Shown here piece after piece: positions 1-64,000 of a DNA stretch of 64,000 bases (positions within the stretch are counted from its first letter, which is position 1; every line of letters starts with the position of its first letter). Made by a program: the position numbers and the translations under genes. A model generated the notes under the pieces. The model was not told where the DNA came from and ran no database searches. It saw only the letters and a list, made by a program, of their open reading frames with translations. The DNA is taken from assembly GCA_015058155.1 (NCBI GenBank), contig SVCW01000006.1, forward strand, positions 14,408 to 78,407. The letters run 5' to 3'. This stretch comes from Clostridiales bacterium. GTDB lineage: Bacteria; Bacillota; Clostridia; Peptostreptococcales; Anaerovoracaceae.

Positions 1-884
1 GGGCAGAATTCATCCTTAACTCCCACAAGATATCCTCGGCTGCTTCCCCAGACATCCTTTATATTCTGTGTATGTCCGCCGCTGTTCTTAAAATAATACG
101 CAGATACAGGCTCGTCTTCATAATAAATACAAAGACCTGCGGTCTCATCTACTGCTTTGTTTGTTTCATCATGTTCATCAGAATATCCCTTGTATACCTG
201 GCAGTGAGTTCCGGTACATAAATCGAATCCATAAGAACTATGTCTTCCTTCGTTAACTCTTGAAAAGCTTCTTGCAGCAACTGCCTGTGCTTTAAGCGCT
301 TCAAGGGGATTATCATGATACATTTCAGAATCAAGTACACCATATACATAATGGTCAATATTAATTGCATTAATTAAGTTAATAGTGCCATCCGAGTTAA
401 GTGTAGCAGCAATTCCTCCTCTGTAGGGATTATCATTAAACTCAAATACTCCGCCAGTGTCATAATCAGCCGGAAGAACAATGCGATACCCTAAATCATA
501 CAGAATGGAAATATCATTTCCCGCTACCGAAACTACACCGTTTTCAGAAAAAAGTGTGAGTGTATCAAAATCAATACCAGTTACGACAGGTGTAACTACA
601 CCATCTATAATATCAGCAATTATAAAACCGTTCTCGGAATAGATATCAAAAGAATTCTCTGCAGAACTACCATATTTAAGACCAACAAGCACATAATCAT
701 TAAATAACGACGATGTATCAGGTTCTGTAACTTCTGACTCATCTCCTTGCAGATTATCAGATTCTATTGCAGAAACTGACGTTATAACGTCAGTTTCAGA
801 ATCAGGCTCTGCAAAAACGGGAGTTATAATCATACTCAGAATAAGCGATATTGTTAACATAATATTGATTATGTTTTTCTTCAT
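1..884 (-). CDS. spoIID: Stage II sporulation protein D (SpoIID-family lytic transglycosylase), C-terminus beyond window start
   Basis: Hand translation of the minus strand from ATG ~882-884 (RBS AGAGGT 6 nt upstream) is open to position 1. It gives signal peptide MKKNIINIMLTISLILSMIITPVFA, then ALKAQAVAARSFSRV, YGFDLCTGTHCQVYKG and YYFKNSGGHTQNIKDVWG, which are SpoIID hallmarks. Absent from the ORF track because there is no in-window stop. Confidence 0.8.
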   Translation of the reverse strand, partial: MKKNIINIMLTISLILSMIITPVFAEPDSETDVITSVSAIESDNLQGDESEVTEPDTSSLFNDYVLVGLKYGSSAENSFDIYSENGFIIADIIDGVVTPVVTGIDFDTLTLFSENGVVSVAGNDISILYDLGYRIVLPADYDTGGVFEFNDNPYRGGIAATLNSDGTINLINAINIDHYVYGVLDSEMYHDNPLEALKAQAVAARSFSRVNEGRHSSYGFDLCTGTHCQVYKGYSDEHDETNKAVDETAGLCIYYEDEPVSAYYFKNSGGHTQNIKDVWGSSRGYLVGVKDEFC

Positions 885-907
885 AAATACCTCTTGAATT
901 AAAAAAT

Positions 908-1951
908 CTATGCGTTGATTGAGAGTTGTTCAGCATGCTCTTCTCTGTTATAAGCAATGCCGAGATGTCTGTAAGCCTTTTCTGAAACCATTCTTCCCTT
1001 CTGTGTTCTGTGAAGTAATCCTGCCTGAATTAGATATGGTTCATATGCATCTTCAATAGTAACACGCTCTTCACCTATTGACGCTGCAATTGTATCGATT
1101 CCTACAGGACCGCCATTAAAACGGTCAATTATTATTTTGAGAATATCTCTGTCAAGATTCTCGAGTCCTTCTTCGTCAATACCCATTGCATTAAGAGCCA
1201 TTCTCGCAATCTCTTTAGTAATAACTCCTGTACCCTTAACCTGACTGAAATCTCTTACTCGCTTAAGAAGTCTGTTTGCCACTCTCGGCGTGCCTCTTGA
1301 ACACTTTGCAAGCTCTCTTAAAGCATCGTCTTCGATTTCTGCTCCGAGGATGTCCGCCGATCTCTTGATAATGGTAGAAAGCTCATCTTCAGTATAAAGT
1401 TCAAACTTTGAAAGAACTCCGAAACGGTCTCTTAATGGTGCAGAAAGACTTCCTGCTCTTGTAGTAGCTCCTATAAGAGTAAACTTCGCAAGATCGAGTC
1501 TTATTGAACGTGCTGAAGGTCCTTTTCCTATTATAATGTCAAGAGCATAGTCTTCCATAGCAGAGTATAAAACTTCTTCTACAGAACGTCTTAGTCTATG
1601 GATTTCATCGATAAAAAGGACATCGTTATCGTTGAGATTAGTGAGAATTGCAGCAAGATCACCCGCTCTTTCGATAGCAGGGCCTGATGTAATTCTGAGA
1701 TCTACGCCAAGTTCATTGGCAATAATTCCCGCAAGAGTAGTTTTACCGAGTCCCGGAGGTCCATAGAAAAGAACGTGATCAAGAGGTTCTTTTCTTATCT
1801 TTGCAGCTTCTATGTATACTTTTAAATTATCTACAGCAGCCTTCTGACCAATATACTCATCTATTCGATGTGGTCTTAATGAAAACTCGGTCATTTCCTC
1901 GCCTTCATTCATCTTTGCCGTTGTAATTCTTTCGTCTTCGTAATTATTCAT
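908..1951 (-). CDS. ruvB: Holliday junction branch migration helicase RuvB
   Basis: 347 aa; Walker [20 protein letters not shown], RuvB C-terminal winged-helix region; 15 nt downstream of ruvA. Confidence 0.95.
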
Positions 1952-1966
1952 ACTTCCCCGCTTTAA

Positions 1967-2563
1967 TTAAAAAAGTTTTTTGAGTGCACGTTTGATATAA
2001 TCTTCACTTGATAAATCCTGTTCCGCAACTGCCGACACTGCGCCTGCTGCTTCTGCCCTGCTATAACCAAGAGCAATAAGAGCGCTGACAGCTTCGCCTC
2101 TTGCGTCGCCTGATACTGAACTTATATCGCTTATAACAGGCATGTCAGATGAAATACCTGCATCGCCAATCTTATCTTTAAGTTCGAGAACGATTCTCTG
2201 AGCTGTTTTCTTTCCTACACCGTTTGCTCTTGTAAGGAAATCTGCATCTTCGAAAACAATCGCTTTTCTCAGTTCAGAAACAGGTGCGACTGAAAGAATT
2301 GCCATTGCAGCTTTGGCCCCTACACCATTTACCGTTATTAGCTTCTTAAAGAGCTCAAGTCCTTCTTTTTCTGAAAAACCATAAAGACTCATGTCATCTT
2401 CTCTTACTATCATATTAAGAAAAAGTGAAACGTTATCACCTTCCTGCGCAAGGTAGACAGCAGAATTTTCCGGAACATTAATTTCGAAACCTATTCCGCC
2501 TGTTTCAACAACAACGCCACCATCAATACGCATCATGAGTTTACCTTTTATATAGTGAAGCAT
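1967..2563 (-). CDS. ruvA: Holliday junction DNA helicase RuvA
   Basis: 198 aa, MLHYIKGKL... start, two HhH motifs (VNGVGAKAAMAIL; ANGVGKKTAQRIVLEL). Confidence 0.93.
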   Translation of the reverse strand: MLHYIKGKLMMRIDGGVVVETGGIGFEINVPENSAVYLAQEGDNVSLFLNMIVREDDMSLYGFSEKEGLELFKKLITVNGVGAKAAMAILSVAPVSELRKAIVFEDADFLTRANGVGKKTAQRIVLELKDKIGDAGISSDMPVISDISSVSGDARGEAVSALIALGYSRAEAAGAVSAVAEQDLSSEDYIKRALKKLF

Positions 2564-2572
2564 ACTTACCTC

Positions 2573-3070
2573 CTAAAGTTTGTTTTTAAGCCTGTCTCTG
2601 CTGTTTGCCGAATGACCGCAGCATATTGCAGCTGCAAGAGCATCGGCCGTATCATCAGGCTTAGGCACTGAAGAAAGCCCCAGAATAGTTTTTACCATCA
2701 TCTGTACCTGCTTCTTTTCGGCTCTTCCGTATCCTACGAGTCCCTGCTTAATCTGGAGAGGTGTGAATTCATATACAGGTAATCCTGAATTTGCACATGC
2801 AAGAAGTGCTACCCCTCTAGCCTGACCAACCATAATTGCAGTTTTTGTATTAGTATTAAAAAACAGTTCTTCTACTGAAGCAATATCCGGCTCTTCTTCT
2901 ACAATGATATTCATAAGCTCATTGTATAACACCTTGAGTCTGTCTGTCATATCCATTCCTGCAGGTGTTGTCACAGCGCCATAGTTCAGAGCTTTGAAAC
3001 TGTTTCCTTTCATCTCCACGACACCCCAGCCAAGAATCGCATAACCAGGGTCAATTCCAAGGATTTTCAT
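2573..3070 (-). CDS. ruvC: Crossover junction endodeoxyribonuclease RuvC
   Basis: MKILGIDPGYAILGWGVVE... RNase-H-like fold. Start taken at the second Met (MKILGID), not the ORF-track start at 3103. Confidence 0.9.
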   Translation of the reverse strand: MKILGIDPGYAILGWGVVEMKGNSFKALNYGAVTTPAGMDMTDRLKVLYNELMNIIVEEEPDIASVEELFFNTNTKTAIMVGQARGVALLACANSGLPVYEFTPLQIKQGLVGYGRAEKKQVQMMVKTILGLSSVPKPDDTADALAAAICCGHSANSRDRLKNKL

Positions 3071-3284
3071 AGTTTCTTCCTTTTTTTTTAAAAAAATATA
3101 CACGTATATTTTAACACAAGAACATTTGTTTGTCTATCTTATATGTGTGATTAAATATAAAAACAGATATAATGTTTTTACGCAATATTCAAAATTTATG
3201 CATTGCAAATGTATAAAAGTTTTAGTATAATAATACTGAAGTATACACACTTTATACAATCTGCACATGAAAGGAGCTTGCAGT

Positions 3285-3740
3285 ATGAGATATACAAGAC
3301 ATAATGCCATTCTCGAACTTATCGGAGAATATGAAATCGAAACTCAGGAAAAGCTTGCATCAATGCTTAAGGAACGAGGTTTCAACGTTACACAGGCGAC
3401 AGTTTCCCGTGATATTAAGGAACTTCAGTTAATTAAGGTACTTAGTGCATCAGGCCAGTACAAGTATGCAAAGAGTAAGGAATACGATGCCCCTATTTCA
3501 GAAAGATTCACAAAGATCTTCAAGGAAACAGTAACATCTGTTGAATATTCAGGTAATATTGTAGTTGTAAAAACTCTTTCAGGTTGTGCAAATGCTGCAG
3601 CAGAAGCTATCGATTCAACAAAGTTCCCTCATATTGTAGGTACAGTTGCCGGAGACAATACTTTTATCGTAATTGTTGACGCACCAGATAACGCTCCTAA
3701 ACTTGTAGACTTACTTAATGAAACTCTCAGATTCAAATAA
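3285..3740 (+). CDS. argR: Arginine repressor ArgR/AhrC
   Basis: MRYTRHNAILELIGEYEIETQEKLASMLKERGFNVTQATVSRDIKEL wHTH plus C-terminal oligomerisation domain; AAAGGAG RBS 8 nt before ATG 3285; classic argR–recN pair. Confidence 0.85.
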   Translation: MRYTRHNAILELIGEYEIETQEKLASMLKERGFNVTQATVSRDIKELQLIKVLSASGQYKYAKSKEYDAPISERFTKIFKETVTSVEYSGNIVVVKTLSGCANAAAEAIDSTKFPHIVGTVAGDNTFIVIVDAPDNAPKLVDLLNETLRFK

Positions 3741-3756
3741 ACCAAGAGGTATATAA

Positions 3757-5376
3757 ATGATTGACCACATTAGCATTAAAGATTTTGCAATAATTGAAAA
3801 TGCTGAGGTTGATTTCCAGCCTGGTCTTAATATCCTGACTGGAGAAACCGGTGCCGGTAAATCGATTGTAATAGAAGCAGTTAGCCTTGCGCTTGGCGCA
3901 CGAGCAGATACTGCTTTTGTTCGTTCTGGATGTGATAAAGCGATTGTACAGCTTTCCGGTACACTTGACGGTGAAGAAATCGTAATCACACGTGAAGTAT
4001 CAGCTGCGGGAAAAAACCTCTGTAAACTTAATGGTGAACTTGTAACTCTCGCTCAGCTTAATACATACTGCAGAAAGCTCGCCGATATTCACGGTCAGTA
4101 CGATCACCAGTCACTTCTCGACCCTGCTTATCATATCAACCTTGTTGACATATTCCATAGTGAAGATATAGCACCTGTAAGAAATATGGTAGCTGACCTT
4201 TATAGCTCATATAGAGATGCTAAGCACAGACTTGATTCACTCATTTCTGGTGCTGCTGAAAACGCAAGAAAACGTGATTTCATGGCTTATGAAGTGAATG
4301 AAATCCGTTCAGCAGACTTAAGACCTGGTGAAGATACAGATCTTGAAGAACAGTATTCAGTTTTACAGAATGCCGAAAAGATTTATAAGGCCCTTGCAGA
4401 AGCATACTCATGTGCTCAGGACTCTACTCCTTCAGCACTCGATTCGCTTTCCCGTATATCAACTATTTTACAGGGAGTTTCAGGGTACACATCAAAGCTT
4501 TCAGAAATCAGTTCCGGTTTTGACGACCTTTTCTATCAGCTCCAGGATATGATTTCAGAAATCAGAGATACACGTGACAATGTCACTTTTTCTCCAGAAG
4601 AACTTGATGAATGTATTTCAAGAATCGAAACGATTAATAAATTAAAAAAGAAATACGGTAATTCCATAGAAGAAATCCTTGAATATGCTGATGAAAACGA
4701 GAAGAAACTCTACGATATCGATAACATCGATGAAGAAAAAGAAAACCTCGAAAGAGAATTATCAGTACTCAATGATCAGCTTGAACTTGCATCAGAAAGA
4801 CTTACTAAATTAAGAAAAAAATCTGCAGAAGAACTCGAAAGAAAAATTTCCAAGGAACTTCTCGAACTCAATTTTGCAGAAAGCAATCTTTCTATCAGTT
4901 TTGAAACACTCCCTTCTTTTACGGAAAACGGAATTGACAAAGTTGAATTCCTTATAAGTACAAACAAGGGCGAACCGCTCAAGCCTCTTGCGAAGATAGC
5001 ATCAGGTGGTGAAATGTCGAGAATAATGCTCGCTTTTAAGAATATCGTTGCTGAGTACGATAACATCCCTACTCTTATTTTCGATGAAATTGATGCCGGA
5101 ATATCAGGTATTGCTGCAAGTGTCGTTGGTAAGAAATTAAAAGAAATTGCAGATAAGCATCAGATTATATGCATCACTCACCTTCCACAGATTGCTGCAT
5201 GCGGAAGTCACAACTACAGAATTTATAAAGAAAGCAACGAATCTACAACAAGGACAAGTATCGAGTCCCTTGATAAAAATGAAAAAGTTCTTGAAATTGC
5301 AAGACTCCTTGGTGGTACAAACATTACCGATACTACACTGAAAAGTGCACAGGAACTTATAGAAGCTTCATTATAA
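3757..5376 (+). CDS. recN: DNA repair protein RecN
   Basis: 539 aa SMC-like protein: N-terminal Walker A GETGAGKS, long coiled coil, C-terminal signature SGGEMSRIMLA and Walker B LIFDEIDAG. Confidence 0.93.
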   Translation: MIDHISIKDFAIIENAEVDFQPGLNILTGETGAGKSIVIEAVSLALGARADTAFVRSGCDKAIVQLSGTLDGEEIVITREVSAAGKNLCKLNGELVTLAQLNTYCRKLADIHGQYDHQSLLDPAYHINLVDIFHSEDIAPVRNMVADLYSSYRDAKHRLDSLISGAAENARKRDFMAYEVNEIRSADLRPGEDTDLEEQYSVLQNAEKIYKALAEAYSCAQDSTPSALDSLSRISTILQGVSGYTSKLSEISSGFDDLFYQLQDMISEIRDTRDNVTFSPEELDECISRIETINKLKKKYGNSIEEILEYADENEKKLYDIDNIDEEKENLERELSVLNDQLELASERLTKLRKKSAEELERKISKELLELNFAESNLSISFETLPSFTENGIDKVEFLISTNKGEPLKPLAKIASGGEMSRIMLAFKNIVAEYDNIPTLIFDEIDAGISGIAASVVGKKLKEIADKHQIICITHLPQIAACGSHNYRIYKESNESTTRTSIESLDKNEKVLEIARLLGGTNITDTTLKSAQELIEASL

Positions 5377-5447
5377 GAAAAAGCCCTTCTCGAGAAGGGC
5401 TTTTAAGGTACAAAAAGAGCAGGTATAAAACCTGCTCTGTCTTTTTA
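5377..5447. terminator. Back-to-back rho-independent terminators (recN / ispH-rpsA)
   Basis: AAAAAGCCCTTCTCGAGAAGGGCTTTT hairpin, then AAAAAGAGCAGGTATAAAACCTGCTCTGTCTTTTT hairpin, between convergent genes. Confidence 0.6.
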
Positions 5448-7418
5448 TTATTCAGCGTCTGCTGCTTCTTCTGCTGCAGGAGCTTCTTCAGCAACTGGAG
5501 CTTCGATGCAAGCCTTGAGGCTGAGGCTGATTCTCTTTCTGTCAACGTCGATTTCAAGGATCTGAGCCTGAACGTCCTGACCTACTGAGATTTCATCAGC
5601 GATGTTTGTAACTCTCTTATGAGCTACTTCTGAAATGTGTACAAGACCATCAAGACCTGGTTCGAGTTCTACGAATGCACCGTATTCCTTGATCTGTACA
5701 ACTTTACCTTCTACAGTCTGTCCAACTTCATACTTTTCGTTGATAACTGTCCAAGGTTCAGGCTGATTCTGCTTGTAACCAAGAGAAATCTTGCCCTTTT
5801 CTTCGTTCATCTGGAGAATGATAACGTTGATCTTCTGTCCGATTTCGAGAACTTCCTGTGGGTGCTTAAGCTTGCCCCATGAAATTTCTGAAATATGTAA
5901 GAGACCGTCGATTCCGCCGATATCTACAAATGCACCGTAATCAGTAAATCTCATAACAGTACCTTCAACGATGTCGCCAACGTTGAGCTTGCCCCAGATT
6001 TCAGCAATCTTAGCTGCTCTTTCTTCAGCAAGAACTACCTTGTGTGAGAATACTGCTCTTCCCTTCATCTTGTCAACTCTGTTAACCTTAACGTCGAGAG
6101 TCTGTCCGATGAATTCGTCTGCACTTTCAACATACTTGTCTGAAAGCTGTGACATAGGAATGAATCCTGATACTTCCTTGTAAGCTGCAATAACACCACC
6201 GTTTACTGCTCTTACGATCTTTACGCTTAATGTTGATTTATTTTCTAAAGCTTCTGCAACTTCGTCCCAGTGTTCGTTGATTTCAAGCTTTTTCTTTGAA
6301 AGAATAATTTCACCGTCGTCAGTTCTGATAACCTTAGCCTGGATTTCGTCTCCTTCTTTAAATAAATCTGTTAATTTCTGGCCTTCTTCCATAGTTACTT
6401 CGTCCTTTGGAATAATACCATCTTTCTTACAGCCAAGGTTAACAATAACTTCTTTTTCAGTTGCCTGAAGCACCTTACCATTAACAATTTCTCCGCTGCG
6501 TGGTAATCTCAATGACTTATCGATATCATCCATAAAATCGAGCATTGAGTTCATTTCAGTGATAATTTCACTCATGTTAGCAATAACCTCCTCAATTACA
6601 GATTCGGGCGTCGATGCACCCGCTGCAACTCCTATTTTATTACATTTTTCAACTTCTTTCAATGGTAAATCTTTTAAATTTTCAATAAAATATGCTTTGT
6701 CACAATATTTATTTGCAATATCATAAAGTTTACGACTGTTTGAACTTTCTCTACCGCCTATAACTATCATCATTTCAACGTTCTTTGCAGTTTCCATACA
6801 GCTTTGCTGGCGTATTGTAGTAGCATTGCAGATAGTGTTTTTCACATCGGTTTTCTTGCCTTTTTCAGTGAAAACACTGACGCACGAATCGAAGAGTTCT
6901 TTTCTGATAGTAGTCTGTGCTACAACATACAGATTATCTTCCTCAACAAGGTCTGCTTCCTCAGGTGTTCCGACAACTTTTGCATGTGTGCACCATCCGC
7001 TGATGCCGATAACTTCGGCATGATTTCTGTCGCCAACTATTATTACATTCTTACCTTCTGCCTCAGCATCTCTTACAAGTTCATGAATGTGTGTAACATT
7101 GGGGCACGTTGCGTCAATGATATTTATATTTCTCTTTTCCGCTTCTTCATAAAAAGCCTTCGTCTGACCATGTGATCTTATAATTACCGTGTCACCCGAT
7201 GATGCTTCAGAAAGATCTCTGATTATTGAAAGACCTTTTGATGCGAGTTCATCAGTAACAATATCATTATGAATAAGAGGTCCGGCTGAGTAAATTCTTC
7301 TGCCGCCTTCCGCATCATGCTTTTCAACTTCTTCATTGGCAATATCTATTGCACGCTTTACTCCGTAACAGAATCCGGAGTTCTTCGCTCTTATAATTTC
7401 TCTTTTGTTTTCCATCAT
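5448..7418 (-). CDS. ispH: Bifunctional 4-hydroxy-3-methylbut-2-enyl diphosphate reductase (IspH/LytB) / ribosomal protein S1 domain protein
   Basis: 656 aa; N-terminal ~280 aa IspH (CYGVKRAI, three-Cys Fe–S enzyme) fused to four S1 RNA-binding repeats. This fusion is common in Clostridia. Confidence 0.9.
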   Translation of the reverse strand: MMENKREIIRAKNSGFCYGVKRAIDIANEEVEKHDAEGGRRIYSAGPLIHNDIVTDELASKGLSIIRDLSEASSGDTVIIRSHGQTKAFYEEAEKRNINIIDATCPNVTHIHELVRDAEAEGKNVIIVGDRNHAEVIGISGWCTHAKVVGTPEEADLVEEDNLYVVAQTTIRKELFDSCVSVFTEKGKKTDVKNTICNATTIRQQSCMETAKNVEMMIVIGGRESSNSRKLYDIANKYCDKAYFIENLKDLPLKEVEKCNKIGVAAGASTPESVIEEVIANMSEIITEMNSMLDFMDDIDKSLRLPRSGEIVNGKVLQATEKEVIVNLGCKKDGIIPKDEVTMEEGQKLTDLFKEGDEIQAKVIRTDDGEIILSKKKLEINEHWDEVAEALENKSTLSVKIVRAVNGGVIAAYKEVSGFIPMSQLSDKYVESADEFIGQTLDVKVNRVDKMKGRAVFSHKVVLAEERAAKIAEIWGKLNVGDIVEGTVMRFTDYGAFVDIGGIDGLLHISEISWGKLKHPQEVLEIGQKINVIILQMNEEKGKISLGYKQNQPEPWTVINEKYEVGQTVEGKVVQIKEYGAFVELEPGLDGLVHISEVAHKRVTNIADEISVGQDVQAQILEIDVDRKRISLSLKACIEAPVAEEAPAAEEAADAE

Positions 7419-8689
7419 TTCAGATTCTTAAGTCCTTCCAGGAATTTTTTAAATGCAGCTTCACTACCATTTTCAGTAGGTTCATAGTATCTTACACCTT
7501 CTTTGTAAAGGTTGTCAGGCAGATACTGCTGCTTTACATATCCGCCATATGCATGAGGGTACTTGTAATCAAGACCTATACCACGGTCTTTTGCTCCGCT
7601 GTAATGACTATCCTTAAGATGAAGCGGTACATCATCAATCTTTCTTGTCTTAAGGTCATGCATCGCTTTTTCAAGTGCCTCATTTGAACGATTTGATTTC
7701 GGACAGGAAGCAAGAAGTATAGTAGCCTGAGCGAGATTTATCCTTGCTTCAGGGTAACCAATCATGAGAGCTGCCTGCACACATGAAGTAACGATTGAAA
7801 TTGCACTTGGGTAAGCCATGCCGATATCTTCAGATGCCATTACCATAAGTCTTCTGCCAATCATCTGTATATCAGCTCCACCTTCTATAAGTCTTGCAAG
7901 ATAATGAATGGCAGCATCAGGATCCGAGCCTCTTACAGATTTCTGCAGTGCAGAAAGCAGATTGTACTTGTCCTCTTTCTTATCATAGAAAGTAGTCTGA
8001 CGCTGGAATGCTTCACCGACAATCTTAAGATCTATTACAGAACCTTCACTCAGATTATCAACAATGAATCCAAGTGTGTCGAGCGCAACTCTGGCATCAC
8101 CGGATGACATATCTGCAAGGACTTCAAGAGCCTTTTCGTCATACTTGATATCGAGTGTGCCAAAACCTCTTTCTTTATCAAGAATAGTTCTCCTGAGTAT
8201 TGAAAGCACATCCGAAGTTTCAAGTCTCTTGAATTCATAAATGTTTCTGACTCTTGAAATAATCGCATTGTTTACTGCAAAATAAGGATTCTCCGTAGTG
8301 CTTCCGATAAACTTAATAGTGCCTTCTTCAAGTGCTGCAAGGAGCGAATCCTGCTGAAGTTTATTCCATCTGTGAAACTCATCTACATAGACATATGTAG
8401 TCTGTTTCTGAAGTCCGAAAAATTTAAGCTTGGCACTGTCAAGAATTTCTTTGAGTTCCTTTGTACCTGTCGTACTTGCATTAATCTCATAAAATCCTGC
8501 GTCCATTTCTTTTGCTATTATTCTTGCAAGTGTAGTCTTTCCTGTTCCTGATGGTCCGAAGAAAATTGCAGAATCAAAAGTTTTGTTCTTGATTGAGTTG
8601 TAAAGAAGTGATCCAGGATACATAAAATGACTCTGTCCTACGAAATAGTCAAGTGTATCCGGTCTCATTTTTGTCGATAAAGGTATCAT
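7415..8689 (-). CDS. rarA: Replication-associated recombination protein A (RarA/MgsA AAA+ ATPase)
   Basis: MRPDTLDYFVGQSH, GPSGTGKTTLA, VYVDEFHRWNKLQQDSLL, KSVRGSDPDAAIHYLARL; stop overlaps the ispH start (ATGA). Confidence 0.9.
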   Translation of the reverse strand: MIPLSTKMRPDTLDYFVGQSHFMYPGSLLYNSIKNKTFDSAIFFGPSGTGKTTLARIIAKEMDAGFYEINASTTGTKELKEILDSAKLKFFGLQKQTTYVYVDEFHRWNKLQQDSLLAALEEGTIKFIGSTTENPYFAVNNAIISRVRNIYEFKRLETSDVLSILRRTILDKERGFGTLDIKYDEKALEVLADMSSGDARVALDTLGFIVDNLSEGSVIDLKIVGEAFQRQTTFYDKKEDKYNLLSALQKSVRGSDPDAAIHYLARLIEGGADIQMIGRRLMVMASEDIGMAYPSAISIVTSCVQAALMIGYPEARINLAQATILLASCPKSNRSNEALEKAMHDLKTRKIDDVPLHLKDSHYSGAKDRGIGLDYKYPHAYGGYVKQQYLPDNLYKEGVRYYEPTENGSEAAFKKFLEGLKNLK

Positions 8690-8737
8690 TTAGTTCCTCT
8701 TCCCTATTAATTATTTGTTTAATATATTTGTTAATTA

Positions 8738-9355
8738 TTAATTTGTATTTTCCAGTTTCGTTACGAATACATCTTTATACTCTTCAGGAGCATACTTAAG
8801 TACCAGTTCTTTTGTTGAACTTGCTTCTTCCATTGTATCAAAGATCTGCCCTATTACCTTGTATCCTCCGTCATTTTCAATGATACGTGCTGTAAGCCCT
8901 ATTGATTTAAGCTCAGTAAGAAGTTTTTCCGCAGCTTCTTTTGTGCTGAAACTTCCGTACTGTATGGAGTAACCTTCATAGGATATATCGGTTTCAACTG
9001 ATTCATCCTGCGACTCAGGGTTAACTACAGGATTATCAGTTTTTTCAGAAACGGTATCTATTGCAGAACCTGATGTATCGTTAATTCTACTATCTTTCAT
9101 ATTCAGTAATGTACTTGAAAGACTGGTACCGAAATCCGTGTTAAAACTTGCTTCCTGTCCGAGAATAAGTGGATATATAAAAAACTTAGTCGTTAAAAAG
9201 CCTAGTAAAACTGCTACACCTATTATAGCAATTATCGCAGTTAAATTCACCCCTATAATTTTTGAGTTTTCTCTATTTACCGGATTTCTTCTTCCATGAT
9301 GCCTGATTGCACCACCTCTTCTATTTTTGCTTCTGTATGGTCTGTACTTTGTCAT
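8738..9355 (-). CDS. SPOR-domain membrane protein
   Basis: Basic N-terminus, one TM helix (IIGVNLTAIIAIIGVAVLLGFL), C-terminal SPOR-like repeat (YSIQYGSFSTKEAAEKLLTELKSIGLTARIIENDGGYKV). Confidence 0.6.
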   Translation of the reverse strand: MTKYRPYRSKNRRGGAIRHHGRRNPVNRENSKIIGVNLTAIIAIIGVAVLLGFLTTKFFIYPLILGQEASFNTDFGTSLSSTLLNMKDSRINDTSGSAIDTVSEKTDNPVVNPESQDESVETDISYEGYSIQYGSFSTKEAAEKLLTELKSIGLTARIIENDGGYKVIGQIFDTMEEASSTKELVLKYAPEEYKDVFVTKLENTN

Positions 9356-9448
9356 TTAAACACCTCGTCCAATTAATCTTCGTACATCATATTCTCATAG
9401 AGGTGTTCTTATTCATAAGAAAAGCCGGGACATTATCCCGGCTCATTT

Positions 9449-10522
9449 CTATACTCTTTCATTTTCAAAGAATTTTCTTAAGTTTTCTTTGTATGGTGGT
9501 TTTATAATTCCCTTTTCTGTTACTATCGCTGTAACAAGACTGTTTTCTGTAACGTCAAATGCCGGATTATAGCATTTGACATCATCAGGTGCCATAGGCT
9601 TTTCATAATGGAGTGACTTGATTTCATCAGGATTTCTAAGTTCGATTTTTATATCATCACCTGTTTCACAGTTCATATCTATGGTTGTTGACGGACAGAA
9701 CACATAAAACGGAATTCCATAATATTTTGCAAGTATAGCAACTCCGCTCGTACCGATCTTATTTGCTGCATCGCCATTTGCCGCAACTCTGTCACAGCCT
9801 ACAAAACAAGCATTGATTCTTCCCTCTTTCATTACAATACTTGCCATATTGTCGCATATCAGCGTGCAGTCTACACCTGCAGATGTAAGCTCATATGATG
9901 TAAGTCTTGCACCCTGAAGAAGAGGTCTTGTTTCATCAGCATATACACTGAACTTCATGCCTCTTTCAGTACCAAGTAATATCGGCGCAAGAGCTGTGCC
10001 GTATTTCGAAGTCGCCAGTGGTCCTGCATTACAATGTGTAAGAATACCATAACCATCTTTAACGAGTTCAAGACCATATTCCGCAATAGCTGTACATATC
10101 TCAACGTCTTCCTGCTGAATCTTTTCTGCTTCCGTTTTCATTCCATCAAGAATTTCAGGGATTGACAAGTCTTTTAATGAAACGACTTTGTCATCCATTC
10201 TGTTAAGCATTTTCCTTAAGTTAACAGCAGTTGGTCTTGATGAATCAAGATACTCTTTGTTTTTCTTGAATTCGGAATAAAAGGTATCAAATGATTCGGC
10301 ATCAGTCTTTAACGAAAGTATATATATTGCATATGCCGCAAAAATACCGATCGCCGGTGCACCTCTGACTCTTAACTTATATATAGCATCCCAAAGGTCC
10401 TCACGAGTCGACAAAGTAAGGAATTCTCTTTTACCCGGCAAAAGTGTCTGATCAATAATCACGAGTGACTTTCCATCATCTGAAAGGTGTACATTTTCTA
10501 TACATTTAAACATCTCCGTCAT
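9449..10522 (-). CDS. mtnA: S-methyl-5-thioribose-1-phosphate isomerase (eIF-2B alpha/beta/delta family)
   Basis: eIF-2B/MtnA-family similarity ([16 protein letters not shown]..., [16 protein letters not shown]); start set at MTEMFK with GAGGT RBS rather than the ORF-track start; a hairpin terminator follows the stop. Confidence 0.75.
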
Positions 10523-10598
10523 ATATGTTACCTCACGTTCATGTTTGATAACAATATTATAAATCATAGTAAAGAATGGAACAAGTAAGTGATTATTA

Positions 10599-11126
10599 TT
10601 AATCGATTCCGCAGAGTAATGCTTCCCTTTTGATCATTGTGATTCTGCTTTGAATTTCCCTTAGACCCGTATTCTGTCTTACACATGTTTTTATCATTTC
10701 AAGATATTCCGCTGCTTCTTTTGATATATACATATCCTGAATTTCATTAATCAAAGTGATGAGCTCTTCAGCCGGCTTTGTGTCCTTATCCGGTGGAAGA
10801 AAAATTAGTTTTACACTTCTGTTTCCCTTGCAGTAATATACTGTTTCTTTTCTCAGTGTAAATCTGTCCGGAAAAAGAAGGTTCATATGTGCCTTTCTGA
10901 ATATCGATACAATACCTTCTATACAGTCAAATATATCTCTTACTCCAATACATCCTTCATAATCTCCAAGAGATTTGTAGCCGCTGTAATCGTAAGTCAC
11001 TTCATATACATCATTATGATCAATAAAACTCATGGGAATAAGATACTCCGGCACATTATGAGATAATGAGACTACCTCATATTCTTTGATTCTTCCTTTT
11101 TCAATATCCAAAGTGAACCTGTTCAT
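10599..11126 (-). CDS. Hypothetical protein (175 aa, soluble), last gene of the tad cluster
   Basis: Start abuts the stop of the upstream TadE-like gene (translational coupling); no recognisable motifs, no TM helix. Confidence 0.45.
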
Positions 11127-11870
11127 TCATATACCTCCACACTGCGTGCAAGCAGTATACCCGCTTTCACAAGCTTCTGATTTACTCATTTTTACAATAT
11201 ATTTTTCTATCGTTATACAATCAGACTTATGGTATACCTCGCCTTCAGTAAAGTAATAAACTATCCTTCCGTCTGCAATTTTTCCCGGATCACATGTCTC
11301 ACATTCACGATAGTTCTTTCTGATTCTGTCACTCATAATGCCTCTTACAGGATATGGTGTAACATGAGGACAATCTCTTCTGTGATATCTTTCTCCTCTT
11401 TTAGGCATGACATAAACGATGGTATCTGACTGAAAATCAAATCTGTATGGATTTATCGAATTATCCATGCCTGTCCACGCTCTGAAAAGATGATAATTAT
11501 TAACACTGTAATCACCCGTCATATTTCCCGGAAGTCCGGTATTACTTTTGATTCTTACATTGAAACTCATAAGACTGTCGTTTCCATCTATTCTGTACAT
11601 AGTAAAAAACTTGTTTACATTTATATCAGCCTCAGGAATTGACTCTGTTATTTCTTCTTCAAGATTATAAGGAAACATCGGATTTACAGGTAATACTGCT
11701 GATCTTGATGCAAGGAGGTTTGCTCTGTTACACGAAATGAACGCTGCTGTCTCCTGATAGTGAATATTTTTCATTGTAAATGCAATCGTTAAAACAGCGA
11801 TTACAAGTAATGGCAGAATTATACTTGCCTCAATAATGACCGAACCCCTTTTATTTTTTCTCCCCATCAT
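11127..11870 (-). CDS. TadE-like pseudopilin with Cys-rich C-terminal domain
   Basis: N-terminal TadE_N-like motif KRGSVIIEASIILPLLVIAVL; C-terminal ~85 aa contain 8 Cys (CPH…CETC…C…C…CTQC), zinc-ribbon-like. Confidence 0.6.
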   Translation of the reverse strand: MMGRKNKRGSVIIEASIILPLLVIAVLTIAFTMKNIHYQETAAFISCNRANLLASRSAVLPVNPMFPYNLEEEITESIPEADINVNKFFTMYRIDGNDSLMSFNVRIKSNTGLPGNMTGDYSVNNYHLFRAWTGMDNSINPYRFDFQSDTIVYVMPKRGERYHRRDCPHVTPYPVRGIMSDRIRKNYRECETCDPGKIADGRIVYYFTEGEVYHKSDCITIEKYIVKMSKSEACESGYTACTQCGGI

Positions 11871-11874
11871 ATAC

Positions 11875-13017
11875 TCAATAATTATGTGTAATCATTATCT
11901 CATCATCATCGAATTCTGCCAGTACAGAGAAACCTGTATAAAATTCACTGATTCTGAAAGTATCATAATAATAGTTATTTAAATTAACCTGTATGAGATC
12001 CATCATTCTTAGAAGCTTGATATCTCTATCCTCAAGAGTCAGGAAAATCATAAGATAATCATGATAATATAATGCATCTACACTCATTCCGCGCCTTACC
12101 ATATCCCATTCGTTTTCAGCATCTTCTGCCGCCCACGCAGCTATAATCAAGGCCTGTGTTGCAACTACTGCAGGTCCCGGTGTTAGTAGTTCTGCTTCTG
12201 CAAGAGCAGCCGAAACTTTTGCAGGATCTGCGTAAATCCTGGCAATATTAACCGGCGTCCTCAATGCAACGAAATATTTATGAACCCTGTCAAGATTTTC
12301 AATATCAGTACTACATCCGGAGATTATGTATTCAATTTCATACGAGAGAAATGATTCAGCTGTATTATCTGATCTCAGATGATTGAAATGCTCAAAAATA
12401 TACTGATTAACAAGAAACTTATCTCCTGTTTCAGCTATAAGCCCCTTAAGTCCTCCGCTTTTAATCTCAGGTATATCAATTTCAAATCCTTTTTCTTTGT
12501 TCATTGATGATGGTAGTTTACCGGTATCTATAACTCCGGTATTTTCAGGAATCATAATTGATGTAACTAATGAATCATCAGTATCTTCTGTCTGATTTTG
12601 TCTTTCAAAAACAGATACTTTATCATACATCGCTGCTTTTATAATCTGATCCTCAAAAGTATCAATGTTTGTAATTTCAAATCCTTCAGTATCTGCATCA
12701 AGCAAAGTTAAATCAAGTGAAAAAGCATTGTTTGAGTAAATATCCGTATGCTTTATATAAAACATCAGTTGTTTTTCTATATATTTATTACTTCCCCGGA
12801 ATGCAACTATTCCATAATCATTGAAGAGTCTTCTGTCATATTCAGAGAGTACAGACCTTGAAGAAAGATCAAGAATTGCTCGCCTGTAACTTTCTTCAGC
12901 TTCTTCCCTAGCATTAATGGAAAATACGATTACAGCGCTTAATAATCCGGCAAGTGCTATTGATAAAAAAACAGTTACAGCCCCGCGCTTGTCAGGCTTG
13001 AAATGGTGTGAACGCAT
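11875..13017 (-). CDS. TadG/TadE-like Flp pilus assembly protein (Tad_N family)
   Basis: N-terminus DKRGAVTVFLSIALAGLLSAVIVFSIN matches the TadE/G-like N-terminal signature; 380 aa; ATG verified at 13015-13017. Confidence 0.65.
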   Translation of the reverse strand: MRSHHFKPDKRGAVTVFLSIALAGLLSAVIVFSINAREEAEESYRRAILDLSSRSVLSEYDRRLFNDYGIVAFRGSNKYIEKQLMFYIKHTDIYSNNAFSLDLTLLDADTEGFEITNIDTFEDQIIKAAMYDKVSVFERQNQTEDTDDSLVTSIMIPENTGVIDTGKLPSSMNKEKGFEIDIPEIKSGGLKGLIAETGDKFLVNQYIFEHFNHLRSDNTAESFLSYEIEYIISGCSTDIENLDRVHKYFVALRTPVNIARIYADPAKVSAALAEAELLTPGPAVVATQALIIAAWAAEDAENEWDMVRRGMSVDALYYHDYLMIFLTLEDRDIKLLRMMDLIQVNLNNYYYDTFRISEFYTGFSVLAEFDDDEIMITHNY

Positions 13018-13403
13018 CTGAGATACTCTTCCTCATCAATGATATCTTTTGAAATGCTGCAATCTCCGGTTTTGTCTGTATTTACAATACCTCTTGATAT
13101 AACGGGGAATTCTGCATACCCTCTGACAATATCACTCACAATTGTATTCTCTCGATCAGTTACAACATAAGAATCCATGAGCCAGGCTTCGTCAAAAGTG
13201 TCATGTGAATCGTCACTATATGATACTGTGTTACTCATATTTCCTGCTTCATTCATAAGAGTCATATGAAGTCTTGTATTTACAATAACTTCGGAATATA
13301 GATTTATAGTTATGTACATGATTGTAAGAAGTGTAAAAATCATAATCGGATATATAACTGCAGCTTCGATCATCATACTTCCTTTTCTTTCCCTTAATTT
13401 CAT
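12975..13403 (-). CDS. TadE-like pseudopilin
   Basis: MKLRERKGSMMIEAAVIYPIMIFTLLTI (TadE_N motif); start moved to the MKLRE Met at ~13403, which lies just below the flp stop. Confidence 0.6.
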   Translation of the reverse strand: MKLRERKGSMMIEAAVIYPIMIFTLLTIMYITINLYSEVIVNTRLHMTLMNEAGNMSNTVSYSDDSHDTFDEAWLMDSYVVTDRENTIVSDIVRGYAEFPVISRGIVNTDKTGDCSISKDIIDEEEYLRCVHTISSLTSAGL

Positions 13404-13410
13404 GTCACAG

Positions 13411-13584
13411 TTAAATAAAACCGCCTCCGTTAAGTGTGTCAAAGACTGCATTTACAAAGTCTGTAATCTGTATTCTGAATATAATACCTACTGCAACACT
13501 GATTCCTATAAGGACTGCCACCTGAACAAGCTCCATCCCCTTTTTACTTGCTTTGATAATTCTTCTTTTCTTTCTTCTATACAT
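13411..13584 (-). CDS. flp: Flp-family type IVb prepilin (57 aa), not in ORF track
   Basis: Hand-found ORF: GGAGG RBS 6 nt before the ATG; MYRRKKRRIIKASKKG|MELVQVAVLIGISVAVGIIF... is a basic leader, a Gly cleavage site and a hydrophobic helix starting with Glu; sits between tadC and tadE as in Gram-positive tad loci. Confidence 0.55.
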   Translation of the reverse strand: MYRRKKRRIIKASKKGMELVQVAVLIGISVAVGIIFRIQITDFVNAVFDTLNGGGFI

Positions 13585-13596
13585 AAAATACCTCCT

Positions 13597-14136
13597 TTAG
13601 AAATACATAAGTGCAGGAGCCGCAGTTATCAGTATTAATGAAAGAAGCATAAGTGCCATAGGAAAAGTCAATTTGCTTTCTGCAATTCTTCCTCTTTCCT
13701 CAACCTGTTTCCTGCTCATCTGCCACATAAATGAAGCTTCTATATCAAGCTTTTTGACAAGCTCGCTTCCCTTATCGATATTATCGCTGAATATATTTGA
13801 AAGTCTCAGCAGTTCGCGCAATCCGATCCTTCTTGCGAAATTACGGAATTCATCTTCAAATGTACTGTTAACATTTTTCATTTTAATTGAAATATTTCTT
13901 AACTCTCTGCAGAGTACCGATTCGCTATCTTCTTCAGCTATTGTCTCTATTGCACTCCTCAGAACGAGTCCTGCATTTAATAAAAGAACGAGCTTGTTTG
14001 TAAATTCGGGAAGTTCCAGAAGTATCACTTTCTTTACTTCTTCCTCTTGTTTTTTTGCATTTTTCTTTTCTATTTCCTGCTTTAATCGCTTTATCATCCC
14101 AAATCTTAATATCTGTAATCCTGTCAGCCATAACAA
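13597..14136 (-). CDS. tadC: TadC-like type II secretion system F-domain protein (start uncertain; see finding on tadB overlap)
   Basis: T2SSF domain LLELPEFTNKLVLLLNAGLVLRSAIETIAEE plus a C-terminal TM; the ORF-track 'M' is TTG; first ATG (MIKRLKQ) is at ~14097; 5' end overlaps tadB. Confidence 0.7.
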   Translation of the reverse strand: MLWLTGLQILRFGMIKRLKQEIEKKNAKKQEEEVKKVILLELPEFTNKLVLLLNAGLVLRSAIETIAEEDSESVLCRELRNISIKMKNVNSTFEDEFRNFARRIGLRELLRLSNIFSDNIDKGSELVKKLDIEASFMWQMSRKQVEERGRIAESKLTFPMALMLLSLILITAAPALMYF

Positions 14137-14878
14137 AGCCTGAAAGTGTCATCAGAAGTGAAATCGTCATAACGATACGTCCCTGAAGCCCTTGATATAA
14201 CGGTAATAAATAGTCTGGTGCAATAATTCTTAAAAACAATACTATAAATACCGGCATGATCCCTATTACTCTTCCTTCAAAACGTTTCTGGGCAACATAC
14301 GATTCAATCTCCCTTACAATTGTCATCTTATCTATAAGATTTCCTGTTGTTATTTCTATAACACGTACTATGTCAGCTCCGGTAGTTTTTGAAATAATAT
14401 AAATCTCTGCAAATGATCTGATATCACTGATTCCGCTTCTCATTCCAAGCTCCAGAAGCATTTTTTCTTCACTATCGTTTGTTAGCTGAAACCGTCTTGT
14501 CATATTATCAAGTTCAATAATCATCGGAGAATCAATCTCATATAAAAGCGTCAGATTACTACGACCTTCCGTAAGCGCTTCTTCAAGATGCCTTCCTGCT
14601 CCGAAAGAAGAAGATAATGAATAAAGAAGATCTCTGAACTGAAGAGATAATAGATCCTTTCGTTTGCGACATTTATATTCTTTAAACAATTTGAAGGCAA
14701 AGACAATTACAGGAAGCGATGTCAGCATGACAACAGGAGTATTGTAATATAGATACTGAATTACAACTGACGAAAAGTATGATACAATAGCAACGTCGAG
14801 CTTCTCCTTTTTTGACATTTCATAAATGTTATAGTCTATCTCCGTCATATGAACATCCTGCCAGTTCAAGTTTTTCAT
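13934..14878 (-). CDS. tadB: TadB-like type II secretion system F-domain protein
   Basis: N-terminal TM segment, T2SSF domain (LLSLQFRDLLYSLSSSFGAGRHLEEAL), two C-terminal TMs; the last ~40 codons are K/R-rich low complexity read from the alternative frame of tadC. Confidence 0.75.
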   Translation of the reverse strand: MKNLNWQDVHMTEIDYNIYEMSKKEKLDVAIVSYFSSVVIQYLYYNTPVVMLTSLPVIVFAFKLFKEYKCRKRKDLLSLQFRDLLYSLSSSFGAGRHLEEALTEGRSNLTLLYEIDSPMIIELDNMTRRFQLTNDSEEKMLLELGMRSGISDIRSFAEIYIISKTTGADIVRVIEITTGNLIDKMTIVREIESYVAQKRFEGRVIGIMPVFIVLFLRIIAPDYLLPLYQGLQGRIVMTISLLMTLSGFVMADRITDIKIWDDKAIKAGNRKEKCKKTRGRSKESDTSGTSRIYKQARSFIKCRTRSEECNRDNS

Positions 14879-16079
14879 TATTGATCAGACTGTTTCCCGT
14901 AAAAACAAGTCCTTTGTTAATTTTATACTTAAATATAGTATTAATTATATAATTATTATTTTCAAAACCTTGAATTTCTGCGATTTCAAGGACTTTTCTG
15001 CCGACACCGTTAATTCGTCCGAGATGTACAATTAAATCGATTCCACGGGCAATCTGATGCCTTACAGAGTCACTCGGTACATCTCCGCTCTGCAAACACA
15101 TTGCTTCCATTCTCTCAAGCATGCCTTCTATTGAATTAGCATGCCCTGTTGACATACTGTAATGCCCCGTGTTCATAGCCTGAAGCATTGATATACATTC
15201 CTTTCCTCTGATTTCTCCTACAACAATCCAGTCAGGTCTCATACGAAGGCTGTTTCTTATAAGCATGTCCATACTTACTTCTCCTACCCCCTGTATGTTT
15301 GCATTTCTGCATTCCAGCCTTACAAGATTTTCAATTCCCCTGAGCTGAAGTTCTGCTGAGTCTTCTATTACGACAACTCTGTTACCTTTTGGTATGAATT
15401 CTGATAATACATTGAGAAATGTAGTCTTACCTGATGAAGTACCGCCGCTTACAAAAATGTTGTATCCTGCTCTTACAAGCATTTTCAAAAAATCAGCTGC
15501 CTCTTCGCTTATGGTTTTGTTTCCGACAAGACTATTCATATCAAGAGCTGCCCTGGGAAACTTTCTGATTGAAAGAACAGGCCCGTCAAGTGCTATATTT
15601 TTATAAACAGCATTAACACGGGCACCATTCGATAGCCTTGCATCGAGAATCGGACTTCTCTCGTTTACTTCACGATGCACTTTTGCTGCGATTCTCCTGA
15701 TTACTTCTTCAAGTGTTTCAACAGAATCAAATACTACATCTAATTTTTCAATACTTCCATTTCTTTCAATAAAAATATTGTCAAATCCGTTAACCATGAT
15801 TTCAGTTACCGTTTCATCATTTATATAAGGTGTCAGGATATCATACTCCGATCTTATTGAAAAGAATATTTCCTGAATCATCTGTCGTAGCTTTGCGATA
15901 GTAAGCATACTTACACTTTCACTCTCGAAAACTAATCTTTCAATCTCAGAAAAAGCAGATACATCATCTATGTCATACCCCTTAAGCATGATTTCTTTTC
16001 TTGCAATTTCCGTCAGCTCTTTTTTCAGAACAGCATATTCATTATTACTTTTTATTCTATTATTTACTTTATTTTCCAT
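14829..16079 (-). CDS. tadA: TadA/CpaF-family pilus assembly ATPase
   Basis: 416 aa; Walker A VSGGTSSGKTTFLN, VVIEDSAELQL, hexameric secretion-ATPase His box (MNTGHYSMSTGHANS). Confidence 0.9.
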   Translation of the reverse strand: MENKVNNRIKSNNEYAVLKKELTEIARKEIMLKGYDIDDVSAFSEIERLVFESESVSMLTIAKLRQMIQEIFFSIRSEYDILTPYINDETVTEIMVNGFDNIFIERNGSIEKLDVVFDSVETLEEVIRRIAAKVHREVNERSPILDARLSNGARVNAVYKNIALDGPVLSIRKFPRAALDMNSLVGNKTISEEAADFLKMLVRAGYNIFVSGGTSSGKTTFLNVLSEFIPKGNRVVVIEDSAELQLRGIENLVRLECRNANIQGVGEVSMDMLIRNSLRMRPDWIVVGEIRGKECISMLQAMNTGHYSMSTGHANSIEGMLERMEAMCLQSGDVPSDSVRHQIARGIDLIVHLGRINGVGRKVLEIAEIQGFENNNYIINTIFKYKINKGLVFTGNSLINNEKLELAGCSYDGDRL

Positions 16080-16146
16080 TTCATATATATAATAAAACAG
16101 CTGCAGAAAAAATGCAACCGTTTTATTGTAAAAATATGTAAATTTT

Positions 16147-16326
16147 TTAGAACAAAATAACTCCGCCTGATAAATCCATCATCTTAGGGTAACCTTCTAC
16201 TTCTGTTTTTCTCTTAAGAATATCAGTAAGTATTGTTCCTTTTCCGTCAAACTCTACTTTTGCAATGTTTTCGCAGAGTTTTACTCTTGACTCTTCTGTC
16301 TCTTTATAAACTATCGCAAGGCACAT
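16147..16326 (-). CDS. cooT: CooT-family putative nickel-binding protein (59 aa), not in ORF track
   Basis: Hand translation MCLAIVYKETEESRVKLCENIAKVEFDGKGTILTDILKRKTEVEGYPKMMDLSGGVILF: N-terminal Met-Cys2 and C-terminal DLSGGVIL resemble CooT (MCMAKVV…VDLRSGVISL); 10 nt downstream of the His-rich gene. Confidence 0.6.
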   Translation of the reverse strand: MCLAIVYKETEESRVKLCENIAKVEFDGKGTILTDILKRKTEVEGYPKMMDLSGGVILF

Positions 16327-16335
16327 AACTACACC

Positions 16336-16557
16336 TTATCCTTTCATTGCTTCAAGAGCTCTGGCAAACTCTGAAATGAGCTTTTCAGACAATGAAATAC
16401 ACTCATTCAGGCTTTCTGAAGTTCCATTCAGCCCGAGACTTTCAGCAGTTTCCTTAAGTTTTACGATTTCTTCAGTATGATGCTCAGTGTGATGTTTCAT
16501 GTGATGGATCAGTGCTTCAAGCTCCATTAATTTTTCGTTATTATCGCTGTTACACAT
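16336..16557 (-). CDS. Small His-rich protein (putative metal-binding)
   Basis: 73 aa starting MC; HHMKHHTEHHTEE cluster (7 His in 12 residues); strong AGGAG RBS 8 nt upstream; 18 nt downstream of cooC. Confidence 0.55.
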   Translation of the reverse strand: MCNSDNNEKLMELEALIHHMKHHTEHHTEEIVKLKETAESLGLNGTSESLNECISLSEKLISEFARALEAMKG

Positions 16558-16574
16558 AAATTTTCTCCTGTTTA

Positions 16575-17519
16575 TCAGATTGCATTATATTTCATTTCCG
16601 CTTCATCAAGCATGATTCTTACTATACTTTCAAACTTAGTCTTTGCGTCACATTCGGAAACTACCTCACCGAGTAAGCCTGCAACATTGATATCGTCATC
16701 AAGTCGCATCACTCCAAGATATTTTACTTCCTGTTCGAGAAGTCTTCCAATCATTACTTTTTCTATCTTGTCGCTTGTCACTTTATTCAGAATGGCTCTT
16801 ATTCTTGATATTCCAAGTCCTTCAGCCATATACTTGATTGTTCCTGCCATACCGATTGATTCAAATGAAGGCTCAACAACTGTGATGACTGTATCAACGT
16901 ATAATTCAAGGCCTCTTCCGAAACTTTCGACACCGGCTTCATTATCGATTATGACAATCTGTCTGTCATCAACTTCTATTTTTGACAGGAGAAGTTTCAG
17001 AAGATCAGATGCAGAACATGCACATCCCTGCATAGCATCTTCAATCTTACCTGCCATCATGAAGCTTAGTCTGTTATTTGTAGTAATGAAAGTTTCAGGT
17101 ATATCTTCAAGTTTTATGCTGTCCTGATCAAGCCATGATGAATCTTCAGCAACACCGTCATTGAATCTGTCGATGAAACTCAGAAGCGGTTTAGGTAAAT
17201 TATCAATACCAAGCTTTCTGTGAAGTCCCGAATTGGATTCATCTGTATCAATTACAAGAACTTCATATCCCATATCTCTAAGAGCAATTGCCATCATTGC
17301 CGCAACAGTACTTTTGCCGGCTCCGCCTTTACCGCATACTGCAATTTTTTTAATTACATATCTTGAAAGGCGCTTACTTACATTGCTCCTGAGATAGGCT
17401 CTTACGATATCAGCAGCCTTTTTCTGTTCTTCTCTTGTAAGAGCAGTACACATACCGCATGAAATGCACTCTTCAGTTCCTTTTGAAGATGCTCCTACGG
17501 GACAGTGAAAGAAACTCAT
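16575..17519 (-). CDS. cooC: CooC/AcsF-family Ni-insertion ATPase (MinD/ParA superfamily) with N-terminal 4-Cys extension
   Basis: Deviant Walker A AVCGKGGAGKST, VLVIDTDESNSGL, CxC motif GCACSASD, IIDNEAGVESFGRG…VVEP, all diagnostic of CooC; plus a ~55-aa N-terminal extension carrying C6, C18, C21, C24 (CxxCxxC). Confidence 0.85.
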   Translation of the reverse strand: MSFFHCPVGASSKGTEECISCGMCTALTREEQKKAADIVRAYLRSNVSKRLSRYVIKKIAVCGKGGAGKSTVAAMMAIALRDMGYEVLVIDTDESNSGLHRKLGIDNLPKPLLSFIDRFNDGVAEDSSWLDQDSIKLEDIPETFITTNNRLSFMMAGKIEDAMQGCACSASDLLKLLLSKIEVDDRQIVIIDNEAGVESFGRGLELYVDTVITVVEPSFESIGMAGTIKYMAEGLGISRIRAILNKVTSDKIEKVMIGRLLEQEVKYLGVMRLDDDINVAGLLGEVVSECDAKTKFESIVRIMLDEAEMKYNAI

Positions 17520-17548
17520 ATCAATTCCTCCGTATCTCTATGGAATTA

Positions 17549-18688
17549 TTATTCTGCAAGATTAAGTGAATCCAGAATGTGCTGAGGACCATTTTCAGGA
17601 ATATGTGAAACAGGCTTATTGATAATCATTGATAATGCCTTTTCAGGACAGTTAACAACACAAATACCACAACCCATACAAGTTTCTTCATTTACAACTG
17701 CCTTGCCGTCAACGATCTTGATTGATTCAAAGAACGGACAAAGTTCTGCACACTTGCCGCAGCCGATACATGATTCCTGATCAACAACTGTAACGAATCT
17801 GCTTGGCATGATACCATCCGAGAATTTTTTGTATTCCATAGCAGCCATTCTCATATCGCAACAGTCAGTACAGCAGTTACAGAATCCGCCACGAACTTCT
17901 CTGCTGTTTCCGATCATATGATAATTAGGCTTGTCTTCAAGCATTTCAAGGTTCTTCATTACTTCTTCCACAGACATATATCTTCCGAGTTCCATGTCTT
18001 CAACGAAGTGTTCTGCAACCTTACCGAACTTTATACAGTGACCTTCTTCAGGAAGTTCACCTTCCCAGGCAACGTCGTCATTTCTCATTACAGTTCTGCA
18101 CATGCATCTTACTGAGCTGATGTGTTCCTGTTCCATGAGAATATCAAGAAGATTTTCACAAGGCATTACGCCAGGAATATCTTTGATAGCCTTCCACTTA
18201 GGAAGAATTCTGAATTCTGCAGGTGGTGCTACGTATTCTTCACCTGCTGCTTCTGCTTCTTTCCATTTAGCACTGTATGCACCGAGATATTCATCAGAAG
18301 TTCTGATACCTTTTACGAGATCAAGGAAACCCTTGCCCCACTTTTTGATGAGCTCAGGATTAACAATACCATAGTCAGCAATGTTCACGATGCTCGCTGC
18401 AAAATTAACTTTACCGTTTGCGTGGTTTTTATGCGCAAGACCTGAAACTATTGATTCTTTTATGTACTTTTCAACTGTCTCGACATCCCAGCCGAGCTTT
18501 TCGGCTATATCTTCTGCAGTTGCAGGATATTCGCAACATACTTTTGCAGCTTCAACCGAAATCATATATTTCAAAAGTCTAGGGACATAGAAATTATCAT
18601 TATCTGCGAGGAATTTAGCCGCAACATCATAGTATTCTTTTTCTACTTTACAATCTACAACATATCCTGGAATTGAGTAATGTGTCAT
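17549..18688 (-). CDS. Cys-rich iron–sulfur protein with two C-terminal [4Fe-4S] ferredoxin motifs (uncharacterised)
   Basis: 379 aa, ~20 Cys: CIGCGKCAELCP and CMGCGICVVNCP; additional clusters FCNCCTDCC, RCMC, VCC; N-terminal HTH-like segment (AEDIAEKLGWDVETVEKYIKE); GGAGG RBS. Confidence 0.6.
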   Translation of the reverse strand: MTHYSIPGYVVDCKVEKEYYDVAAKFLADNDNFYVPRLLKYMISVEAAKVCCEYPATAEDIAEKLGWDVETVEKYIKESIVSGLAHKNHANGKVNFAASIVNIADYGIVNPELIKKWGKGFLDLVKGIRTSDEYLGAYSAKWKEAEAAGEEYVAPPAEFRILPKWKAIKDIPGVMPCENLLDILMEQEHISSVRCMCRTVMRNDDVAWEGELPEEGHCIKFGKVAEHFVEDMELGRYMSVEEVMKNLEMLEDKPNYHMIGNSREVRGGFCNCCTDCCDMRMAAMEYKKFSDGIMPSRFVTVVDQESCIGCGKCAELCPFFESIKIVDGKAVVNEETCMGCGICVVNCPEKALSMIINKPVSHIPENGPQHILDSLNLAE

Positions 18689-18723
18689 ATCTGTAACCTC
18701 CTCATTAATAAAATAACACCATT

Positions 18724-18760
18724 AATCATAATTATACAATTAATGGTGTTTTTCGTCAAT
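18724..18760 (-). promoter_or_regulatory. Sigma-A-type promoter TTGACG-N17-TATAAT embedded in a 12-bp inverted repeat, upstream of the Fe–S/cooC/cooT operon
   Basis: Minus-strand TTGACG (18754-18759) and TATAAT (18731-18736); the repeat AACACCATTAAT…ATTAATGGTGTT spans the spacer and -10, followed by ATTTT. Could also be the terminator of the upstream antiporter. Confidence 0.4.
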
Positions 18761-18784
18761 TATTCAGAATGTATTTATCACATC

Positions 18785-21106
18785 TTAACCGGCATTTTCG
18801 AGAAGACCTCTTTCTATAATCGCATCAGACATCGACTGTGCTCCGAGTACCATCATGATATCATTTTCCATGATAACAAAGTCTTTACCAGGAGTTGCAA
18901 TCGGTAGAAGATTTCTTTCGACGCCTATAATAATTCCATTATAATTATTCACAAACCCACTATCAACTATTGCTGTTTTGTTGAATTCACTATCCTTTGT
19001 GATCGGAATTGCTGCAGTGAAGAGTCTGTTCTGAATCGGAATATTATGTGCCTGCTGAAGATCAATGTACTCTTTGAGTGTAATCATTCCATGATCATCG
19101 ATTATAGCATAGTCTGCTTTATCAAGAAACATCATGTAGGCTTCAATATGCTCCTTAGTACCAAGACCGAAGATAAGATCTTCTTCCTGTATTTTATCAA
19201 GCGCTTTCGGCATATGTAAATGCGTACCATCCTCATGAATAATATCAATGAACTTGATTCCGTATACCCTGCTTGCTATAAAGTCCTTAACCTGTTTTCT
19301 CTTATATATTTTTGTAATCCTGAATCTGAATACATAGAGAATATCGTCAACCCATACAGTATCCTGATTTCCTCTTTCCTTCTTCGCATTATCAAGAATC
19401 TTCTGGTTGAAGTTAGCGAGGAAAGTAGCCTGAAGCTGTGCTGATCTGCCTTTGATGAATCCTGATCTCATTGAGAAGACTACAATTACAAAAGCCACCG
19501 GAATTGAAATATACGCCGGAATCTTTATGTACATGAATACGTTATTGATTGTCAGTACAATAAATAGCGTTGCTACAGCAATCGAAGCACTTCTCAATGT
19601 AAGAAGCGGAAGTATGTTTGCCCTGCTCTTGAGCCAGAGTTTGTTGAAGAGAATACTTCTTTTCGTACACATCATGTTGATAACAGGAATCATCGCCGCA
19701 AAAGCTATAACAACAGTTATCACATTTGCTATAATATCGTTTTCGATATAAAGCGAAAGTGTAGGATTTACATAAGTCTGTGACAAAGTGTATATCGCAA
19801 GAAGAAGTGATGTACCGATAAGAAGCTTTATGAAGTATCTCTTTAAGTAGCCTGACCAGTCACCTTCTCTTTCATGTTCAGCCTGATTATCAGAAGTATG
19901 ATTTGCAAGGAATGCTCTGAATTTGTTCGGCATCTTGAGATAAAGCTTTTTCGATACTTTTTCTCCGCTCTTTATAAAAATAGGTGTTGTGAAAATCGTA
20001 ATTACTGAGACGCATACTACAATCGGATAGAGGAAATCGCTTGTTACACCAAGTGAACTTCCAAGTGATGCGATAATAAATGAAAACTCACCGACCTGTA
20101 CCATCGAGAAACCTGTCCTTACAGCAGTTTCAAATGGCTGACCTGAAAGAAGTGCACCGATTGACGAGAATGTCATCTGTCCGATAACAGTAATAACACT
20201 GATAAGAAGAATCTGTGCCCAGTACTTAAGTAGCATATCCGGCTCGATAAGCATTCCTACTGATACAAAGAATACTGCTCCGAAAAGATCCTTCAAAGGC
20301 TTTACAAGGTGTTCGATTCTTTCGCCGAGTGATGTGCCTGCAAGAATTGAACCTGCAAGGAACGCTCCGAGGGCTTCAGAAAAACCTGCGTTTATGCAGA
20401 TTACTACCATTAAGAAACAGAAACCGAGAGAAACGATCATGAGAATTTCATCGTTTACGTCTTCTTTAACTTTGTTGAGGAGTGTAGGTACAACATAAAT
20501 ACCGACACATAAAATAACAACAAGTACGAGAAGCATCATTCCGATTTCACCTGCGAGTGCTCCGCCCGAAACGCCCTGGCTGACTGATACAGCAGTCAGA
20601 ATAATCATCATGAATACACCTACGATATCTTCTATTACCAGAGCCCCCAGCGTCAGCTGAGCAAAAGGATGACTCTTAAGATTCATTTCGTCGTAAGCCT
20701 TCATAATAATCATAGTTGAAGACATGGATAACATACTACCCAGGAATACGCTGTCCATGGTACTCCAACCGAGTGCGGAACCTACTCCATAGCCCACTGT
20801 AATCATGGAACCCATAACTACAAGAGCCGTGATTATTGCACTACCACCAACTTTTGCGATGTTATGGAAACTGAATTCAAGTCCGAGAGCAAACATAAGG
20901 AATATGATTCCTATATCCGCCCAGAGATCGATATTTTCAATATCTGTTGCAGTTGGCAGTAATAAAAAATTCGGGCTTATTAAAAAGCCCGCTAAAATAT
21001 ACCCGAGTGCTACGGGTTGATTGATTTTTTTAAAGATAACAGTAACTACACCGGCTGTTACAAGAATAAGAGCCAGGTCAACAATAAAATGACTGATGTG
21101 GTTCAA
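18785..21106 (-). CDS. CPA2-family cation:proton antiporter fused to extra TM segment and two RCK_C (TrkA-C) domains
   Basis: 773 aa; N-terminal ~390 aa Na+/H+ exchanger fold, central extra TM helices, two C-terminal TrkA-C-like domains. Confidence 0.8.
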   Translation of the reverse strand: MNHISHFIVDLALILVTAGVVTVIFKKINQPVALGYILAGFLISPNFLLLPTATDIENIDLWADIGIIFLMFALGLEFSFHNIAKVGGSAIITALVVMGSMITVGYGVGSALGWSTMDSVFLGSMLSMSSTMIIMKAYDEMNLKSHPFAQLTLGALVIEDIVGVFMMIILTAVSVSQGVSGGALAGEIGMMLLVLVVILCVGIYVVPTLLNKVKEDVNDEILMIVSLGFCFLMVVICINAGFSEALGAFLAGSILAGTSLGERIEHLVKPLKDLFGAVFFVSVGMLIEPDMLLKYWAQILLISVITVIGQMTFSSIGALLSGQPFETAVRTGFSMVQVGEFSFIIASLGSSLGVTSDFLYPIVVCVSVITIFTTPIFIKSGEKVSKKLYLKMPNKFRAFLANHTSDNQAEHEREGDWSGYLKRYFIKLLIGTSLLLAIYTLSQTYVNPTLSLYIENDIIANVITVVIAFAAMIPVINMMCTKRSILFNKLWLKSRANILPLLTLRSASIAVATLFIVLTINNVFMYIKIPAYISIPVAFVIVVFSMRSGFIKGRSAQLQATFLANFNQKILDNAKKERGNQDTVWVDDILYVFRFRITKIYKRKQVKDFIASRVYGIKFIDIIHEDGTHLHMPKALDKIQEEDLIFGLGTKEHIEAYMMFLDKADYAIIDDHGMITLKEYIDLQQAHNIPIQNRLFTAAIPITKDSEFNKTAIVDSGFVNNYNGIIIGVERNLLPIATPGKDFVIMENDIMMVLGAQSMSDAIIERGLLENAG

Positions 21107-21131
21107 TAGGCAGCCTCCTTACTAGTTATTT

Positions 21132-22823
21132 TTACATTGCTGCTGGTGCCTTCTTATTATCGAAGTCTGCAAGAATAATCTGTGCAATATTTGTGCAGCT
21201 GTCACCAATCTTTTCGATGTTGTGAATAATATCAGTATAAATAACAGTGAATTCAGGTGAGCACTTACCTGATTCAAGACGCTTCATATGCATACCTCTG
21301 AGTCTGATTTCGTTTGCATTTACCTGTTCTTCCTGTTCAAGAATATCCTGAGCAAGCTTCAAATCTCTTGTTTCGAACATCTTGATAGTATCCTTGATCA
21401 TTCTTGTTACCTGATCAAAGCTTTCGTAGATTTCAGCATAAGCAGAATCTGAGAAATCATATCCTGTTGCAATCTTTTCATTTGCAAACTCTGCAATGTT
21501 CTTGCAGTAGTCACCGATATGTTCTATATCTCCGGCAATATGAAGAAGTCCTGATAATTCCTTTGACTGATAAGCTGTAATAGTATCATTCTGGAACATT
21601 GATGAAAGATACTTCGATGTTGCGCCCTGAAGTGAATTTACGATATCTTCAAGTTCAAAAACTCTTGCTGAAGCTTCAGCATCCGCATCAATAAATGCCT
21701 TCTTTGCTTCATCAACCATCTTAAGAGCAAATTCACCGATTCTTGAGATTTCCTTACAAGCGAGATGAATAGCAAATACAGGCTGATCTACGATATTGAA
21801 ATCGAGATAGATAGGAGCATTCGGAGTCTTTTCTTCTCCTTCCTTTTCCTTAATTACAAACTCTACGAGTTTTACAAGAAGTCCTATACAAGGCAGGAAA
21901 ACAAGTACTGCAATGATATTGAAACACATATGTGCGTTTGCAATCTGTCTTGAAATAACATCAAGCTCTGCACCTGAAGGTGAAATTGCTGTAATAAGCA
22001 TAGCGTATGGCTTGAGGAAAACAAGACAAATAACTGAACCTACTACATTGAAGCATGTATGAGCAAGTGCAGTACGCTTGGCAGGAGTTGAAGCTCCGAT
22101 TGCTGCAAATGCCGCTGTGATAGTAGTTCCGATATTTGATCCGCAGAGAATCGGGATTGCTCCTGCAAGACCGATAACACTGCTTACACCGTCAGGACCT
22201 GCCTGCGATGCAAGGTTCTGTATAACAGCTATAACAGCCGATGAAGACTGTACAACCGCTGTAGCAATAGCTCCGATTACCGCACCTACGATAGGTGAAT
22301 CAGATACGTTGAGCATAAGTTCAGCGAACTGAGGAGTAGCTGCGAGCGGTTTCATTGTGTCACCCATGATATTTATACCGACAAAGAGTAAACCGAATCC
22401 GAATAACGTCTGTCCTACATTAACAATACTTTCTTTTTTACCGAGGAAGAAGTACATTACAAAACCAATTACTACAAACACCCATGCATAATCACCGATA
22501 TCAAAAGCGATGAGCTGAGCTGTAACTGTAGTACCGATGTTTGCTCCAAGGATAATGCTGACAGCCTGACGAAGTGTCATAAGTCCTGCACTTACAAAAC
22601 CGATTACCATTACCGTAGTCGCTGAACTTGACTGGAGAACTGCAGTAACGATTGTTCCTGCAAGTACACCGATTACAGCATTTTTAGTAAGCATTGCGAG
22701 AATCGCTCTCATTTTCTCGCCTGCTGCCTTCTGGAGGCCGTCACTCATGAGGTTCATACCATAAATAAATACGCAGAGACCTCCAAACAAAGTTATTGCA
22801 ATCTGGAATGCTTCGGAATTCAT
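21132..22823 (-). CDS. Na/Pi-cotransporter family protein with C-terminal PhoU-like domains
   Basis: 563 aa; duplicated NptA-like motifs (QSSSATTVMVIGF / QSSSAVIAVIQNL), C-terminal PhoU-like helical repeats. Confidence 0.85.
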   Translation of the reverse strand: MNSEAFQIAITLFGGLCVFIYGMNLMSDGLQKAAGEKMRAILAMLTKNAVIGVLAGTIVTAVLQSSSATTVMVIGFVSAGLMTLRQAVSIILGANIGTTVTAQLIAFDIGDYAWVFVVIGFVMYFFLGKKESIVNVGQTLFGFGLLFVGINIMGDTMKPLAATPQFAELMLNVSDSPIVGAVIGAIATAVVQSSSAVIAVIQNLASQAGPDGVSSVIGLAGAIPILCGSNIGTTITAAFAAIGASTPAKRTALAHTCFNVVGSVICLVFLKPYAMLITAISPSGAELDVISRQIANAHMCFNIIAVLVFLPCIGLLVKLVEFVIKEKEGEEKTPNAPIYLDFNIVDQPVFAIHLACKEISRIGEFALKMVDEAKKAFIDADAEASARVFELEDIVNSLQGATSKYLSSMFQNDTITAYQSKELSGLLHIAGDIEHIGDYCKNIAEFANEKIATGYDFSDSAYAEIYESFDQVTRMIKDTIKMFETRDLKLAQDILEQEEQVNANEIRLRGMHMKRLESGKCSPEFTVIYTDIIHNIEKIGDSCTNIAQIILADFDNKKAPAAM

Positions 22824-22879
22824 TTTTTTCTCCTTTTAACATTTTACTGTATTTTTCGCGTTAATTTTTAAAATTTTTA

Positions 22880-22930
22880 GAATCTTAACGAAATTTTAAC
22901 ACATAATCATACCGTATAATATTTTAACAG
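22880..22930. promoter_or_regulatory. PhoP-box-like TTAAC(G/A) direct repeats upstream of the Na/Pi cotransporter gene
   Basis: TTAACGaaattTTAACA (5-nt spacer, 22885-22901) plus a third TTAACA at ~22924, in the AT-rich region 60-105 nt upstream of the start codon. Confidence 0.3.
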
Positions 22931-23943
22931 AATAAAGCGTTAAACGCAATATTTTTAATACCAATACCAAAGCTTCCGTCAATATGAATTCTACCCTCCT
23001 GGAAGGATTCCGGATCATAATCAATACTAATTAATTTATCATCAGAACTTACGTTATTATGTACTTTTTCAACTTCTATCCTTTCTGATCCATTCTCGTT
23101 TTCGTGCCCTGAAACATCGTTTACGATTACCGTTATTTCTTTGCTTTCCTTATTAATAATTTTATTAATCATATTTATCATTTTACTGAAATCCATATAA
23201 TTACTTCTTGCATTTTTTACAAGCAGTATATTGTCAGCATATGAAAGTACTGATTTATTGTCGAATACTTTCTCCTTTGGAAGATCGATGATAATCACAT
23301 CGAACAATTCTGAATCAATCATCCATTTAAGAAGCTTATCATGTATTTCTTCCTCACAAAGGCATAACGGATTGATTCCCTCGCCGTAATACGGCGTGTA
23401 ATACTCATCATCTGTTTTAATAAAAAATGATGATGGTACTATTTCTCTGTCTCCGGAATTGAAGCATGTATCATCAGTTAAACGATATAGTAATTTTCTG
23501 AAAGAGCTGCTATTATCTTCTACACATACGTCAGGAAATAGTGAAAAAGAAATAATGCATGTTTTCTTATCGTAGTATAAAGACATCTCTTTACCAAGAG
23601 CCTTTGATATCGATGTCACACCTGCCCCGCCTTCACATCCCATTACGGTAATTATCCGCGTATCAGATTTCGAATGATTTGAATGATTTTTCACAGTAAT
23701 TTGAAAACTATTAACAACTACTTCATTGACTTCAGAAAAAGAAGTATACGCTTCAAAAATTTTAACCTTATCACTCAGTAAAACATCAGTTTTGTCAGTA
23801 ATGACAAATCCGTCAAAACTATGTATACGGTCGTAATCACCGACCGTAATCTCTGCTCCGATTTCCTGAAGCAAGAATGCTTTTGCGAGAGCCTCCCCGT
23901 ATTCTTCATCAGAAAAAGATATCAGTAATTTATATCTGTTCAC
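22924..23943 (-). CDS. TadZ/CpaE-like protein: degenerate receiver-like N-domain plus MinD/ParA-like domain with non-canonical Walker A (orphan)
   Basis: ITVMGCEGGAGVTSIS replaces the GKGGxGK[ST] motif (both Lys absent); Walker-B-like FDVIIIDLP; N-terminal KLLISFSDEEYGEALAKAFLL is receiver-like. Start reassigned to GTG ~23943 with GGAGG RBS (the ORF-track ATG 23994 has no RBS). Confidence 0.45.
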   Translation of the reverse strand: MNRYKLLISFSDEEYGEALAKAFLLQEIGAEITVGDYDRIHSFDGFVITDKTDVLLSDKVKIFEAYTSFSEVNEVVVNSFQITVKNHSNHSKSDTRIITVMGCEGGAGVTSISKALGKEMSLYYDKKTCIISFSLFPDVCVEDNSSSFRKLLYRLTDDTCFNSGDREIVPSSFFIKTDDEYYTPYYGEGINPLCLCEEEIHDKLLKWMIDSELFDVIIIDLPKEKVFDNKSVLSYADNILLVKNARSNYMDFSKMINMINKIINKESKEITVIVNDVSGHENENGSERIEVEKVHNNVSSDDKLISIDYDPESFQEGRIHIDGSFGIGIKNIAFNALFC

Positions 23944-24003
23944 AATAAACCTCCAGTTTCCATATTTTGTAAATATTATAAGGTTTATTTCCATATTTTG
24001 TCA
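23944..24003 (-). promoter_or_regulatory. Intergenic promoter (TTGACA-N17/18-TATAAT) flanked by two copies of 14-mer ACAAAATATGGAAA
   Basis: Minus strand: ttgACAAAATATGGAAAtaaaccTTATAATatttACAAAATATGGAAActggagg…GTG; one 14-mer overlaps the -35, the other the predicted 5' UTR. Confidence 0.35.
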
Positions 24004-24693
24004 ATCAATCATTTCTCTGAGTTTTTTGAGTGCCTGCGAAAGACCGCCTACTTCATCAATAATACCTAGTTTTACGGCTTCTTTTCCAAACAGTACAGTT
24101 CCTACATCATTTGCCATATTATCTGTACAATTCATTCTGCTCACTACTTCCTCTTTTCTTGCTTTTGAATGACTTACGATAAAGTCCACTATTCTGTCCT
24201 GTGTTTTTCTGAGATATTCAAATGTCGGTTCTGCAGTAATCATAAGACCGCTTGTCCTTACAGGATGAAGTGTCATAGTTGCAGTCTCACTTATAAAAGA
24301 ATAATCACTTGCTGCAGCTAGCGGAATACCGATACTGTGTCCACCTCCAAGTACGAGTGAAACTGTCGGTTTGGAGATATTTGAAATCAGTTCCGCAAGC
24401 GCAAGCCCTGCTTCCACATCACCGCCCACAGTGTTAAGAACTGTAAGAAGTCCTTTGATTTCAGGATTCTCTTCTACCATAATCAGTTGCGGAATCAGAT
24501 GTTCATACTTGGTCGTTTTATTATCAGGAGGAAGCACTGTATGCCCTTCAATACTGCCGATTATGCTTATATACTGTATATCACTTCTGAAATTACTTCC
24601 AAGTGTTATAAGGCCGAGCTCACGGAGAATCTCAGATGTGTTTTCCTTTTCTGCCGGAACACCGTTTTCATTATTTAAAATCATATTTATCAC
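24001..24693 (-). CDS. tepA: TepA (translocation-enhancing protein; ClpP/crotonase-fold serine protease family)
   Basis: KTTKYEHLIPQL, LNTVGGDVEAGLALAEL, LGGGHSIGIPLAAASDYSFISETATMTLHPV, close to B. subtilis TepA (YmfB). Confidence 0.8.
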   Translation of the reverse strand: MINMILNNENGVPAEKENTSEILRELGLITLGSNFRSDIQYISIIGSIEGHTVLPPDNKTTKYEHLIPQLIMVEENPEIKGLLTVLNTVGGDVEAGLALAELISNISKPTVSLVLGGGHSIGIPLAAASDYSFISETATMTLHPVRTSGLMITAEPTFEYLRKTQDRIVDFIVSHSKARKEEVVSRMNCTDNMANDVGTVLFGKEAVKLGIIDEVGGLSQALKKLREMID

Positions 24694-24815
24694 CTCTTGT
24701 TAATTAATAAGAATAGTTTTCTACAGTTTACAATTGCTTATCCGAATAATTTAAAATCTTGTGTAATATGATTTAAAGTCAGTGACTTCATAATTGAATT
24801 ACGGGAGGAATCAAA

Positions 24816-25058
24816 GTGAGACTGAGTGAAATCGGTGATAAAGAAATTATTGATATCAGAACAGGAAACAGACATGGCCAGCTCTGGGATGCAGAAATGT
24901 TGTTTGACGAAAAAACAGGTGCAATACAGTCGCTTCTTGTGCCGGATTTTATGGGAACTTCAAGATTCGGTAGAAAATACAGCGAAATGCTTCAGCTTCC
25001 ATGGATCAGTATTCTTAAAATCGGCGGCGATGTAATTGTATTTGAGTCAACATTATAA
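24816..25058 (+). CDS. YlmC/YmxH-family sporulation protein (PRC-barrel)
   Basis: 80 aa MRLSEIGDKEIIDIRTGNRHGQLWDAEMLFDEKTGAIQSLLVP… typical YlmC/YmxH. Confidence 0.8.
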   Translation: MRLSEIGDKEIIDIRTGNRHGQLWDAEMLFDEKTGAIQSLLVPDFMGTSRFGRKYSEMLQLPWISILKIGGDVIVFESTL

Positions 25059-25090
25059 AAGCGCGCATCATACCTGATACGCGCTTGATT

Positions 25091-26254
25091 CTATTTCGCG
25101 AATTCGCTCATTATGCTGTTTGAAACGTCAATTCCTTTAAGTGTAAGAGCGAGTCTTCCTGTTTTGAAATTTTCATCGTCTGTAGTAATATAACCTTCCC
25201 CGACCTGCTTTTTGAGATAGTCAGTCTTATCCTTATAGTAATCAGAAAAAGGAACACCAAATCTATCTTTAAAATCATCAAGCGAAATGCCTTCTGTCAT
25301 TCTGAGACCTGTAAAAACATACTCAAAAATCAAATCATCTTTAGTGCAGACTTCATCTTCCAGTGATGCCAGATTACCTTTTTCAATAGAACTTACATAT
25401 TCATCAAATTCTGAAGTATTGTAAAATCTTCTTCCTTTCGTAAATGAATGTGCTGCAATACCAAATCCGAGATACTCATCCATCTTCCAGTACTTCGTAT
25501 TATGAACTGATTCGCGTCCCGGTATAGCGGCATTTGAAATTTCATAATGATGATATCCTGCTGCCTTTAATAATTCAGCTGCAGTATGATAGCGTTTTCT
25601 GTCGGTTTCATCATCTGCAATATCAAGTTCACCCTTCTTATACATTTCATAAAACTCCGTACCTTCTTCAATCTGAAGACTGTAAAAAGAAATATGATCA
25701 GGTCTTAATGCTACTGCTTCATTGATAGTATTGATCCATATTTCATCAGTCTGAAGCGGCAGTGAAAACATAAGATCAATATTAATATTCTCAAAACCGG
25801 CTTCCCTGGCATCCTTAAATGTCTCAAGAAAAGTATTTCTGTCATGAATTCTTCCAATTGCTTTAAGAACACGATCATCGAGTGACTGTACTCCGATACT
25901 AAGCCTGTTAATGCCTGAAAATCTGTAAATTTCAAGCTTTTCAGGGGTAAGAGTACCAGGGTTCGCTTCTATGGTAATTTCTTGTTTAATACAGTTATTA
26001 AATTTATTTTTGATAATTTTCAATACTTCTTCTATCCATTCTGCCGGAACGATAGTCGGTGTACCACCACCAATAAATATTGTGTCTATTTCATAGTCTT
26101 CATACTCATGCGCCCTCATTTCGACTTCCTTGATAAGAGCATCAAAATAGATTCTCCAGTCCCTGTGACTGCAGTTGTCAAATGATACAAATCCGCAATA
26201 TTTACACTTTCTCTGGCAGAAAGGTATATGTACATAAATTCCTAATTTCTTCAT
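25091..26254 (-). CDS. hemW: Radical SAM heme chaperone HemW (HemN-like)
   Basis: YVHIPFCQRKCKYCGF (CxxxCxxC), HemN C-terminal domain. The ORF-track start is TTG; ATG at ~26254 has a GAAGG RBS. Follows lepA as in Bacillus. Confidence 0.9.
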   Translation of the reverse strand: MKKLGIYVHIPFCQRKCKYCGFVSFDNCSHRDWRIYFDALIKEVEMRAHEYEDYEIDTIFIGGGTPTIVPAEWIEEVLKIIKNKFNNCIKQEITIEANPGTLTPEKLEIYRFSGINRLSIGVQSLDDRVLKAIGRIHDRNTFLETFKDAREAGFENINIDLMFSLPLQTDEIWINTINEAVALRPDHISFYSLQIEEGTEFYEMYKKGELDIADDETDRKRYHTAAELLKAAGYHHYEISNAAIPGRESVHNTKYWKMDEYLGFGIAAHSFTKGRRFYNTSEFDEYVSSIEKGNLASLEDEVCTKDDLIFEYVFTGLRMTEGISLDDFKDRFGVPFSDYYKDKTDYLKKQVGEGYITTDDENFKTGRLALTLKGIDVSNSIMSEFAK

Positions 26255-26305
26255 ATTAACCTTCGTAAGATAAAAGGCAGCAAACAAAGTTACTGCCTTG
26301 AGAAT

Positions 26306-28117
26306 TTACTTGTTGTCGTCGTATTTAAGAACGGCAGTGAATGCTTCCTGAGGAACTTCTACAGTACCGAACTGTCTCATACGTTTCTTACCTTCCTTCT
26401 GCTTTTCAAGAAGCTTCTTCTTACGCGAGATGTCACCACCGTAACACTTGGCAATAACGTCTTTACGGAAAGCTCTTACTGTTTCACGAGCAATAACCTT
26501 CTGACCGATAGCAGCCTGAATAGGTACTTCAAACTGGTGCATAGGAATGATTTCCTTAAGCTTTTCACATACGAAACGTCCGCGTGCCACAGCCTTTGAT
26601 TCATGAACGATCATAGAGAACGCATCGACAAGATCCTTGTTAAGAAGTACATCGAGTTTTACTACGTTTGACTTTTCGTATCTGATGAATTCATAATCGA
26701 GCGAACCGTAGCCTCTTGTCTTGGATTTGAGTGCATCAAAGAAGTCATAGATTACTTCATTGAGCGGCATTTCATAATGAAGCTGTACTCTCGTTTCTGT
26801 GATATATTCCATATGAATCATCCTGCCTCGTCTTTCCTGACAAAGCTCCATGATACTTCCTACATATTCCTTCGGAATCATGATATCAGCCTTAACGATA
26901 GGTTCTTCAATATGATCATATTCCATAACACCAGGAAGGTTTGTAGGGTTCTGAATCATTCTTACTTCACCGTTATGCATTACAACTTTGTAGATAACGC
27001 TTGGTGATGTTGTAATAACTCCGAGATTGAACTCTCTTTCAAGTCTTTCAACTATGATTTCCATATGGAGAAGTCCGAGGAAACCGCATCTGAAACCGAA
27101 ACCTAAAGCTGTTGATGTTTCAGGCTCGAAATTAAAAGCTGCGTCATTAACCTGAAGTTTTTCAAGAGCATCCTTTACAGTTTCATACTTTTCGCCTTCA
27201 GCAGGATAAATACCACAGAATACCATTGACTGAGGGTTCTTATATCCAGGACAAGGTTCATCTGTCGGATCTGCATCAAGTGTGATAGTATCACCAACCT
27301 GAGCATCTCGTACCTGCTTTATTGAAGCACAGATATAACCTACTTCACCTGCTCTTAATTCATTTGAAGGTGTAGGATTCGGTGAATAGAAGCCAACTTC
27401 TGTAACTTCATACTTTTTGTCAGTATTCATAAGACGGATGATATCACCCTTCTTTACACGTCCGTCAAATACTCTTGTATAAATTACTACGCCCTTGTAG
27501 CTGTCATAGTATGAGTCAAAAATGAGAGCCTTGAGTTTACCGTTTACATCTCCTGTTGGAGGTGGTACATTCTTCACTACATCTTCAAGAACATCTTCGA
27601 TTCCGATGCCTTCCTTCGCCGAAATAAGCGGAGCTTCAGATGCGTCAAGACCGATAACTTCTTCAACTTCCATTTTTACTTCATCAGGTCTTGCACTTGC
27701 AAGGTCGATTTTGTTAAGCACCGGAAGAATTTCAAGATTTTCGTCAAGTGCCAGATATACGTTTGCAAGAGTCTGGGCTTCTACACCCTGAGTAGCGTCA
27801 ACGATGAGAATCGCACCTTCACATGCAGCAAGGCTTCGCGATACTTCGTAAGTAAAGTCAACATGACCCGGAGTATCGATAAGGTTGAAAATGTACTCTT
27901 CCCCGTCTTTTGCCTTATAAAGAAGTCTTGTAGTCTGGAGCTTGATTGTGATTCCACGTTCTCTTTCGAGATCCATGTTATCAAGGAATTGTTCCTTCAT
28001 GTCTCGCTGTGCAACAAGCCCTGTCTTTTCAATAATACGGTCAGCAAGTGTTGACTTACCATGGTCTATATGTGCAATAATACTGAAATTCCTGATTTTA
28101 CTCTGATATGAATTCAT
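26306..28117 (-). CDS. lepA: Elongation factor 4 (LepA)
   Basis: 603 aa; [16 protein letters not shown]1 motif, DTPGHVDF, LepA-specific C-terminal domain. Confidence 0.95.
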
Positions 28118-28222
28118 ATTGTCCCCTTATAATATAAGCTTCATCGGATTCGTCCGATAGATAGTATATTATACCACAGATAGGGTCTTTCAGTAAACAA
28201 AATTATAGCTTGAAACTCGCCA

Positions 28223-29131
28223 TCAGTCGCTCATTACTTCATCGATTACAGCCTTTAAGACATGAGCTAGATATTTGCCGGTAAGTCTCGTTTCACTGAT
28301 ATCGTTTTCGTTGTTTCCTACTTCAATCAGCATAGCGTAGTCTGATACATACTGATTATACTTGTACTCCTTATCGATTTTTCTTCCCGCAAAACCGGGG
28401 TACATTTCATCAGCCGTTGCAAGAACGTTTTCCGCAAGTGTATTAAGTGCCGTTGCATTCTCATTTCCCTGTCCTACAACCATCGCAAAGCTTGAAACTG
28501 TTTCTCCGTTTATTTCTACAGTTTTTGATTTACCGCCCGTGTATGCAGCCGCATCTCTGTGAAGGTCAATTACAAACACTGCAGAAGGATTTTCCCGAAT
28601 CAGCCTGTTTACTGTTTCAAGTGATCTCGCATAAGACTGGTTGTATGATTCTGCATCGTGAAGCGTTTTATCGTGTATTACACCGATTCCGAGTGATTCA
28701 AGTTCAGCCGCAAGTACAGTTCCGACTTCCCTTACCGAACCTTCTTCAGCAGTAGTTCTGTAGTTGTTTTCGACAGGAATCGGCTGATAAGCCTCCGTAG
28801 CATGCGTATGATATATTATGACAAGAGGTTTACCATTATCCTTCTTCACAGTCTGAGGTGTAGGATTATCAGGATTCTGCGTATCTACGATATCGCTTTT
28901 AATCTCTCCCGTTACCGTATTTTCTATCGATGAATCAGTTACACTCTCACTTGCAATTTCACTTCTTGCAACCCCTCTTGTAGCTGCAGGATACACAGCC
29001 TGTACACACATTACACCAAGATCACTTTCCGTAATTTTCTTTCCGTCAGTACTTATTGCAATTCCGGAAAACAAAATCGCAGAAAGCAAATAAACCGCAG
29101 AAAACACTACAGTAAACTGCTTTATTCTCAT
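28223..29131 (-). CDS. spoIIP: Stage II sporulation protein P (SpoIIP)
   Basis: Signal/TM N-terminus, IIYHTHATEAY and VIDLHRDA motifs of the SpoIIP amidase family; gpr–spoIIP–lepA synteny as in B. subtilis. Confidence 0.85.
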   Translation of the reverse strand: MRIKQFTVVFSAVYLLSAILFSGIAISTDGKKITESDLGVMCVQAVYPAATRGVARSEIASESVTDSSIENTVTGEIKSDIVDTQNPDNPTPQTVKKDNGKPLVIIYHTHATEAYQPIPVENNYRTTAEEGSVREVGTVLAAELESLGIGVIHDKTLHDAESYNQSYARSLETVNRLIRENPSAVFVIDLHRDAAAYTGGKSKTVEINGETVSSFAMVVGQGNENATALNTLAENVLATADEMYPGFAGRKIDKEYKYNQYVSDYAMLIEVGNNENDISETRLTGKYLAHVLKAVIDEVMSD

Positions 29132-29182
29132 TCTTTTCCCCCTTTCCCCGTCAAGCGTTTCGCTTCTCAGGGATTAGTATTC

Positions 29183-30088
29183 TTAAGAATATATGCCGGG
29201 GTGAAGCATTATATTAATGCCATTAGCAATTATATCCGAGAAATCTTTTATGACTGTGTCAATGTCAGTTGACGTTACTACCATATCAAACTCATTTTCG
29301 TTAAGGTAACTGTCGATTGCATCGTTATCATTTTCAAACTTCGATAATGCATCTATGACAAGAGTTCCTGCGTCAATAACAGTAGGAACGCCTATCGCTA
29401 TTACCTTACAACCGAGCGTTTCCCTATCGAGCATCTTTCGTACATTTCCCATACCACTTCCGGGACTTATACCTGTATCGTTTATCTGAATCGTAGTATT
29501 TATACGACTTACATTTCTTGCGGCAAGCGAATCGATTACAATAACGACATCCGGTTTCACGATTTCTACTGCTCTCTTAATAAGTTCTGCTGTTTCTATG
29601 CCTGTCGTACCTGTTACACCGGGGACAAAAGCACTGACATTACTTATGTCCGGATCTCTTTCCATATTGTAAATTGTGTAAAGATGCCTTGTTACTCTGA
29701 GCTTTGATACAGTAAAAGGTCCGAGAGCATCAGGCGTTACCTTGTCATTTCCAAGACCTGTCACAAGAACATTCAGGTTTCTGTCTTCTCCTGTAAGTCT
29801 CACAAGTTCATTTGCCAGAGCCTTGCTCCCTCTCTCACGAATACCTTCTTTTTCGTCTACTATTCCATCTACCTCTAGAGTGATATAATTTCCCTTTCTC
29901 TTCTTAAAGAACATCTCGCCTCTTTCATCTGTAATCCTGATTCGTGTAACTTTAATATCCTCATCATAAGTCTTCTCCTCAATTTCAGCTCCATCAATAA
30001 GCTTTCTGACTGTATCATCACCAGATAATTCAGCTGCTGATTCAAAATCTTCAACATATTCAATAGCAAGATCAGTCCTGTACCTCAT
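29183..30088 (-). CDS. gpr: Germination protease GPR
   Basis: MRYRTDLAIE…, 301 aa, GPR endopeptidase family; divergent from rpsT as in Bacillus. Confidence 0.9.
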   Translation of the reverse strand: MRYRTDLAIEYVEDFESAAELSGDDTVRKLIDGAEIEEKTYDEDIKVTRIRITDERGEMFFKKRKGNYITLEVDGIVDEKEGIRERGSKALANELVRLTGEDRNLNVLVTGLGNDKVTPDALGPFTVSKLRVTRHLYTIYNMERDPDISNVSAFVPGVTGTTGIETAELIKRAVEIVKPDVVIVIDSLAARNVSRINTTIQINDTGISPGSGMGNVRKMLDRETLGCKVIAIGVPTVIDAGTLVIDALSKFENDNDAIDSYLNENEFDMVVTSTDIDTVIKDFSDIIANGINIMLHPGIYS

Positions 30089-30225
30089 AAAATACCTCCA
30101 AACCGTTGAAATTACTTGATATTTTTAAATTTCCCTTGCTATTTCTTTATTATTCATATATAATAATACTCGCGAAAATTTGCTAACCAAAAAATTTTAA
30201 TAAGAAAAGTGGGGTGAATTAAAAA

Positions 30226-30489
30226 ATGGCAAATATTAAATCCGCAAAGAAAAGAATCCGTGTAATCGACAAGAAGACTGCAAGAAACAGAAGAATTAAG
30301 AATCATCTTAAGACTGCTTTAAAGAACTTCGACGTTGCAATCGCAGAAGGCAACATGGAAGCTGCTAAGGTAGCTCTCGTTGCTTGTGAAAAGGAACTTA
30401 TGCAGGCTGCTGCTAAGGGAACTATCCACAAGAACGCTGCTTCAAGAAAGGTTTCAAGACTTACAAAGAGATTCAACAACGCAAAATAA
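30226..30489 (+). CDS. rpsT: 30S ribosomal protein S20
   Basis: MANIKSAKKRIRVIDKKTARNRRIKNHLKTALK… 87 aa, followed by hairpin terminator AACCGAAGG…CCTTCGGTTTCTTCTTTTTT. Confidence 0.95.
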   Translation: MANIKSAKKRIRVIDKKTARNRRIKNHLKTALKNFDVAIAEGNMEAAKVALVACEKELMQAAAKGTIHKNAASRKVSRLTKRFNNAK

Positions 30490-30527
30490 ATCTCACCCGT
30501 CCCCACCAGCGCATAAGTTAAATGCGT

Positions 30528-30580
30528 ATTTACGTGAGTAAAAAAACCGAAGGATGTGTCTCCCTTCGGTTTCTTCTTTT
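30528..30580 (+). terminator. rpsT rho-independent terminator
   Basis: AAAAAACCGAAGGATGTGTCTCCCTTCGGTTTCTTCTTTTTT. Confidence 0.7.
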
Positions 30581-30635
30581 TTGAAGTTTATATCGGATGG
30601 TTGTGAGTACATCAGGCTGCTATTAATATGCAGTC

Positions 30636-31847
30636 TTATTTTTTTGCTTTTATTTCAGTAATGCGATATACAAGTCTTAATAAAGTTTCTATTCCTGTTT
30701 TCAGGCACTCAGGATTTATCTCAAACTTACCCGTATGTAAGGGACTGTTTTCTCTTCCTTCGTAACCTGATCCAATATAAAAGTATATACTCTGTGCCTT
30801 TTTCCCGTAAAAAGCGAAGTCATCCACCATAAGGGACGAATCGCTTAATTCCAACGTTTGTAGGTGTTCATTTTTATATTTATAGTCTTGTTCATTATTT
30901 TCTGACTCAAGCATAAGAAATACGTCACAAAGCTCTTCGTCGTTTATCAGTTCAGGGTACCCGTCGCTTATTTTAATATCGCAGATACATCCGTATGCTG
31001 CTGAAACAGCTTGAGAGACTGCTTCAAGTTCATCCGCAATTTCAATACACAAGGCTTCACTTTCGCCTCTTATTATTCCGGAAATTCTTACATCATCACA
31101 GATTATATTTCTTGCGTTTCCTCCTTCTATCATTCCAAAAGATATCAGAGCAGATTTTGCAGGATCCGTGATTCTTGTAAGTACGGACGATGCTACTGAT
31201 ATAATCGATGATGCAGCAAGAATAGCATCACAGCCAAGGTGTGGTTTTGCACCATGGCTTTTCTTTCCTAAAACTCTTATGTCAAACATTTTTGAAGCTC
31301 CGCATACGAGTCCTCGCTTGACTCCCGTGATCCCTGCATTCAGCTCCGGCGAAACATGAAATCCTATTACTAAATCACAGTCATCAAGAATTCCTGATTC
31401 TGATATGTACTTACCTTTGCCATCACCTTCTTCATCCTGCTGAAAAATATGTATAAGGTCAACTTCAGGCAAGAAATCTTTAATTTCACTGCATACTTTT
31501 GCAAACCCGAGGAGGATTGCAGTATGCGCATCATGGCCACAGGCATGCATCACTCCAGGATTCGTTGATTTATACGAAAGATTTGTTTCCTCGCTTATTT
31601 TTATTGCATCTATATCTGCACGAATCGCTATTTTAATTTTTCCATTATTGTTCTGACCTGAAATTACTGTTGTATTTAAAATTCTTTCTGTTTCAAGACC
31701 GAATACCTGAAGATTATTCTCAATCATCTGCGCTGTATTATATTCCATATTTCCCAGCTCAGGGCACTTATGAAGTTCTTCAAACACAGCTCGGGAATGC
31801 TCGTATGCCCTTTTGACAACATCGTTATAATCATATTTTTCAAACAT
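30636..31847 (-). CDS. M20-family amidohydrolase (aminoacylase / hippurate hydrolase-like)
   Basis: MHACGHDAHTA metal-binding motif, M20D architecture; start at MFEKYDY with GGAGG RBS 9 nt upstream. Confidence 0.8.
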   Translation of the reverse strand: MFEKYDYNDVVKRAYEHSRAVFEELHKCPELGNMEYNTAQMIENNLQVFGLETERILNTTVISGQNNNGKIKIAIRADIDAIKISEETNLSYKSTNPGVMHACGHDAHTAILLGFAKVCSEIKDFLPEVDLIHIFQQDEEGDGKGKYISESGILDDCDLVIGFHVSPELNAGITGVKRGLVCGASKMFDIRVLGKKSHGAKPHLGCDAILAASSIISVASSVLTRITDPAKSALISFGMIEGGNARNIICDDVRISGIIRGESEALCIEIADELEAVSQAVSAAYGCICDIKISDGYPELINDEELCDVFLMLESENNEQDYKYKNEHLQTLELSDSSLMVDDFAFYGKKAQSIYFYIGSGYEGRENSPLHTGKFEINPECLKTGIETLLRLVYRITEIKAKK

Positions 31848-31912
31848 AAAAAAACACCTCCGCAGCATATATATGCCGTAGAGGTGTCATTAATTCATTA
31901 AATTACCGTGAA

Positions 31913-33676
31913 CTATACTTCAAGAGTCTGTTCTTCAGGAAGAAGGTTCATATTGTCACTTCTCTTAATCTTCTTTGTTGAAGTCTTGATGAAGTCACCC
32001 TTCTTGATAGTGACTGATCTGATACGTTTCCAGTTTGGAAGTCCCATATTCATTTCAGCGATTTCGCCTCTGATAAGCTTGTATACCGCTTCGTCAGCAG
32101 GATTATCCCCGAGAAGTTCTGTTAAAGCTTCCATATCCGGCTTAACCTGTACACTTACTATAGTATCGAGTCCGTCTTCACTATCAGTTCCGTAAACCAT
32201 ACATTCGTTAACGTAAGGAATCTTCATAACATATCCTTCAATTTCTTCAGGATATATGTTCTTTCCAGTCTTTGTAACGATTACGTTTTTCTTTCTTCCT
32301 GTTAAGTAAATGCAGCCATCAGGATCGAGGAATCCGAGGTCACCAGTCTTGTACCAGCCTTCGCCATCGAGAACTTCTGCTGTTTCTTCCGGCATGTTGT
32401 AATAACCGAGCATTACATTAGGGCCTCTGTAGTAAATGTCGCCGATGCCGTTTTCATCAGGATTTTCGATCTTGAATTCTCCTTCAGGAAGAGCCGGACC
32501 GCATGAGCCTGCCTTCTTGTATCCACCCTCCTTGAAATCAGGAAGACCTGATACGAGCGGACAACATTCAGTAAGACCGTATCCCTGTCTGTACAGATAA
32601 CCGAAATCAAGGAAATCTCTTCCGATTGCTGGGTCAAGAGCCGCACCACCGCAGAGCATTACTCTTAAATGTCCGCCGAGAGAATCGTGTACTGACTTGA
32701 AGAGCTTACCGCTTAAATCAATACCGATATGTTTGAGTTTTCTGTTAACCTTGATAGCATTCTTGAGGAGGCTTTCCTTACCTTCCTTCTTTGCAGTCTT
32801 CCAGATTTTCGCATGAACACTTTCAAAAATGAGAGGAACACCAATGAGGAATGTCGTTTTTGATTCAGCGAGGTTCTTTGTAATATACTTAAGACCTTCA
32901 AAGATTGCTACACTTCCTCCTCTGTAGAGGAATGCCATGAAACCGATAGTTGAACCAAAAGTATGATTCATTGGAAGAATTGTAAGATTTACATCCTTTT
33001 CATTTAAAAGGAACATTCTTGCAGTATCCATTATATTGGCGCAAAGATTGAAATGGCTGAGCATTACACCCTTTGGATTTCCTGTAGTTCCTGAAGTGAA
33101 GATAAGACTTGCCATTATCTGATTGTCAATTTCTGCATCGAGGAATCTTCTGTCTCCGGCTTCAATAAGCTTCTTACCTTCATCAATTGCCTTTCTTATA
33201 CACTTTTCATTATCGGCTCTACGCTTGCTTTCGTACATTTCCATTTCGAAACCGTACTTTATATCAAGCCCTTCAAGCTTTTCAGCACAGTTTGTAGTAT
33301 AGAAAACAGCGTCACAGTCTGCAGCCTTCAAAAGCACCTGAATTTCTTCAGTTGAAAGGTCTTTATCCATAGGAACTACTACACCAGTACCGTTAATTAC
33401 TGCAAAATATGCAACAACCCAGTCGTAGCAGTTTTCGCCCATTACTGCAATCTTCTTATCCTTAAGTCCGAGATTGATAAGCTTTGTTCCGAGTGCATTT
33501 ACATCGTCAAGGAATTCAGTATAAGTAATTCCCTTATACTCTCCACCCTTAACTTCTTTTACAAGAAAAGCATTGTTTTCAGGCCATTTCCTTGTAGCTT
33601 CTTCGATAAAATACTTTAAGTTTTCAATCGGCCATACTTCATGATAACCTTTGAATAATTCGTTATTATTTTCCAT
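31913..33676 (-). CDS. AMP-dependent synthetase/ligase (long-chain fatty acid–CoA ligase-like)
   Basis: AMP-binding signature IFTSGTTGNPKGVMLSH, YGLTE, 587 aa. Confidence 0.85.
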   Translation of the reverse strand: MENNNELFKGYHEVWPIENLKYFIEEATRKWPENNAFLVKEVKGGEYKGITYTEFLDDVNALGTKLINLGLKDKKIAVMGENCYDWVVAYFAVINGTGVVVPMDKDLSTEEIQVLLKAADCDAVFYTTNCAEKLEGLDIKYGFEMEMYESKRRADNEKCIRKAIDEGKKLIEAGDRRFLDAEIDNQIMASLIFTSGTTGNPKGVMLSHFNLCANIMDTARMFLLNEKDVNLTILPMNHTFGSTIGFMAFLYRGGSVAIFEGLKYITKNLAESKTTFLIGVPLIFESVHAKIWKTAKKEGKESLLKNAIKVNRKLKHIGIDLSGKLFKSVHDSLGGHLRVMLCGGAALDPAIGRDFLDFGYLYRQGYGLTECCPLVSGLPDFKEGGYKKAGSCGPALPEGEFKIENPDENGIGDIYYRGPNVMLGYYNMPEETAEVLDGEGWYKTGDLGFLDPDGCIYLTGRKKNVIVTKTGKNIYPEEIEGYVMKIPYVNECMVYGTDSEDGLDTIVSVQVKPDMEALTELLGDNPADEAVYKLIRGEIAEMNMGLPNWKRIRSVTIKKGDFIKTSTKKIKRSDNMNLLPEEQTLEV

Positions 33677-33678
33677 TA

Positions 33679-35301
33679 CTAACCCTCATATACGAGCTTT
33701 CCGCCTATGATAGTCTTTACTACCTTGACGTCAGCAATATTGTCCTTGTTTACATTAAATATATCATCTGAAAGGACTACCATATCTGCAAACTTTCCTG
33801 CTTCGATAGTACCCTTTTCATTTTCTTCATAGTTTGCGTATGCTGCACCTGTTGTAAATGCATGGACAGCCTGCTCTACAGTAATGCACTGTTCAGGGAA
33901 CCATCCTTCTACTGGAAGTCCGTCCCAGTCACGTCTTGTTACTGATCCTTCAATACCAAGGATAGGATTGTAATCTTCAACCGGGCTGTCTGAACCAGCT
34001 GCTACTACACAACCTTCATCATGGAATCTCTTCCAGTTGTATGAAAGTGAAGCTCTGTGTCTTCCGAGTCTGTCTTCAGCAATTTCAATATCTGACTTAA
34101 CGAAAACGAGTTCGCAACCTGCCACAACACCAAGTCTTGCATACTCTTCAATAAGACCTTCTGTAGTAACCTGACAATGGTCGATACCGAATCTTAAGTC
34201 CTTATCAGGATTTGCCTTGATAATCGGTTCATAAGCCTTGAGAGCCATATAAACTTCCATGTCGCCGATGCCGTCACATACTGATAAAAGACCATGCTCA
34301 TAAGCATCCTTGATCTTTCTTGAGAGTGCTTCCTGTGTAATAACAGGTCCGCCGTATGTACCAGGTTCATCTGAATACTGTTCAATAAGCGCAGCTTCTC
34401 TTACGCCGAGTGATCCTGCAATAAGGAGCTTGAACTTACCGATTCTGAAGAAGTCAGAACCATCGCCAGTCTTATAACCGTACTTATAGAACTCCTGCTG
34501 CTGTTCGTCTTCAGGAAGATAAAGCATGAGGTTAACTCTGATAGGAAGTTCGCCAGCTTCGTCAAGTTCCTTGTAAGCCTGAAGAATATCGTTGAAATCT
34601 CCAGCTCTTGTAAGTTCGAAATCGTCTGTTTCTACTGAAGTCATTCCGGCATCTCTGTACTTTTCACAAGCTGCTACGATTGACTTCTTGATCTTTTCTA
34701 CTCCGAGCTTAGGAAGTCTTGAGTAAACAACTTCCTTTGCTTCGCCCTTGAATACCCCTGTAGGAACTCCATTATCATCAACAAAGATTGATCCGAGTTC
34801 AAATTCAGGAAGTTCTTCCATGAAACCGAGTTCTTCAAGTGCCTTTGTATTTGTGATACAAACATAGCTGCATGATCTTCCGATTGAAATCATGTGCTTA
34901 GTTGAAACCTTGTCCAGGTCATGTCTGTCCGGCATACGGCCTTCAGGATAGTTTGTTTCGTTCCATCCTCTTCCTTCAACCCATGTTCCTTCAGGAATAT
35001 TATTATCTTCGATATACTTCTTTAAGCATTCGATAAGTTCTTCGATACTCTTGCAGTCATCGAGATATGCCATTGTAAGGCTGTATCCATAACTTAAAAG
35101 ATGTGTATGGCTGTCATAAAAACCAGGAATAACAGTCTTTCCTTCAGCATCAATAACTTCATCTCCATCCTTTGCCATAGCCATGATTTCTGCGTCTGTT
35201 CCAGTCGCAACAATCTTGCCGTCTGTCATATATACTGCCTGTACTACTGTATCGTTTGAATCAAGTGTTCTGATATTTCCATTTCTAAGAATAGTGCTCA
35301 T
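33679..35301 (-). CDS. Amidohydrolase-family metal-dependent hydrolase (amidohydrolase 3)
   Basis: VIPGFYDSHTHLL metal-binding HxH motif; start at MSTILRNGN with GGAGG RBS. Confidence 0.8.
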   Translation of the reverse strand: MSTILRNGNIRTLDSNDTVVQAVYMTDGKIVATGTDAEIMAMAKDGDEVIDAEGKTVIPGFYDSHTHLLSYGYSLTMAYLDDCKSIEELIECLKKYIEDNNIPEGTWVEGRGWNETNYPEGRMPDRHDLDKVSTKHMISIGRSCSYVCITNTKALEELGFMEELPEFELGSIFVDDNGVPTGVFKGEAKEVVYSRLPKLGVEKIKKSIVAACEKYRDAGMTSVETDDFELTRAGDFNDILQAYKELDEAGELPIRVNLMLYLPEDEQQQEFYKYGYKTGDGSDFFRIGKFKLLIAGSLGVREAALIEQYSDEPGTYGGPVITQEALSRKIKDAYEHGLLSVCDGIGDMEVYMALKAYEPIIKANPDKDLRFGIDHCQVTTEGLIEEYARLGVVAGCELVFVKSDIEIAEDRLGRHRASLSYNWKRFHDEGCVVAAGSDSPVEDYNPILGIEGSVTRRDWDGLPVEGWFPEQCITVEQAVHAFTTGAAYANYEENEKGTIEAGKFADMVVLSDDIFNVNKDNIADVKVVKTIIGGKLVYEG

Positions 35302-35343
35302 TATTTGTGTCCTCCAAGATAAGTAAATTGTATAATTCTGCAC

Positions 35344-36057
35344 TTACGCTGTTACTGTTTCAAGCGCGAGTTTCATCATATCTGTAAAAGTTTTTTCTCT
35401 TTCTTCGTTTGTTGTCTCTTCGCCAGTTACGAAATGATTTGAAATTGTAAGGATTGTAAGCGCATCACGTCTGTGATAAGCGGCATTCATGTAAAGAGCT
35501 GCAGCTTCCATTTCTACTGCGAGTGTTCCCATGCTCTGCCATTTTTTCCACCACTCATCACCAAGTTCGTAGAATACATCTCCTGATAAAATGTTTCCGG
35601 CTTTGTATTCGAGACCAAGCTTCTTCGCTGCTGCGTCTGCCTGGAGAAGCATATTCATGCTTGCTGCGGGTGAATAAGTTCCAGGGAGGTTAAATGCGTG
35701 CGCATAATTTGAATCTGTAGATGCTGATACACCAAGCACGATGTCACGCACTTTAACGTCTTCGTGGAAAGAACCGGCTGTTCCGATTCTAATAAGTTTC
35801 TGAACTCCATAGAATTCCATAAGTTCCCACGAATAAAGTCCCATTGAAGGCATGCCCATACCAGTTCCCATTACTGATACAGGCACTCCTTTATATCTAC
35901 CAGTGTATCCGAGCATACCGCGTACTTCATTGAAAAGTACCGGTTCCTCGAGGAAGTTTTCTGCGATAAATTTTGCTCTTAAAGGATCGCCAGGAAGGAG
36001 AATGCCTTCAGCAATAGCGCCTTTATCAGCTCCGATTGCACCAATGTGTCCACTCAT
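35344..36057 (-). CDS. deoD: Purine nucleoside phosphorylase DeoD-type
   Basis: 237 aa PNP/UDP family; GDPLRAKFIAENF, VSVMGTGMGMPS, IRIGTAGS. Confidence 0.9.
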   Translation of the reverse strand: MSGHIGAIGADKGAIAEGILLPGDPLRAKFIAENFLEEPVLFNEVRGMLGYTGRYKGVPVSVMGTGMGMPSMGLYSWELMEFYGVQKLIRIGTAGSFHEDVKVRDIVLGVSASTDSNYAHAFNLPGTYSPAASMNMLLQADAAAKKLGLEYKAGNILSGDVFYELGDEWWKKWQSMGTLAVEMEAAALYMNAAYHRRDALTILTISNHFVTGEETTNEEREKTFTDMMKLALETVTA

Positions 36058-36267
36058 AACTTTCCTCCATAAATTTCCCTTATTTTTCTAATATCACAAA
36101 CTATCTCAGATAGTTTTGTACTCTATATGCATGTCTAACCCTTATTTTAGCACAATACAGCCTTATTATCTACTGTTTCAGCAAAATTTTTGTATAAATC
36201 TTCATGTGAAGAAATATATATAAAAAGCGCACGAGAGTTATCGTGCGCTTTAGCTATTTCGGGCTGA

Positions 36268-36753
36268 TTATTTGTGGTCGTACTGTTTTACTTCTACTTC
36301 CTTCTTATCGAAATCGATGAAAATCTGGTATGCGTAATTATCTTCGCTTGTATCCCAGATTTCTACGAATTTAGGTGTGATTTCGATTATGATTTCAGTG
36401 TCTTCGTGTGAGTACTTGTTGTAGCTTCCCCAGAGATGTTCCTTATAGAGCTTTTCAAACTTTCTGTCTGGTTCGTCAACAACCAGTCCCTTGTTTTCAG
36501 CAATACCTTCTACCTGAACACCGCTCCAGCAGAGAGCAACCTGCGGATTTGCGTAGAGCTGCTGAGTCTTTCTGAAATTCTTGTCAGTCTTGAACCAGAT
36601 TTTTTCATCGTAGAAAAGACAGCTCACGTTTCTTACCATTACATAATCGTTTACTGAGCTTGCAAGTGCCATGATTTTCCAGTCACCGAGCTTTTCAAAC
36701 ATTATTTCCTTTGCCTGTTCAAATGTAAGGTTTTTATCAATACTGAATTTCAT
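36268..36753 (-). CDS. Pyridoxamine 5'-phosphate oxidase-family (FMN-binding split-barrel) protein
   Basis: 161 aa, PNPOx-like fold; 11 nt downstream of ribU and so under the FMN riboswitch. Confidence 0.65.
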   Translation of the reverse strand: MKFSIDKNLTFEQAKEIMFEKLGDWKIMALASSVNDYVMVRNVSCLFYDEKIWFKTDKNFRKTQQLYANPQVALCWSGVQVEGIAENKGLVVDEPDRKFEKLYKEHLWGSYNKYSHEDTEIIIEITPKFVEIWDTSEDNYAYQIFIDFDKKEVEVKQYDHK

Positions 36754-36764
36754 ATGTATGCCTC

Positions 36765-37376
36765 CTATTTATTGTCTGCTTCGCTGATTATTTTCTTGAG
36801 CGGTTTACTGATTTTCTTGTAAACGAAGAATGTTATAACTGAAGTTACTGTTCTTGATATTACGTTGAATGGAACGATTGAAAAAGCAACTACAGTCGGT
36901 ATGTTTTTGATATATGGGTTTACAGCTGAGAACATTCCTACTATCATATCCCAGTCCATTCCGTAGAGGAACATATATGCAGGGAAAATGAGATAAATGT
37001 TTGTAATTATTGCTGTAATGATACTGAGAACTGATCCTAAAACGAGTCCTATAACAGCACCCTTCTTTGTACGATGCTTTCTGTAGTAAAGGACTGCAGG
37101 AAGTACATATGTTACGCTAAGAAGGAAATTCTGGATTTCTCCTGTAAGCATTGATGAACTTCCCTGGAATACCAGTTTCAGAAGAAGCTTTACTGTAATG
37201 ATTTCAATTGCTCCAACCGGACCGAGTACGAAGCCTCCGATGAGTTCAGGGAGCGCCGAAAGGTCGAATTCCGCAAATGGCGAAAGGAACGGAACTCCGA
37301 AATTAAAGAAGATGAGAATGAATGATGCACATCCCATCATTGCCGCCACTACAAGGCGATAAACTTTTTGTCTCAT
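36765..37376 (-). CDS. ribU: ECF-transporter S component, riboflavin-type (RibU)
   Basis: 203 aa, 5–6 TM helices, ECF S-component fold; preceded by an FMN riboswitch. Confidence 0.75.
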   Translation of the reverse strand: MRQKVYRLVVAAMMGCASFILIFFNFGVPFLSPFAEFDLSALPELIGGFVLGPVGAIEIITVKLLLKLVFQGSSSMLTGEIQNFLLSVTYVLPAVLYYRKHRTKKGAVIGLVLGSVLSIITAIITNIYLIFPAYMFLYGMDWDMIVGMFSAVNPYIKNIPTVVAFSIVPFNVISRTVTSVITFFVYKKISKPLKKIISEADNK

Positions 37377-37419
37377 TTAATTACCTCCATGAGCCGGAAT
37401 CTTTGAAATGATCCCGCAA

Positions 37420-37645
37420 ATTAAAAATCCCGAAGCCAAATTTCTGTCAGCCTCGGGAATTGCTTCACGGAAATAAACGATGACACGTAAAGTCACCTTC
37501 CTTGAAGAATTCAGTCTTTTACCATCCGGACTATACCGTCGGTTTCTGAGTTTCACAGAATCGGCCCTCGCACATGCTCGGGTTCATGGACTATACCATC
37601 GGTCGGGAATCACACCCTGCCCCAAAGACTTCCAGTATTTACTTC
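37420..37645 (-). promoter_or_regulatory. FMN riboswitch (RFN element) with terminator expression platform, leader of ribU
   Basis: Minus-strand RNA: AGUCUUUGGGGCAGGGUGUGAUUCCCGACCGAUGGUAUAGUCC…CGAUUCUGUGAAACUCAGAAACCGACGGUAUAGUCCGGAUGGUAAAAGACU matches the conserved FMN aptamer core; P1 is AGUCUUU/AAAGACU; downstream hairpin CCCGAGGC…GCUUCGGG+AUUUUU; TTGACT-N17-TATAAT promoter upstream. Confidence 0.85.
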
Positions 37646-37685
37646 TTTGTGTATTATACCGCGTTAAAGTGCGATAGTCAACAGA

Positions 37686-38039
37686 TTACTTGAGCTTTGC
37701 TGCCCAGTCTTCTTCTTTGAAACCGAGGAGCACAAAATCTTCTCCGACTACGAGCGGTCTCTTTACAAGAAGCCCGTCAGTTGCGAGAAGTCTGAGCTGC
37801 TCTTCTTCTGACATAGTCGGTATTTTGTCCTTGAGTTCCATTGACTTATAAAGCATCCCGCTAGTATTGTAAAACTTCTTGAGCGGAAGTCCACTCATTT
37901 CGTACCATTTCTTAAGCTCTTCATAACTTGGATTTTCTTCCTTAATAGGACGAAGATCGTAGCTGATATTGTTTTCGTCGAGCCACTTGAGTGCCTTCTT
38001 ACATGTTGTGCATCTTGAATAACATAAAACCTTTAACAT
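37686..38039 (-). CDS. ArsC/Spx-family thioredoxin-fold protein (CxxC)
   Basis: MLKVLCYSRCTTCKKALKWLDENNISY… ; start moved to the internal Met (MLKVLCY). Confidence 0.6.
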   Translation of the reverse strand: MLKVLCYSRCTTCKKALKWLDENNISYDLRPIKEENPSYEELKKWYEMSGLPLKKFYNTSGMLYKSMELKDKIPTMSEEEQLRLLATDGLLVKRPLVVGEDFVLLGFKEEDWAAKLK

Positions 38040-38243
38040 AACCTGCCTCCTTATATCTGATTCTGTGATTCTGAGTTTTGTTGTGATTGTATTATACTGC
38101 ATTTTGATACTTACGTTTCACCGTTCTGCATTTTTTGCAATTATTATTTGAATTGCAATTGCTTTTCTGACTTGTATTTACCCAAAAAACTTTTGCTTAC
38201 GCAATGAAACTATGATATAATTACAAAGTCTTTTGACATATAA

Positions 38244-38332
38244 TAAAACATATGGAAGCGTATCGAAGTGGTCATAACGAGCCGCACTCGAAATGCGGTG
38301 TACCTCCGGGTACCGTGGGTTCGAATCCCACC
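38244..38332 (+). tRNA. tRNA-Ser (anticodon CGA)
   Basis: GGAAGCG acceptor stem pairs with CGCTTCC plus G and CCA; D-arm TCG/CGA; anticodon stem CCGCA/TGCGG with loop CTCGAAA (anticodon CGA); long variable arm GTACC…GGTAC; T-arm GTGGG-TTCGAAT-CCCAC. Promoter TTGCTT-N17-TATAAT upstream, hairpin+T-run terminator downstream. Confidence 0.85.
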
Positions 38333-38444
38333 GCTTCCGCCAGACAGACAACATGGAATTGCCCATGTTGTTTTGTTTTTTGCAGGTTTCGACAGTGAAT
38401 GATGCTTGCAACTGCCGAAGTTTCTTTGCTTTCATCCCTATCCT

Positions 38445-38873
38445 CTATTTCTTTAATTCTTTAAGGAGTGCTGCGCAGTGTGCGTATTCGGCTTTGATTG
38501 TTTCCTGGTCGTTGTCACGGCAGGCTGCATGGTAGTTTTTGTGGCATTCGATGAATTCGAGTGTTTTCTGGAGTTCTTCGATCTGTTCTACGACGATCTG
38601 CCTTCTCTGTTCATACATTTCGATAATTTTATCGTGCTGCTCAAATCCGGGTCTGCTCCACTCCATTACCCGTCTGATTTCTTTGATTGACATTCCTGAC
38701 TTTTTGAGACACTCTATTGTTTCGAGCGTTTCGACATCTGTTTCTGAAAAGGCTCTGTAACCCGAAGCCTTTCTTTCTATATCGCTCAAAAGTCCTTCTT
38801 TGTCATAATACCTGATTGTTGTTGCCGGTATACCGAGTTTTTCAGCTACCTGTTTGATTGTATATGTGTTCAT
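38445..38873 (-). CDS. MerR-family transcriptional regulator
   Basis: MNTYTIKQVAEKLGIPATTIRYYDKEGLL HTH_MerR; divergent from the Fe–S aldo/keto reductase. Confidence 0.85.
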   Translation of the reverse strand: MNTYTIKQVAEKLGIPATTIRYYDKEGLLSDIERKASGYRAFSETDVETLETIECLKKSGMSIKEIRRVMEWSRPGFEQHDKIIEMYEQRRQIVVEQIEELQKTLEFIECHKNYHAACRDNDQETIKAEYAHCAALLKELKK

Positions 38874-38984
38874 TGTATCGCCTTTTTCTTTCCTGCCCGT
38901 ACAATTTTAATATCTGCGAGCTTGACCTTAAACTATACTCTAATGTTAAAATAATGATAACACGATTTCAAAAGGAGAACAACT

Positions 38985-40085
38985 ATGGAATACAGAAAAT
39001 TACCACACGGCGAAGCAAAGCTCAGTACAATCGGTATAGGCCTCGCAAATCTTCAGACCCAGGGCGCAGACGACAAGAACAGCCTTGAAGTTTTTGAAAC
39101 TGCATTTGAAGGCGGTATCAATTTCTTTGACCTCTGCTGTACAAAGGAAGATACTTTCAAGGTTTTTGGTAAGGTTGATAAAGGTGAAAGATCAAAGTTT
39201 CACACTCAGATGCATCTCGGTCAGATTTATATTGATGGCGAGTATGGTCGTGACAGAGATCTCGAAAAGACTAAGAGAGCTTTTGAAACTACACTTGAAT
39301 ATACAGGAATGGATTATACTGATTTCGGATTCATTCATTGCGTTGATGAAGATGAAGAATTCAATCAAATTATGGAGAACGGCACATGGGACTATCTCGT
39401 AAATCTTAAAAAGCAGGGAGTTGTAAAGCATATCGGTTTTTCATCACACACTCCTGAAATTGCAAAGAAATATATTGATACAGGGCTTGTTGACCTCTTT
39501 ATGTTCAGTGTTAATCCTGTATTTGACTATGGTAAGGGTGAATACGGAATCGGCGCTATTCAGGAACGTTCAGATTTCTATAAGTACTGTGAAAGTCTCG
39601 GAATCGGTATCACAGTTATGAAGCCTTTTGCCGGTGGCCAGCTTCTTGATGAAAAAGCTTCTCCTCTAGGAATCGCACTTACACATAATCAGTGTATCAA
39701 ATACGTTCTCGACAGACCTGCTGTGCTTTCTGCTCTTCCAGGCGTAACTTCAGCTGAAGAAGTAAAGAAAGTACTTGAATATTATAAGGCATCTGATGAA
39801 GATAAGGATTACTCAATTATCGGCACTGCAACACCTAGTGAAGCTGTAGGTCGCTGTGTGTATTGTAACCACTGCGCTCCATGTCCTGTAGGCATCAATG
39901 TAAGCCTTGTAAATAAGTATTATGACCTTGCAAAGCTTGGTGATGCTCTTGCAGCTGACCATTACAAGAAACTTTCGCTTCATGCCGGTGACTGTGTCCA
40001 GTGCGGTAGCTGCAACTCAAGATGTCCTTTCAAGGTTAATCAGACTGACAGAATGCTCGAAATCAAGGATTACTTCGGTTTCTAA
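38985..40085 (+). CDS. Aldo/keto reductase with C-terminal [4Fe-4S] domain
   Basis: AKR TIM-barrel N-terminus; C-terminal CVYCNHCAPCP and CVQCGSCNSRCP. Confidence 0.85.
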   Translation: MEYRKLPHGEAKLSTIGIGLANLQTQGADDKNSLEVFETAFEGGINFFDLCCTKEDTFKVFGKVDKGERSKFHTQMHLGQIYIDGEYGRDRDLEKTKRAFETTLEYTGMDYTDFGFIHCVDEDEEFNQIMENGTWDYLVNLKKQGVVKHIGFSSHTPEIAKKYIDTGLVDLFMFSVNPVFDYGKGEYGIGAIQERSDFYKYCESLGIGITVMKPFAGGQLLDEKASPLGIALTHNQCIKYVLDRPAVLSALPGVTSAEEVKKVLEYYKASDEDKDYSIIGTATPSEAVGRCVYCNHCAPCPVGINVSLVNKYYDLAKLGDALAADHYKKLSLHAGDCVQCGSCNSRCPFKVNQTDRMLEIKDYFGF

Positions 40086-40203
40086 ATTGTTCTATATAAT
40101 CTCTTAACACTAAATCCCCTTCGCTTAATATACTCTTTATATGTCTTATGCGATAATCTGTATATTGCAAGGGGATTTTAATTTTGGGATTAAGGAGTTT
40201 TAT

Positions 40204-41538
40204 ATGTTTAGTTTTCTACACAGAATCGGACATATGACCTCATCACAGATTATAATTCTGGGGTTTATTGTCGCGATTTTAATCGGGGCGCTGCTTCTTA
40301 CACTACCGTTTGCTACAAACGATGGTAAGGGGGCGTCTTTTTCTGATGCTTTGTTTACTGCAACGTCTGCGGCCTGTGTTACAGGGCTCGTTGTTCAGGA
40401 TACGGCTACATACTGGTCACTGTTTGGTCAAATAGTGATACTCATTATGATTCAGACAGGCGGCATGGGTGTTGTGACAGTCGCTGTTCTTCTGGCGATT
40501 CTGTCCGGTCGAAAAATCGGGCTTATGCAGCGAAGCACGATGCAGGAATCCGTTTCTGCGCCTTCACCGGGAGGTATCATAAGGTTTACAGGCTTTATTT
40601 TAAAAACAACTTTATTAATTGAACTACTCGGATTTTTTATAATGCTTCCTGTATTTACTAAAGATTTCGGTTTATCAGGAATATGGTATGCCATCTTTCA
40701 TTCCGTTTCTGCCTTCTGTAATGCCGGTTTTGACCTTATGGGAGTAAACGCACCCTACTCTTCTCTGACACACTATGCTGACAATCCTGTTATTAACATT
40801 GCAATTATGATACTGATAATTACGGGCGGTCTCGGATTTCTGACGTGGCAGGATATAAGAACAAATCATATCCACATAAGAAAGTACAAAATGCAAAGCA
40901 AAGTAATACTTACCGTAACAACACTTCTTATTTTATTTCCAGCACTGTTTTTCTTCTTTTTTGAGTTTCATAACTTGCCTCTGGATGAACGTTTCTGGTA
41001 TTCACTCTTCTGCTCCGTATCGCCAAGAACTGCAGGTTTTAATACTGCTCAACTTACTGAAATGAGTGAATCAGGGACATTGCTTACTATTATTCTTATG
41101 CTTATAGGCGGTTCACCCGGCTCTACGGCAGGAGGAATGAAGACTACTACTCTTGCAGTCCTTGCAGTAACTTCCTTTTCTGTATTCTCACACAAGGAGT
41201 CTCCTCACTGTTTCGGCAGAAGGATCAGCGAAGATATTGTAAAGAAGGCAGCGGCAATACTTATGATATACCTGACACTTTTTCTCGCTGGTGGTATATT
41301 TATAAGTCTTCACGAAAATACCCCGATACTTACAGCTTTGTACGAAACGGCATCTGCTATAGGAACTGTAGGTCTTACACTTGGTATAACACCGGAGCTC
41401 GGACTATCTTCACGACTTGTTCTTATATTGCTTATGTTTTTCGGACGTGTAGGAGGACTTACTCTTATATTTGCCGCTCTGTCTGATTACCATAAGGAAT
41501 CTTCAAAACTTCCAAAAGAAAAAATTACTGTTGGTTAA
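40204..41538 (+). CDS. ktrB: TrkH/KtrB-family K+ uptake membrane subunit
   Basis: Four pore-loop (MPM) repeats with GGxG selectivity filters (QTGGMG, ITGGLG, GGSPGS, GTVGL); start at ATG ~40204 with AAGGAG RBS. Confidence 0.85.
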   Translation: MFSFLHRIGHMTSSQIIILGFIVAILIGALLLTLPFATNDGKGASFSDALFTATSAACVTGLVVQDTATYWSLFGQIVILIMIQTGGMGVVTVAVLLAILSGRKIGLMQRSTMQESVSAPSPGGIIRFTGFILKTTLLIELLGFFIMLPVFTKDFGLSGIWYAIFHSVSAFCNAGFDLMGVNAPYSSLTHYADNPVINIAIMILIITGGLGFLTWQDIRTNHIHIRKYKMQSKVILTVTTLLILFPALFFFFFEFHNLPLDERFWYSLFCSVSPRTAGFNTAQLTEMSESGTLLTIILMLIGGSPGSTAGGMKTTTLAVLAVTSFSVFSHKESPHCFGRRISEDIVKKAAAILMIYLTLFLAGGIFISLHENTPILTALYETASAIGTVGLTLGITPELGLSSRLVLILLMFFGRVGGLTLIFAALSDYHKESSKLPKEKITVG

Positions 41539-41576
41539 TTTCCGGACATATTCCGGTATTTGAAAGGAGTTATATT

Positions 41577-41981
41577 ATGAAATCTGTTCTTCTTGTCGGA
41601 CTTGGAAGATTTGGAAAGCATATTGTCTTCAATCTTGAAAGTCTTGGTTATGAATTAATGGCAGTCGATAATGATGAAGCAAAAGTTGACGAGATACTTG
41701 CACACGTTACAAATGCACAGATTGGAGACAGTACCAATGAAGAATTTCTGAAGTCACTTGGTGTAAATAATTTCGATTACTGCATCGTTGCCATCGGTTC
41801 AAATTTCCAGAGTTCACTCGAAACTACTTCCCTTCTTAAAGAACTTGGAGGCAAAGTTGTAATCTCAAGAGCATCAAGAGATGTTCAGGCTAAATTTTTA
41901 CTTAGAAATGGTGCGGATCACGTCGTTTACCCTGAAAAGGAAATGGCTGCCCGCCTTGTTCATGATTATATACATAACTGA
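41577..41981 (+). CDS. ktrA: KtrA/TrkA-family regulatory subunit, RCK_N domain only (134 aa)
   Basis: MKSVLLVGLGRFGKHIVFNL… Rossmann NAD-binding (GxGxxG); no RCK_C domain; a hairpin terminator follows the stop. Confidence 0.75.
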   Translation: MKSVLLVGLGRFGKHIVFNLESLGYELMAVDNDEAKVDEILAHVTNAQIGDSTNEEFLKSLGVNNFDYCIVAIGSNFQSSLETTSLLKELGGKVVISRASRDVQAKFLLRNGADHVVYPEKEMAARLVHDYIHN

Positions 41982-42040
41982 TTCTACGCATTAAAAAAGG
42001 CGGCACATTTGTGCCGCCATGTATTTTACTTGTAACGTTA

Positions 42041-42811
42041 TTACTGGAGAGTCTTTCCGCCGTCGCATACGAAGTTTGCGCCGTTAACGTATCTGGCTTC
42101 ATCTGAAAGGAGGAAGCAAACAACTTCTGCCATTTCTTCAGGAGTTGAAGGTCTGTCCATAGTTCCGTTGTTGAGTGAGTTCTTGTCCTGTGGTTCGCCT
42201 GCATCATCATACTGTGCAAGGATTCCGTCGAGCATATCTGTATCAACCCATCCTGGTGAGTAGCAGTTACATCTTACGCCTGTTCTTCCGTTTTCACCAG
42301 CAACGTTCATTGTCATACCGAGTACAGCAAACTTTGATGAACCATAACCAACTTCGAGGTCATATCCTCTCATACCTGAGCATGAGCAAGTATTAACGAT
42401 AGCACCCTTCTTCTGTCTCTTCATGATTGGGAGGCAGTACTTCATCATGAGGAATGTTCCGAATACGTTGATTTCATATACCTTCTTGAAATCTTCAAAT
42501 GTATAATCTTCTGCCCATGCGCTTGGTCCTGAAATACCAGCGATGTTTGCAAGAACGTCAATCTTTCCGTACTTTGCTTCTACTTCAGCTACTACCTTCT
42601 TAACGTCTTCTTCTGAGCTTACGTCAGCTGCCATAGCTTCGCACTGAGGTCCGATTTCATCTACAACGCCCTGAAGCTTTTCAAGTCTTCTTCCGATAAC
42701 GATAACCTTTTCTGCACCTTCCCAAGCGAGCTGCTTAGCAACTGCCTTACCAATACCAGTTCCGCCACCAGTAACGATTGCGATCTGACCGTCAAATCTG
42801 TTCTTGTTCAT
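42041..42811 (-). CDS. SDR-family oxidoreductase
   Basis: IAIVTGGGTGIGKAVA (TGxxxGxG), YxxxK catalytic motif (YGSSK), 256 aa. Confidence 0.9.
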   Translation of the reverse strand: MNKNRFDGQIAIVTGGGTGIGKAVAKQLAWEGAEKVIVIGRRLEKLQGVVDEIGPQCEAMAADVSSEEDVKKVVAEVEAKYGKIDVLANIAGISGPSAWAEDYTFEDFKKVYEINVFGTFLMMKYCLPIMKRQKKGAIVNTCSCSGMRGYDLEVGYGSSKFAVLGMTMNVAGENGRTGVRCNCYSPGWVDTDMLDGILAQYDDAGEPQDKNSLNNGTMDRPSTPEEMAEVVCFLLSDEARYVNGANFVCDGGKTLQ

Positions 42812-42888
42812 TTCGTCCTCCTATATAAAAACATAAAATCTAAACCTGATTATTCAGACTTATTAAATTATACAAAAGCGACATCATA

Positions 42889-42957
42889 TTGTCAAATAAT
42901 TGTCATTTCCGCTGTGTAAATTTGTCGTTAATTGTCGATTCAGGGTACCATTTGTCA
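42889..42957. repeat. Helically phased array of five TTGTC(A/G) hexamers in a divergent promoter region
   Basis: TTGTCA at ~42889 and 42900, TTGTCG at 42922 and 42932, TTGTCA at 42952 (spacings 11, 22, 10, 20 nt), between the SDR gene and the hybrid kinase gene. Confidence 0.4.
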
Positions 42958-43027
42958 TAAACTGATGTTTGAAATTATCATAAACTTGTGCGATACTTTA
43001 CTCATAATACTGAAGGAGGATAAGCTT

Positions 43028-44674
43028 TTGAAATATACAGGAAAAATCAATTTTGACGCACTCGATATTGAAAGCCAGGAATTCAAAGAAATAGTATATG
43101 CCGTAGCAAACGGATACGAATATCTTAAACTTGTCAACATCAAAGACAGAGAAAGCAGTGTAATCAAGATAAGTCCCCTTCTCGATAATCTGATCGGCGA
43201 TTCATCACCTGAAAATGTGCCTGTTTTCATACTTGAAAACCTGATACTTCCTGAGTATAAGGAACGTTTCAGTTACTTTATAAATGTCGACAGAATCATT
43301 GACACACTGAACGAAAGAAAGAAAACCGATACAATTGATATCCAGCTTCTTGCTGACGATGGAAGTATCATCTGGCTCAGAGTAAAAGTTATTCTGATTT
43401 CATCAAACCCTGAAGATGGTATGCCTTGGTCGTATCTTGCAACAATGACCGATATTACCCAGGAAAAGAATGACGAGCAAAAGACTTTTGAAGCACTTCA
43501 GGTTGCTTTTGACTCCGCCCAGCAGGCAAACTCTGCAAAGAGCGACTTTCTCTCACGTATGAGCCATGATATAAGAACTCCTATGAACGCAATCATAGGC
43601 ATGACTGCCATCGCTGCAACATGCCTTGATGATAAGGAAAGACTCTCAAACTGCCTTGAGAAGATCAACATTTCGTCAAAGCACCTTATGAGCCTCATCA
43701 ACGAAGTTCTCGATATGTCCAGAATTGAATCTGGCAGAATGGTTCTTTCCGAAGAAAAAATTAATATTCACGACCTTGTGGACAGTCTTGTTTCGATTAT
43801 CCATCCTCAGGTAGAAAACAAAAAACAGCATCTTGAAGTATCTGTTTCCGATATTACTCATCCATACGTAATCGGTGACAGCCTGAGATTACAACAATGT
43901 TTCCTCAATTTCCTCAATAATGCAGTAAAATATACTCCTGAAGGTGGCTGCGTCACTCTTTCGGTGACTGAAAGACCTGACAGCAGTGCTGATTCATCAA
44001 TATACGAATTTATAATTGAAGATAACGGGTACGGTATGAAACCTGACTTCCTGAATCATATCTTCGAGCCTTTTGCAAGAGAAGAAGACAGCCGTATAAG
44101 CAAAATACAGGGTACAGGACTCGGAATGCCGATAGCCTACAATATCGTAAGTCTGATGGACGGTAGTATCGATGTTACAAGTATTCCTGACAAAGGTTCA
44201 AAATTTATCGTTACTATAAGACTTAAAGTACAGACAGGTCCTGAAAATCAGGAAGCTTCTTCAGACACTCAGAAGGAATCCGAAACTTATGATTTTACAG
44301 GTAAGAGAATCCTTATTGTAGAAGATAATGAAATTAACCTCGAAATAGCAGAAGAGCTCCTGCAAATGACGGGAGCTACGATTGAAACTGCTGAAAATGG
44401 TAAAATTGCTCTCGATATGGTAAGAGAGTCAGAAGCTTTTCATTATGACCTTATAATCATGGATATTCAGATGCCTGTAATGAATGGTTATAACGCAACA
44501 ATGGCGATAAGATCACTCGACAGGCCTGATACAAAGTCCCTGCCTATTTTTGCTATGACTGCAAATGCTTTTGTCGAAGATGTGGACATGGCAAGAAATG
44601 CAGGTATGCAGGAACATATAGCAAAACCGCTTAATATCGAAACTTTATACTCTGCTATAAAGAAGTGGGTATAA
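43028..44674 (+). CDS. Hybrid sensor histidine kinase / response regulator (cytoplasmic)
   Basis: HisKA H-box SHDIRTPMNAIIGM, HATPase (DNGYGM, GTGLGM), C-terminal receiver (ILIVEDNEINLE…IMDIQMP); no TM. Start set at TTG 43028 (GGAGGA RBS 7 nt upstream); the ORF-track ATG at 42932 lies in the repeat array. Confidence 0.85.
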   Translation: MKYTGKINFDALDIESQEFKEIVYAVANGYEYLKLVNIKDRESSVIKISPLLDNLIGDSSPENVPVFILENLILPEYKERFSYFINVDRIIDTLNERKKTDTIDIQLLADDGSIIWLRVKVILISSNPEDGMPWSYLATMTDITQEKNDEQKTFEALQVAFDSAQQANSAKSDFLSRMSHDIRTPMNAIIGMTAIAATCLDDKERLSNCLEKINISSKHLMSLINEVLDMSRIESGRMVLSEEKINIHDLVDSLVSIIHPQVENKKQHLEVSVSDITHPYVIGDSLRLQQCFLNFLNNAVKYTPEGGCVTLSVTERPDSSADSSIYEFIIEDNGYGMKPDFLNHIFEPFAREEDSRISKIQGTGLGMPIAYNIVSLMDGSIDVTSIPDKGSKFIVTIRLKVQTGPENQEASSDTQKESETYDFTGKRILIVEDNEINLEIAEELLQMTGATIETAENGKIALDMVRESEAFHYDLIIMDIQMPVMNGYNATMAIRSLDRPDTKSLPIFAMTANAFVEDVDMARNAGMQEHIAKPLNIETLYSAIKKWV

Positions 44675-45620
44675 TAAACCGTGCTGAAAGCGGGTTGATT
44701 TCGAGACTCATTCTCTCCGAATCTATCATTTCACCATCAATACAAGGGCGCATGATTCCGTCAAAGGCTTCAATCATGACGCTCTTTTTTTTATTATACA
44801 TAACCGCTCTTTTTCCGAGCTTTGTTTCAAGATGTGTACCTTTCTGGTATTTCGGAACAAGGGTTACGAATTCTCTTCTCTTAAGATCATTTACGATGCT
44901 GACGTCCATAAGACCGTCATCAGTTTTTGCAAGAGGAATTCCTTTCCATCCACCACCACAGTAACATCCGTTTGTGAATGCCGAAAGAAGAATCGGTCCT
45001 TCCTTTATTACTTCTCCTTCCGATGTAATTCTGACCTTTGCTCCCTTCTTTTTTACAAGAAGTATCACAACGCCGAGTATATATGCGAGCGATCCTGATA
45101 TAAATGGCTTTGTTTTTAGTACGGCTGTTAGATCAACTACATTTGCATCAAAACCGAGGTTTACCATATTTACTACACTGCCTGTTTTGATCTCCCCTTT
45201 ATACTCATTTCTGTATGTAATCGTATCAATTGAAATCGGTGTGCCCATAATCTGTGCACATATATCGAGGAACTGTTCTGCAGTACCGAAATTTCTTATA
45301 AAATCATTTCCTGTTCCGATCGGAATTACACCGAAAGCAGTATTTTCAAACCCGATAAGTCCGTTTACTACTTCATTGTGAGTACCATCTCCGCCGCAGG
45401 CATAGAATCGATACTCTTCTTTTAAAGTTCCTTCAAGTGTTTCCGAGTCTCTTTTTTCAAGGCGTGTGCGTACATATTCTGTTGCATCGCCGACACACTT
45501 TGTCATATATATTTCGAAATCAGCTCCGGTACTTTTTGCTGCTGTTTCTATTTTGTCCGTAAAATTCTTTTCTCCTGCCCTCTGTCCTGCTGCAGGATTT
45601 ACAATAAAAATGTGCTTCAT
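44655..45620 (-). CDS. Diacylglycerol/lipid kinase (DagK/YegS/BmrU family)
   Basis: MKHIFIVNPAAG…, CGGDGT catalytic motif; 3' end overlaps the convergent kinase gene by 20 nt. Confidence 0.85.
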   Translation of the reverse strand: MKHIFIVNPAAGQRAGEKNFTDKIETAAKSTGADFEIYMTKCVGDATEYVRTRLEKRDSETLEGTLKEEYRFYACGGDGTHNEVVNGLIGFENTAFGVIPIGTGNDFIRNFGTAEQFLDICAQIMGTPISIDTITYRNEYKGEIKTGSVVNMVNLGFDANVVDLTAVLKTKPFISGSLAYILGVVILLVKKKGAKVRITSEGEVIKEGPILLSAFTNGCYCGGGWKGIPLAKTDDGLMDVSIVNDLKRREFVTLVPKYQKGTHLETKLGKRAVMYNKKKSVMIEAFDGIMRPCIDGEMIDSERMSLEINPLSARFIIPTSL

Positions 45621-45748
45621 ATTTTTCCTCGTATAGTGATTCCACTTTTAAATAATTAGCCTTCAGACAAAAATATTATACAATACATCATTCTTTTAAA
45701 GCAAATAGAAATGGTGTATAATTAGCTTTGTATTAGAGGAGGTATACT

Positions 45749-46858
45749 ATGGATCCAAGAATTAAGAAATTAGCAGATGTACTTGTACATTATTCAACTG
45801 ACATACAGCCCGGCGACAATGTGCTTGTTCTTTATGAAGGAAATGAAACTCGCCCGCTTGTCCAGCAGGTTATAAAAGAAATATATGCGGCCGGCGGATT
45901 TCCTCACGTAAAAATCAGAGATTCCAAGATTACAAGAGAAATACTTCTTGGTGCTTCTGAAAAGCAGATTGAATTCATGAATGAAGTTGATCTCATGCAG
46001 ATGAAAGGCATGCAGGCATATATCGGAATTTACGGCGGAGAAAATATTGCAGAACTCGCTGATGTTCCAGCCGAAAAGCTCAACATGTATTATAAACTCA
46101 CAGGCCCTACTCTTGACTATCGTGTAAACGAGACAAAATGGGTAATCCTCAGATATCCGAACAATTCAATGGCTCAGCTTTCAAATACAAGCCTTGAAAA
46201 ATTCGAAGACTTCTACTTCGATGTATGTACGCTCGATTACAGCAAAATGAACGATGCTATGGATGCTCTAGTAGACCTCATGAACAGAACAGACAAAGTA
46301 CGTCTCACTGGTCCTGGAACTGATCTCACGTTCTCAATCAAGGATATTCCTGCAATCAAGTGTGCCGGTACAAACAATATTCCTGACGGCGAAGTATTTA
46401 CTGCTCCTGTAAAGGATTCAATGAACGGAATTATTTCATACAACACTCGTTCGTCGGAACAGGGCTTTGTTTTTGATAATATCGTATTTGTAATTGAAAA
46501 CGGAAAGATTGTAAAAGCGACTGCCAATAACGACGAAAGAATCAATGCCCTTCTTGATACTGATGATGGTTCAAGATACTTCGGAGAGTTTGCAATCGGT
46601 GTTAACCCTTATATTCTTGAACCTATGCTTGATACACTTTTCGATGAAAAAATCTGCGGTTCATTCCATCTAACACCGGGACAGTGTTATGAAGAAGCGC
46701 CAAACGGAAACGACAGTGCTGTCCACTGGGATCTCGTTATGATTCAGAGACCTGAATACGGCGGTGGGGAAATCTGGTTTGACGATGTTCTTATAAGAAA
46801 AGACGGACTCTTTGTCATCCCTGAACTTGAATGTCTCAACCCTGAAAATCTCAAATAA
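45749..46858 (+). CDS. M29-family aminopeptidase (AmpS / aminopeptidase T-like)
   Basis: 369 aa, peptidase M29 signature; followed by terminator GCGCGGGAAAACCCGCGCGTTTTTT. Confidence 0.9.
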   Translation: MDPRIKKLADVLVHYSTDIQPGDNVLVLYEGNETRPLVQQVIKEIYAAGGFPHVKIRDSKITREILLGASEKQIEFMNEVDLMQMKGMQAYIGIYGGENIAELADVPAEKLNMYYKLTGPTLDYRVNETKWVILRYPNNSMAQLSNTSLEKFEDFYFDVCTLDYSKMNDAMDALVDLMNRTDKVRLTGPGTDLTFSIKDIPAIKCAGTNNIPDGEVFTAPVKDSMNGIISYNTRSSEQGFVFDNIVFVIENGKIVKATANNDERINALLDTDDGSRYFGEFAIGVNPYILEPMLDTLFDEKICGSFHLTPGQCYEEAPNGNDSAVHWDLVMIQRPEYGGGEIWFDDVLIRKDGLFVIPELECLNPENLK

Positions 46859-46886
46859 TTTACGCGCGGGAAAACCCGCGCGTTTT

Positions 46887-47153
46887 TTATACTACTCTTT
46901 TATATATTGTTTTACCGTTTTCTTCATGCTCAATGAAAATTCCGCGATGTGTTATTTCGCTTTTTTCAAGTATCGATACTGCATTCCGGATTTTCTGACT
47001 GTCAGTTTTAAGTGTCAGCGCATAGCCACAAGTGTGAAGCACTTCCGGTGGGAGCCTTCTTGCAATCGTTCTTATTCCACCTTCCGAAAGTTTTTCCTGC
47101 GCATATGCTGCCTTATAGAATGATGAAAACGCTATTATATAGTTATTTGTCAT
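46887..47153 (-). CDS. DUF3343-family small protein
   Basis: 88 aa, YIIAFSSFYKAAYAQEKL…PPEVLHTCGYALTLK, matching the DUF3343 pattern. Confidence 0.55.
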   Translation of the reverse strand: MTNNYIIAFSSFYKAAYAQEKLSEGGIRTIARRLPPEVLHTCGYALTLKTDSQKIRNAVSILEKSEITHRGIFIEHEENGKTIYKRVV

Positions 47154-47201
47154 TGTTATTCCCTCCAGTCAGTATATTATATGCAGTTTTCCCTGCTTGC
47201 G

Positions 47202-48518
47202 CTAATCACCTGTTTTTTCAATGAGTCTTTTCATAACTTTGAAAATACCCGCCTTTTTCACATCTTCTTCTGCTACTAAATCATATCTCTGGATTTCATT
47301 TTCACCCTGCTTTATTATGAGTTCTCCCATCTTATCACCTTTTTCAAGCGGTATTTTTATATCATCGTAAATCGTCACTTCATGAGTTATGCTATCCTTA
47401 TTTCCCTTTTTTACAAGAAGCTGAATATCTGATTCCGTTACGGCTGAAACTTTTTCAGGGCTTCCTTTTATTGATTCAAATTCACCCATTATTTCGCCAT
47501 TTTCCGCAATCTTTACTGTTTCATAATTGGCAAATCCGTAATCAAGAAGTTTTGATATTTCCTGAAGTCTTATATTGCTCGTTTCACATCCAAGAACTAC
47601 AGCAATAAGTTTCGTGTCTTCACGTTGCGCTGCTCCCGAGAGACAGTATCCTGCATCACTTGTAAAACCTGTTTTAAGACCGATTGCACCCTGATACTGT
47701 TTGATAAGCTTATTAGTGTTTGTGAGTCCGAATTCCGTTTCCTTACCTGGAAGTCCGACATTTACAGTATCCTGCCATGTTGTAAACCAGTCATGTCCTT
47801 CTGTATGTTTTAAAAGTTCACGTGACATTATTGCTATATCTTTTGCTGAACTGTAATGATTGTCGGCTGGCAGACCGTTTGTGTTGACAAAATGAGTATG
47901 CTCCATACCGAGTTCCTCTGCTCTGCTATTCATGTTCTCTACAAAGATTTCGACTGATCCTGCCAGGTATTCAGCAACTGCAACACATCCGTCATTTGCA
48001 CTTACCATTGCAATCCCCTTCATCAGTTCTTCAAGTGTATGCACTTCTCCCGGTTCCATATACATCTGCGAACCACCCATACCTGCTGCATTTTCTGATA
48101 TTCTTACTTCATCGTTAAGTGTAACTTTGCCTTCTTCTACTGCCTCAAGTGCAAGAAGCATTGTCATTACCTTTGTAACAGAAGCCGGAGGCAACTCCTC
48201 GTTTTCATTGAATTTATAAAGAACCTCTCCCGTCCCTGCATCCATCAGAATCGCAGCCTTGGCATTTACCTGAAAAGGCGGAGCACCTTCTTGATTATCG
48301 CTTTGATTATCAGTCTCGCTGCCTGATACCGGTTCATCAAGGGAAACCTCCATGCTTTCTTCAATCAGCTGATAATTCCGATCAGATTCATCAGGTTCAA
48401 ACTGACTGATGCCTACATATCCTCCTCCAAGAAGAAGCAATACAGCCATGCAGCCTCCGATTATTTTATCAAGCTTCATTTTTTTTAATATCTTTATATA
48501 GTCACTTCTTTCAGGCAT
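47202..48518 (-). CDS. Serine-type D-Ala-D-Ala carboxypeptidase (PBP5/DacB-DacF-like)
   Basis: SxxK (SVTKVMT), SxN, KTG motifs; signal/TM N-terminus; C-terminal PBP5-C domain; GGGAGG RBS. Confidence 0.85.
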   Translation of the reverse strand: MPERSDYIKILKKMKLDKIIGGCMAVLLLLGGGYVGISQFEPDESDRNYQLIEESMEVSLDEPVSGSETDNQSDNQEGAPPFQVNAKAAILMDAGTGEVLYKFNENEELPPASVTKVMTMLLALEAVEEGKVTLNDEVRISENAAGMGGSQMYMEPGEVHTLEELMKGIAMVSANDGCVAVAEYLAGSVEIFVENMNSRAEELGMEHTHFVNTNGLPADNHYSSAKDIAIMSRELLKHTEGHDWFTTWQDTVNVGLPGKETEFGLTNTNKLIKQYQGAIGLKTGFTSDAGYCLSGAAQREDTKLIAVVLGCETSNIRLQEISKLLDYGFANYETVKIAENGEIMGEFESIKGSPEKVSAVTESDIQLLVKKGNKDSITHEVTIYDDIKIPLEKGDKMGELIIKQGENEIQRYDLVAEEDVKKAGIFKVMKRLIEKTGD

Positions 48519-48582
48519 AAGAAAACCTCCCGTCTATATCTCTTTTATAAAGATATTAAAACCGGGAGGTCTTTATTCTCTT

Positions 48583-48780
48583 TTATTCTATGTCGAGCTC
48601 TATAGGTTCATCGATAGTATCCGACACATACTTTCCGTTCTTTTTTCTTTGTTTCACACATTCAGTAAGCAAATACTCAATCTGCCCGTTGATCGATCTG
48701 AAATCATCTTCTGCCCACGCTGCAATCGCATCATATAATTTTGCCGATACTCTGAGCGGTATCTGTTTCTTTTCTGCCAT
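48583..48780 (-). CDS. Arc/MetJ-type ribbon-helix-helix DNA-binding protein
   Basis: MAEKKQIPLRVSAKLYDAIAAWAEDDFRSINGQIEYLL, RHH fold; start moved to MAEKK with AGGAG RBS 8 nt upstream. Confidence 0.6.
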   Translation of the reverse strand: MAEKKQIPLRVSAKLYDAIAAWAEDDFRSINGQIEYLLTECVKQRKKNGKYVSDTIDEPIELDIE

Positions 48781-48802
48781 TTGTAAAACTCCTGAAAAAG
48801 TA

Positions 48803-49825
48803 TTAGTAGAGAGAACCTGAGTTAATAACAGGCTGAGCATCGTTATTACCACAAAGAACTACGAGTAAGTTAGAAACCATTGCAGCCTTTCTTTCTTCGT
48901 CAAGTTCTACAACATTCTTTTCACTAAGCTGCTGAAGCGCCATTTCTACCATGCCTACAGCTCCGTCAACAATCATCTTTCTTGCATCGATAATTGCTGA
49001 AGCCTGCTGTCTCTGAAGCATAACTGCAGCGATTTCAGGCGCATAAGCGAGGTATGTGATTCTTGCTTCAATAATTTCGAGACCTGCATCATCAACCTTG
49101 CTCTGGATTTCTTCCTTGATTCTTGATGCAACTACTTCACTTGAACCACGGAGGCTTCCTTCATCAGGACAACCATCACCTGTTGTGTCAATATCAGGTG
49201 CCACATCATAAGGATAAAGTCTTACAATATTTCTTAAAGCACTGTCACACTGAAGTGAAAGATACTCTTTATAGTTATCTACATTGAAAACTGCTGCCGC
49301 AGTATCAACTACTCTCCATGTTACTGCAATACCGATTTCTACAGGATTACCAAGAGCATCATTGATCTTCTGACGACTGTTGCTGAGTGTCATAACCTTA
49401 AGCGATACTTTCTTTCCTTCGTTTACAGTCTTTGTATTCTTTGAATTTATTGCATCCATTATCGCATGACCGGAACTGTCGATATCACCGCTCTGGCTGA
49501 GTCTTGTCTTTGCAGCAGGATTTACTGCCTGACAGAATGGATTTACAAAATAAAAACCTTCTTCTTTAATTGAACCCTTATACTTACCGAAAAGTGTAAG
49601 AACGAGAGCTTCCTGCGGCTTTACTATCTTAAGTCCGAGTAATAAGATCCAGCCGAGTGCCATCCATAATACACCAAGGAACATCATGATTCCGCCAAGA
49701 AATCCGAACCACCAGAGTACTGATGCCCCTACTGTTACAGTGAGGAAAGCAATTACATACGATACGATGATAAGAATAAGCATCATCATACCGTTTTTTC
49801 TGTTTGTTAAAATCTTTTCCTGCAT
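48803..49825 (-). CDS. SPFH/band-7 domain membrane protein
   Basis: Two N-terminal TM helices, then SPFH domain; 340 aa. Confidence 0.8.
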   Translation of the reverse strand: MQEKILTNRKNGMMMLILIIVSYVIAFLTVTVGASVLWWFGFLGGIMMFLGVLWMALGWILLLGLKIVKPQEALVLTLFGKYKGSIKEEGFYFVNPFCQAVNPAAKTRLSQSGDIDSSGHAIMDAINSKNTKTVNEGKKVSLKVMTLSNSRQKINDALGNPVEIGIAVTWRVVDTAAAVFNVDNYKEYLSLQCDSALRNIVRLYPYDVAPDIDTTGDGCPDEGSLRGSSEVVASRIKEEIQSKVDDAGLEIIEARITYLAYAPEIAAVMLQRQQASAIIDARKMIVDGAVGMVEMALQQLSEKNVVELDEERKAAMVSNLLVVLCGNNDAQPVINSGSLY

Positions 49826-49934
49826 ATATTAAACCCCCTTAAATTATGCGCATTACAAGTACGCTCCTTAATCTGATATCAATATGATATCATTTTAAAA
49901 CAACTCTGTCAAGCAAGGCGCAGTATTTTTTGCA

Positions 49935-49995
49935 AATTACGCGAAAAGCGGCAATGTGAGGCACGGAGCTTACTTGACGTAAGTGAGTACCGAAC
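49935..49995 (-). terminator. Long stem-loop terminator downstream of folD
   Basis: Minus strand GCGGCAATGTTCGGTACTCACTTACGTCAAGTAAGCTCCGTGCCTCACATTGCCGC, then TTTTCGCG. Confidence 0.5.
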
Positions 49996-50037
49996 ATTGC
50001 CGCTTGACAAAGTAATTTGTAAAAAAGACAAGCCGTA

Positions 50038-50883
50038 TTATCTTTCGGCGGATTCAATAACATGCTTCATCAACATTGCAGTCGTTACCATTCCTACTCC
50101 ACCCGGTACAGGTGTAATGGCGGCTACTCCGACACTCTGTGCTGCTTCCATGTCTACATCGCCTGTCATGTTTCCTTCTTCATCGAAGTTGATTCCTACA
50201 TCTACAATAACCTGTCCTTCTCTTAAATACTGTTCACCGACAAACTTTCCTTTGCCGATGCATGCGATGAGGATATCGGCTTCCTTGCAAATCGCAGGTA
50301 AATCAGTTGTCTTGCTGTGACAGATTGTAACTGTAGCATTTTCAGCAAGAAGAAGCATTGATACAGGTTTTCCGATAACTGTACTTCTTCCAAGTACAAC
50401 TACTCTCTTGCCTGCAAGTTCTACTCCGTAGAATTTGAGAAGTTCTACGCATCCTTCCGCAGTACAAGGTGCAAATCCTTTGCCTGTACCACTGTATACT
50501 GTAGCCATTGAGCCTGATGTAACACCGTCAACATCCTTTGCCGGAGTTAATCTCTTATGTACTTTTTCTGAATCGATATGTGCCGGCATAGGTTCAAAAA
50601 CGAGTATGCCATGAACTTTATCGTCAGCATTGAGATCTCCTATGAGATTTTCTACATCCTTCTGGTCGGCTGTTTCAGGAAGCATATGAACTTTTACAAC
50701 AACTCCTGCGCTTACAGCACGCTTCTTAAGACCTCTTTCATAAGCGAGATCATCTTCTCTTTCTCCCATTCTTACTACTGCGAGAAGCGGAACTATATCT
50801 TTTTCCTTAAGGGCATCGCTTCTTTTCTGAAGTTCCTCAATTATGCTGTCTATGTACGCTTTACCCTTTAATAATTCAGTCAT
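50038..50883 (-). CDS. folD: Bifunctional methylenetetrahydrofolate dehydrogenase / methenyl-THF cyclohydrolase
   Basis: 281 aa, characteristic FolD motifs (GRSTVIGKPV, PVPGGVGMVT). Confidence 0.95.
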   Translation of the reverse strand: MTELLKGKAYIDSIIEELQKRSDALKEKDIVPLLAVVRMGEREDDLAYERGLKKRAVSAGVVVKVHMLPETADQKDVENLIGDLNADDKVHGILVFEPMPAHIDSEKVHKRLTPAKDVDGVTSGSMATVYSGTGKGFAPCTAEGCVELLKFYGVELAGKRVVVLGRSTVIGKPVSMLLLAENATVTICHSKTTDLPAICKEADILIACIGKGKFVGEQYLREGQVIVDVGINFDEEGNMTGDVDMEAAQSVGVAAITPVPGGVGMVTTAMLMKHVIESAER

Positions 50884-51580
50884 TACTATTATCCCCTCTG
50901 TATTTCTTCATCATTTCTGTAAAAAGCTCTGCAGTTGATGGTGGTGTGTAGCTTATACAATTTGCACCTGCATCAACTGTTGCCTTTATACTTTCAGGAG
51001 TAGGTCCTCCTGTTGCTATTACAGGTACGCCTGGGAACTTCTCCTTGATTTTCTTTACAAGTTCCGGTGTTTTAGCAGCCGCCGATACATTGAGAATCGA
51101 AGCTCCGGCATCAAGTATCGCCTGTATGTCTGCATTTTCACTCACAACGGTTGCAATTATAGGAATATCTATGAATTCTTTAACTGTGGATATGTTATCT
51201 ACCGGGAACGGTGCATTTACAACTACACCAAAAGCGCCCTGTGCTTCAGCATCCTGCGCCATATGGGCAGATCTCATTCCTGCAGTAGTCCCTCCTCCTA
51301 TTCCGCAGAAAACAGGTATCGGAGCCGCCATAATTATAGCATGCGAGATTGCCTGCTGCGGTGTAAAAGGATACACAGCAAGAACTGCGTCTGCGTTGCA
51401 GTTTCTGATAATTGCAATGTCTGTCGTAAAAATAACTGATTTGATTCTTCTTCCATTGATGACAATGCCGCTTACTTTGTAGATTTCTTCCGGCATTTTG
51501 ATTGAGTGTGTTCTGAGAGCCCCTGTGAAGCTAGGTAATTCCGGTCTGTTGGCTTCTTTGATGTTTTCATTATTTGCCAT
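50876..51580 (-). CDS. Hypothetical protein, probable (beta/alpha)8-barrel with C-terminal glycine-rich phosphate-binding motif
   Basis: 234 aa; VPVIATGGPTPESIKATVDAGANCISY and GIGGGTTAG resemble GlpP/ThiE-like barrels; overlaps the folD start by 8 nt, in the pdp–deoB operon. Confidence 0.4.
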   Translation of the reverse strand: MANNENIKEANRPELPSFTGALRTHSIKMPEEIYKVSGIVINGRRIKSVIFTTDIAIIRNCNADAVLAVYPFTPQQAISHAIIMAAPIPVFCGIGGGTTAGMRSAHMAQDAEAQGAFGVVVNAPFPVDNISTVKEFIDIPIIATVVSENADIQAILDAGASILNVSAAAKTPELVKKIKEKFPGVPVIATGGPTPESIKATVDAGANCISYTPPSTAELFTEMMKKYRGDNSND

Positions 51581-51637
51581 AGAATTTCCTCCTAATTTTT
51601 AATCCCCTAAAATAACTATCAATACCCATTTAGTTTT

Positions 51638-52945
51638 TTAAAGACCGATAGTCTTCTTTATAAGCGGCTGCTTTTCAGGCATTTCGTCACTTATAACGAA
51701 TGCTTCTTTGAGAGATGCTGCCGCTGCTTTAACCTTTGCAATGTTATTTCCGTATACCATCGCAAGGTAATCGCCTCTTCTTACTTCGTCACCAGGTTTC
51801 TTTCCGAGATAAATACCTGCTGCCATGTCTATTTCTTCTTCCTTTGTCGCTCTTCCTGCTCCGGCCTGCTGTGATGCAAGACCTGTCTTTTCAGCAAACA
51901 GGTTTGCAACATAACCATCACGGTCAGCTTCAACAGGAACACTGAATGTAGCTTCCGGAAGCAAAGTGTAATCATCTACAATATCAGGATTACCACCCTG
52001 TGCCTTTACAAACTCTCTGAATTTTTCAAGAGCCTGTCCGTTTTCAATCGCAACTTCGGCCATCTTCTTTCCTTCTTCAAAAGAATCAGCCTTACCGCCA
52101 AGGTAAATCATGCCGCCGGCAAGTACCATTGCAATTTCAACGAGATCCTTAGGTCCGTATCCTTTGAGAGTTTCCATAACTTCAATAATTTCAAGGCTGT
52201 TTCCTACGGCATATCCGAGTGGTGATCCCATGTCTGAGATTATAGCTGCCATACGTTTTCCGGCCATAGTACCTACCTTTACCATGAGGGCTGCAAGTTC
52301 TGACGCAGCTTCTTCAGTTTTCATGAATGAACCATCGCCACACTTGACATCAAGAAGAATAGCATCGCTTCCTGAAGCAAGCTTCTTACTCATAATACTT
52401 GAAGTTATAAGTCCCACATTTCCAACAGTCGCAGTTACATCACGAAGTGCATAAAGCTTTTTGTCAGCTGGTGCTACTTCTGAAGTCTGTCCGATAATAG
52501 CAATACCTGTGTCTTTCACCTGATTCATAAAATCTTCCTGTGAAAGTGATGTCCTGAAACCAGGAATTGATTCCATCTTATCGACTGTACCACCTGTAAA
52601 TCCGAGACCTCGTCCGCTCATCTTGGCAATCGGTACTCCGTATGAAGCAGCAATCGGAGCAATGATGAGTGATGTTTTGTCACCAACTCCGCCTGTAGAA
52701 TGCTTGTCCACTTTGATTCCAGGTATATCAGAAAGATCATTTACTTCTCCTGAATATCTCATGGCGTCAGTAAGTACAAATATTTCTTCTTCATCAAGTC
52801 CTCTGATATAAATCGCCATAAGAAGTGCTGATGCCTGATAATCAGGAATATCGCCTCTTGTGTATCCATTTACGAAAAATCTGATTTCTTCTTCTGTAAG
52901 TTTGTAACCGTCTCTTTTCTTAGCAATAATACCATTCATGTTCAT
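51638..52945 (-). CDS. pdp: Pyrimidine-nucleoside (thymidine) phosphorylase
   Basis: MNGIIAKKRDG… glycosyl-transferase family 3 fold plus PYNP C-terminal domain; the ORF-track start is GTG; Met9 chosen, which is the first ATG downstream of an AAAGGA motif. Confidence 0.9.
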   Translation of the reverse strand: MNMNGIIAKKRDGYKLTEEEIRFFVNGYTRGDIPDYQASALLMAIYIRGLDEEEIFVLTDAMRYSGEVNDLSDIPGIKVDKHSTGGVGDKTSLIIAPIAASYGVPIAKMSGRGLGFTGGTVDKMESIPGFRTSLSQEDFMNQVKDTGIAIIGQTSEVAPADKKLYALRDVTATVGNVGLITSSIMSKKLASGSDAILLDVKCGDGSFMKTEEAASELAALMVKVGTMAGKRMAAIISDMGSPLGYAVGNSLEIIEVMETLKGYGPKDLVEIAMVLAGGMIYLGGKADSFEEGKKMAEVAIENGQALEKFREFVKAQGGNPDIVDDYTLLPEATFSVPVEADRDGYVANLFAEKTGLASQQAGAGRATKEEEIDMAAGIYLGKKPGDEVRRGDYLAMVYGNNIAKVKAAAASLKEAFVISDEMPEKQPLIKKTIGL

Positions 52946-52972
52946 GGTAAAAGTTCCTTTCGTAATCACTAG

Positions 52973-54172
52973 CTATTTTAATATTTTTCCGGCAAAACTT
53001 TCGCCTATTGGAGTAGGATCCACTCCCAGAAGTTCTGCAATCGTTGCTCCTACATCAGCAAAAGACTTTCGAGTGCCGAGGTTAAGTTCTTCAATTCCAA
53101 GTCCTTCGAGTGCCTTACCGTATGCAATAAACGGAACGTGTTCTCTCGTATGGTCTGTACCTGTATGAGCAGGATCGTTTCCGTGGTCTGCGCATATCAT
53201 AAGTAAATCATCATCTTTGAGAGATGCAAGTATTTCAGGAATTCTGGCATCGAACTCTTCGATTGCCGTACCGTAGCCTTCAGGATCTCTTCTGTGACCG
53301 AACTTCGAGTCAAAATCCACAAGGTTTGTAAATATCAATCCTTCAAAGTCCTTATTTATCGCTTCGATTGTCTTATCTACTCCGTCCATATTGTTATCAG
53401 TATGAACTGCTTCAGTAACACCTTGTCCGTCAAAGATATCACTTATTTTTCCTACTGCATATACAACCTTTCCCGCATTCTTTACATTGTCAAGAAGTGT
53501 AGGTTCAGGTGGCGAAACAGCATAGTCCTTTCTGTCAGAAGTTCTTTCCCTCTTACCGTCCTTAATTACATAAGGTCTTGCAATTACTCTTCCACAGCTC
53601 ACATCACCTACAAGCATTTCTCTTGCGATTTCGCACATTTCATAGAGTCTTTCAAGAGGAATAACGTCTACGTTTGCAGCAATCTGAAATACACTGTCTG
53701 CAGAAGTATATACAATCGGATAACCTGTTCTTTCGTGTTCAGGACCGAGATTTTCGATAATTTCAGTCCCCGATGCAGGATAGTTTGCGAGTGTCTTAGT
53801 ACCTATTCTTCTTTCATATTCTTCCATAAAATCCTTTGGAAAACCATCAGGATAAGTCTTGAAAGGAATATCAGTCAGAAGGCCTGCAATCTCCCAGTGA
53901 CCTGTAATCGTATCTTTTCCTCTTGAACGTTCTGCGAGTCTTCCTATAAGACCAGTGTGACTATCCTTTTTAAGCTTTGAAACGGCATCACCCATTCCTT
54001 CGATATTAGCAAGTCCGAGCTCAAGAAGATTCGGAATTTTAATATCCGGCATACTTTCAACAATATGGCCGAATGTATCTGCTCCCTTATCACCATAATC
54101 CGCAGCATCAGGCAGTTCTCCTATACCGAGGCTGTCAGTTATTATAAGTATTACTCTTTTTATGTCCTTCAT
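52973..54172 (-). CDS. deoB: Phosphopentomutase
   Basis: MKDIKRVILIITDSLGIGELPDAADYGDKGADTFGHI, alkaline-phosphatase superfamily; 399 aa. Confidence 0.93.
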   Translation of the reverse strand: MKDIKRVILIITDSLGIGELPDAADYGDKGADTFGHIVESMPDIKIPNLLELGLANIEGMGDAVSKLKKDSHTGLIGRLAERSRGKDTITGHWEIAGLLTDIPFKTYPDGFPKDFMEEYERRIGTKTLANYPASGTEIIENLGPEHERTGYPIVYTSADSVFQIAANVDVIPLERLYEMCEIAREMLVGDVSCGRVIARPYVIKDGKRERTSDRKDYAVSPPEPTLLDNVKNAGKVVYAVGKISDIFDGQGVTEAVHTDNNMDGVDKTIEAINKDFEGLIFTNLVDFDSKFGHRRDPEGYGTAIEEFDARIPEILASLKDDDLLMICADHGNDPAHTGTDHTREHVPFIAYGKALEGLGIEELNLGTRKSFADVGATIAELLGVDPTPIGESFAGKILK

Positions 54173-54264
54173 TTTTTCACCTCTTTCCTTAAATTCTTAC
54201 TTTTCTACCCCTTTATAAGCTTTTCATAATCATATTTATGTAAAGCTAATATCTGTTTTTCAAA

Positions 54265-54963
54265 CTATTTTATTCTGATAAGCTGTCCGTCTGTATAATC
54301 CTGGGCCACAAGTTCATATCTGACCCCGTTAAATACTCCCTTAAGACCTCTTTTCCAGATTTCCTTTCCATGAAGATGACCATAAACAACATGCTCCACT
54401 TCATACTTTTCAAAAAGTTTTGTAAAGCCGGAAGGCTGCTGGTTTTCATTTGTAGGCGGATAATGAAGCGCTGCTATTATCCTGCCTTTGTATCCGAGAT
54501 CTTCTGCCTGCTTAAGTGACATTTCAAGTCTGAGAATCTCTCTTTCATATATTTTTGTATCGTCAGCCGAAAAATCATCAGTACCCGGACATATCCAGCC
54601 TCTTGAACCACAGATAGCATATCCTTCTGCTTCGTAACATGTGTTCTGAAGGAAATACATACTGTCGTACATCTTATTCAGCTTTCCGACGCCCGTCCAC
54701 CAGAGTTCATGATTGCCCTTTATCAGGACTTTTTTGCCCGGAAGTGCATCAATCCAGTCGAGATCCGGAATCGCTTCATTAAGCTTTAAGGCCCATGAGA
54801 TATCGCCTGCTATAATTACAGTATCTTCAGGCGTAACTTTCTGTTCCCAGTCTTCTTTTATTTTTTCGGCGTGATTAATCCATCGTCCTCCGTAAATATC
54901 CATCGGCTTATCAATTGTTTCATCAAAGCTGAGATGGAGATCGGCGATAGCATATATAGCCAT
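54265..54963 (-). CDS. Metallophosphoesterase (calcineurin-like)
   Basis: IADLHL, GDISW, GNHE motifs. Confidence 0.8.
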   Translation of the reverse strand: MAIYAIADLHLSFDETIDKPMDIYGGRWINHAEKIKEDWEQKVTPEDTVIIAGDISWALKLNEAIPDLDWIDALPGKKVLIKGNHELWWTGVGKLNKMYDSMYFLQNTCYEAEGYAICGSRGWICPGTDDFSADDTKIYEREILRLEMSLKQAEDLGYKGRIIAALHYPPTNENQQPSGFTKLFEKYEVEHVVYGHLHGKEIWKRGLKGVFNGVRYELVAQDYTDGQLIRIK

Positions 54964-54985
54964 AAACTATTCCTCTTTCTTAAGT

Positions 54986-56326
54986 CTAGTCAATATCATT
55001 ATCGTCATCGAGCATTACCATTTCCGGAATCTCGAGAATACTTCTCGATTCATGTTCCGGAAGGCTCTGTACATTTTTGAGCTTCTGCTTGATAACGTTT
55101 GTTCTTGTACCGATAAGTGTATCAAGTTCTTTGTTTGCCTGGTTGATTCTTTCCTGAGTCTTTGCAAGCACAGTTCCGAACTTATCAAATTCAGTCTTTA
55201 CAGCTCCGAGTACCTGCCATACTTCACTTGAATGTTTCTGGATTGCAAGCGTTTTGAATCCCATCTGAAGGCTGTTGAGAAGGGCTGCCATAGTAGTCGG
55301 CCCTGCAATATTAACCCTGTATTCGCGCTGGAGTGTTTCAATAAGACCAAGTCTTACTACTTCTGCATAAAGACCTTCAACCGGAAGGAACATAATTGCA
55401 AAATCTGTAGTGTCAGGCGGATAAATGTACTTATCCCTTATATCCTTTGCTTCGTTCTTGATAGTCTGGATAAGCACCTTTTCTGCAGCTTTTACAGCTT
55501 CGCGGTCGCCTTCTTCATAAGCATCCATGAGTTTGCTGTAGCTGTCCGCAGGGAACTTTGCGTCTATAGGAAGATATACAATACCTTCGTCATTACCAGG
55601 AAGTCTTATTGCAAATTCAACCCTGTCACTGCTTCCCTTCTTTGTTGCAACATTTTCATCATACTGCTCCTGTGTGAGAATCTGCTCAAGTATTGCTGAA
55701 AGCTGGATTTCTCCGAGGATACCCCTTGTTTTTACATTTGAAAGAACTTTTTTAAGATCTCCTACTCCTGATGCAAGATTCTGCATTTCACCAAGACCCT
55801 TGTATACTGCTTCAAGTCTCTCTGATACGAGATTGAAAGACTGTGTGATTCTGTCTTCAAGTGTTTTCTGAAGCTTTTCATCGACAGTATCACGCATCTT
55901 TTCAAGCTGCTTGTTGTTGTCTTCAGTAAGAGCATTGATTCTGCTCTCCATTGTCTTTCTGATATTTTCAAGACGCTGCTCGTTTTCAACATTCATGTTT
56001 GAAAGCTGGCGCTGCATTTCCTGAAGTCTCTTATCCTGATTGTCTGCGGAATCCTTCTGTGTAGTGTTCAGAAGTTCTCCGAAAAGCTTGAAACTTGCCT
56101 GCATTGCCTGGTTTGTTTCTGCCCTTGAAGATTTGATTTCATTATCGAGTTCAAACTTTATGTCACGAAGTTCCTTTGACATGCTTTCAAACTTCTGGTC
56201 ATACTCACCTTTAAGTGCTGCATCATTTCTATTAAGAGAATTTCTGATCATCAGCACTGCGATAATGATGAGTACCAATACTACTGCTGATATTCCTGCT
56301 ATTAAAAATAATAAAATGTTTTCCAT
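54986..56326 (-). CDS. rmuC: DNA recombination protein RmuC
   Basis: N-terminal TM, long coiled coil, conserved RmuC C-terminal domain (IVYLPIDAKFP…FAIMFLPVEGL). Confidence 0.85.
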   Translation of the reverse strand: MENILLFLIAGISAVVLVLIIIAVLMIRNSLNRNDAALKGEYDQKFESMSKELRDIKFELDNEIKSSRAETNQAMQASFKLFGELLNTTQKDSADNQDKRLQEMQRQLSNMNVENEQRLENIRKTMESRINALTEDNNKQLEKMRDTVDEKLQKTLEDRITQSFNLVSERLEAVYKGLGEMQNLASGVGDLKKVLSNVKTRGILGEIQLSAILEQILTQEQYDENVATKKGSSDRVEFAIRLPGNDEGIVYLPIDAKFPADSYSKLMDAYEEGDREAVKAAEKVLIQTIKNEAKDIRDKYIYPPDTTDFAIMFLPVEGLYAEVVRLGLIETLQREYRVNIAGPTTMAALLNSLQMGFKTLAIQKHSSEVWQVLGAVKTEFDKFGTVLAKTQERINQANKELDTLIGTRTNVIKQKLKNVQSLPEHESRSILEIPEMVMLDDDNDID

Positions 56327-58350
56327 TACTTTTCTCCCTGAAAGTCAACTATTCCCTCTATTCCTAATACTTTGGCACGCATGAGTGCATCATTATCCCC
56401 GTCAAATGAAAAATACGTCATTATGTCTTTTCCAGGCTGCAGATTTGCATATATACCTGCAGTCGTTTCATCTACGAGAATTCCTGCTATATGGTTGTCC
56501 GATACGAAGTCGCTCAGCTCCTTTACTGTGAGACTGCCTGGTACCGGTTTCACAATAATACTATTGTATCCGAGATAATCAATCTTCGTAACCATTCCGA
56601 TATCTTCCGTAACAGGGTATACATGTTCCCTGAAGAGAAGATAATCTTCATTCATGCTTTCATCAACGGAAAGAATCGTTCCCTTCTTTCCTGTCTTTCC
56701 GGAATAATTATCCTGAATATATGTCATGAGATTATAAGTGTCATCTGATAAGAGAGCAGCATAGTAACCTTCGTCCTCTCTTATATTTCTTACAATCTCT
56801 TCATATACTTCCTTTATACCCTCTTTATCGTCTGCTGACACTTCAAAACCATCTGTAAAGGCTGAAATTTTAACATTTCCGAAGAGTTCCGCATTGATTT
56901 GCTCAATTCCCTTACCTTCAAGTATTGCAAGCTTTAAAACGTCATTTTCAAGGTAAAACTGTGATACATCTATCATGTTCATAGCTTTAAGATACTCATC
57001 GTAATAGTCATCAGGATTAAGGCTCTCTCCTGTAATCCTGTTTCTTACACTTGAATTTCTGAAGACACCATCACGAGACATTTCAAATACTACATCATCC
57101 ATGACAAAGGAACCTTTGAGCATATGCATCTGGAACGGTACAAATCCAGATTCAGCTGTCAGGAGATTCTGTCCCATATATAAAGTATCAAGCTCCTCAA
57201 TACCGAGAAGGTATGATGCTGTAGGGAATATATCCCACTGTGCTCCTGACACACTTATTCTTTCATTTCCATCATAACCCGGGATATGTACGAAAAGCGG
57301 TACTCTTAGCATTTCATCATATGTGTACGCTTCTCCTCTCCAGTCTGAGACTACCTTCGTAATATCTGTATCGGCACGTGTAAGTCCAAAGTGATCTCCA
57401 TACATAATTATAAGGGAGTTATCGTATAGTCCTTCTTCTTTAAGTGCATCAAAGAATTCCTCGAGACATCTGTCGGAATAATTCGCTGACTGAATATATC
57501 TGCCCACGATGTTTTCCTCTTCAGGTCTTAACTCAATCTCCTGAAGAAATTCTGGAAGTCCGAAAGGATTGTGAGTCGAAAGAGTTATTACAAAACTGTA
57601 ATAAGGCTCCTCGAGTTCTTTCATATAGTCAACAGTCTGATCAAAAAATGCACTGTCACTTATACCTACTATATTACCGGCTCCTATACCTTCAATATTG
57701 TCATTTACAAACTCGGTATCTCCGTAGAAATTATCAAATCCAAGAGTAGGGTACACATTTTCCCTGTTCCAGAAGTCTTTCTTGTATCCGTGGAATACGT
57801 TCGTGTTATATCCTTTTTCTTTAAGAATCCACGGAAGTCCCTTGAAATAATTATCCTGATAAAGCTGGTATGTGTAGCTTTCGATACTTCCTATAATTGA
57901 ATTGTTTACTACGAATTCTGCATCGGAAGTATTACCTGCTCCGAGCTGACAATAGAAATTATCAAAATAGAATGTTCCCGGCTCATCAATAAGTGAATTG
58001 AGAAATGGCGTAATCTCCTGTCCGTAATAATCTGATTCAAGCATCATTGACTGCATTGATTCCATCTGGACGATTATAAGGTTTCTTCCTTCCGCTATTC
58101 CGAAAAGATCACCATCAATCTGATTCTTATAAGTTCCTGTCGCAAGGTAATAATTGCTCTTTTCTTCACCCTTGTCAGCATAGTCCGCTATATCTTTTAT
58201 GTGGGTAAGAAAAAACTCCTGACTTGTAAGTGACGTTATAAAAGCGCTTCCGAAAGGATTCTCAATAAGAATTGCAATAACGAGAATCGTCACTAAAACC
58301 CTATAAAATTTTTTAATTTGCCTTGGTAATGATTCCCATATCTTTATCAT
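56326..58350 (-). CDS. LtaS-like sulfatase-family protein (paralogue 2) with extra ~190-aa C-terminal domain
   Basis: Single N-terminal TM, alkaline-phosphatase/sulfatase-fold domain paralogous to the upstream gene; start overlaps the 3' end of paralogue 1 by 38 nt; stop overlaps the rmuC start. Confidence 0.75.
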   Translation of the reverse strand: MIKIWESLPRQIKKFYRVLVTILVIAILIENPFGSAFITSLTSQEFFLTHIKDIADYADKGEEKSNYYLATGTYKNQIDGDLFGIAEGRNLIIVQMESMQSMMLESDYYGQEITPFLNSLIDEPGTFYFDNFYCQLGAGNTSDAEFVVNNSIIGSIESYTYQLYQDNYFKGLPWILKEKGYNTNVFHGYKKDFWNRENVYPTLGFDNFYGDTEFVNDNIEGIGAGNIVGISDSAFFDQTVDYMKELEEPYYSFVITLSTHNPFGLPEFLQEIELRPEEENIVGRYIQSANYSDRCLEEFFDALKEEGLYDNSLIIMYGDHFGLTRADTDITKVVSDWRGEAYTYDEMLRVPLFVHIPGYDGNERISVSGAQWDIFPTASYLLGIEELDTLYMGQNLLTAESGFVPFQMHMLKGSFVMDDVVFEMSRDGVFRNSSVRNRITGESLNPDDYYDEYLKAMNMIDVSQFYLENDVLKLAILEGKGIEQINAELFGNVKISAFTDGFEVSADDKEGIKEVYEEIVRNIREDEGYYAALLSDDTYNLMTYIQDNYSGKTGKKGTILSVDESMNEDYLLFREHVYPVTEDIGMVTKIDYLGYNSIIVKPVPGSLTVKELSDFVSDNHIAGILVDETTAGIYANLQPGKDIMTYFSFDGDNDALMRAKVLGIEGIVDFQGEK

Positions 58351-60985
58351 TTATAAATACTACCGTTTCTCCGTTTAATATATCTGCGTACTTACCTTCC
58401 GCATCTTCTTTATCAATCATAAGCGCCCAGACTTTGTTGCGCGTCGCAAACTCGATTGTACCTTCAGGTGATTTGTCTGCTTCGCTTACGTCAAGGACTG
58501 CTTCATATTTTCCTGTATGCTCTTCTGTTGACGGAAGTTCAAGGATAATTCTTTCCATAAGTGCAGGTGAATACTTTGTAAGAGTCTTTACGAGATAATC
58601 TCCGCTCTTCTCTACATCAAAGTACACGTTTGTGCCTGCGTTCTTTTCCATCCAGTCAATAATGTCATCGTATGACATTTCTATTTCCCCGGTGATGTTG
58701 TTTACTGTATACGGAAGACTCTCTTCGTTCCACTTTACTTCAAGTCTTATATTTCTGTGTCCTGCACCAGCTGAAGCTGAAAGCGCTTCAAGTGAATTAG
58801 TACCTATAAGGCTTGTTTCAGGGTAACCTGCATACACGATTTCGTCCGGATGAATTCGTGAGTTACTATCTGCATTATCAACTTCTCCGGCACTCATGCC
58901 TTCAAGGAATATCTTTCTTATCGCATCGCTCTTAAGAACATACTCTGAAGTATTTATTATTTCCATCGACTTGATATATCCGTCATAGCAGAGATCTACA
59001 TCTACAGGCTCACCTGTGTGAATGTTCCATGCTCTTCCGTTTTCAAATACTCCGTCACGCGACATTTCATATGCGATATCATTTGAGAAGAATGAGCCTT
59101 TTGTCATAAATGTCTGTTCTGCTACAAATCCTTCCTTTACTGTGTAGAGATTGTGTCCCACATAGATTGTATCGAGTTCATCAAATCCCATTAAGTATGC
59201 AATTGTAGGCAGAATATCAACCTGTCCACCGGCCGTTGAAATAGTCTGGCTGAGCTTGATATCATCATCAGGGGAATAGATGATAAACGGAACATGCATC
59301 ATTTCTTCAAAATCATAAGGCTTTCCGAGGATCCTGCCAAGCACTTCGTCAGTTTCTTCTGTGTGAGTAAGTCCTGCATGATCGCCATAGAAAACAAAGA
59401 GTGCATTGTCATAAAGGCCTGCTTCCTTAAGTTCTTCAAAGAGTACACCAAGAGCGTAATCAGTATAAGCAGCACTCTGAAGATATTTACCTGCTATTGT
59501 ATTTTCGTCTTCAGGAAGAAGCTCGATAAACTTATAGTGATCAAGCATTTCATATGGATGATGATTTGAGATTGTAATGATGAAACTGTAGAAAGGCTCT
59601 TTTAAAGTCTTCATATAGTCCACAGTCTGAGGGAAAAACTCCGAGTCTGTAAGACCCCATCCCATCCACTCAGTCATTTCATAGTCGCCACCGCGACCTT
59701 TTAATGCTCCGAAATAATGGTCAAAGCCTTCCTGCGGATACATTGCTTCTCTGCTCCAGAACATTCTGTCTTCGTGAGCATGGAATACGGCTGTTTCATA
59801 GCCTCTCTCCTTAAGCTGCACAGGAAGTCCCCTGAAATAGTTTTCATTGAAGAGCTTGTATGTGTAGCTTGTGAGGGAACCCATTATTGAATTGTTTGCG
59901 GCAAATTCAGCATCGGATGTGTTGCCGCTTCCTACCTGCTGATAGAAATTATCGAAGTATGTTGCATTGTCATTAATGATTGCATTAAGGTTCGGAGTAA
60001 TCTCCTGTCCGTTATATTCAAGTCCGATTACGAAATCCTGAAGTGATTCAATCTGAACCATAATTACGTTTTTGCCTTCAGCCTTTCCGTAAAGCGGTCC
60101 GTTCTTTTCCATGATGTATGAGTCTTCCCAGGCTGCAAGATTTTCATCATTTCCAAGCCCGAATGCAACTGTCACAATGTCCTTCAGATGGAACGTGAAA
60201 AACTCCTGATTCGAAACTGATTTAAAAAGTCTCATTCCGAGAGGATTCACAGAAAAAACAATTACGAGTACGAGGAAGATTGCTAGTGCTTTTATTCCGC
60301 GTCTACTGGTATACACCTTCTTGTTTTTCTCGCTTCTCATTCCCTTTTTAACGTCTTTATCATTCCCGCTCTTTTTTCTTTTAGCAAGCATTACAAGAAT
60401 AAATACAGCGTCGGCAAGCATTATGAAGTTTACAGGTCTCATTACTTCCTTTATGCTTTCACCGATATCGTCAACTACTCCTGCAGCGCCTAGCATACCT
60501 ACTGAAAGGTAGCGGTTAAAGAAACTGTTATATGTTACATCTGCAAACATGAGGATTGAAAGCGCAGCAAAAATACATGCAGGGATCCACTTGTTCTTAA
60601 ATGCACTGAAGAGAAGATATATAAATAAAAGCGTTATAAAAGCAATTATAATAAAGTTTGACTTTATACCCATAAGGCTGTAAAAAGTGAAGACTTTAAT
60701 GGCAACAAGCGCAAGCGCAATAAGACCGAGTGTGCCATACACTTTTTCGTAGTTCATGCCATGGATAACAAGCTTTCTGCCCGCATTTTTAAGGAGATTT
60801 ATAATTGTTTCAAGGATAAGATTACCCTTTTTCTTTTCGTTTTCCATAAGTTCTGTTTTTTCCCTTTTCAAATTAATCTTTAACAATTTATTATACAAAA
60901 AAACATGCTCCTTTTCAACATAAACGCGCCCATTTTCACCTAATCTCCAATTTGCATTTTCATCGTTTTGTACATTATCTTCCAA
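58313..60985 (-). CDS. LTA-synthase-family protein (polytopic N-terminus plus extracellular sulfatase domain) with C-terminal GDPD-like domain
   Basis: 890 aa; ~5 N-terminal TM helices, LtaS-type catalytic domain, C-terminal ~190 aa with YAGYPETS…LEALSASAGAGHRNIRLEV resembling the glycerophosphodiester phosphodiesterase signature. Confidence 0.75.
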   Translation of the reverse strand: MEDNVQNDENANWRLGENGRVYVEKEHVFLYNKLLKINLKREKTELMENEKKKGNLILETIINLLKNAGRKLVIHGMNYEKVYGTLGLIALALVAIKVFTFYSLMGIKSNFIIIAFITLLFIYLLFSAFKNKWIPACIFAALSILMFADVTYNSFFNRYLSVGMLGAAGVVDDIGESIKEVMRPVNFIMLADAVFILVMLAKRKKSGNDKDVKKGMRSEKNKKVYTSRRGIKALAIFLVLVIVFSVNPLGMRLFKSVSNQEFFTFHLKDIVTVAFGLGNDENLAAWEDSYIMEKNGPLYGKAEGKNVIMVQIESLQDFVIGLEYNGQEITPNLNAIINDNATYFDNFYQQVGSGNTSDAEFAANNSIMGSLTSYTYKLFNENYFRGLPVQLKERGYETAVFHAHEDRMFWSREAMYPQEGFDHYFGALKGRGGDYEMTEWMGWGLTDSEFFPQTVDYMKTLKEPFYSFIITISNHHPYEMLDHYKFIELLPEDENTIAGKYLQSAAYTDYALGVLFEELKEAGLYDNALFVFYGDHAGLTHTEETDEVLGRILGKPYDFEEMMHVPFIIYSPDDDIKLSQTISTAGGQVDILPTIAYLMGFDELDTIYVGHNLYTVKEGFVAEQTFMTKGSFFSNDIAYEMSRDGVFENGRAWNIHTGEPVDVDLCYDGYIKSMEIINTSEYVLKSDAIRKIFLEGMSAGEVDNADSNSRIHPDEIVYAGYPETSLIGTNSLEALSASAGAGHRNIRLEVKWNEESLPYTVNNITGEIEMSYDDIIDWMEKNAGTNVYFDVEKSGDYLVKTLTKYSPALMERIILELPSTEEHTGKYEAVLDVSEADKSPEGTIEFATRNKVWALMIDKEDAEGKYADILNGETVVFINDKDMGIITKAN

Positions 60986-61075
60986 TTCGTATTTTATATT
61001 TTAATTTTGAGGAAAATTGTAGTATACTATAAGGTAATGTATGGGACAAAGAGACTTTATGAAAGGGACTGGATT

Positions 61076-62704
61076 ATGAAAAAACATCTGTTATTATCAC
61101 TACTTTTTTGCATCGTTCTTGTTTTCGGCTCGATGTCATTTGTTTTTGCAGATGGCTGGGATGAATATGATGTTTATTACGATGGAAAAGATACTCGTGA
61201 AACCGGCTATTATGTAAAAGGCAACGTGTATCTCCCTGTATCAATGATTGGTGATTATTTCGATAATGACTGCATCACAAAGATTGATAAAAAGGCCATG
61301 AAATTATATATGGATCTTACAAATGCCAACATCCTTATGGCTGACGATGCTACTACACAGTTTATAAAAAACAATGCAGGCATCGTATATATTCCACTTA
61401 AGCAGTTAAACGGAAATGTCTGCTTTTCAATGAATGTAATGCAGCAGTTCTTCCACACAGGCTACAGTGTTTCAGGAGATGATATAAAGCTGAAGCCTAT
61501 CGATGGAAGCGTAGAAATTGCAAGAATCGGAAGCGAATACGCAGATGCTGCGGTTTCACTTTTCAGCACAGGTGAAGAAGACGGAAAGCTTACATATACA
61601 TCAGGCGATATGGTTTTCATCGAAGGTGAAACAGCAAACTACTACAAGGTTTCAGACTTTGATGACAACACATCCTACATACTTAAAAGCGATGTAATTA
61701 TTGAAGATATCGATTTATCAAGCATCGATTTCTACGCACCAAGACAGCATAAGTTCAAGCCTGCTATCGGTCAGAAAATCAATCTTGCATGGCAGTACAT
61801 AAGTAATGTTTCGCCTGAGGCTCCATCACCTATTGACGGTATTGACATCATGGCACCTACGTGGTTCAGACTTGTAGTCAATGGAAATGGTGAAATTGAA
61901 AATGTCGGTGACCGCGGTTATACTGATCTTTGTCATGACAACGGTTTTATGGTGTGGGCAACTATCACAAACAATTTCAGTTCAAGCTACACTACTACTC
62001 TCTTCAATGATGAAACTATTGAAGACAAGGCAATCGCGCAGTACATCTTCTATGCCTGCCTCTATGATGTAGACGGTATCAATATCGACTTTGAAAGTGT
62101 AAAGGATGCAGATGCAGACGGTCTTACAGAGTTTACGATGAAGATGAGAAAGTATACTGAACCTCAGGGACTCGTGCTTTCAATCGACACAATGGTTCCG
62201 AAACCATGGAATTCAGAATACGACAGAGATGCTCTTTCGGATTACGTGGATTATCTTGCTGTAATGAGCTACGATGAGCATTATGCAGGAAGCAAGATTC
62301 CTGGATCAATCTCATCAATACCGTTTGTAATCGAAGCAATCGAAGGATGTCTTGATGAAGGTGTGCCTGCAGAAAAACTTCTTATGGGTGTTCCTCTTTA
62401 TACAAGAGTATGGACTGTTAATTCAAACGGTTCCATCATTTCAAACCCTGCTGTAACGATGGAAAGAATGAACGAGATTATTGATGAAAATGACCTTGAC
62501 CTTACTTATCTTTCATACGAAATGCAGAACTATGCAGAGTACAAGAATTCAGGCGGCACAGCAAAAGTATGGATAGAAGATGAGACTTCAATAACAAATC
62601 GTCTTTCACTCGTTTATGAATATGATATTGCCGGTTCAGCATGCTGGCAGTTTAATCAGGGAACAGACGAAATCTGGGAAGTTTTTGATAGATATTTACA
62701 CTAA
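61076..62704 (+). CDS. GH18 glycoside hydrolase with N-terminal copper-amine-oxidase-like domains (YdhD/YaaH-like spore peptidoglycan hydrolase)
   Basis: Signal peptide MKKHLLLSLLFCIVLVFGSMSFVFA; GH18 catalytic motif DGINIDFE; start moved to the MKKHLL Met. Confidence 0.8.
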   Translation: MKKHLLLSLLFCIVLVFGSMSFVFADGWDEYDVYYDGKDTRETGYYVKGNVYLPVSMIGDYFDNDCITKIDKKAMKLYMDLTNANILMADDATTQFIKNNAGIVYIPLKQLNGNVCFSMNVMQQFFHTGYSVSGDDIKLKPIDGSVEIARIGSEYADAAVSLFSTGEEDGKLTYTSGDMVFIEGETANYYKVSDFDDNTSYILKSDVIIEDIDLSSIDFYAPRQHKFKPAIGQKINLAWQYISNVSPEAPSPIDGIDIMAPTWFRLVVNGNGEIENVGDRGYTDLCHDNGFMVWATITNNFSSSYTTTLFNDETIEDKAIAQYIFYACLYDVDGINIDFESVKDADADGLTEFTMKMRKYTEPQGLVLSIDTMVPKPWNSEYDRDALSDYVDYLAVMSYDEHYAGSKIPGSISSIPFVIEAIEGCLDEGVPAEKLLMGVPLYTRVWTVNSNGSIISNPAVTMERMNEIIDENDLDLTYLSYEMQNYAEYKNSGGTAKVWIEDETSITNRLSLVYEYDIAGSACWQFNQGTDEIWEVFDRYLH

Positions 62705-62717
62705 ACAAGGAGTTAAC

Positions 62718-63632
62718 ATGAAAAAGATTAATAACGTTGCTATTGTAGGTATGGGTGCACTCGGTATGCTCTACGGCTCAATGATTACCGACACACTCGG
62801 AATAGAATCAGTTACATATATTCTTGACGATGACAGATTTTACAGATACAAGGAAAGAACATTTACAGTAAACGGTGCACCTTTCCATCCTCAGTTTGAA
62901 AAGGCAAATGACGCAAAGCCTTATGATCTTGTAATAGTAGCTGTAAAGTACAATGGACTTGATAGCGCTCTTGATACTATGAAAAACTGCATAGGCCCTG
63001 ATACGATCATCATGTCAGTAATGAACGGAATGATCAGCGAAGAAATAATTGCGCAGCGCTACGGAATGGAAAATATCGTATATACTGTTGTTCAGGGTAT
63101 GGACGCACAGCACAGCGAAGGAACTCTCGGATACACTCAGAAAGGTGTTGTATGCATCGGACCTGTAAAGGGCCAGACAAGGGATAACACTGATGCAGTA
63201 GCTGATTTCCTTACTCGTGCAAATGTCGCTCATCAGGTAGAAGAAAACATACTTTATCGTATGTTCTGTAAATGGATGCTGAACGTCGGCGTAAATCAGA
63301 CTTGCATGGTATTTGATGCATCATATAACGAATGCCTCACAATTCCTGAAGCCTACGATGTTCTCTGTAAATCAATGAGAGAAGTAATCGCTCTCTCACC
63401 TCACTTTGACCTTAATCTCGGCGAGGAAGAGTTTGAGTTTTACATGCAGATTATAAGAAACATGAATCCTGACGGTTTCCCTTCGATGGAACAGGATCGC
63501 CGCGCAAAGCGCCTTTCAGAAGTTGAAATGTTTGCAGGTTCAGTAATTAAATACGGTGAAAAATACGGAGTCGATGTTCCTGTTAACAAATGGCTCTATG
63601 AAGAAGTCAAAAAAATCGAAGCAGGCTATTAA
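62718..63632 (+). CDS. panE: 2-dehydropantoate 2-reductase (ApbA/PanE family)
   Basis: VAIVGMGALGMLYG Rossmann motif, ApbA N- and C-domains; start MKKINN with AAGGAG RBS; terminator hairpin after the stop. Confidence 0.8.
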   Translation: MKKINNVAIVGMGALGMLYGSMITDTLGIESVTYILDDDRFYRYKERTFTVNGAPFHPQFEKANDAKPYDLVIVAVKYNGLDSALDTMKNCIGPDTIIMSVMNGMISEEIIAQRYGMENIVYTVVQGMDAQHSEGTLGYTQKGVVCIGPVKGQTRDNTDAVADFLTRANVAHQVEENILYRMFCKWMLNVGVNQTCMVFDASYNECLTIPEAYDVLCKSMREVIALSPHFDLNLGEEEFEFYMQIIRNMNPDGFPSMEQDRRAKRLSEVEMFAGSVIKYGEKYGVDVPVNKWLYEEVKKIEAGY

Positions 63633-63639
63633 AGCCTGC

Positions 63640-64000
63640 TTTTTTTATTGTTGCTTTAAGCGTGAATAAACCCCCTGCTATGCAGGGGGAATAAGAATGC
63701 TTTAGCTTCAAGTAAAAAACCTCCAGTGTTATGATAAATGTGGTTCCCCAACCGCAAGTCATATCAAAGGAGGATTTTAACAAATGTCAAAAAATAATGA
63801 TATAAGTAGTTTATCACATTCGAAGTATCGTTGCCAGTATCACATTGTTTTTGCACCCAAATATAGAAGGCAGGAGATTTACGGAAAGATTAAAGTGGAC
63901 ATCGGAAAAATCTTAAGACAGCTCTGTGAACAGAAAGGCATTGAGATTATTGAAGCAGAGTTGTGCCCTGATCATGTCCACATGCTTGTGAGTATCCCAC
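63640..64000 (+). mobile_element. IS200/IS605-family element, left end plus 5' part of tnpA (runs off window)
   Basis: Subterminal hairpin AAACCCCCTGCTATGCAGGGGGAATA, then the tnpA ORF. Confidence 0.6.
63784..64000 (+). CDS. tnpA: IS200/IS605 Y1 transposase TnpA (partial)
   Basis: MSKNNDISSLSHSKYRCQYHIVFAPKYRRQEIYGKIKVDIGKILRQLCEQKGIEIIEAELCPDHVHMLVSIP: HuH motif (HVHMLVSIP) and conserved Y1 transposase N-terminus; AAAGGAGG RBS. Confidence 0.85.
   Translation, partial: MSKNNDISSLSHSKYRCQYHIVFAPKYRRQEIYGKIKVDIGKILRQLCEQKGIEIIEAELCPDHVHMLVSIP

Follow-up and report, generated by a model that had tools for sequence, protein, structure and literature searches.

A four-gene operon for a putative nickel–iron–sulfur oxidoreductase and its CooC-type maturation factors in a Clostridiales bacterium

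To our knowledge, only a handful of nickel enzyme classes have been described, and we know of CooC-type ATPases being thought to serve only CO dehydrogenase (CODH) or acetyl-CoA synthase (ACS). In Rhodospirillum rubrum, the cooCTJ genes lie together beside the gene of their client, CooS. They encode a MinD-type ATPase whose Walker A motif is deviant and which carries a CxC metal motif (features also seen in CooC1, 3kje), a CooT of ~7 kDa with a cysteine at position 2 (Cys2), and a small, helical His-rich protein, CooJ. AcsF, a CooC paralogue, inserts nickel into the A-cluster of ACS (Gregg et al. 2016, as summarized in PMC10134865), and is thus a precedent for a CooC-family ATPase with a client other than CooS.

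A different type of candidate nickel protein is IsrA (VUZ27132.1, 901 aa) from Acetobacterium wieringae ISORED-2, a putative isoprene reductase (Kronen et al. 2023, PMC10134865). The Cys6 site in its N-terminal ‘cluster V’ domain was proposed in 2023 to bind nickel because the nickel chaperones HypA and HypB accompany IsrA homologues: of 988 homologues, 73% neighbour HypA and 56% neighbour HypB (PMC10134865). The same authors likened this site also to P-cluster or double-cubane sites. For the short ‘ferredoxin’ form of the protein, no HypA/HypB association was found and no link to CooC was reported (PMC10134865). The isr operon also encodes VUZ27135.1, a ‘4Fe-4S ferredoxin’ of 350 aa that combines a cluster V-type domain with a ferredoxin domain (PMC10134865).

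We analyzed a stretch of 64,000 nt from a Clostridiales bacterium (GCA_015058155.1, contig SVCW01000006.1, positions 14,408–78,407 of the forward strand), hereafter the window. On its minus strand, four closely packed genes form an operon (18688..16147). According to the ORF listing, they encode a 379-aa Fe–S protein (18688..17549), a CooC-type ATPase of 314 aa (17519..16575), a His-rich DUF8180 protein of 73 aa (16557..16336) and a CooT of 59 aa (16326..16147). We consider it probable that the four genes make up a self-contained operon, which would encode a putative nickel–iron–sulfur oxidoreductase together with the proteins that mature it.

The layout described in the initial annotation of this DNA was largely borne out: all four linked ORFs are present, a Shine–Dalgarno-like sequence precedes each of them, and the 67-nt distance to the following tadA gene (16079..14829, minus strand) is exact. 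The spacing is as tight as claimed, but the gaps of 30, 18 and 10 nt given there are each one nucleotide too long (29, 17 and 9 nt). The near-consensus promoter was also recovered upstream of the Fe–S gene (TTGACG-17-TATAAT, 18731..18759, minus strand, agreeing with the consensus at 11 of 12 positions); it is identified only by this agreement, and such matches are no more numerous in the region than shuffled expectation. A 36-bp palindrome with perfect 12-bp arms (AACACCATTAAT-N12-ATTAATGGTGTT, 18715..18750; 16 pairs when G–T pairs are counted) spans the −10 box and might act as an operator, or as terminator for the Na+/H+ exchanger gene that lies upstream. It is not kept upstream of homologous operons in other organisms. 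There was no Rfam match at E ≤ 1 to a riboswitch or other RNA within 14000–25000, and no sign of horizontal transfer in the GC content, which is flat (33–42%) across 9–27 kb.

The 314-aa ATPase had been called a CooC, and its closest solved relative agrees with this. It contains the motifs GCACSASD and EAGVESFGRG...VVEP, and its best match in the PDB is the Carboxydothermus hydrogenoformans protein CooC1 (3kje, E = 4e-20), followed by MinD (8e-11) and, much more weakly, by Cfd1 (6e-4) and an Mrp homologue (9e-4). The P-loops of the ATPase and 3kje align, as do their CxC motifs (QGCACSAS and SQCYCREN, respectively). Pfam and NCBIfam hold no CooC-specific model against which the protein could be scored. 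The deviant Walker A motif (CGKGGAGKST, residues 62–71) is conserved in 41 partner sequences, and the GCAC motif is at least 90% conserved within the subfamily. Whereas the CooC1 chain starts at the P-loop, the window ATPase has a conserved 55-residue N-terminal extension with four cysteines, C5-x13-C19-x2-C22-x2-C25 (FHCPxG...CIxCGxC). This motif is present in 40 of 41 non-redundant partner ATPases; the exception is a split-gene ORF without the N-terminus. Judged by their sequences, the ATPases with this motif constitute a distinct CooC subfamily. It has at least 732 members (E ≤ 1e-10), and among the matches listed all are ~288–335 aa long except one fragment of 206 aa. Members named by JGI are called ‘CO dehydrogenase maturation factor’ and one source labels a member ‘Iron-sulfur cluster carrier protein’. 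The window ATPase itself is annotated as ‘adenylyl-sulfate kinase’, which is a misnaming.

The two small proteins also have counterparts in the cooCTJ set. The 59-aa ORF, previously described as CooT-like, passes the Pfam CooT threshold (PF10133, E = 4.7e-11, 43.3 bits against a cut-off of 27, positions 1–58 of 60), although a sequence search of the PDB gave no match to it. It begins with MCL, as do all six homologous sequence types found beside the Fe–S/ATPase pair, and therefore has the Cys2 that is the nickel ligand of CooT (PMC6006190). The 73-aa protein is helical, begins with MC and contains six histidines in the run HHMKHHTEHH (HHxxHHxxHH). Its assignment to DUF8180 (PF26551) rests on precomputed annotation, namely the Pfam match on an identical gene product in L099–L101, and a scan of the ORF against a local copy of Pfam gave no match. 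Homologues occur in L005, L006, L008, L051/52 and L067, with precomputed PF26551 matches in the first three loci, and several have classic His-rich N-termini, e.g. MSEHEHTHGGHTHTHGHG. By analogy, we presume that this protein is a CooJ-like nickel store or chaperone. Unlike the His-rich protein of R. rubrum, it is a DUF8180 member in which no sequence similarity to CooJ could be detected: a profile built from four DUF8180 proteins retrieved only noise and no CooJ chain among PDB matches at E ≤ 10. The likeness would be functional only, based on the helical character, the histidine cluster and the His-rich tails of relatives. In a literature search we found no prior description of DUF8180 or of such a CooC-like set; we met the term ‘CooC-like’ for CODH operons.

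We compared the operon with 98 related loci, of which 80 are non-redundant and 60 of these have enough flanking sequence to determine the neighbours. Of the 60, 45 have the ATPase gene directly beside that of the Fe–S protein and 15 have no adjacent ATPase gene; the order of the two genes varies. Reverse searches from two ATPase homologues on long contigs returned to the Fe–S partner in both cases and to CooT in one. Fe–S protein and ATPase are thus a conserved pair. Chance cannot account for the arrangement: these genes are found side by side again in many contigs that are unrelated to one another. The full set of four genes reappears in L005 with the order unchanged and in L006 with another order, and in L051/52 and L067 the Fe–S gene is followed by CooC, DUF8180 and CooT genes. 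Overall, in a minority of loci, spread over at least five further lineages, CooT and DUF8180 genes accompany the pair. Clustering of all neighbours within ±6 kb of the 80 non-redundant loci revealed no third recurrent gene family, and HypA and HypB were not among the recurrent neighbours of this short-form Fe–S protein. Genes of 340–370 aa of unknown function in L001, L008 and L103 are mutually unrelated, and none of three distant deltaproteobacterial-type contexts that we examined has an adjacent CooC-like gene.

One may expect a CooC/CooT/His-rich set to mature a conventional CODH/ACS encoded elsewhere in the genome, with the 379-aa protein as a CooF-like electron partner. In favor of this, as of 2018, 85 of 111 known CooT homologues came from proteomes that also encode CODH (PMC6006190), and the 379-aa protein does end in a 2x[4Fe-4S] ferredoxin domain. 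We nevertheless consider this explanation very unlikely. As reported before, CODH, ACS and hydrogenase genes are absent from the 64 kb (Pfam scan of ORFs ≥110 aa), and no CODH was seen near the lineages in which CooT or DUF8180 accompanies the pair. What is conserved around the 80 loci is the pair and not a CODH, and a genomic link of the ATPase to CODH or ACS is neither present in the window nor recurrent around these loci. In addition, the ATPase belongs to a distinct subfamily with its own N-terminal motif, and the 379-aa protein, unlike CooF, has eight further conserved cysteines in a domain without a structural counterpart in the PDB.

The same comparison bears on the relation of the operon to the adjacent Tad pilus locus. 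The initial annotation had placed the ATPase in the ‘TadZ slot’ of that locus and raised the possibility of co-option, i.e., that a CooC-like ATPase was recruited as its TadZ/CpaE localisation ATPase. Both kinds of protein belong to the MinD/ParA superfamily, and the ATPase gene does lie upstream of tadA, separated by two small genes and the 67-nt gap, with no terminator called between the operon and tadA. However, the neighbourhood check suggested at the time shows that the gene set recurs without tad genes, with a TadA homologue in 0 of the 98 loci, and that the ATPase accompanies the Fe–S protein instead. Its profile score points the same way: the ATPase reaches 32.8 bits on the CpaE-like model CpaE_hom_Actino, far below the cut-off of 154, and has a cysteine motif where TadZ/CpaE has a receiver-like N-domain. 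Recruitment as TadZ is almost certainly wrong, and the operon's position beside tadA is incidental. A separate ParA-like ORF of 356 aa with a degenerate P-loop lies upstream (22924..23994). With sub-threshold matches to AAA_31 and BcsQ, no PDB sequence match and no plasmid homologues, we did not accept it as TadZ and kept it as a lead only.

The 379-aa Fe–S protein contains exactly 20 cysteines, in line with the ~20 counted previously, and has a pI of 5.0. Its four parts are, in order from the N-terminus, a winged helix, a helical linker, a central alpha/beta domain rich in cysteine and, at the C-terminus, the 2x[4Fe-4S] ferredoxin domain. The Cys-rich domain contains C195xC197, C218 and C270xC272-C273xxC276-C277, and is followed by a ferredoxin-type C307xxCxxCxxxC. 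In an alignment of 38 diverse members the cysteines of the family are invariant. R160, E178, R198 and N261, which adjoin the cysteines of the central domain, are invariant too. This domain has no structural neighbour in the PDB. We rejected an identity of the whole protein as CODH (CooS) or ACS, since it matches no Prismane or ACS profile and no such structure. The family comprises about 2000 sequence clusters, annotated only as ‘4Fe-4S binding protein’. One further residue, C177, looked at first like an indicator of CooC linkage but was discarded. Among the 38 sequences of the first alignment, the motif ‘IPGVMPCE’ was confined to close relatives whose examined loci are CooC-linked, while distant members have Y or H at this position; the 80-locus set contradicts the correlation, because the ATPase is also found with members that have A, Y, F or H and is missing beside some that have C177.

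Given its N-terminal winged helix, the 379-aa protein might instead act as a transcription factor that senses redox state or a metal and uses this domain to bind DNA, for instance at the promoter palindrome. This is extremely unlikely. The helix that would recognize DNA is acidic (WDVETVEKYIKES), the winged-helix domain has eight basic and nine acidic residues, the whole protein is acidic, and the palindrome is not conserved at other loci. Moreover, in P0376 and in IsrA the domain shares its chain with an NAD(P)H-FAD oxidoreductase module, which is what an enzyme would be expected to show.

P0376 is a rare fusion of the same Cys-rich domain with an NfnB/GltD-type NAD(P)H-FAD module, which is the architecture of IsrA; like IsrA, it has Fer4_20 and Pyr_redox_2. 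We measured the kinship to IsrA through this protein; IsrA and VUZ27135.1 themselves were compared by their published descriptions. Profile A4 matches P0376 with E = 5.3e-28 over positions 16–292, and the window protein aligns to it with 26% identity in pairwise BLASTP (E = 2e-12). The cysteines of P0376 are found at 181/183, 201 and 252/254/255/257–259, followed by ferredoxin-type cysteines at 288–298, and those published for IsrA include the CxC motifs 180/182 and 254/256, followed by 289–300 (PMC10134865). By this comparison of sequences, the N-terminal 300 residues of the window protein (winged helix and Cys-rich domain) belong to the IsrA ‘cluster V’ superfamily. Both proteins have an N-terminal domain of ~270–300 aa with at least six clustered cysteines and two CxC motifs ~73–75 residues apart, directly followed by a ferredoxin-type CxxCxxCxxxC. 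The architecture described for VUZ27135.1 is that of the window protein. IsrA carries the NAD(P)H-FAD module, which the window protein lacks, having just a ferredoxin domain. Both are tied genomically to nickel chaperones whose usual client is missing from the organism or locus, but these are HypA and HypB for IsrA and the CooC-type ATPase, CooT and DUF8180 here. Because two unrelated nickel-delivery systems converge on one domain, there is strong circumstantial support for a nickel site within it.

An alternative is that the ATPase is not a nickel insertase but an Fe–S carrier (Nbp35/ApbC-like) or an ATP-driven low-potential reductase (NifH-like), which builds or reduces an all-iron cluster of the double-cubane or P-cluster type in the 379-aa protein, with CooT and DUF8180 as occasional add-ons. 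The near-universal N-terminal motif, Cx13Cx2Cx2C, resembles the cluster motif of the Fe–S scaffold Nbp35, and a CxC at a MinD-type dimer interface could hold an Fe–S cluster instead of nickel. The ATPase also has weak matches to NifH, Mrp and Cfd1, a member of its subfamily bears the carrier label mentioned above, most loci lack CooT and DUF8180, and the published comparison of the Cys6 site with P-cluster and double-cubane sites fits as well. We consider this alternative unlikely, though less so than the other alternatives weighed here. CooC1 is by far the closest solved relative, and the CxC of the ATPase falls on the nickel-binding CxC. Two dedicated kinds of nickel-binding protein recur with the pair, and the homologous long-form domain accompanies HypA and HypB (PMC10134865).

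Returning to the nickel–iron–sulfur oxidoreductase, we infer that the 379-aa protein would be the enzyme and the client of the other three, with the ferredoxin domain exchanging electrons with a soluble carrier. The catalytic cluster would sit in the central domain, at the two CxC motifs together with C218, C273 and C276/277, beside R160, E178, R198 and N261. The closest chemical analogue of such a site is the A-cluster of ACS, a [4Fe-4S] cluster bridged to a nickel bound by Cys-x-Cys; no ACS gene is present in the window, however, and the central domain matches ACS neither in sequence nor in structure. The ATPase dimer may spend ATP to open or prepare the client site and hand over nickel held at its CxC, while its N-terminal four-cysteine motif probably holds a [4Fe-4S] cluster by which the site would stay reduced while the metal is inserted. 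CooT, through Cys2, and the DUF8180 protein would gather and store scarce nickel, as CooT and CooJ do for CODH. By analogy with IsrA, the reaction could be the reduction of a small unsaturated substrate. Against this reading stand the 15 of 60 loci and the three distant deltaproteobacterial-type contexts with no adjacent CooC-like gene, as well as the small share of loci that have CooT and DUF8180. The earlier suggestion of an undescribed nickel-dependent Fe–S enzyme with its own maturation set therefore stands in part: the conserved pair, the reverse searches, the recurrence of CooT and DUF8180 and the lack of a nearby CODH favor it, but ‘undescribed’ goes too far because the Cys-rich domain is shared with IsrA-type oxidoreductases, for which a nickel site has already been proposed.

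These results point to a largely unexplored class of nickel enzymes. More tentatively, with the odds slightly against, the Cys-rich domain common to the Fe–S protein and IsrA may house a previously unseen Ni–Fe–S cluster in a new fold and so define a new nickel enzyme class, whose ~2,000 sequence clusters would be ferredoxin- or NAD(P)H-linked reductases of anaerobes. A large CooC subfamily is tied to a different Fe–S family, and if the assignment is true, CooC ATPases gain a third type of client besides CODH and ACS, and the distinct subfamily that serves it brings an Fe–S module of its own. Compared with IsrA (901 aa), this compact set of four genes, which comes from a low-GC Clostridiales MAG, is a smaller and simpler system and handy for heterologous expression, and could therefore settle the nickel binding and chemistry of the domain. 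One candidate chemistry, hydrogenation of unactivated C=C bonds, bears on biohydrogenation in the gut and rumen and on isoprene turnover.

All four genes of the module were called as ORFs in the same direction on the minus strand, in the order 379-aa Fe–S protein (18688..17549), 314-aa CooC-type ATPase (17519..16575), 73-aa His-rich DUF8180 protein (16557..16336) and 59-aa CooT (16326..16147). Gaps of 29, 17 and 9 nt separate them, and a Shine-Dalgarno-like sequence stands ahead of every gene. The initial annotation had made every gap 1 nt too long; its module coordinates, quoted motifs and cysteine count were right, with exactly 20 cysteines in the presumed client. A promoter match lies ahead of the operon (TTGACG-17-TATAAT, minus strand, 18759..18731). 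Centered on its -10 box is a 36-bp palindrome (AACACCATTAAT N12 ATTAATGGTGTT, 18715-18750), which lies 34 nt beyond the stop codon of the Na+/H+ exchanger gene upstream and is not kept in the operons of other organisms. Either a metal-responsive repressor could use it as an operator, or it could act as a bidirectional terminator.

On its upstream side, the operon is flanked by genes for a Na+/H+ exchanger-TrkA_C protein and a Na/Pi-PhoU protein. The host is a spore-forming Firmicute of low GC content (33-42%) and encodes SpoIIP, Gpr, LepA and RuvABC. Elsewhere in the window, we observed a 656-aa fusion of LytB/IspH (residues 8-282) with four S1 RNA-binding domains (5448-7418, minus strand) and a 366-aa aldo/keto reductase with a C-terminal 4Fe-4S dicluster domain (38985-40085, plus strand), whose gene adjoins a MerR-family regulator (38445..38873) and an ArsC-family gene. 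Two large sulfatase-domain proteins of 674 and 890 aa are encoded in tandem with overlapping ends (56326-60985, minus strand), followed on the opposite strand by a GH18-domain protein.

In the 379-aa protein, which is identical to MBE6030456.1 from a Clostridiales MAG, the one domain recognized by Pfam and NCBIfam is a 2x[4Fe-4S] ferredoxin domain at the C-terminus (residues ~300-355), and its PDB sequence matches are limited to that domain. Of 1.84 billion cluster representatives, 2,081 match a profile of its first 299 residues at E<=1e-3 and 1,005 do so at E<=1e-10. At least 720 proteins of the annotated collection match this profile, and those with names carry only '4Fe-4S binding protein', 'ferredoxin', 'RnfB' and similar labels. 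Across 38 diverse relatives, R160, P163, E178, C195, C197, R198, C218, N261, C270, C272, C273 and C276 are invariant outside the ferredoxin domain, and C277 is nearly so. One representative relative (P0370, 677 aa) is a fusion of the Cys-rich domain with a ~270-aa hydrophobic N-terminal extension that is apparently membrane-embedded.

A second representative relative, P0376 (834 aa), carries the family N-terminal region fused to Fer4_20 and Pyr_redox_2, which constitute an NfnB/GltD-type NAD(P)H-FAD module, and a terminal ferredoxin motif. The 901-aa IsrA of Acetobacterium wieringae, a putative isoprene reductase, was published with the same architecture. No domain is predictable in its first ~270 aa (Kronen et al. 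2023, PMC10134865), which contain six spatially clustered cysteines termed 'cluster V', including the CxC pairs C180/182 and C254/256; a ferredoxin-type motif follows at 289-300 (PMC10134865). P0376 has its CxC pairs at 181/183 and 252/254 and its ferredoxin motif at 288-298, and it aligns with residues 46-317 of the window protein (E=2e-12), pairing C195/197 with 181/183, C218 with 201 and C270/272/273 with 252/254/255. Because this alignment and cysteine pairing match the IsrA layout, the window protein is, as judged by sequence comparison via P0376, a short-form member of the IsrA-domain superfamily. It has the architecture of the 350-aa '4Fe-4S ferredoxin' of the isr operon, in which the same N-terminal region as in IsrA precedes a ferredoxin domain (PMC10134865). 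Although the 379-aa protein has a winged helix, this helix is acidic and the pI of the whole protein is 5.0; together with the enzyme-type fusions of the family, these properties make a role as a transcription factor very improbable.

Among solved proteins the ATPase is closest to C. hydrogenoformans CooC1 (3kje, E=4e-20), with MinD next (8e-11), and its deviant Walker A and its CxC metal motif both align with those of CooC1. Its subfamily includes at least 732 proteins at E<=1e-10. The best 120 members are 288-335 aa long, the sole exception being one 206-aa fragment. With this fragment aside, at least 90% (mostly at least 97%) of the query is aligned in these 120, so they share its N-terminal extension. 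CooC1, in contrast, does not have this Cys extension. The N-terminus M-G-x-F-H-C-P-x-G-x9-C-I-x-C-G-x-C is kept in 40 of 41 non-redundant partner ATPases, and the only one that does not have the Cys motif is a split ORF missing its N-terminus; in the 41, conservation is at least 90% for GCAC, D-x-EAG-x-ESFGRG and EPS. These comparisons place the ATPase in a distinct CooC subfamily, and its C5, C19, C22 and C25 resemble a single-[4Fe-4S] ferredoxin motif in permuted order. Public names in the family run from 'CO dehydrogenase maturation factor' to 'adenylyl-sulfate kinase'. The latter is the NCBI name of MBE6030455.1, which is identical to the window ATPase (16575-17519), and is probably a P-loop-driven annotation error, the APS_kinase matches being weak.

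We assembled 98 loci encoding relatives of the Fe–S protein from exact-protein look-ups, a genome scan and a metagenome scan, and searched every ORF in them with the window proteins. For 45 out of 80 non-redundant loci, a CooC-like ATPase gene is adjacent to the Fe–S gene (within 1.5 kb, in either order). The ATPase is absent despite enough flank in 15 of the 80, and the remaining loci end too early on their contigs to be scored. When neighbors within ±6 kb were clustered, just two families were recurrent, the Fe–S protein and the ATPase; the others were assorted transporters and acyl-CoA or amino-acid metabolism genes, and neither CODH, ACS nor HypAB recurred. The reverse test used two ATPase homologues picked solely for sitting on long contigs. 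Both are clustered with an Fe–S family gene (36% and 32% identity to the window protein), and CooT is also present at one of them. Since the Fe–S/ATPase pair is itself the conserved unit, it is improbable that the module serves a CODH encoded elsewhere.

The complete tetrad also occurs at locus L005 and, with altered gene order, at L006, while at L051/52 and L067 the Fe–S gene is followed by CooC, DUF8180 and CooT. Locus L008 encodes two Fe–S paralogues with the ATPase and DUF8180, and additionally a flavodoxin and a 370-aa protein of no assigned family. Such paired paralogues flank or follow one CooC-like ATPase at L008 (5783-11069), L047 (7959-11401) and L105 (6001-9168), which suggests heteromeric or alternative clients for a single maturase. 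Distant members of deltaproteobacterial type are stand-alone genes, so the ATPase is typical of part of the Fe–S superfamily and not of the whole.

The gene for tadA (T2SSE, TadA-family model) begins 67 nt downstream of cooT, and the module had been proposed to occupy the TadZ slot of the pilus locus, with co-option of the ATPase. This proposal is refuted: none of the 98 loci has a TadA homologue and the ATPase scores far below the threshold of the CpaE-like model, which leaves substitution for TadZ a probability close to nil. Given this absence and the recurrence of the Fe–S/ATPase pair, the position of the module beside pilus genes is incidental. Neither a terminator nor a strong promoter was called in these 67 nt, so read-through into tadA may be possible.

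The Tad/Flp-type locus itself (10599-16079, minus strand) encodes TadA (416 aa), two T2SSF-like ORFs (13934..14878 and 13597..14136) whose ~200-nt overlap may be due to a frameshift or a wrongly called start, a 57-aa Flp-like ORF (13411..13584), a 158-aa ORF, DUF5702 (380 aa), an unassigned 247-aa ORF and DUF6382 (175 aa). A candidate TadZ-like protein is encoded by a 356-aa ORF (22924-23994, minus strand) located 6.8 kb upstream of tadA, with two transporter genes and the four-gene module in between. It has only weak ParA-like matches (AAA_31, BcsQ) and a degenerate P-loop (GCEGGAGVTS) that does not contain lysine, and no PDB or plasmid homologues were found. Its annotated start is overlapped by a perfect TTGACA-18-TATAAT match (24004..23975), and translation may therefore begin further downstream.

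The 59-aa protein passes the Pfam CooT model (43.3 bits, cut-off 27) and begins with Met-Cys, the cysteine of which is the nickel ligand defined for CooT (PMC6006190). The 73-aa protein had no match in the local Pfam copy, and PF26551 (DUF8180) is assigned to an identical gene product in metagenome contigs. The core ALxHHMxHHNxHH is common to its homologues encoded next to related operons, several of which have classical His-rich N-termini (for instance, MSEHEHTHGGHTHTHGHG and MTMSDSEHIHEHPHVHHHEHG). Because it has no sequence similarity to solved CooJ, we regard it as CooJ-like in putative function but outside the CooJ family.

Taken together, we consider it fairly probable that the operon encodes a ferredoxin-linked nickel oxidoreductase with a maturation set of CooC-type ATPase, CooT and DUF8180 protein. 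The catalytic cluster of this oxidoreductase would lie in the Cys-rich domain and contain nickel, which the ATPase would install, and CooT and the His-rich DUF8180 protein would be nickel capture and storage factors. A parallel is provided by CooC, CooT and CooJ, which serve CODH (PMC6006190). Cluster V of IsrA may be a nickel site and has been likened to the ACS A-cluster or to the P-cluster/double cubane, and 988 IsrA homologues have HypA as a neighbor in 73% of cases and HypB in 56% (PMC10134865). Kronen et al. found no HypA/HypB association for the short 'ferredoxin' form (PMC10134865), and their paper does not mention CooC (PMC10134865). Homologous domains are accompanied by two unrelated nickel-delivery systems, HypA/HypB and CooC/CooT/His-rich protein, and this convergence is the strongest argument for nickel. 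In the main rival reading, an unlikely one, the cluster would be all-iron and the ATPase would serve it as an Fe–S carrier or as an ATP-driven reductase.

The Ni-dependent Fe–S enzyme suggested in the initial annotation is thus supported by the conserved pair and the CooC/CooT/His-rich linkage, and is now tied to the IsrA-type domain. A 2026 preprint, in which IsrA is a suggested Ni-dependent reductase, reports no biochemical characterization of it. This kind of nickel enzyme was known beforehand through IsrA, itself still only putative, and the window system would be a variant of that kind.

Follow-up and report, generated by a model that had tools for sequence, protein, structure and literature searches.

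What does a protein with 20 cysteines do at the head of an operon with nickel-insertion chaperones? The 64-kb stretch of DNA that was analyzed (the window) encodes such a protein, here called X, directly ahead of a CooC-type ATPase. The earlier note gave the limits of this 379-amino-acid open reading frame exactly, its strand, unstated there, being minus, and offered two readings of it: a novel Ni/Fe-S catalytic subunit or a metal- or redox-sensing regulator. As set out below, comparative genomics favored the first of these, and the second was disfavored.

Using an AF2 model of X (pLDDT, 90.3; pTM, 0.88), profile searches, and homologs, we determined the layout of the protein and of its operon (Table 1). 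The reading frame has a ribosome-binding site, GAGGAGG, 8 nt 5' of the ATG. The approximate count of 20 cysteines given previously was exact, and they make up 5.3% of the residues against a pooled 1.23% in the window's other 47 open reading frames (binomial P, ~8e-8), so that X is the most cysteine-rich of them all. Its C-terminal part is, as had been proposed, a 2x[4Fe-4S] ferredoxin, which scored 48.1 bits with PF14697 (cutoff, 35) and 41.2 bits with PF00037 (cutoff, 21.1) and matched the ferredoxin modules of MvhB, RnfB, and FwdF in the PDB. Two CxxCxxCxxxCP motifs provide its cysteines (C307, C310, C313, and C317, followed by C337, C340, C343, and C347), and all eight are invariant in homologs, except that C310 is retained in 90% or more of them.

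Table 1. Features of X, its operon, and its upstream region (positions in the window)
Feature	Position	Strand	Details
X, 379-aa protein: winged helix, helical linker, eight-Cys domain, and 2x[4Fe-4S] ferredoxin	17549..18688	-	Open reading frame, AF2 model, homologs
X residues 17-97, winged-helix domain	18398..18640	-	
X residues 98-150, helical linker	18239..18397	-	Helices 100-147 in both models
X residues 151-297, alpha/beta Cys-rich domain	17798..18238	-	
X residues 298-358, 2x[4Fe-4S] bacterial-type ferredoxin domain	17615..17797	-	PF14697, PF00037
Long CooC-type P-loop ATPase, 314 aa	16575..17519	-	Best PDB match CooC1 3KJE
73-aa helical His-containing protein (HHMKHHTEHHTEE)	16336..16557	-	Candidate metal-binding accessory protein
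CooT, 59 aa, starts MCLAIVYK	16147..16326	-	PF10133, 43.3 bits (cutoff, 27)
Promoter-like site upstream of X: TTGACG, 17 nt, TATAAT	18731..18759	-	11/12 consensus match; candidate by consensus alone
Palindrome AACACCATTAAT-N12-ATTAATGGTGTT over the -10 box	18715..18750	-	May be an operator or else the terminator of the Na+/H+ exchanger gene upstream

The remainder of the protein is where the question lies. Residues 1 to 297 had no match in Pfam, NCBIfam, or the PDB, and the Cys-rich domain within them carries the motifs W-x-A-I-K-x-I-P-G-V-M-P-C-E, R-C-x-C-R, H-C, Y-H-M-x2-N-x-R, and C-N-C-C-x2-C-C. The earlier note had drawn attention to cysteine clusters upstream of the ferredoxin and had named their loss among homologs as a finding that would count against them. 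In 22 close and 141 distant representatives (163 sequences), eight of these cysteines were near-invariant (C195, C197, C218, C270, C272, C273, C276, and C277), whereas C13 and the VCC pair (C51/C52) were not conserved and therefore lie outside the feature. Another cysteine, C177 (in MPCEN), had been overlooked and is conserved in the close subfamily. It is not a hallmark of ATPase-linked members, as the linked members of the Chloroflexota type have F, I, or Y in its place. Position 273 alternates between Cys and His, suggesting that this residue is a metal ligand rather than part of a redox-active disulfide. By their secondary-structure positions in the AF2 model, the eight cysteines sit at strand ends or in loops of neighboring elements, and the conserved cysteines cluster in space in the published model of IsrA (PMC10134865). 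From these positions and that model, we propose that the eight form a single spatial site.

A profile match to a known family explaining every cysteine cluster was likewise sought, and none was found. X is not CooF, HdrC, or a radical-SAM protein, as had been stated; there was no family-level match above cutoff, and the corresponding motifs are absent from residues 1 to 297. Only the generic 2x[4Fe-4S] module of X aligned, with NCBIfam scores far under the equivalog cutoffs, and we found no membership of X in Ni,Fe-CODH (CooS) or acetyl-CoA synthase. Ferredoxin:thioredoxin reductase and the CCG domains of HdrB resemble X in having CxC and CC arrangements around an Fe-S cluster with a ferredoxin-type input adjoining. 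However, X gave no profile or fold match to either, and it lacks both the CPC...CPC...CHC pattern of the reductase and the CX31-39CCX35-36CXXC pattern of CCG. None of the known families or folds explains the eight-Cys domain. The earlier remark that these clusters fit no recognized family is thus true for curated databases, but the domain itself had been described, unnamed, in the 2023 study of IsrA (PMC10134865).

IsrA is a putative isoprene reductase (VUZ27132.1) encoded in the isr operon of Acetobacterium wieringae ISORED-2 (PMC10134865). By profile, X falls into a large superfamily without a name, to which the N-terminal domain of IsrA-type flavoenzymes also belongs. One such protein, P0169 (834 amino acids), has an X-like domain followed by Fer4_20, Pyr_redox_2, and Fer4, which is the architecture of IsrA, a FAD/NAD(P)H flavoenzyme. 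It matched the X N-terminal profile with an E value of 8e-30 over profile positions 16 to 290, winged helix included, and the positions of its C-x-C motifs (181/183 and 252/254) and of its ferredoxin motif (starting at residue 288) agree with the numbering published for IsrA. Like X, IsrA begins with a region of ~270 amino acids that databases do not recognize and that leads directly into a 4Fe-4S ferredoxin motif. The C-x-C pairs are ~74 to 75 residues apart in both proteins (180/182 and 254/256 in IsrA, 195/197 and 270/272 in X), and both have further clustered cysteines. A second protein of the isr operon, VUZ27135.1, annotated simply as "4Fe-4S ferredoxin" (PMC10134865), has the overall layout of X, an eight-Cys-type domain plus a ferredoxin. 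In contrast to IsrA, X stands alone without the FAD/NAD(P)H (GltD/NfnB-like) module, and its subfamily has a signature of its own in the tryptophan-led motif given above, C177 included. Judged by layout, C-x-C spacing, and the homology of P0169, X appears to belong to the IsrA "cluster V" superfamily, IsrA itself being matched through P0169 and the published numbering.

The same study had proposed the cluster V cysteines as a possible nickel site, in a genome without [NiFe]-hydrogenase, and it reported HypA no more than five genes away from 73% of 988 IsrA homologs and HypB equally near to 56% (PMC10134865). The chaperone association of IsrA-type proteins is that of these published statistics; the contigs with P0169 are too short to show chaperones. 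X and IsrA are alike in being linked to nickel chaperones without a known nickel enzyme, and they differ in the chaperones, which are HypA and HypB for IsrA and a CooC-type ATPase, CooT, and a small His-containing protein for X.

Next, we examined the operon. X is its first gene, as had been claimed, with downstream gaps of 29, 17, and 9 nt. There are four genes (the fourth was overlooked by the earlier note), in the order X, long CooC-type ATPase, 73-amino-acid His-containing protein, and CooT. The ATPase has an N-terminal FHCP-x11-CIxCGxC motif (C6, C18, C21, and C24), a Walker A sequence GKGGAGKS, and a C-x-C (C166/C168) within QGCAC. It aligned with CooC1 from query residue 58 on (E value, 4e-20), the C-x-C included. 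Its deviant Walker A, its C-x-C, and its closest similarity to CooC place it in the CooC family. Both the C-x-C and the deviant P-loop are invariant in 118 of 118 relatives, and 102 to 118 of the 118 retain each of C6, C18, C21, C24, C166, C168, and C62, the last less strictly. C-x-C sites of the CooC type bind zinc too. The invariant N-terminal four-Cys part, ~55 amino acids that CooC1 lacks, is as compatible with a role as electron donor or Fe-S carrier as with one as nickel insertase.

The remaining two genes resemble the CooC/CooT/CooJ system of Ni,Fe-CO dehydrogenase. The CooT of the operon is bona fide, its match covering positions 1 to 58 of the 60 in the PF10133 profile and its N-terminal Met-Cys being present, and the ATPase shares the C-x-C of CooC. 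The small His-containing protein stands where CooJ would sit but has no detectable Pfam similarity, nor did it fall into any NCBIfam family. A 70-amino-acid open reading frame of the actinobacterial locus L011 is its homolog (32% identity over 63 amino acids; E value, 6e-7) and holds the same slot there, in the order ATPase, small protein, CooT. Unlike in the CooC/CooT/CooJ system, the client is not CODH; no Prismane/CooS or ACS was found in the window or in the homologous loci checked.

We then compared gene neighborhoods across lineages. X and the ATPase are adjacent in every X-anchored locus at identities of at least 31% (L001 to L007 and L010 to L014, from Firmicutes and Actinomycetota), and an X-like gene adjoins the ATPase in all five ATPase-anchored loci of other lineages (L047 to L050 and L052). 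No gene besides this pair recurs among the linked loci. CooT occurs with the pair in only 3 of ~17 linked loci, namely, this window, L010 (54.3 bits), and L011 (57.4 bits). In L046, a stand-alone X-like gene, distantly related to X, is followed by HypB and then HypA; this locus came from a metagenome scan whose matches, among those listed, were mostly distant members without the ATPase. Co-occurrence with nickel chaperones extends across phyla. Two further chaperone candidates proved spurious: a HypA call from a regex scan (L030:1273-1572) was a DnaJ-like zinc-finger open reading frame, and an L022 open reading frame with a HypB-like motif was a leucine-rich-repeat protein. Many distant superfamily members (archaeal and Desulfobacterota members, L008, and L015 to L045) have no nickel chaperone within 5 to 10 kb, which implies that nickel may be a clade-specific addition or that their chaperones are encoded elsewhere.

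No CODH, ACS, hydrogenase, or urease was found in the 64-kb window or among the flanking genes checked in the ~17 loci, and the window showed no Ni/Co riboswitch or nickel transporter. Further genes in the actinobacterial loci encode an APH-type kinase, two proteins of unknown type, and a MerR-TetR regulator. The gene contexts vary too much to point to a substrate. A paper on the genomic context of CODH makes no mention of non-CODH clients of CooC (PMC13056359). The CooC2/DUF166 pair of Methanococcus, which we considered as a parallel, is a different system that serves CODH/ACS (bioRxiv 10.1101/2024.03.05.583561).

The obligate CooC-type partner, CooT in three loci, HypB and HypA in L046, and the HypA/HypB link of IsrA (PMC10134865) together favor an enzyme containing nickel and Fe-S clusters. 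Because the eight-Cys domain of X matches no solved structure and its nickel chaperones have no known nickel enzyme nearby, X may be a new kind of Ni-Fe-S enzyme. From sequence and gene context, we give about an even chance to the reading that X is the redox-active subunit of an uncharacterized Ni-dependent Fe-S enzyme whose maturation machinery is encoded by the three genes that follow in the operon.

If X is such a subunit, we infer its metal content, cluster type, direction of electron flow, and catalytic role as follows. The eight cysteines would hold a composite site made of a [4Fe-4S]-type cluster and at least one additional metal ion, nickel being the most probable. A working analogy is the A-cluster of acetyl-CoA synthase, a [4Fe-4S] cluster bridged to Ni-Ni via Cys-Gly-Cys, which like the proposed site combines a C-x-C and further cysteines with a CooC-type (AcsF-like) maturase and a low-potential ferredoxin input. 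The two C-x-C motifs of X would bridge cluster and extra metal as that Cys-Gly-Cys does. CooT and the small His-containing protein would feed nickel to the ATPase, which would dimerize on binding ATP, hold the Ni at its invariant C-x-C, and then insert it into X, while its N-terminal four-Cys cluster would keep the acceptor site reduced or sense its state. Electrons from an external ferredoxin or flavodoxin would pass through the two C-terminal [4Fe-4S] clusters to the Ni-Fe-S site, where a small substrate would be reduced. By analogy with IsrA, this substrate may be an unsaturated small molecule.

The ATPase allows a different account. CooC-type ATPases share the SIMIBI/MinD class with the nitrogenase Fe protein, BchL, and CfbC, and this one, with an N-terminal [4Fe-4S] of its own, could be a reductase that uses ATP to drive electrons of very low potential, without nickel, into an all-iron eight-Cys cluster (P-cluster-like or double-cubane-like) in X, which would then reduce a difficult substrate. 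Such a function would suit the invariant C-x11-C-x2-C-x2-C motif at the N terminus of the ATPase, its weak but present matches to NifH-type Pfam and NCBIfam models, and the strict one-to-one adjacency with X-like genes expected of a reductase and its catalytic partner. Seven to eight cysteines would also suit an 8Fe cluster, and the IsrA site was said to resemble P-type and double-cubane clusters (PMC10134865). However, the domain also pairs with HypA and HypB (L046; PMC10134865), which are metal chaperones and not reductases. The closest solved relative of the ATPase is moreover CooC1 and not NifH, with the Ni-binding C-x-C in every relative, and in three loci the operon also holds a His-containing partner and CooT, a protein dedicated to nickel. 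We regard electron injection of this kind as rather unlikely.

Could X be an ordinary electron carrier? It would then be a four-cluster polyferredoxin, with neither nickel nor catalysis, and the ATPase would be an Fe-S carrier like Mrp or Nbp35 that loads the two extra clusters. In architecture, with an N-terminal four-Cys motif and a pair of cysteines at its dimer interface, the ATPase resembles Nbp35, and one source names a homolog "Iron-sulfur cluster carrier protein." Eight cysteines would make two cubanes, and the X-like protein of the isr operon is annotated as a ferredoxin. Nonetheless, ordinary ferredoxins do not need a dedicated, coinherited ATPase, this ATPase has the C-x-C of CooC and not the C-x-x-C of Mrp and Nbp35, and CooT, HypA, and HypB are nickel-specific partners. 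In X itself, the CxC and CxCCxxCC spacings are unlike any cubane-binding motif in Pfam. The domain in IsrA-type proteins, furthermore, ends a chain of clusters beside a predicted substrate tunnel (PMC10134865). Taken together, these points make an electron carrier distinctly improbable.

The regulator of the earlier note would be a redox- or metal-sensing transcription factor whose winged helix binds DNA, for example, the palindrome at its own promoter, and whose Fe-S/Cys domain senses redox, nickel, or gas. The HTH-like N terminus reported there is a genuine winged-helix fold, but it has no family-level match and no basic recognition surface. Its Pfam matches were limited to Sigma70_r3/r4 at 12 to 14 bits, under threshold, and the weak matches to MarR, TrmB, and Crp-HTH in several homologs all fell below the curated cutoffs. 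The domain is acidic (pI 5.3), with two basic and three acidic residues in its third helix; the whole N-terminal region is retained inside an 834-amino-acid IsrA-type FAD/NAD(P)H flavoenzyme; and the winged helix packs rigidly in the model of X, which is a single rigid body. Each of these disfavors a regulator. The palindrome, with arms of 12 and 12 bp, does cover the -10 box of the X promoter, and the variable genomic context would be compatible with a regulator. We rejected the palindrome as a conserved operator, however, since it is absent upstream of homologs in other organisms, and a sensor would hardly need four Fe-S-type sites and an ATPase of its own. A transcription factor is consequently very unlikely, and the winged helix would instead be a structural or lid domain. 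Least probable of all is a scaffold role, in which X and the ATPase would build a Ni-Fe-S cofactor and hand it to another enzyme, encoded elsewhere, much as NifEN and NifB do for nitrogenase. Such a scaffold would share the nickel-chaperone context of the best explanation, and genes related to a substrate do not recur nearby. However, neither does a candidate recipient in any of the loci, and the fusion of the IsrA-type domain to an enzyme's electron-input module argues that the domain is the working end.

Known nickel enzymes fall into only about ten kinds, each of which opened new chemistry when it was discovered. We tentatively suggest, at somewhat less than an even chance, that X and its relatives are a further class, with a fold absent from the PDB and a new Ni-Fe-S cofactor. 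This class would be matured either by an Fe-S-bearing CooC-type ATPase (with CooT and the small His-containing protein) or by HypA and HypB, and it would carry out low-potential reduction of small unsaturated molecules. It would be widespread among anaerobes of the Firmicutes, Actinomycetota, Chloroflexota, and Desulfobacterota and possibly among the Asgard archaea. The repeated coupling of one Cys-rich domain to two unrelated nickel-insertion systems, CooC/CooT and HypA/HypB, with no known nickel enzyme in those genomes or loci, is independent support for the 2023 proposal of cluster V of IsrA as a nickel site (PMC10134865). Many "orphan" CooC paralogs annotated as "CO dehydrogenase maturation factor" probably serve another client. 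The compact four-gene operon might be expressed in a heterologous host, and a defining domain would become available for thousands of proteins now labeled "RnfB," "PreA subunit," or "4Fe-4S binding protein."

The 379-aa ORF described in the earlier note (here X) was recovered with exact coordinates on the minus strand, contains every sequence motif quoted for it, and has 20 cysteines, the number that had been estimated. Cysteine makes up 5.3% of X versus 1.23% pooled across the other 47 ORFs (P ~8e-8), the highest content among the ORFs of the window; second is an aldo/keto reductase that carries a 4Fe-4S dicluster domain at its C terminus as a fusion. A strong GAGGAGG ribosome-binding site lies 5' of X, with a promoter-like, consensus-type match (TTGACG-17-TATAAT) upstream. 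The palindrome at this promoter-like site is followed by ATTTTATT and may act as an operator or as a terminator for the Na+/H+ exchanger gene upstream; homologous loci showed no conservation of it.

Pfam, NCBIfam, and the PDB sequence library recognized only the 2x[4Fe-4S] ferredoxin module (residues 298 to 358), in agreement with the C-terminal domain read from the sequence. Residues 1 to 297 returned only subthreshold HTH hits from these libraries, so the remaining cysteine clusters fit no recognized family, as had been suspected. An AlphaFold2 model of X, built with 17 homologues as input, was confident (pLDDT 90.3, pTM 0.88) and placed a winged helix where an HTH-like N terminus had been proposed. 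X has few close homologues: when 5.8 billion clusters were searched by word index, there were 24 matches at E ≤1e-3, ~18 of them full length. With the ferredoxin part removed, exhaustive profile searching yielded 2,418 representatives at E ≤1e-3 and 1,231 at ≤1e-10, of which ~11 were close (≥215 bits) and all others scored ≤181 bits. Because distant matches are many and close ones few, X belongs to a minor branch of a family that is large and widespread. Database names of members are all generic ("4Fe-4S binding protein," "RnfB," "PreA subunit," "ferredoxin/Lrp regulator") and come from their ferredoxin or HTH part. Ten distant members scanned against Pfam had no additional domains, with the sole exception of an 834-aa protein (P0169), in which the X-like domain is fused to a GltD/NfnB-like Fer4_20 and FAD/NAD(P)H module.

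Among 22 close and 141 distant representatives, C195, C197, C218, C270, C272, C273, C276, and C277 were essentially invariant, as were R198, N261, and P163. Eight nonferredoxin cysteines are therefore kept in homologues. The earlier note's upstream clusters held up at these positions, whereas the VCC pair (C51/C52) was variable, as was C13. Position 273 is His or Gly in some members, an exchange typical of metal ligands. C177 is a feature of the close subfamily alone (21/22), with mostly Tyr at this position elsewhere. Members linked to the ATPase described below share the loop signature W-x-A-I-K-x-I-P-G-V-x-P-x-E, and G173 occurs in 18/18 linked versus 2/13 unlinked members.

Coordinates of features in the window, in X, and at homologous loci
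Feature	Position	Strand	Details
X	17549-18688	minus	379 aa
P-loop ATPase (long ATPase)	16575-17519	minus	314 aa; first gene after X; CooC1 is best solved relative
Small helical His protein	16336-16557	minus	73 aa, with HHMKHHTEHHTEE; between CooC-type ATPase and CooT
CooT			last of the four genes; PF10133, 43.3 bits
Palindrome, perfect 12-bp arms	18715-18750	minus	AACACCATTAAT-N12-ATTAATGGTGTT; overlaps -10 box of X promoter-like site
Winged helix	X residues ~17-97		AlphaFold2 model
Helical linker	X residues 98-150		AlphaFold2 model
Alpha/beta domain	X residues 151-297		AlphaFold2 model; unusual Cys at strand ends and loops after them
Ferredoxin domain	X residues 298-358		AlphaFold2 model
Two X paralogues flanking long CooC-type ATPase	L007:5783-11069		
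Actinobacterial operon versions	L010:8846-14877, L011:245-6528		plus APH-type phosphotransferase, two family-less proteins (340 aa, 166 aa)
Homologue of small His protein	L011:3747-3959		70 aa
X-like gene, HypB, HypA	L046:346-2519
Tad/type IV pilus-like genes	11875-16079, 22924-23994	minus	T2SSE ATPase, T2SSF-like, weakly CpaE/AAA_31-like
LytB/IspH with four S1 RNA-binding domains	5448-7418	minus	single 656-aa ORF
ECF-transporter S component	36765-37376		presumably a riboflavin transporter
FMN riboswitch	37510-37633	minus	RF00050, 105.7 bits; upstream of ECF-transporter S component
tRNA-Ser (anticodon CGA)	38254-38342	plus	solitary in ~1.6 kb without ORF ≥150 aa
Aldo/keto reductase-4Fe-4S fusion	38985-40085	plus	13 Cys
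Two large sulfatase-domain genes in succession	56326-60985	minus	674 and 890 aa; ORF overlap 38 bp

Three same-strand genes follow X with gaps of 29, 17, and 9 nt. The long ATPase matches CooC1 of Carboxydothermus hydrogenoformans (3KJE) at E 4e-20, and the nickel-binding C-x-C of CooC1 aligns with its C166/C168. The alignment starts at residue 58, and an N-terminal extension of ~55 aa is missing from CooC1. Across 118 relatives, FHCP-x11-CIxCGxC (C6, C18, C21, C24) and QGCAC were invariant, and this long form has 732 database matches at E ≤1e-20. The small His protein matched no Pfam or NCBIfam family; its L-x-ELEAL...KH-x2-EH-x-EEI motif is conserved between Firmicute and actinobacterial proteins of 70 to 73 aa, and it may be an undescribed metallochaperone component. 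The operon and two transporter genes (a Na+/H+ exchanger with TrkA-C and a Na/Pi cotransporter with PhoU) form a ~6.8-kb block that is flanked by pilus-like genes and may be an insertion into a pilus locus. SpoIIP and a germination protease suggest that the host is a spore-forming Firmicute.

The long ATPase adjoins X in every X-anchored locus at ≥31% identity (L001 to L007 and L010 to L014; Firmicutes and Actinomycetota), and no other gene recurs across these loci. In reverse, five long ATPases chosen from long contigs of other lineages were each immediate neighbors of an X-like gene (profile E 1e-51 to 1e-94), two with a second X-like copy. Two actinobacterial loci have CooT after the pair (54 to 57 bits), and one of the two carries a small His protein homologue at the equivalent position (32% identity, E 6e-7); the four-gene module thus spans phyla. 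A MerR-TetR fusion regulator lies upstream in opposite orientation in L010 and L011. The trio in L007 is followed by a 370-aa protein without a Pfam family, a flavodoxin that could be an electron donor, and a DUF8180 protein. Distant X-like genes (~28% identity or less; archaea, Desulfobacterota, some Chloroflexota) had no ATPase within 5 to 10 kb.

The X-type domain is outside every curated family and was noticed, unnamed and uncharacterized, in 2023. The first ~270 residues of IsrA, a putative isoprene reductase of Acetobacterium wieringae, align with those of a "4Fe-4S ferredoxin" encoded in the same operon (VUZ27135.1) and matched no known domain (PMC10134865, mSystems 2023). Six clustered cysteines there, including C180-x-C182 and C254-x-C256 ("cluster V"), were proposed as a possible nickel site like the ACS A-cluster or P-type/double-cubane clusters; IsrA homologues lie within five genes of HypA (73%) and HypB (56%; n=988), and the isr genome lacks a [NiFe]-hydrogenase (PMC10134865). 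X has the same C-x-C spacing (195/197, 270/272). P0169, which has the IsrA architecture, matches the X profile (E 8e-30); its C-x-C motifs lie at 181/183 and 252/254, and its ferredoxin runs from residue 288. No HypA/HypB association was found for the stand-alone form, and CooC goes unmentioned (PMC10134865). However, L046 has a stand-alone X-like gene of the distant type with HypB (4-bp overlap; PF02492, 70.6 bits) and then HypA (PF01155, 80.9 bits) behind it, a third arrangement that joins the domain to the other nickel chaperone system. This locus and the CooC-type association are new relative to that paper. Our literature search found no biochemical follow-up of the IsrA nickel proposal, and CODH-context literature handles CooC, CooT, and CooJ solely as CODH/ACS maturases.

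No gene for a CODH, ACS, hydrogenase, urease, or nickel transporter and no Ni/Co riboswitch occurs in the 64-kb window, and the flanking genes checked at homologous loci included none of these either. With a single Cys-rich domain linked to two unrelated nickel-insertion systems, and no known nickel enzyme close by, the simplest interpretation is that the domain itself is the nickel client, a reading in which we have middling confidence. It would hold a Ni-Fe-S site, the adjacent ferredoxin clusters would feed electrons to that site, and X would be a redox enzyme. The domain layout, its conservation, the absence of recognized relatives, and the gene linkage are observed here; metal identity, cluster type, and catalysis are inferred. 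The long ATPase is of the NifH/MinD class and carries its own Fe-S motif, features that suit an ATP-driven electron-injection pair without nickel, which we consider unlikely. Less likely again is a plain polyferredoxin served by an Fe-S-loading ATPase. The earlier note had left open a Ni/Fe-S catalytic subunit or a metal/redox regulator. Linkage to two nickel systems favors the enzyme, whereas a redox- or metal-sensing transcription factor is improbable: the winged helix is acidic, it is retained inside a flavoenzyme (P0169), and the AlphaFold2 model is rigid. A cofactor scaffold is the most improbable of these. X represents a separate subfamily of the stand-alone form, served by a maturation system that differs and seems not to have been reported: the long CooC-type ATPase, whose N terminus carries an Fe-S motif, together with CooT and a new small His protein. 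The locus independently supports a candidate new class of nickel enzyme, itself still hypothetical, and offers a compact operon in which to test that class.
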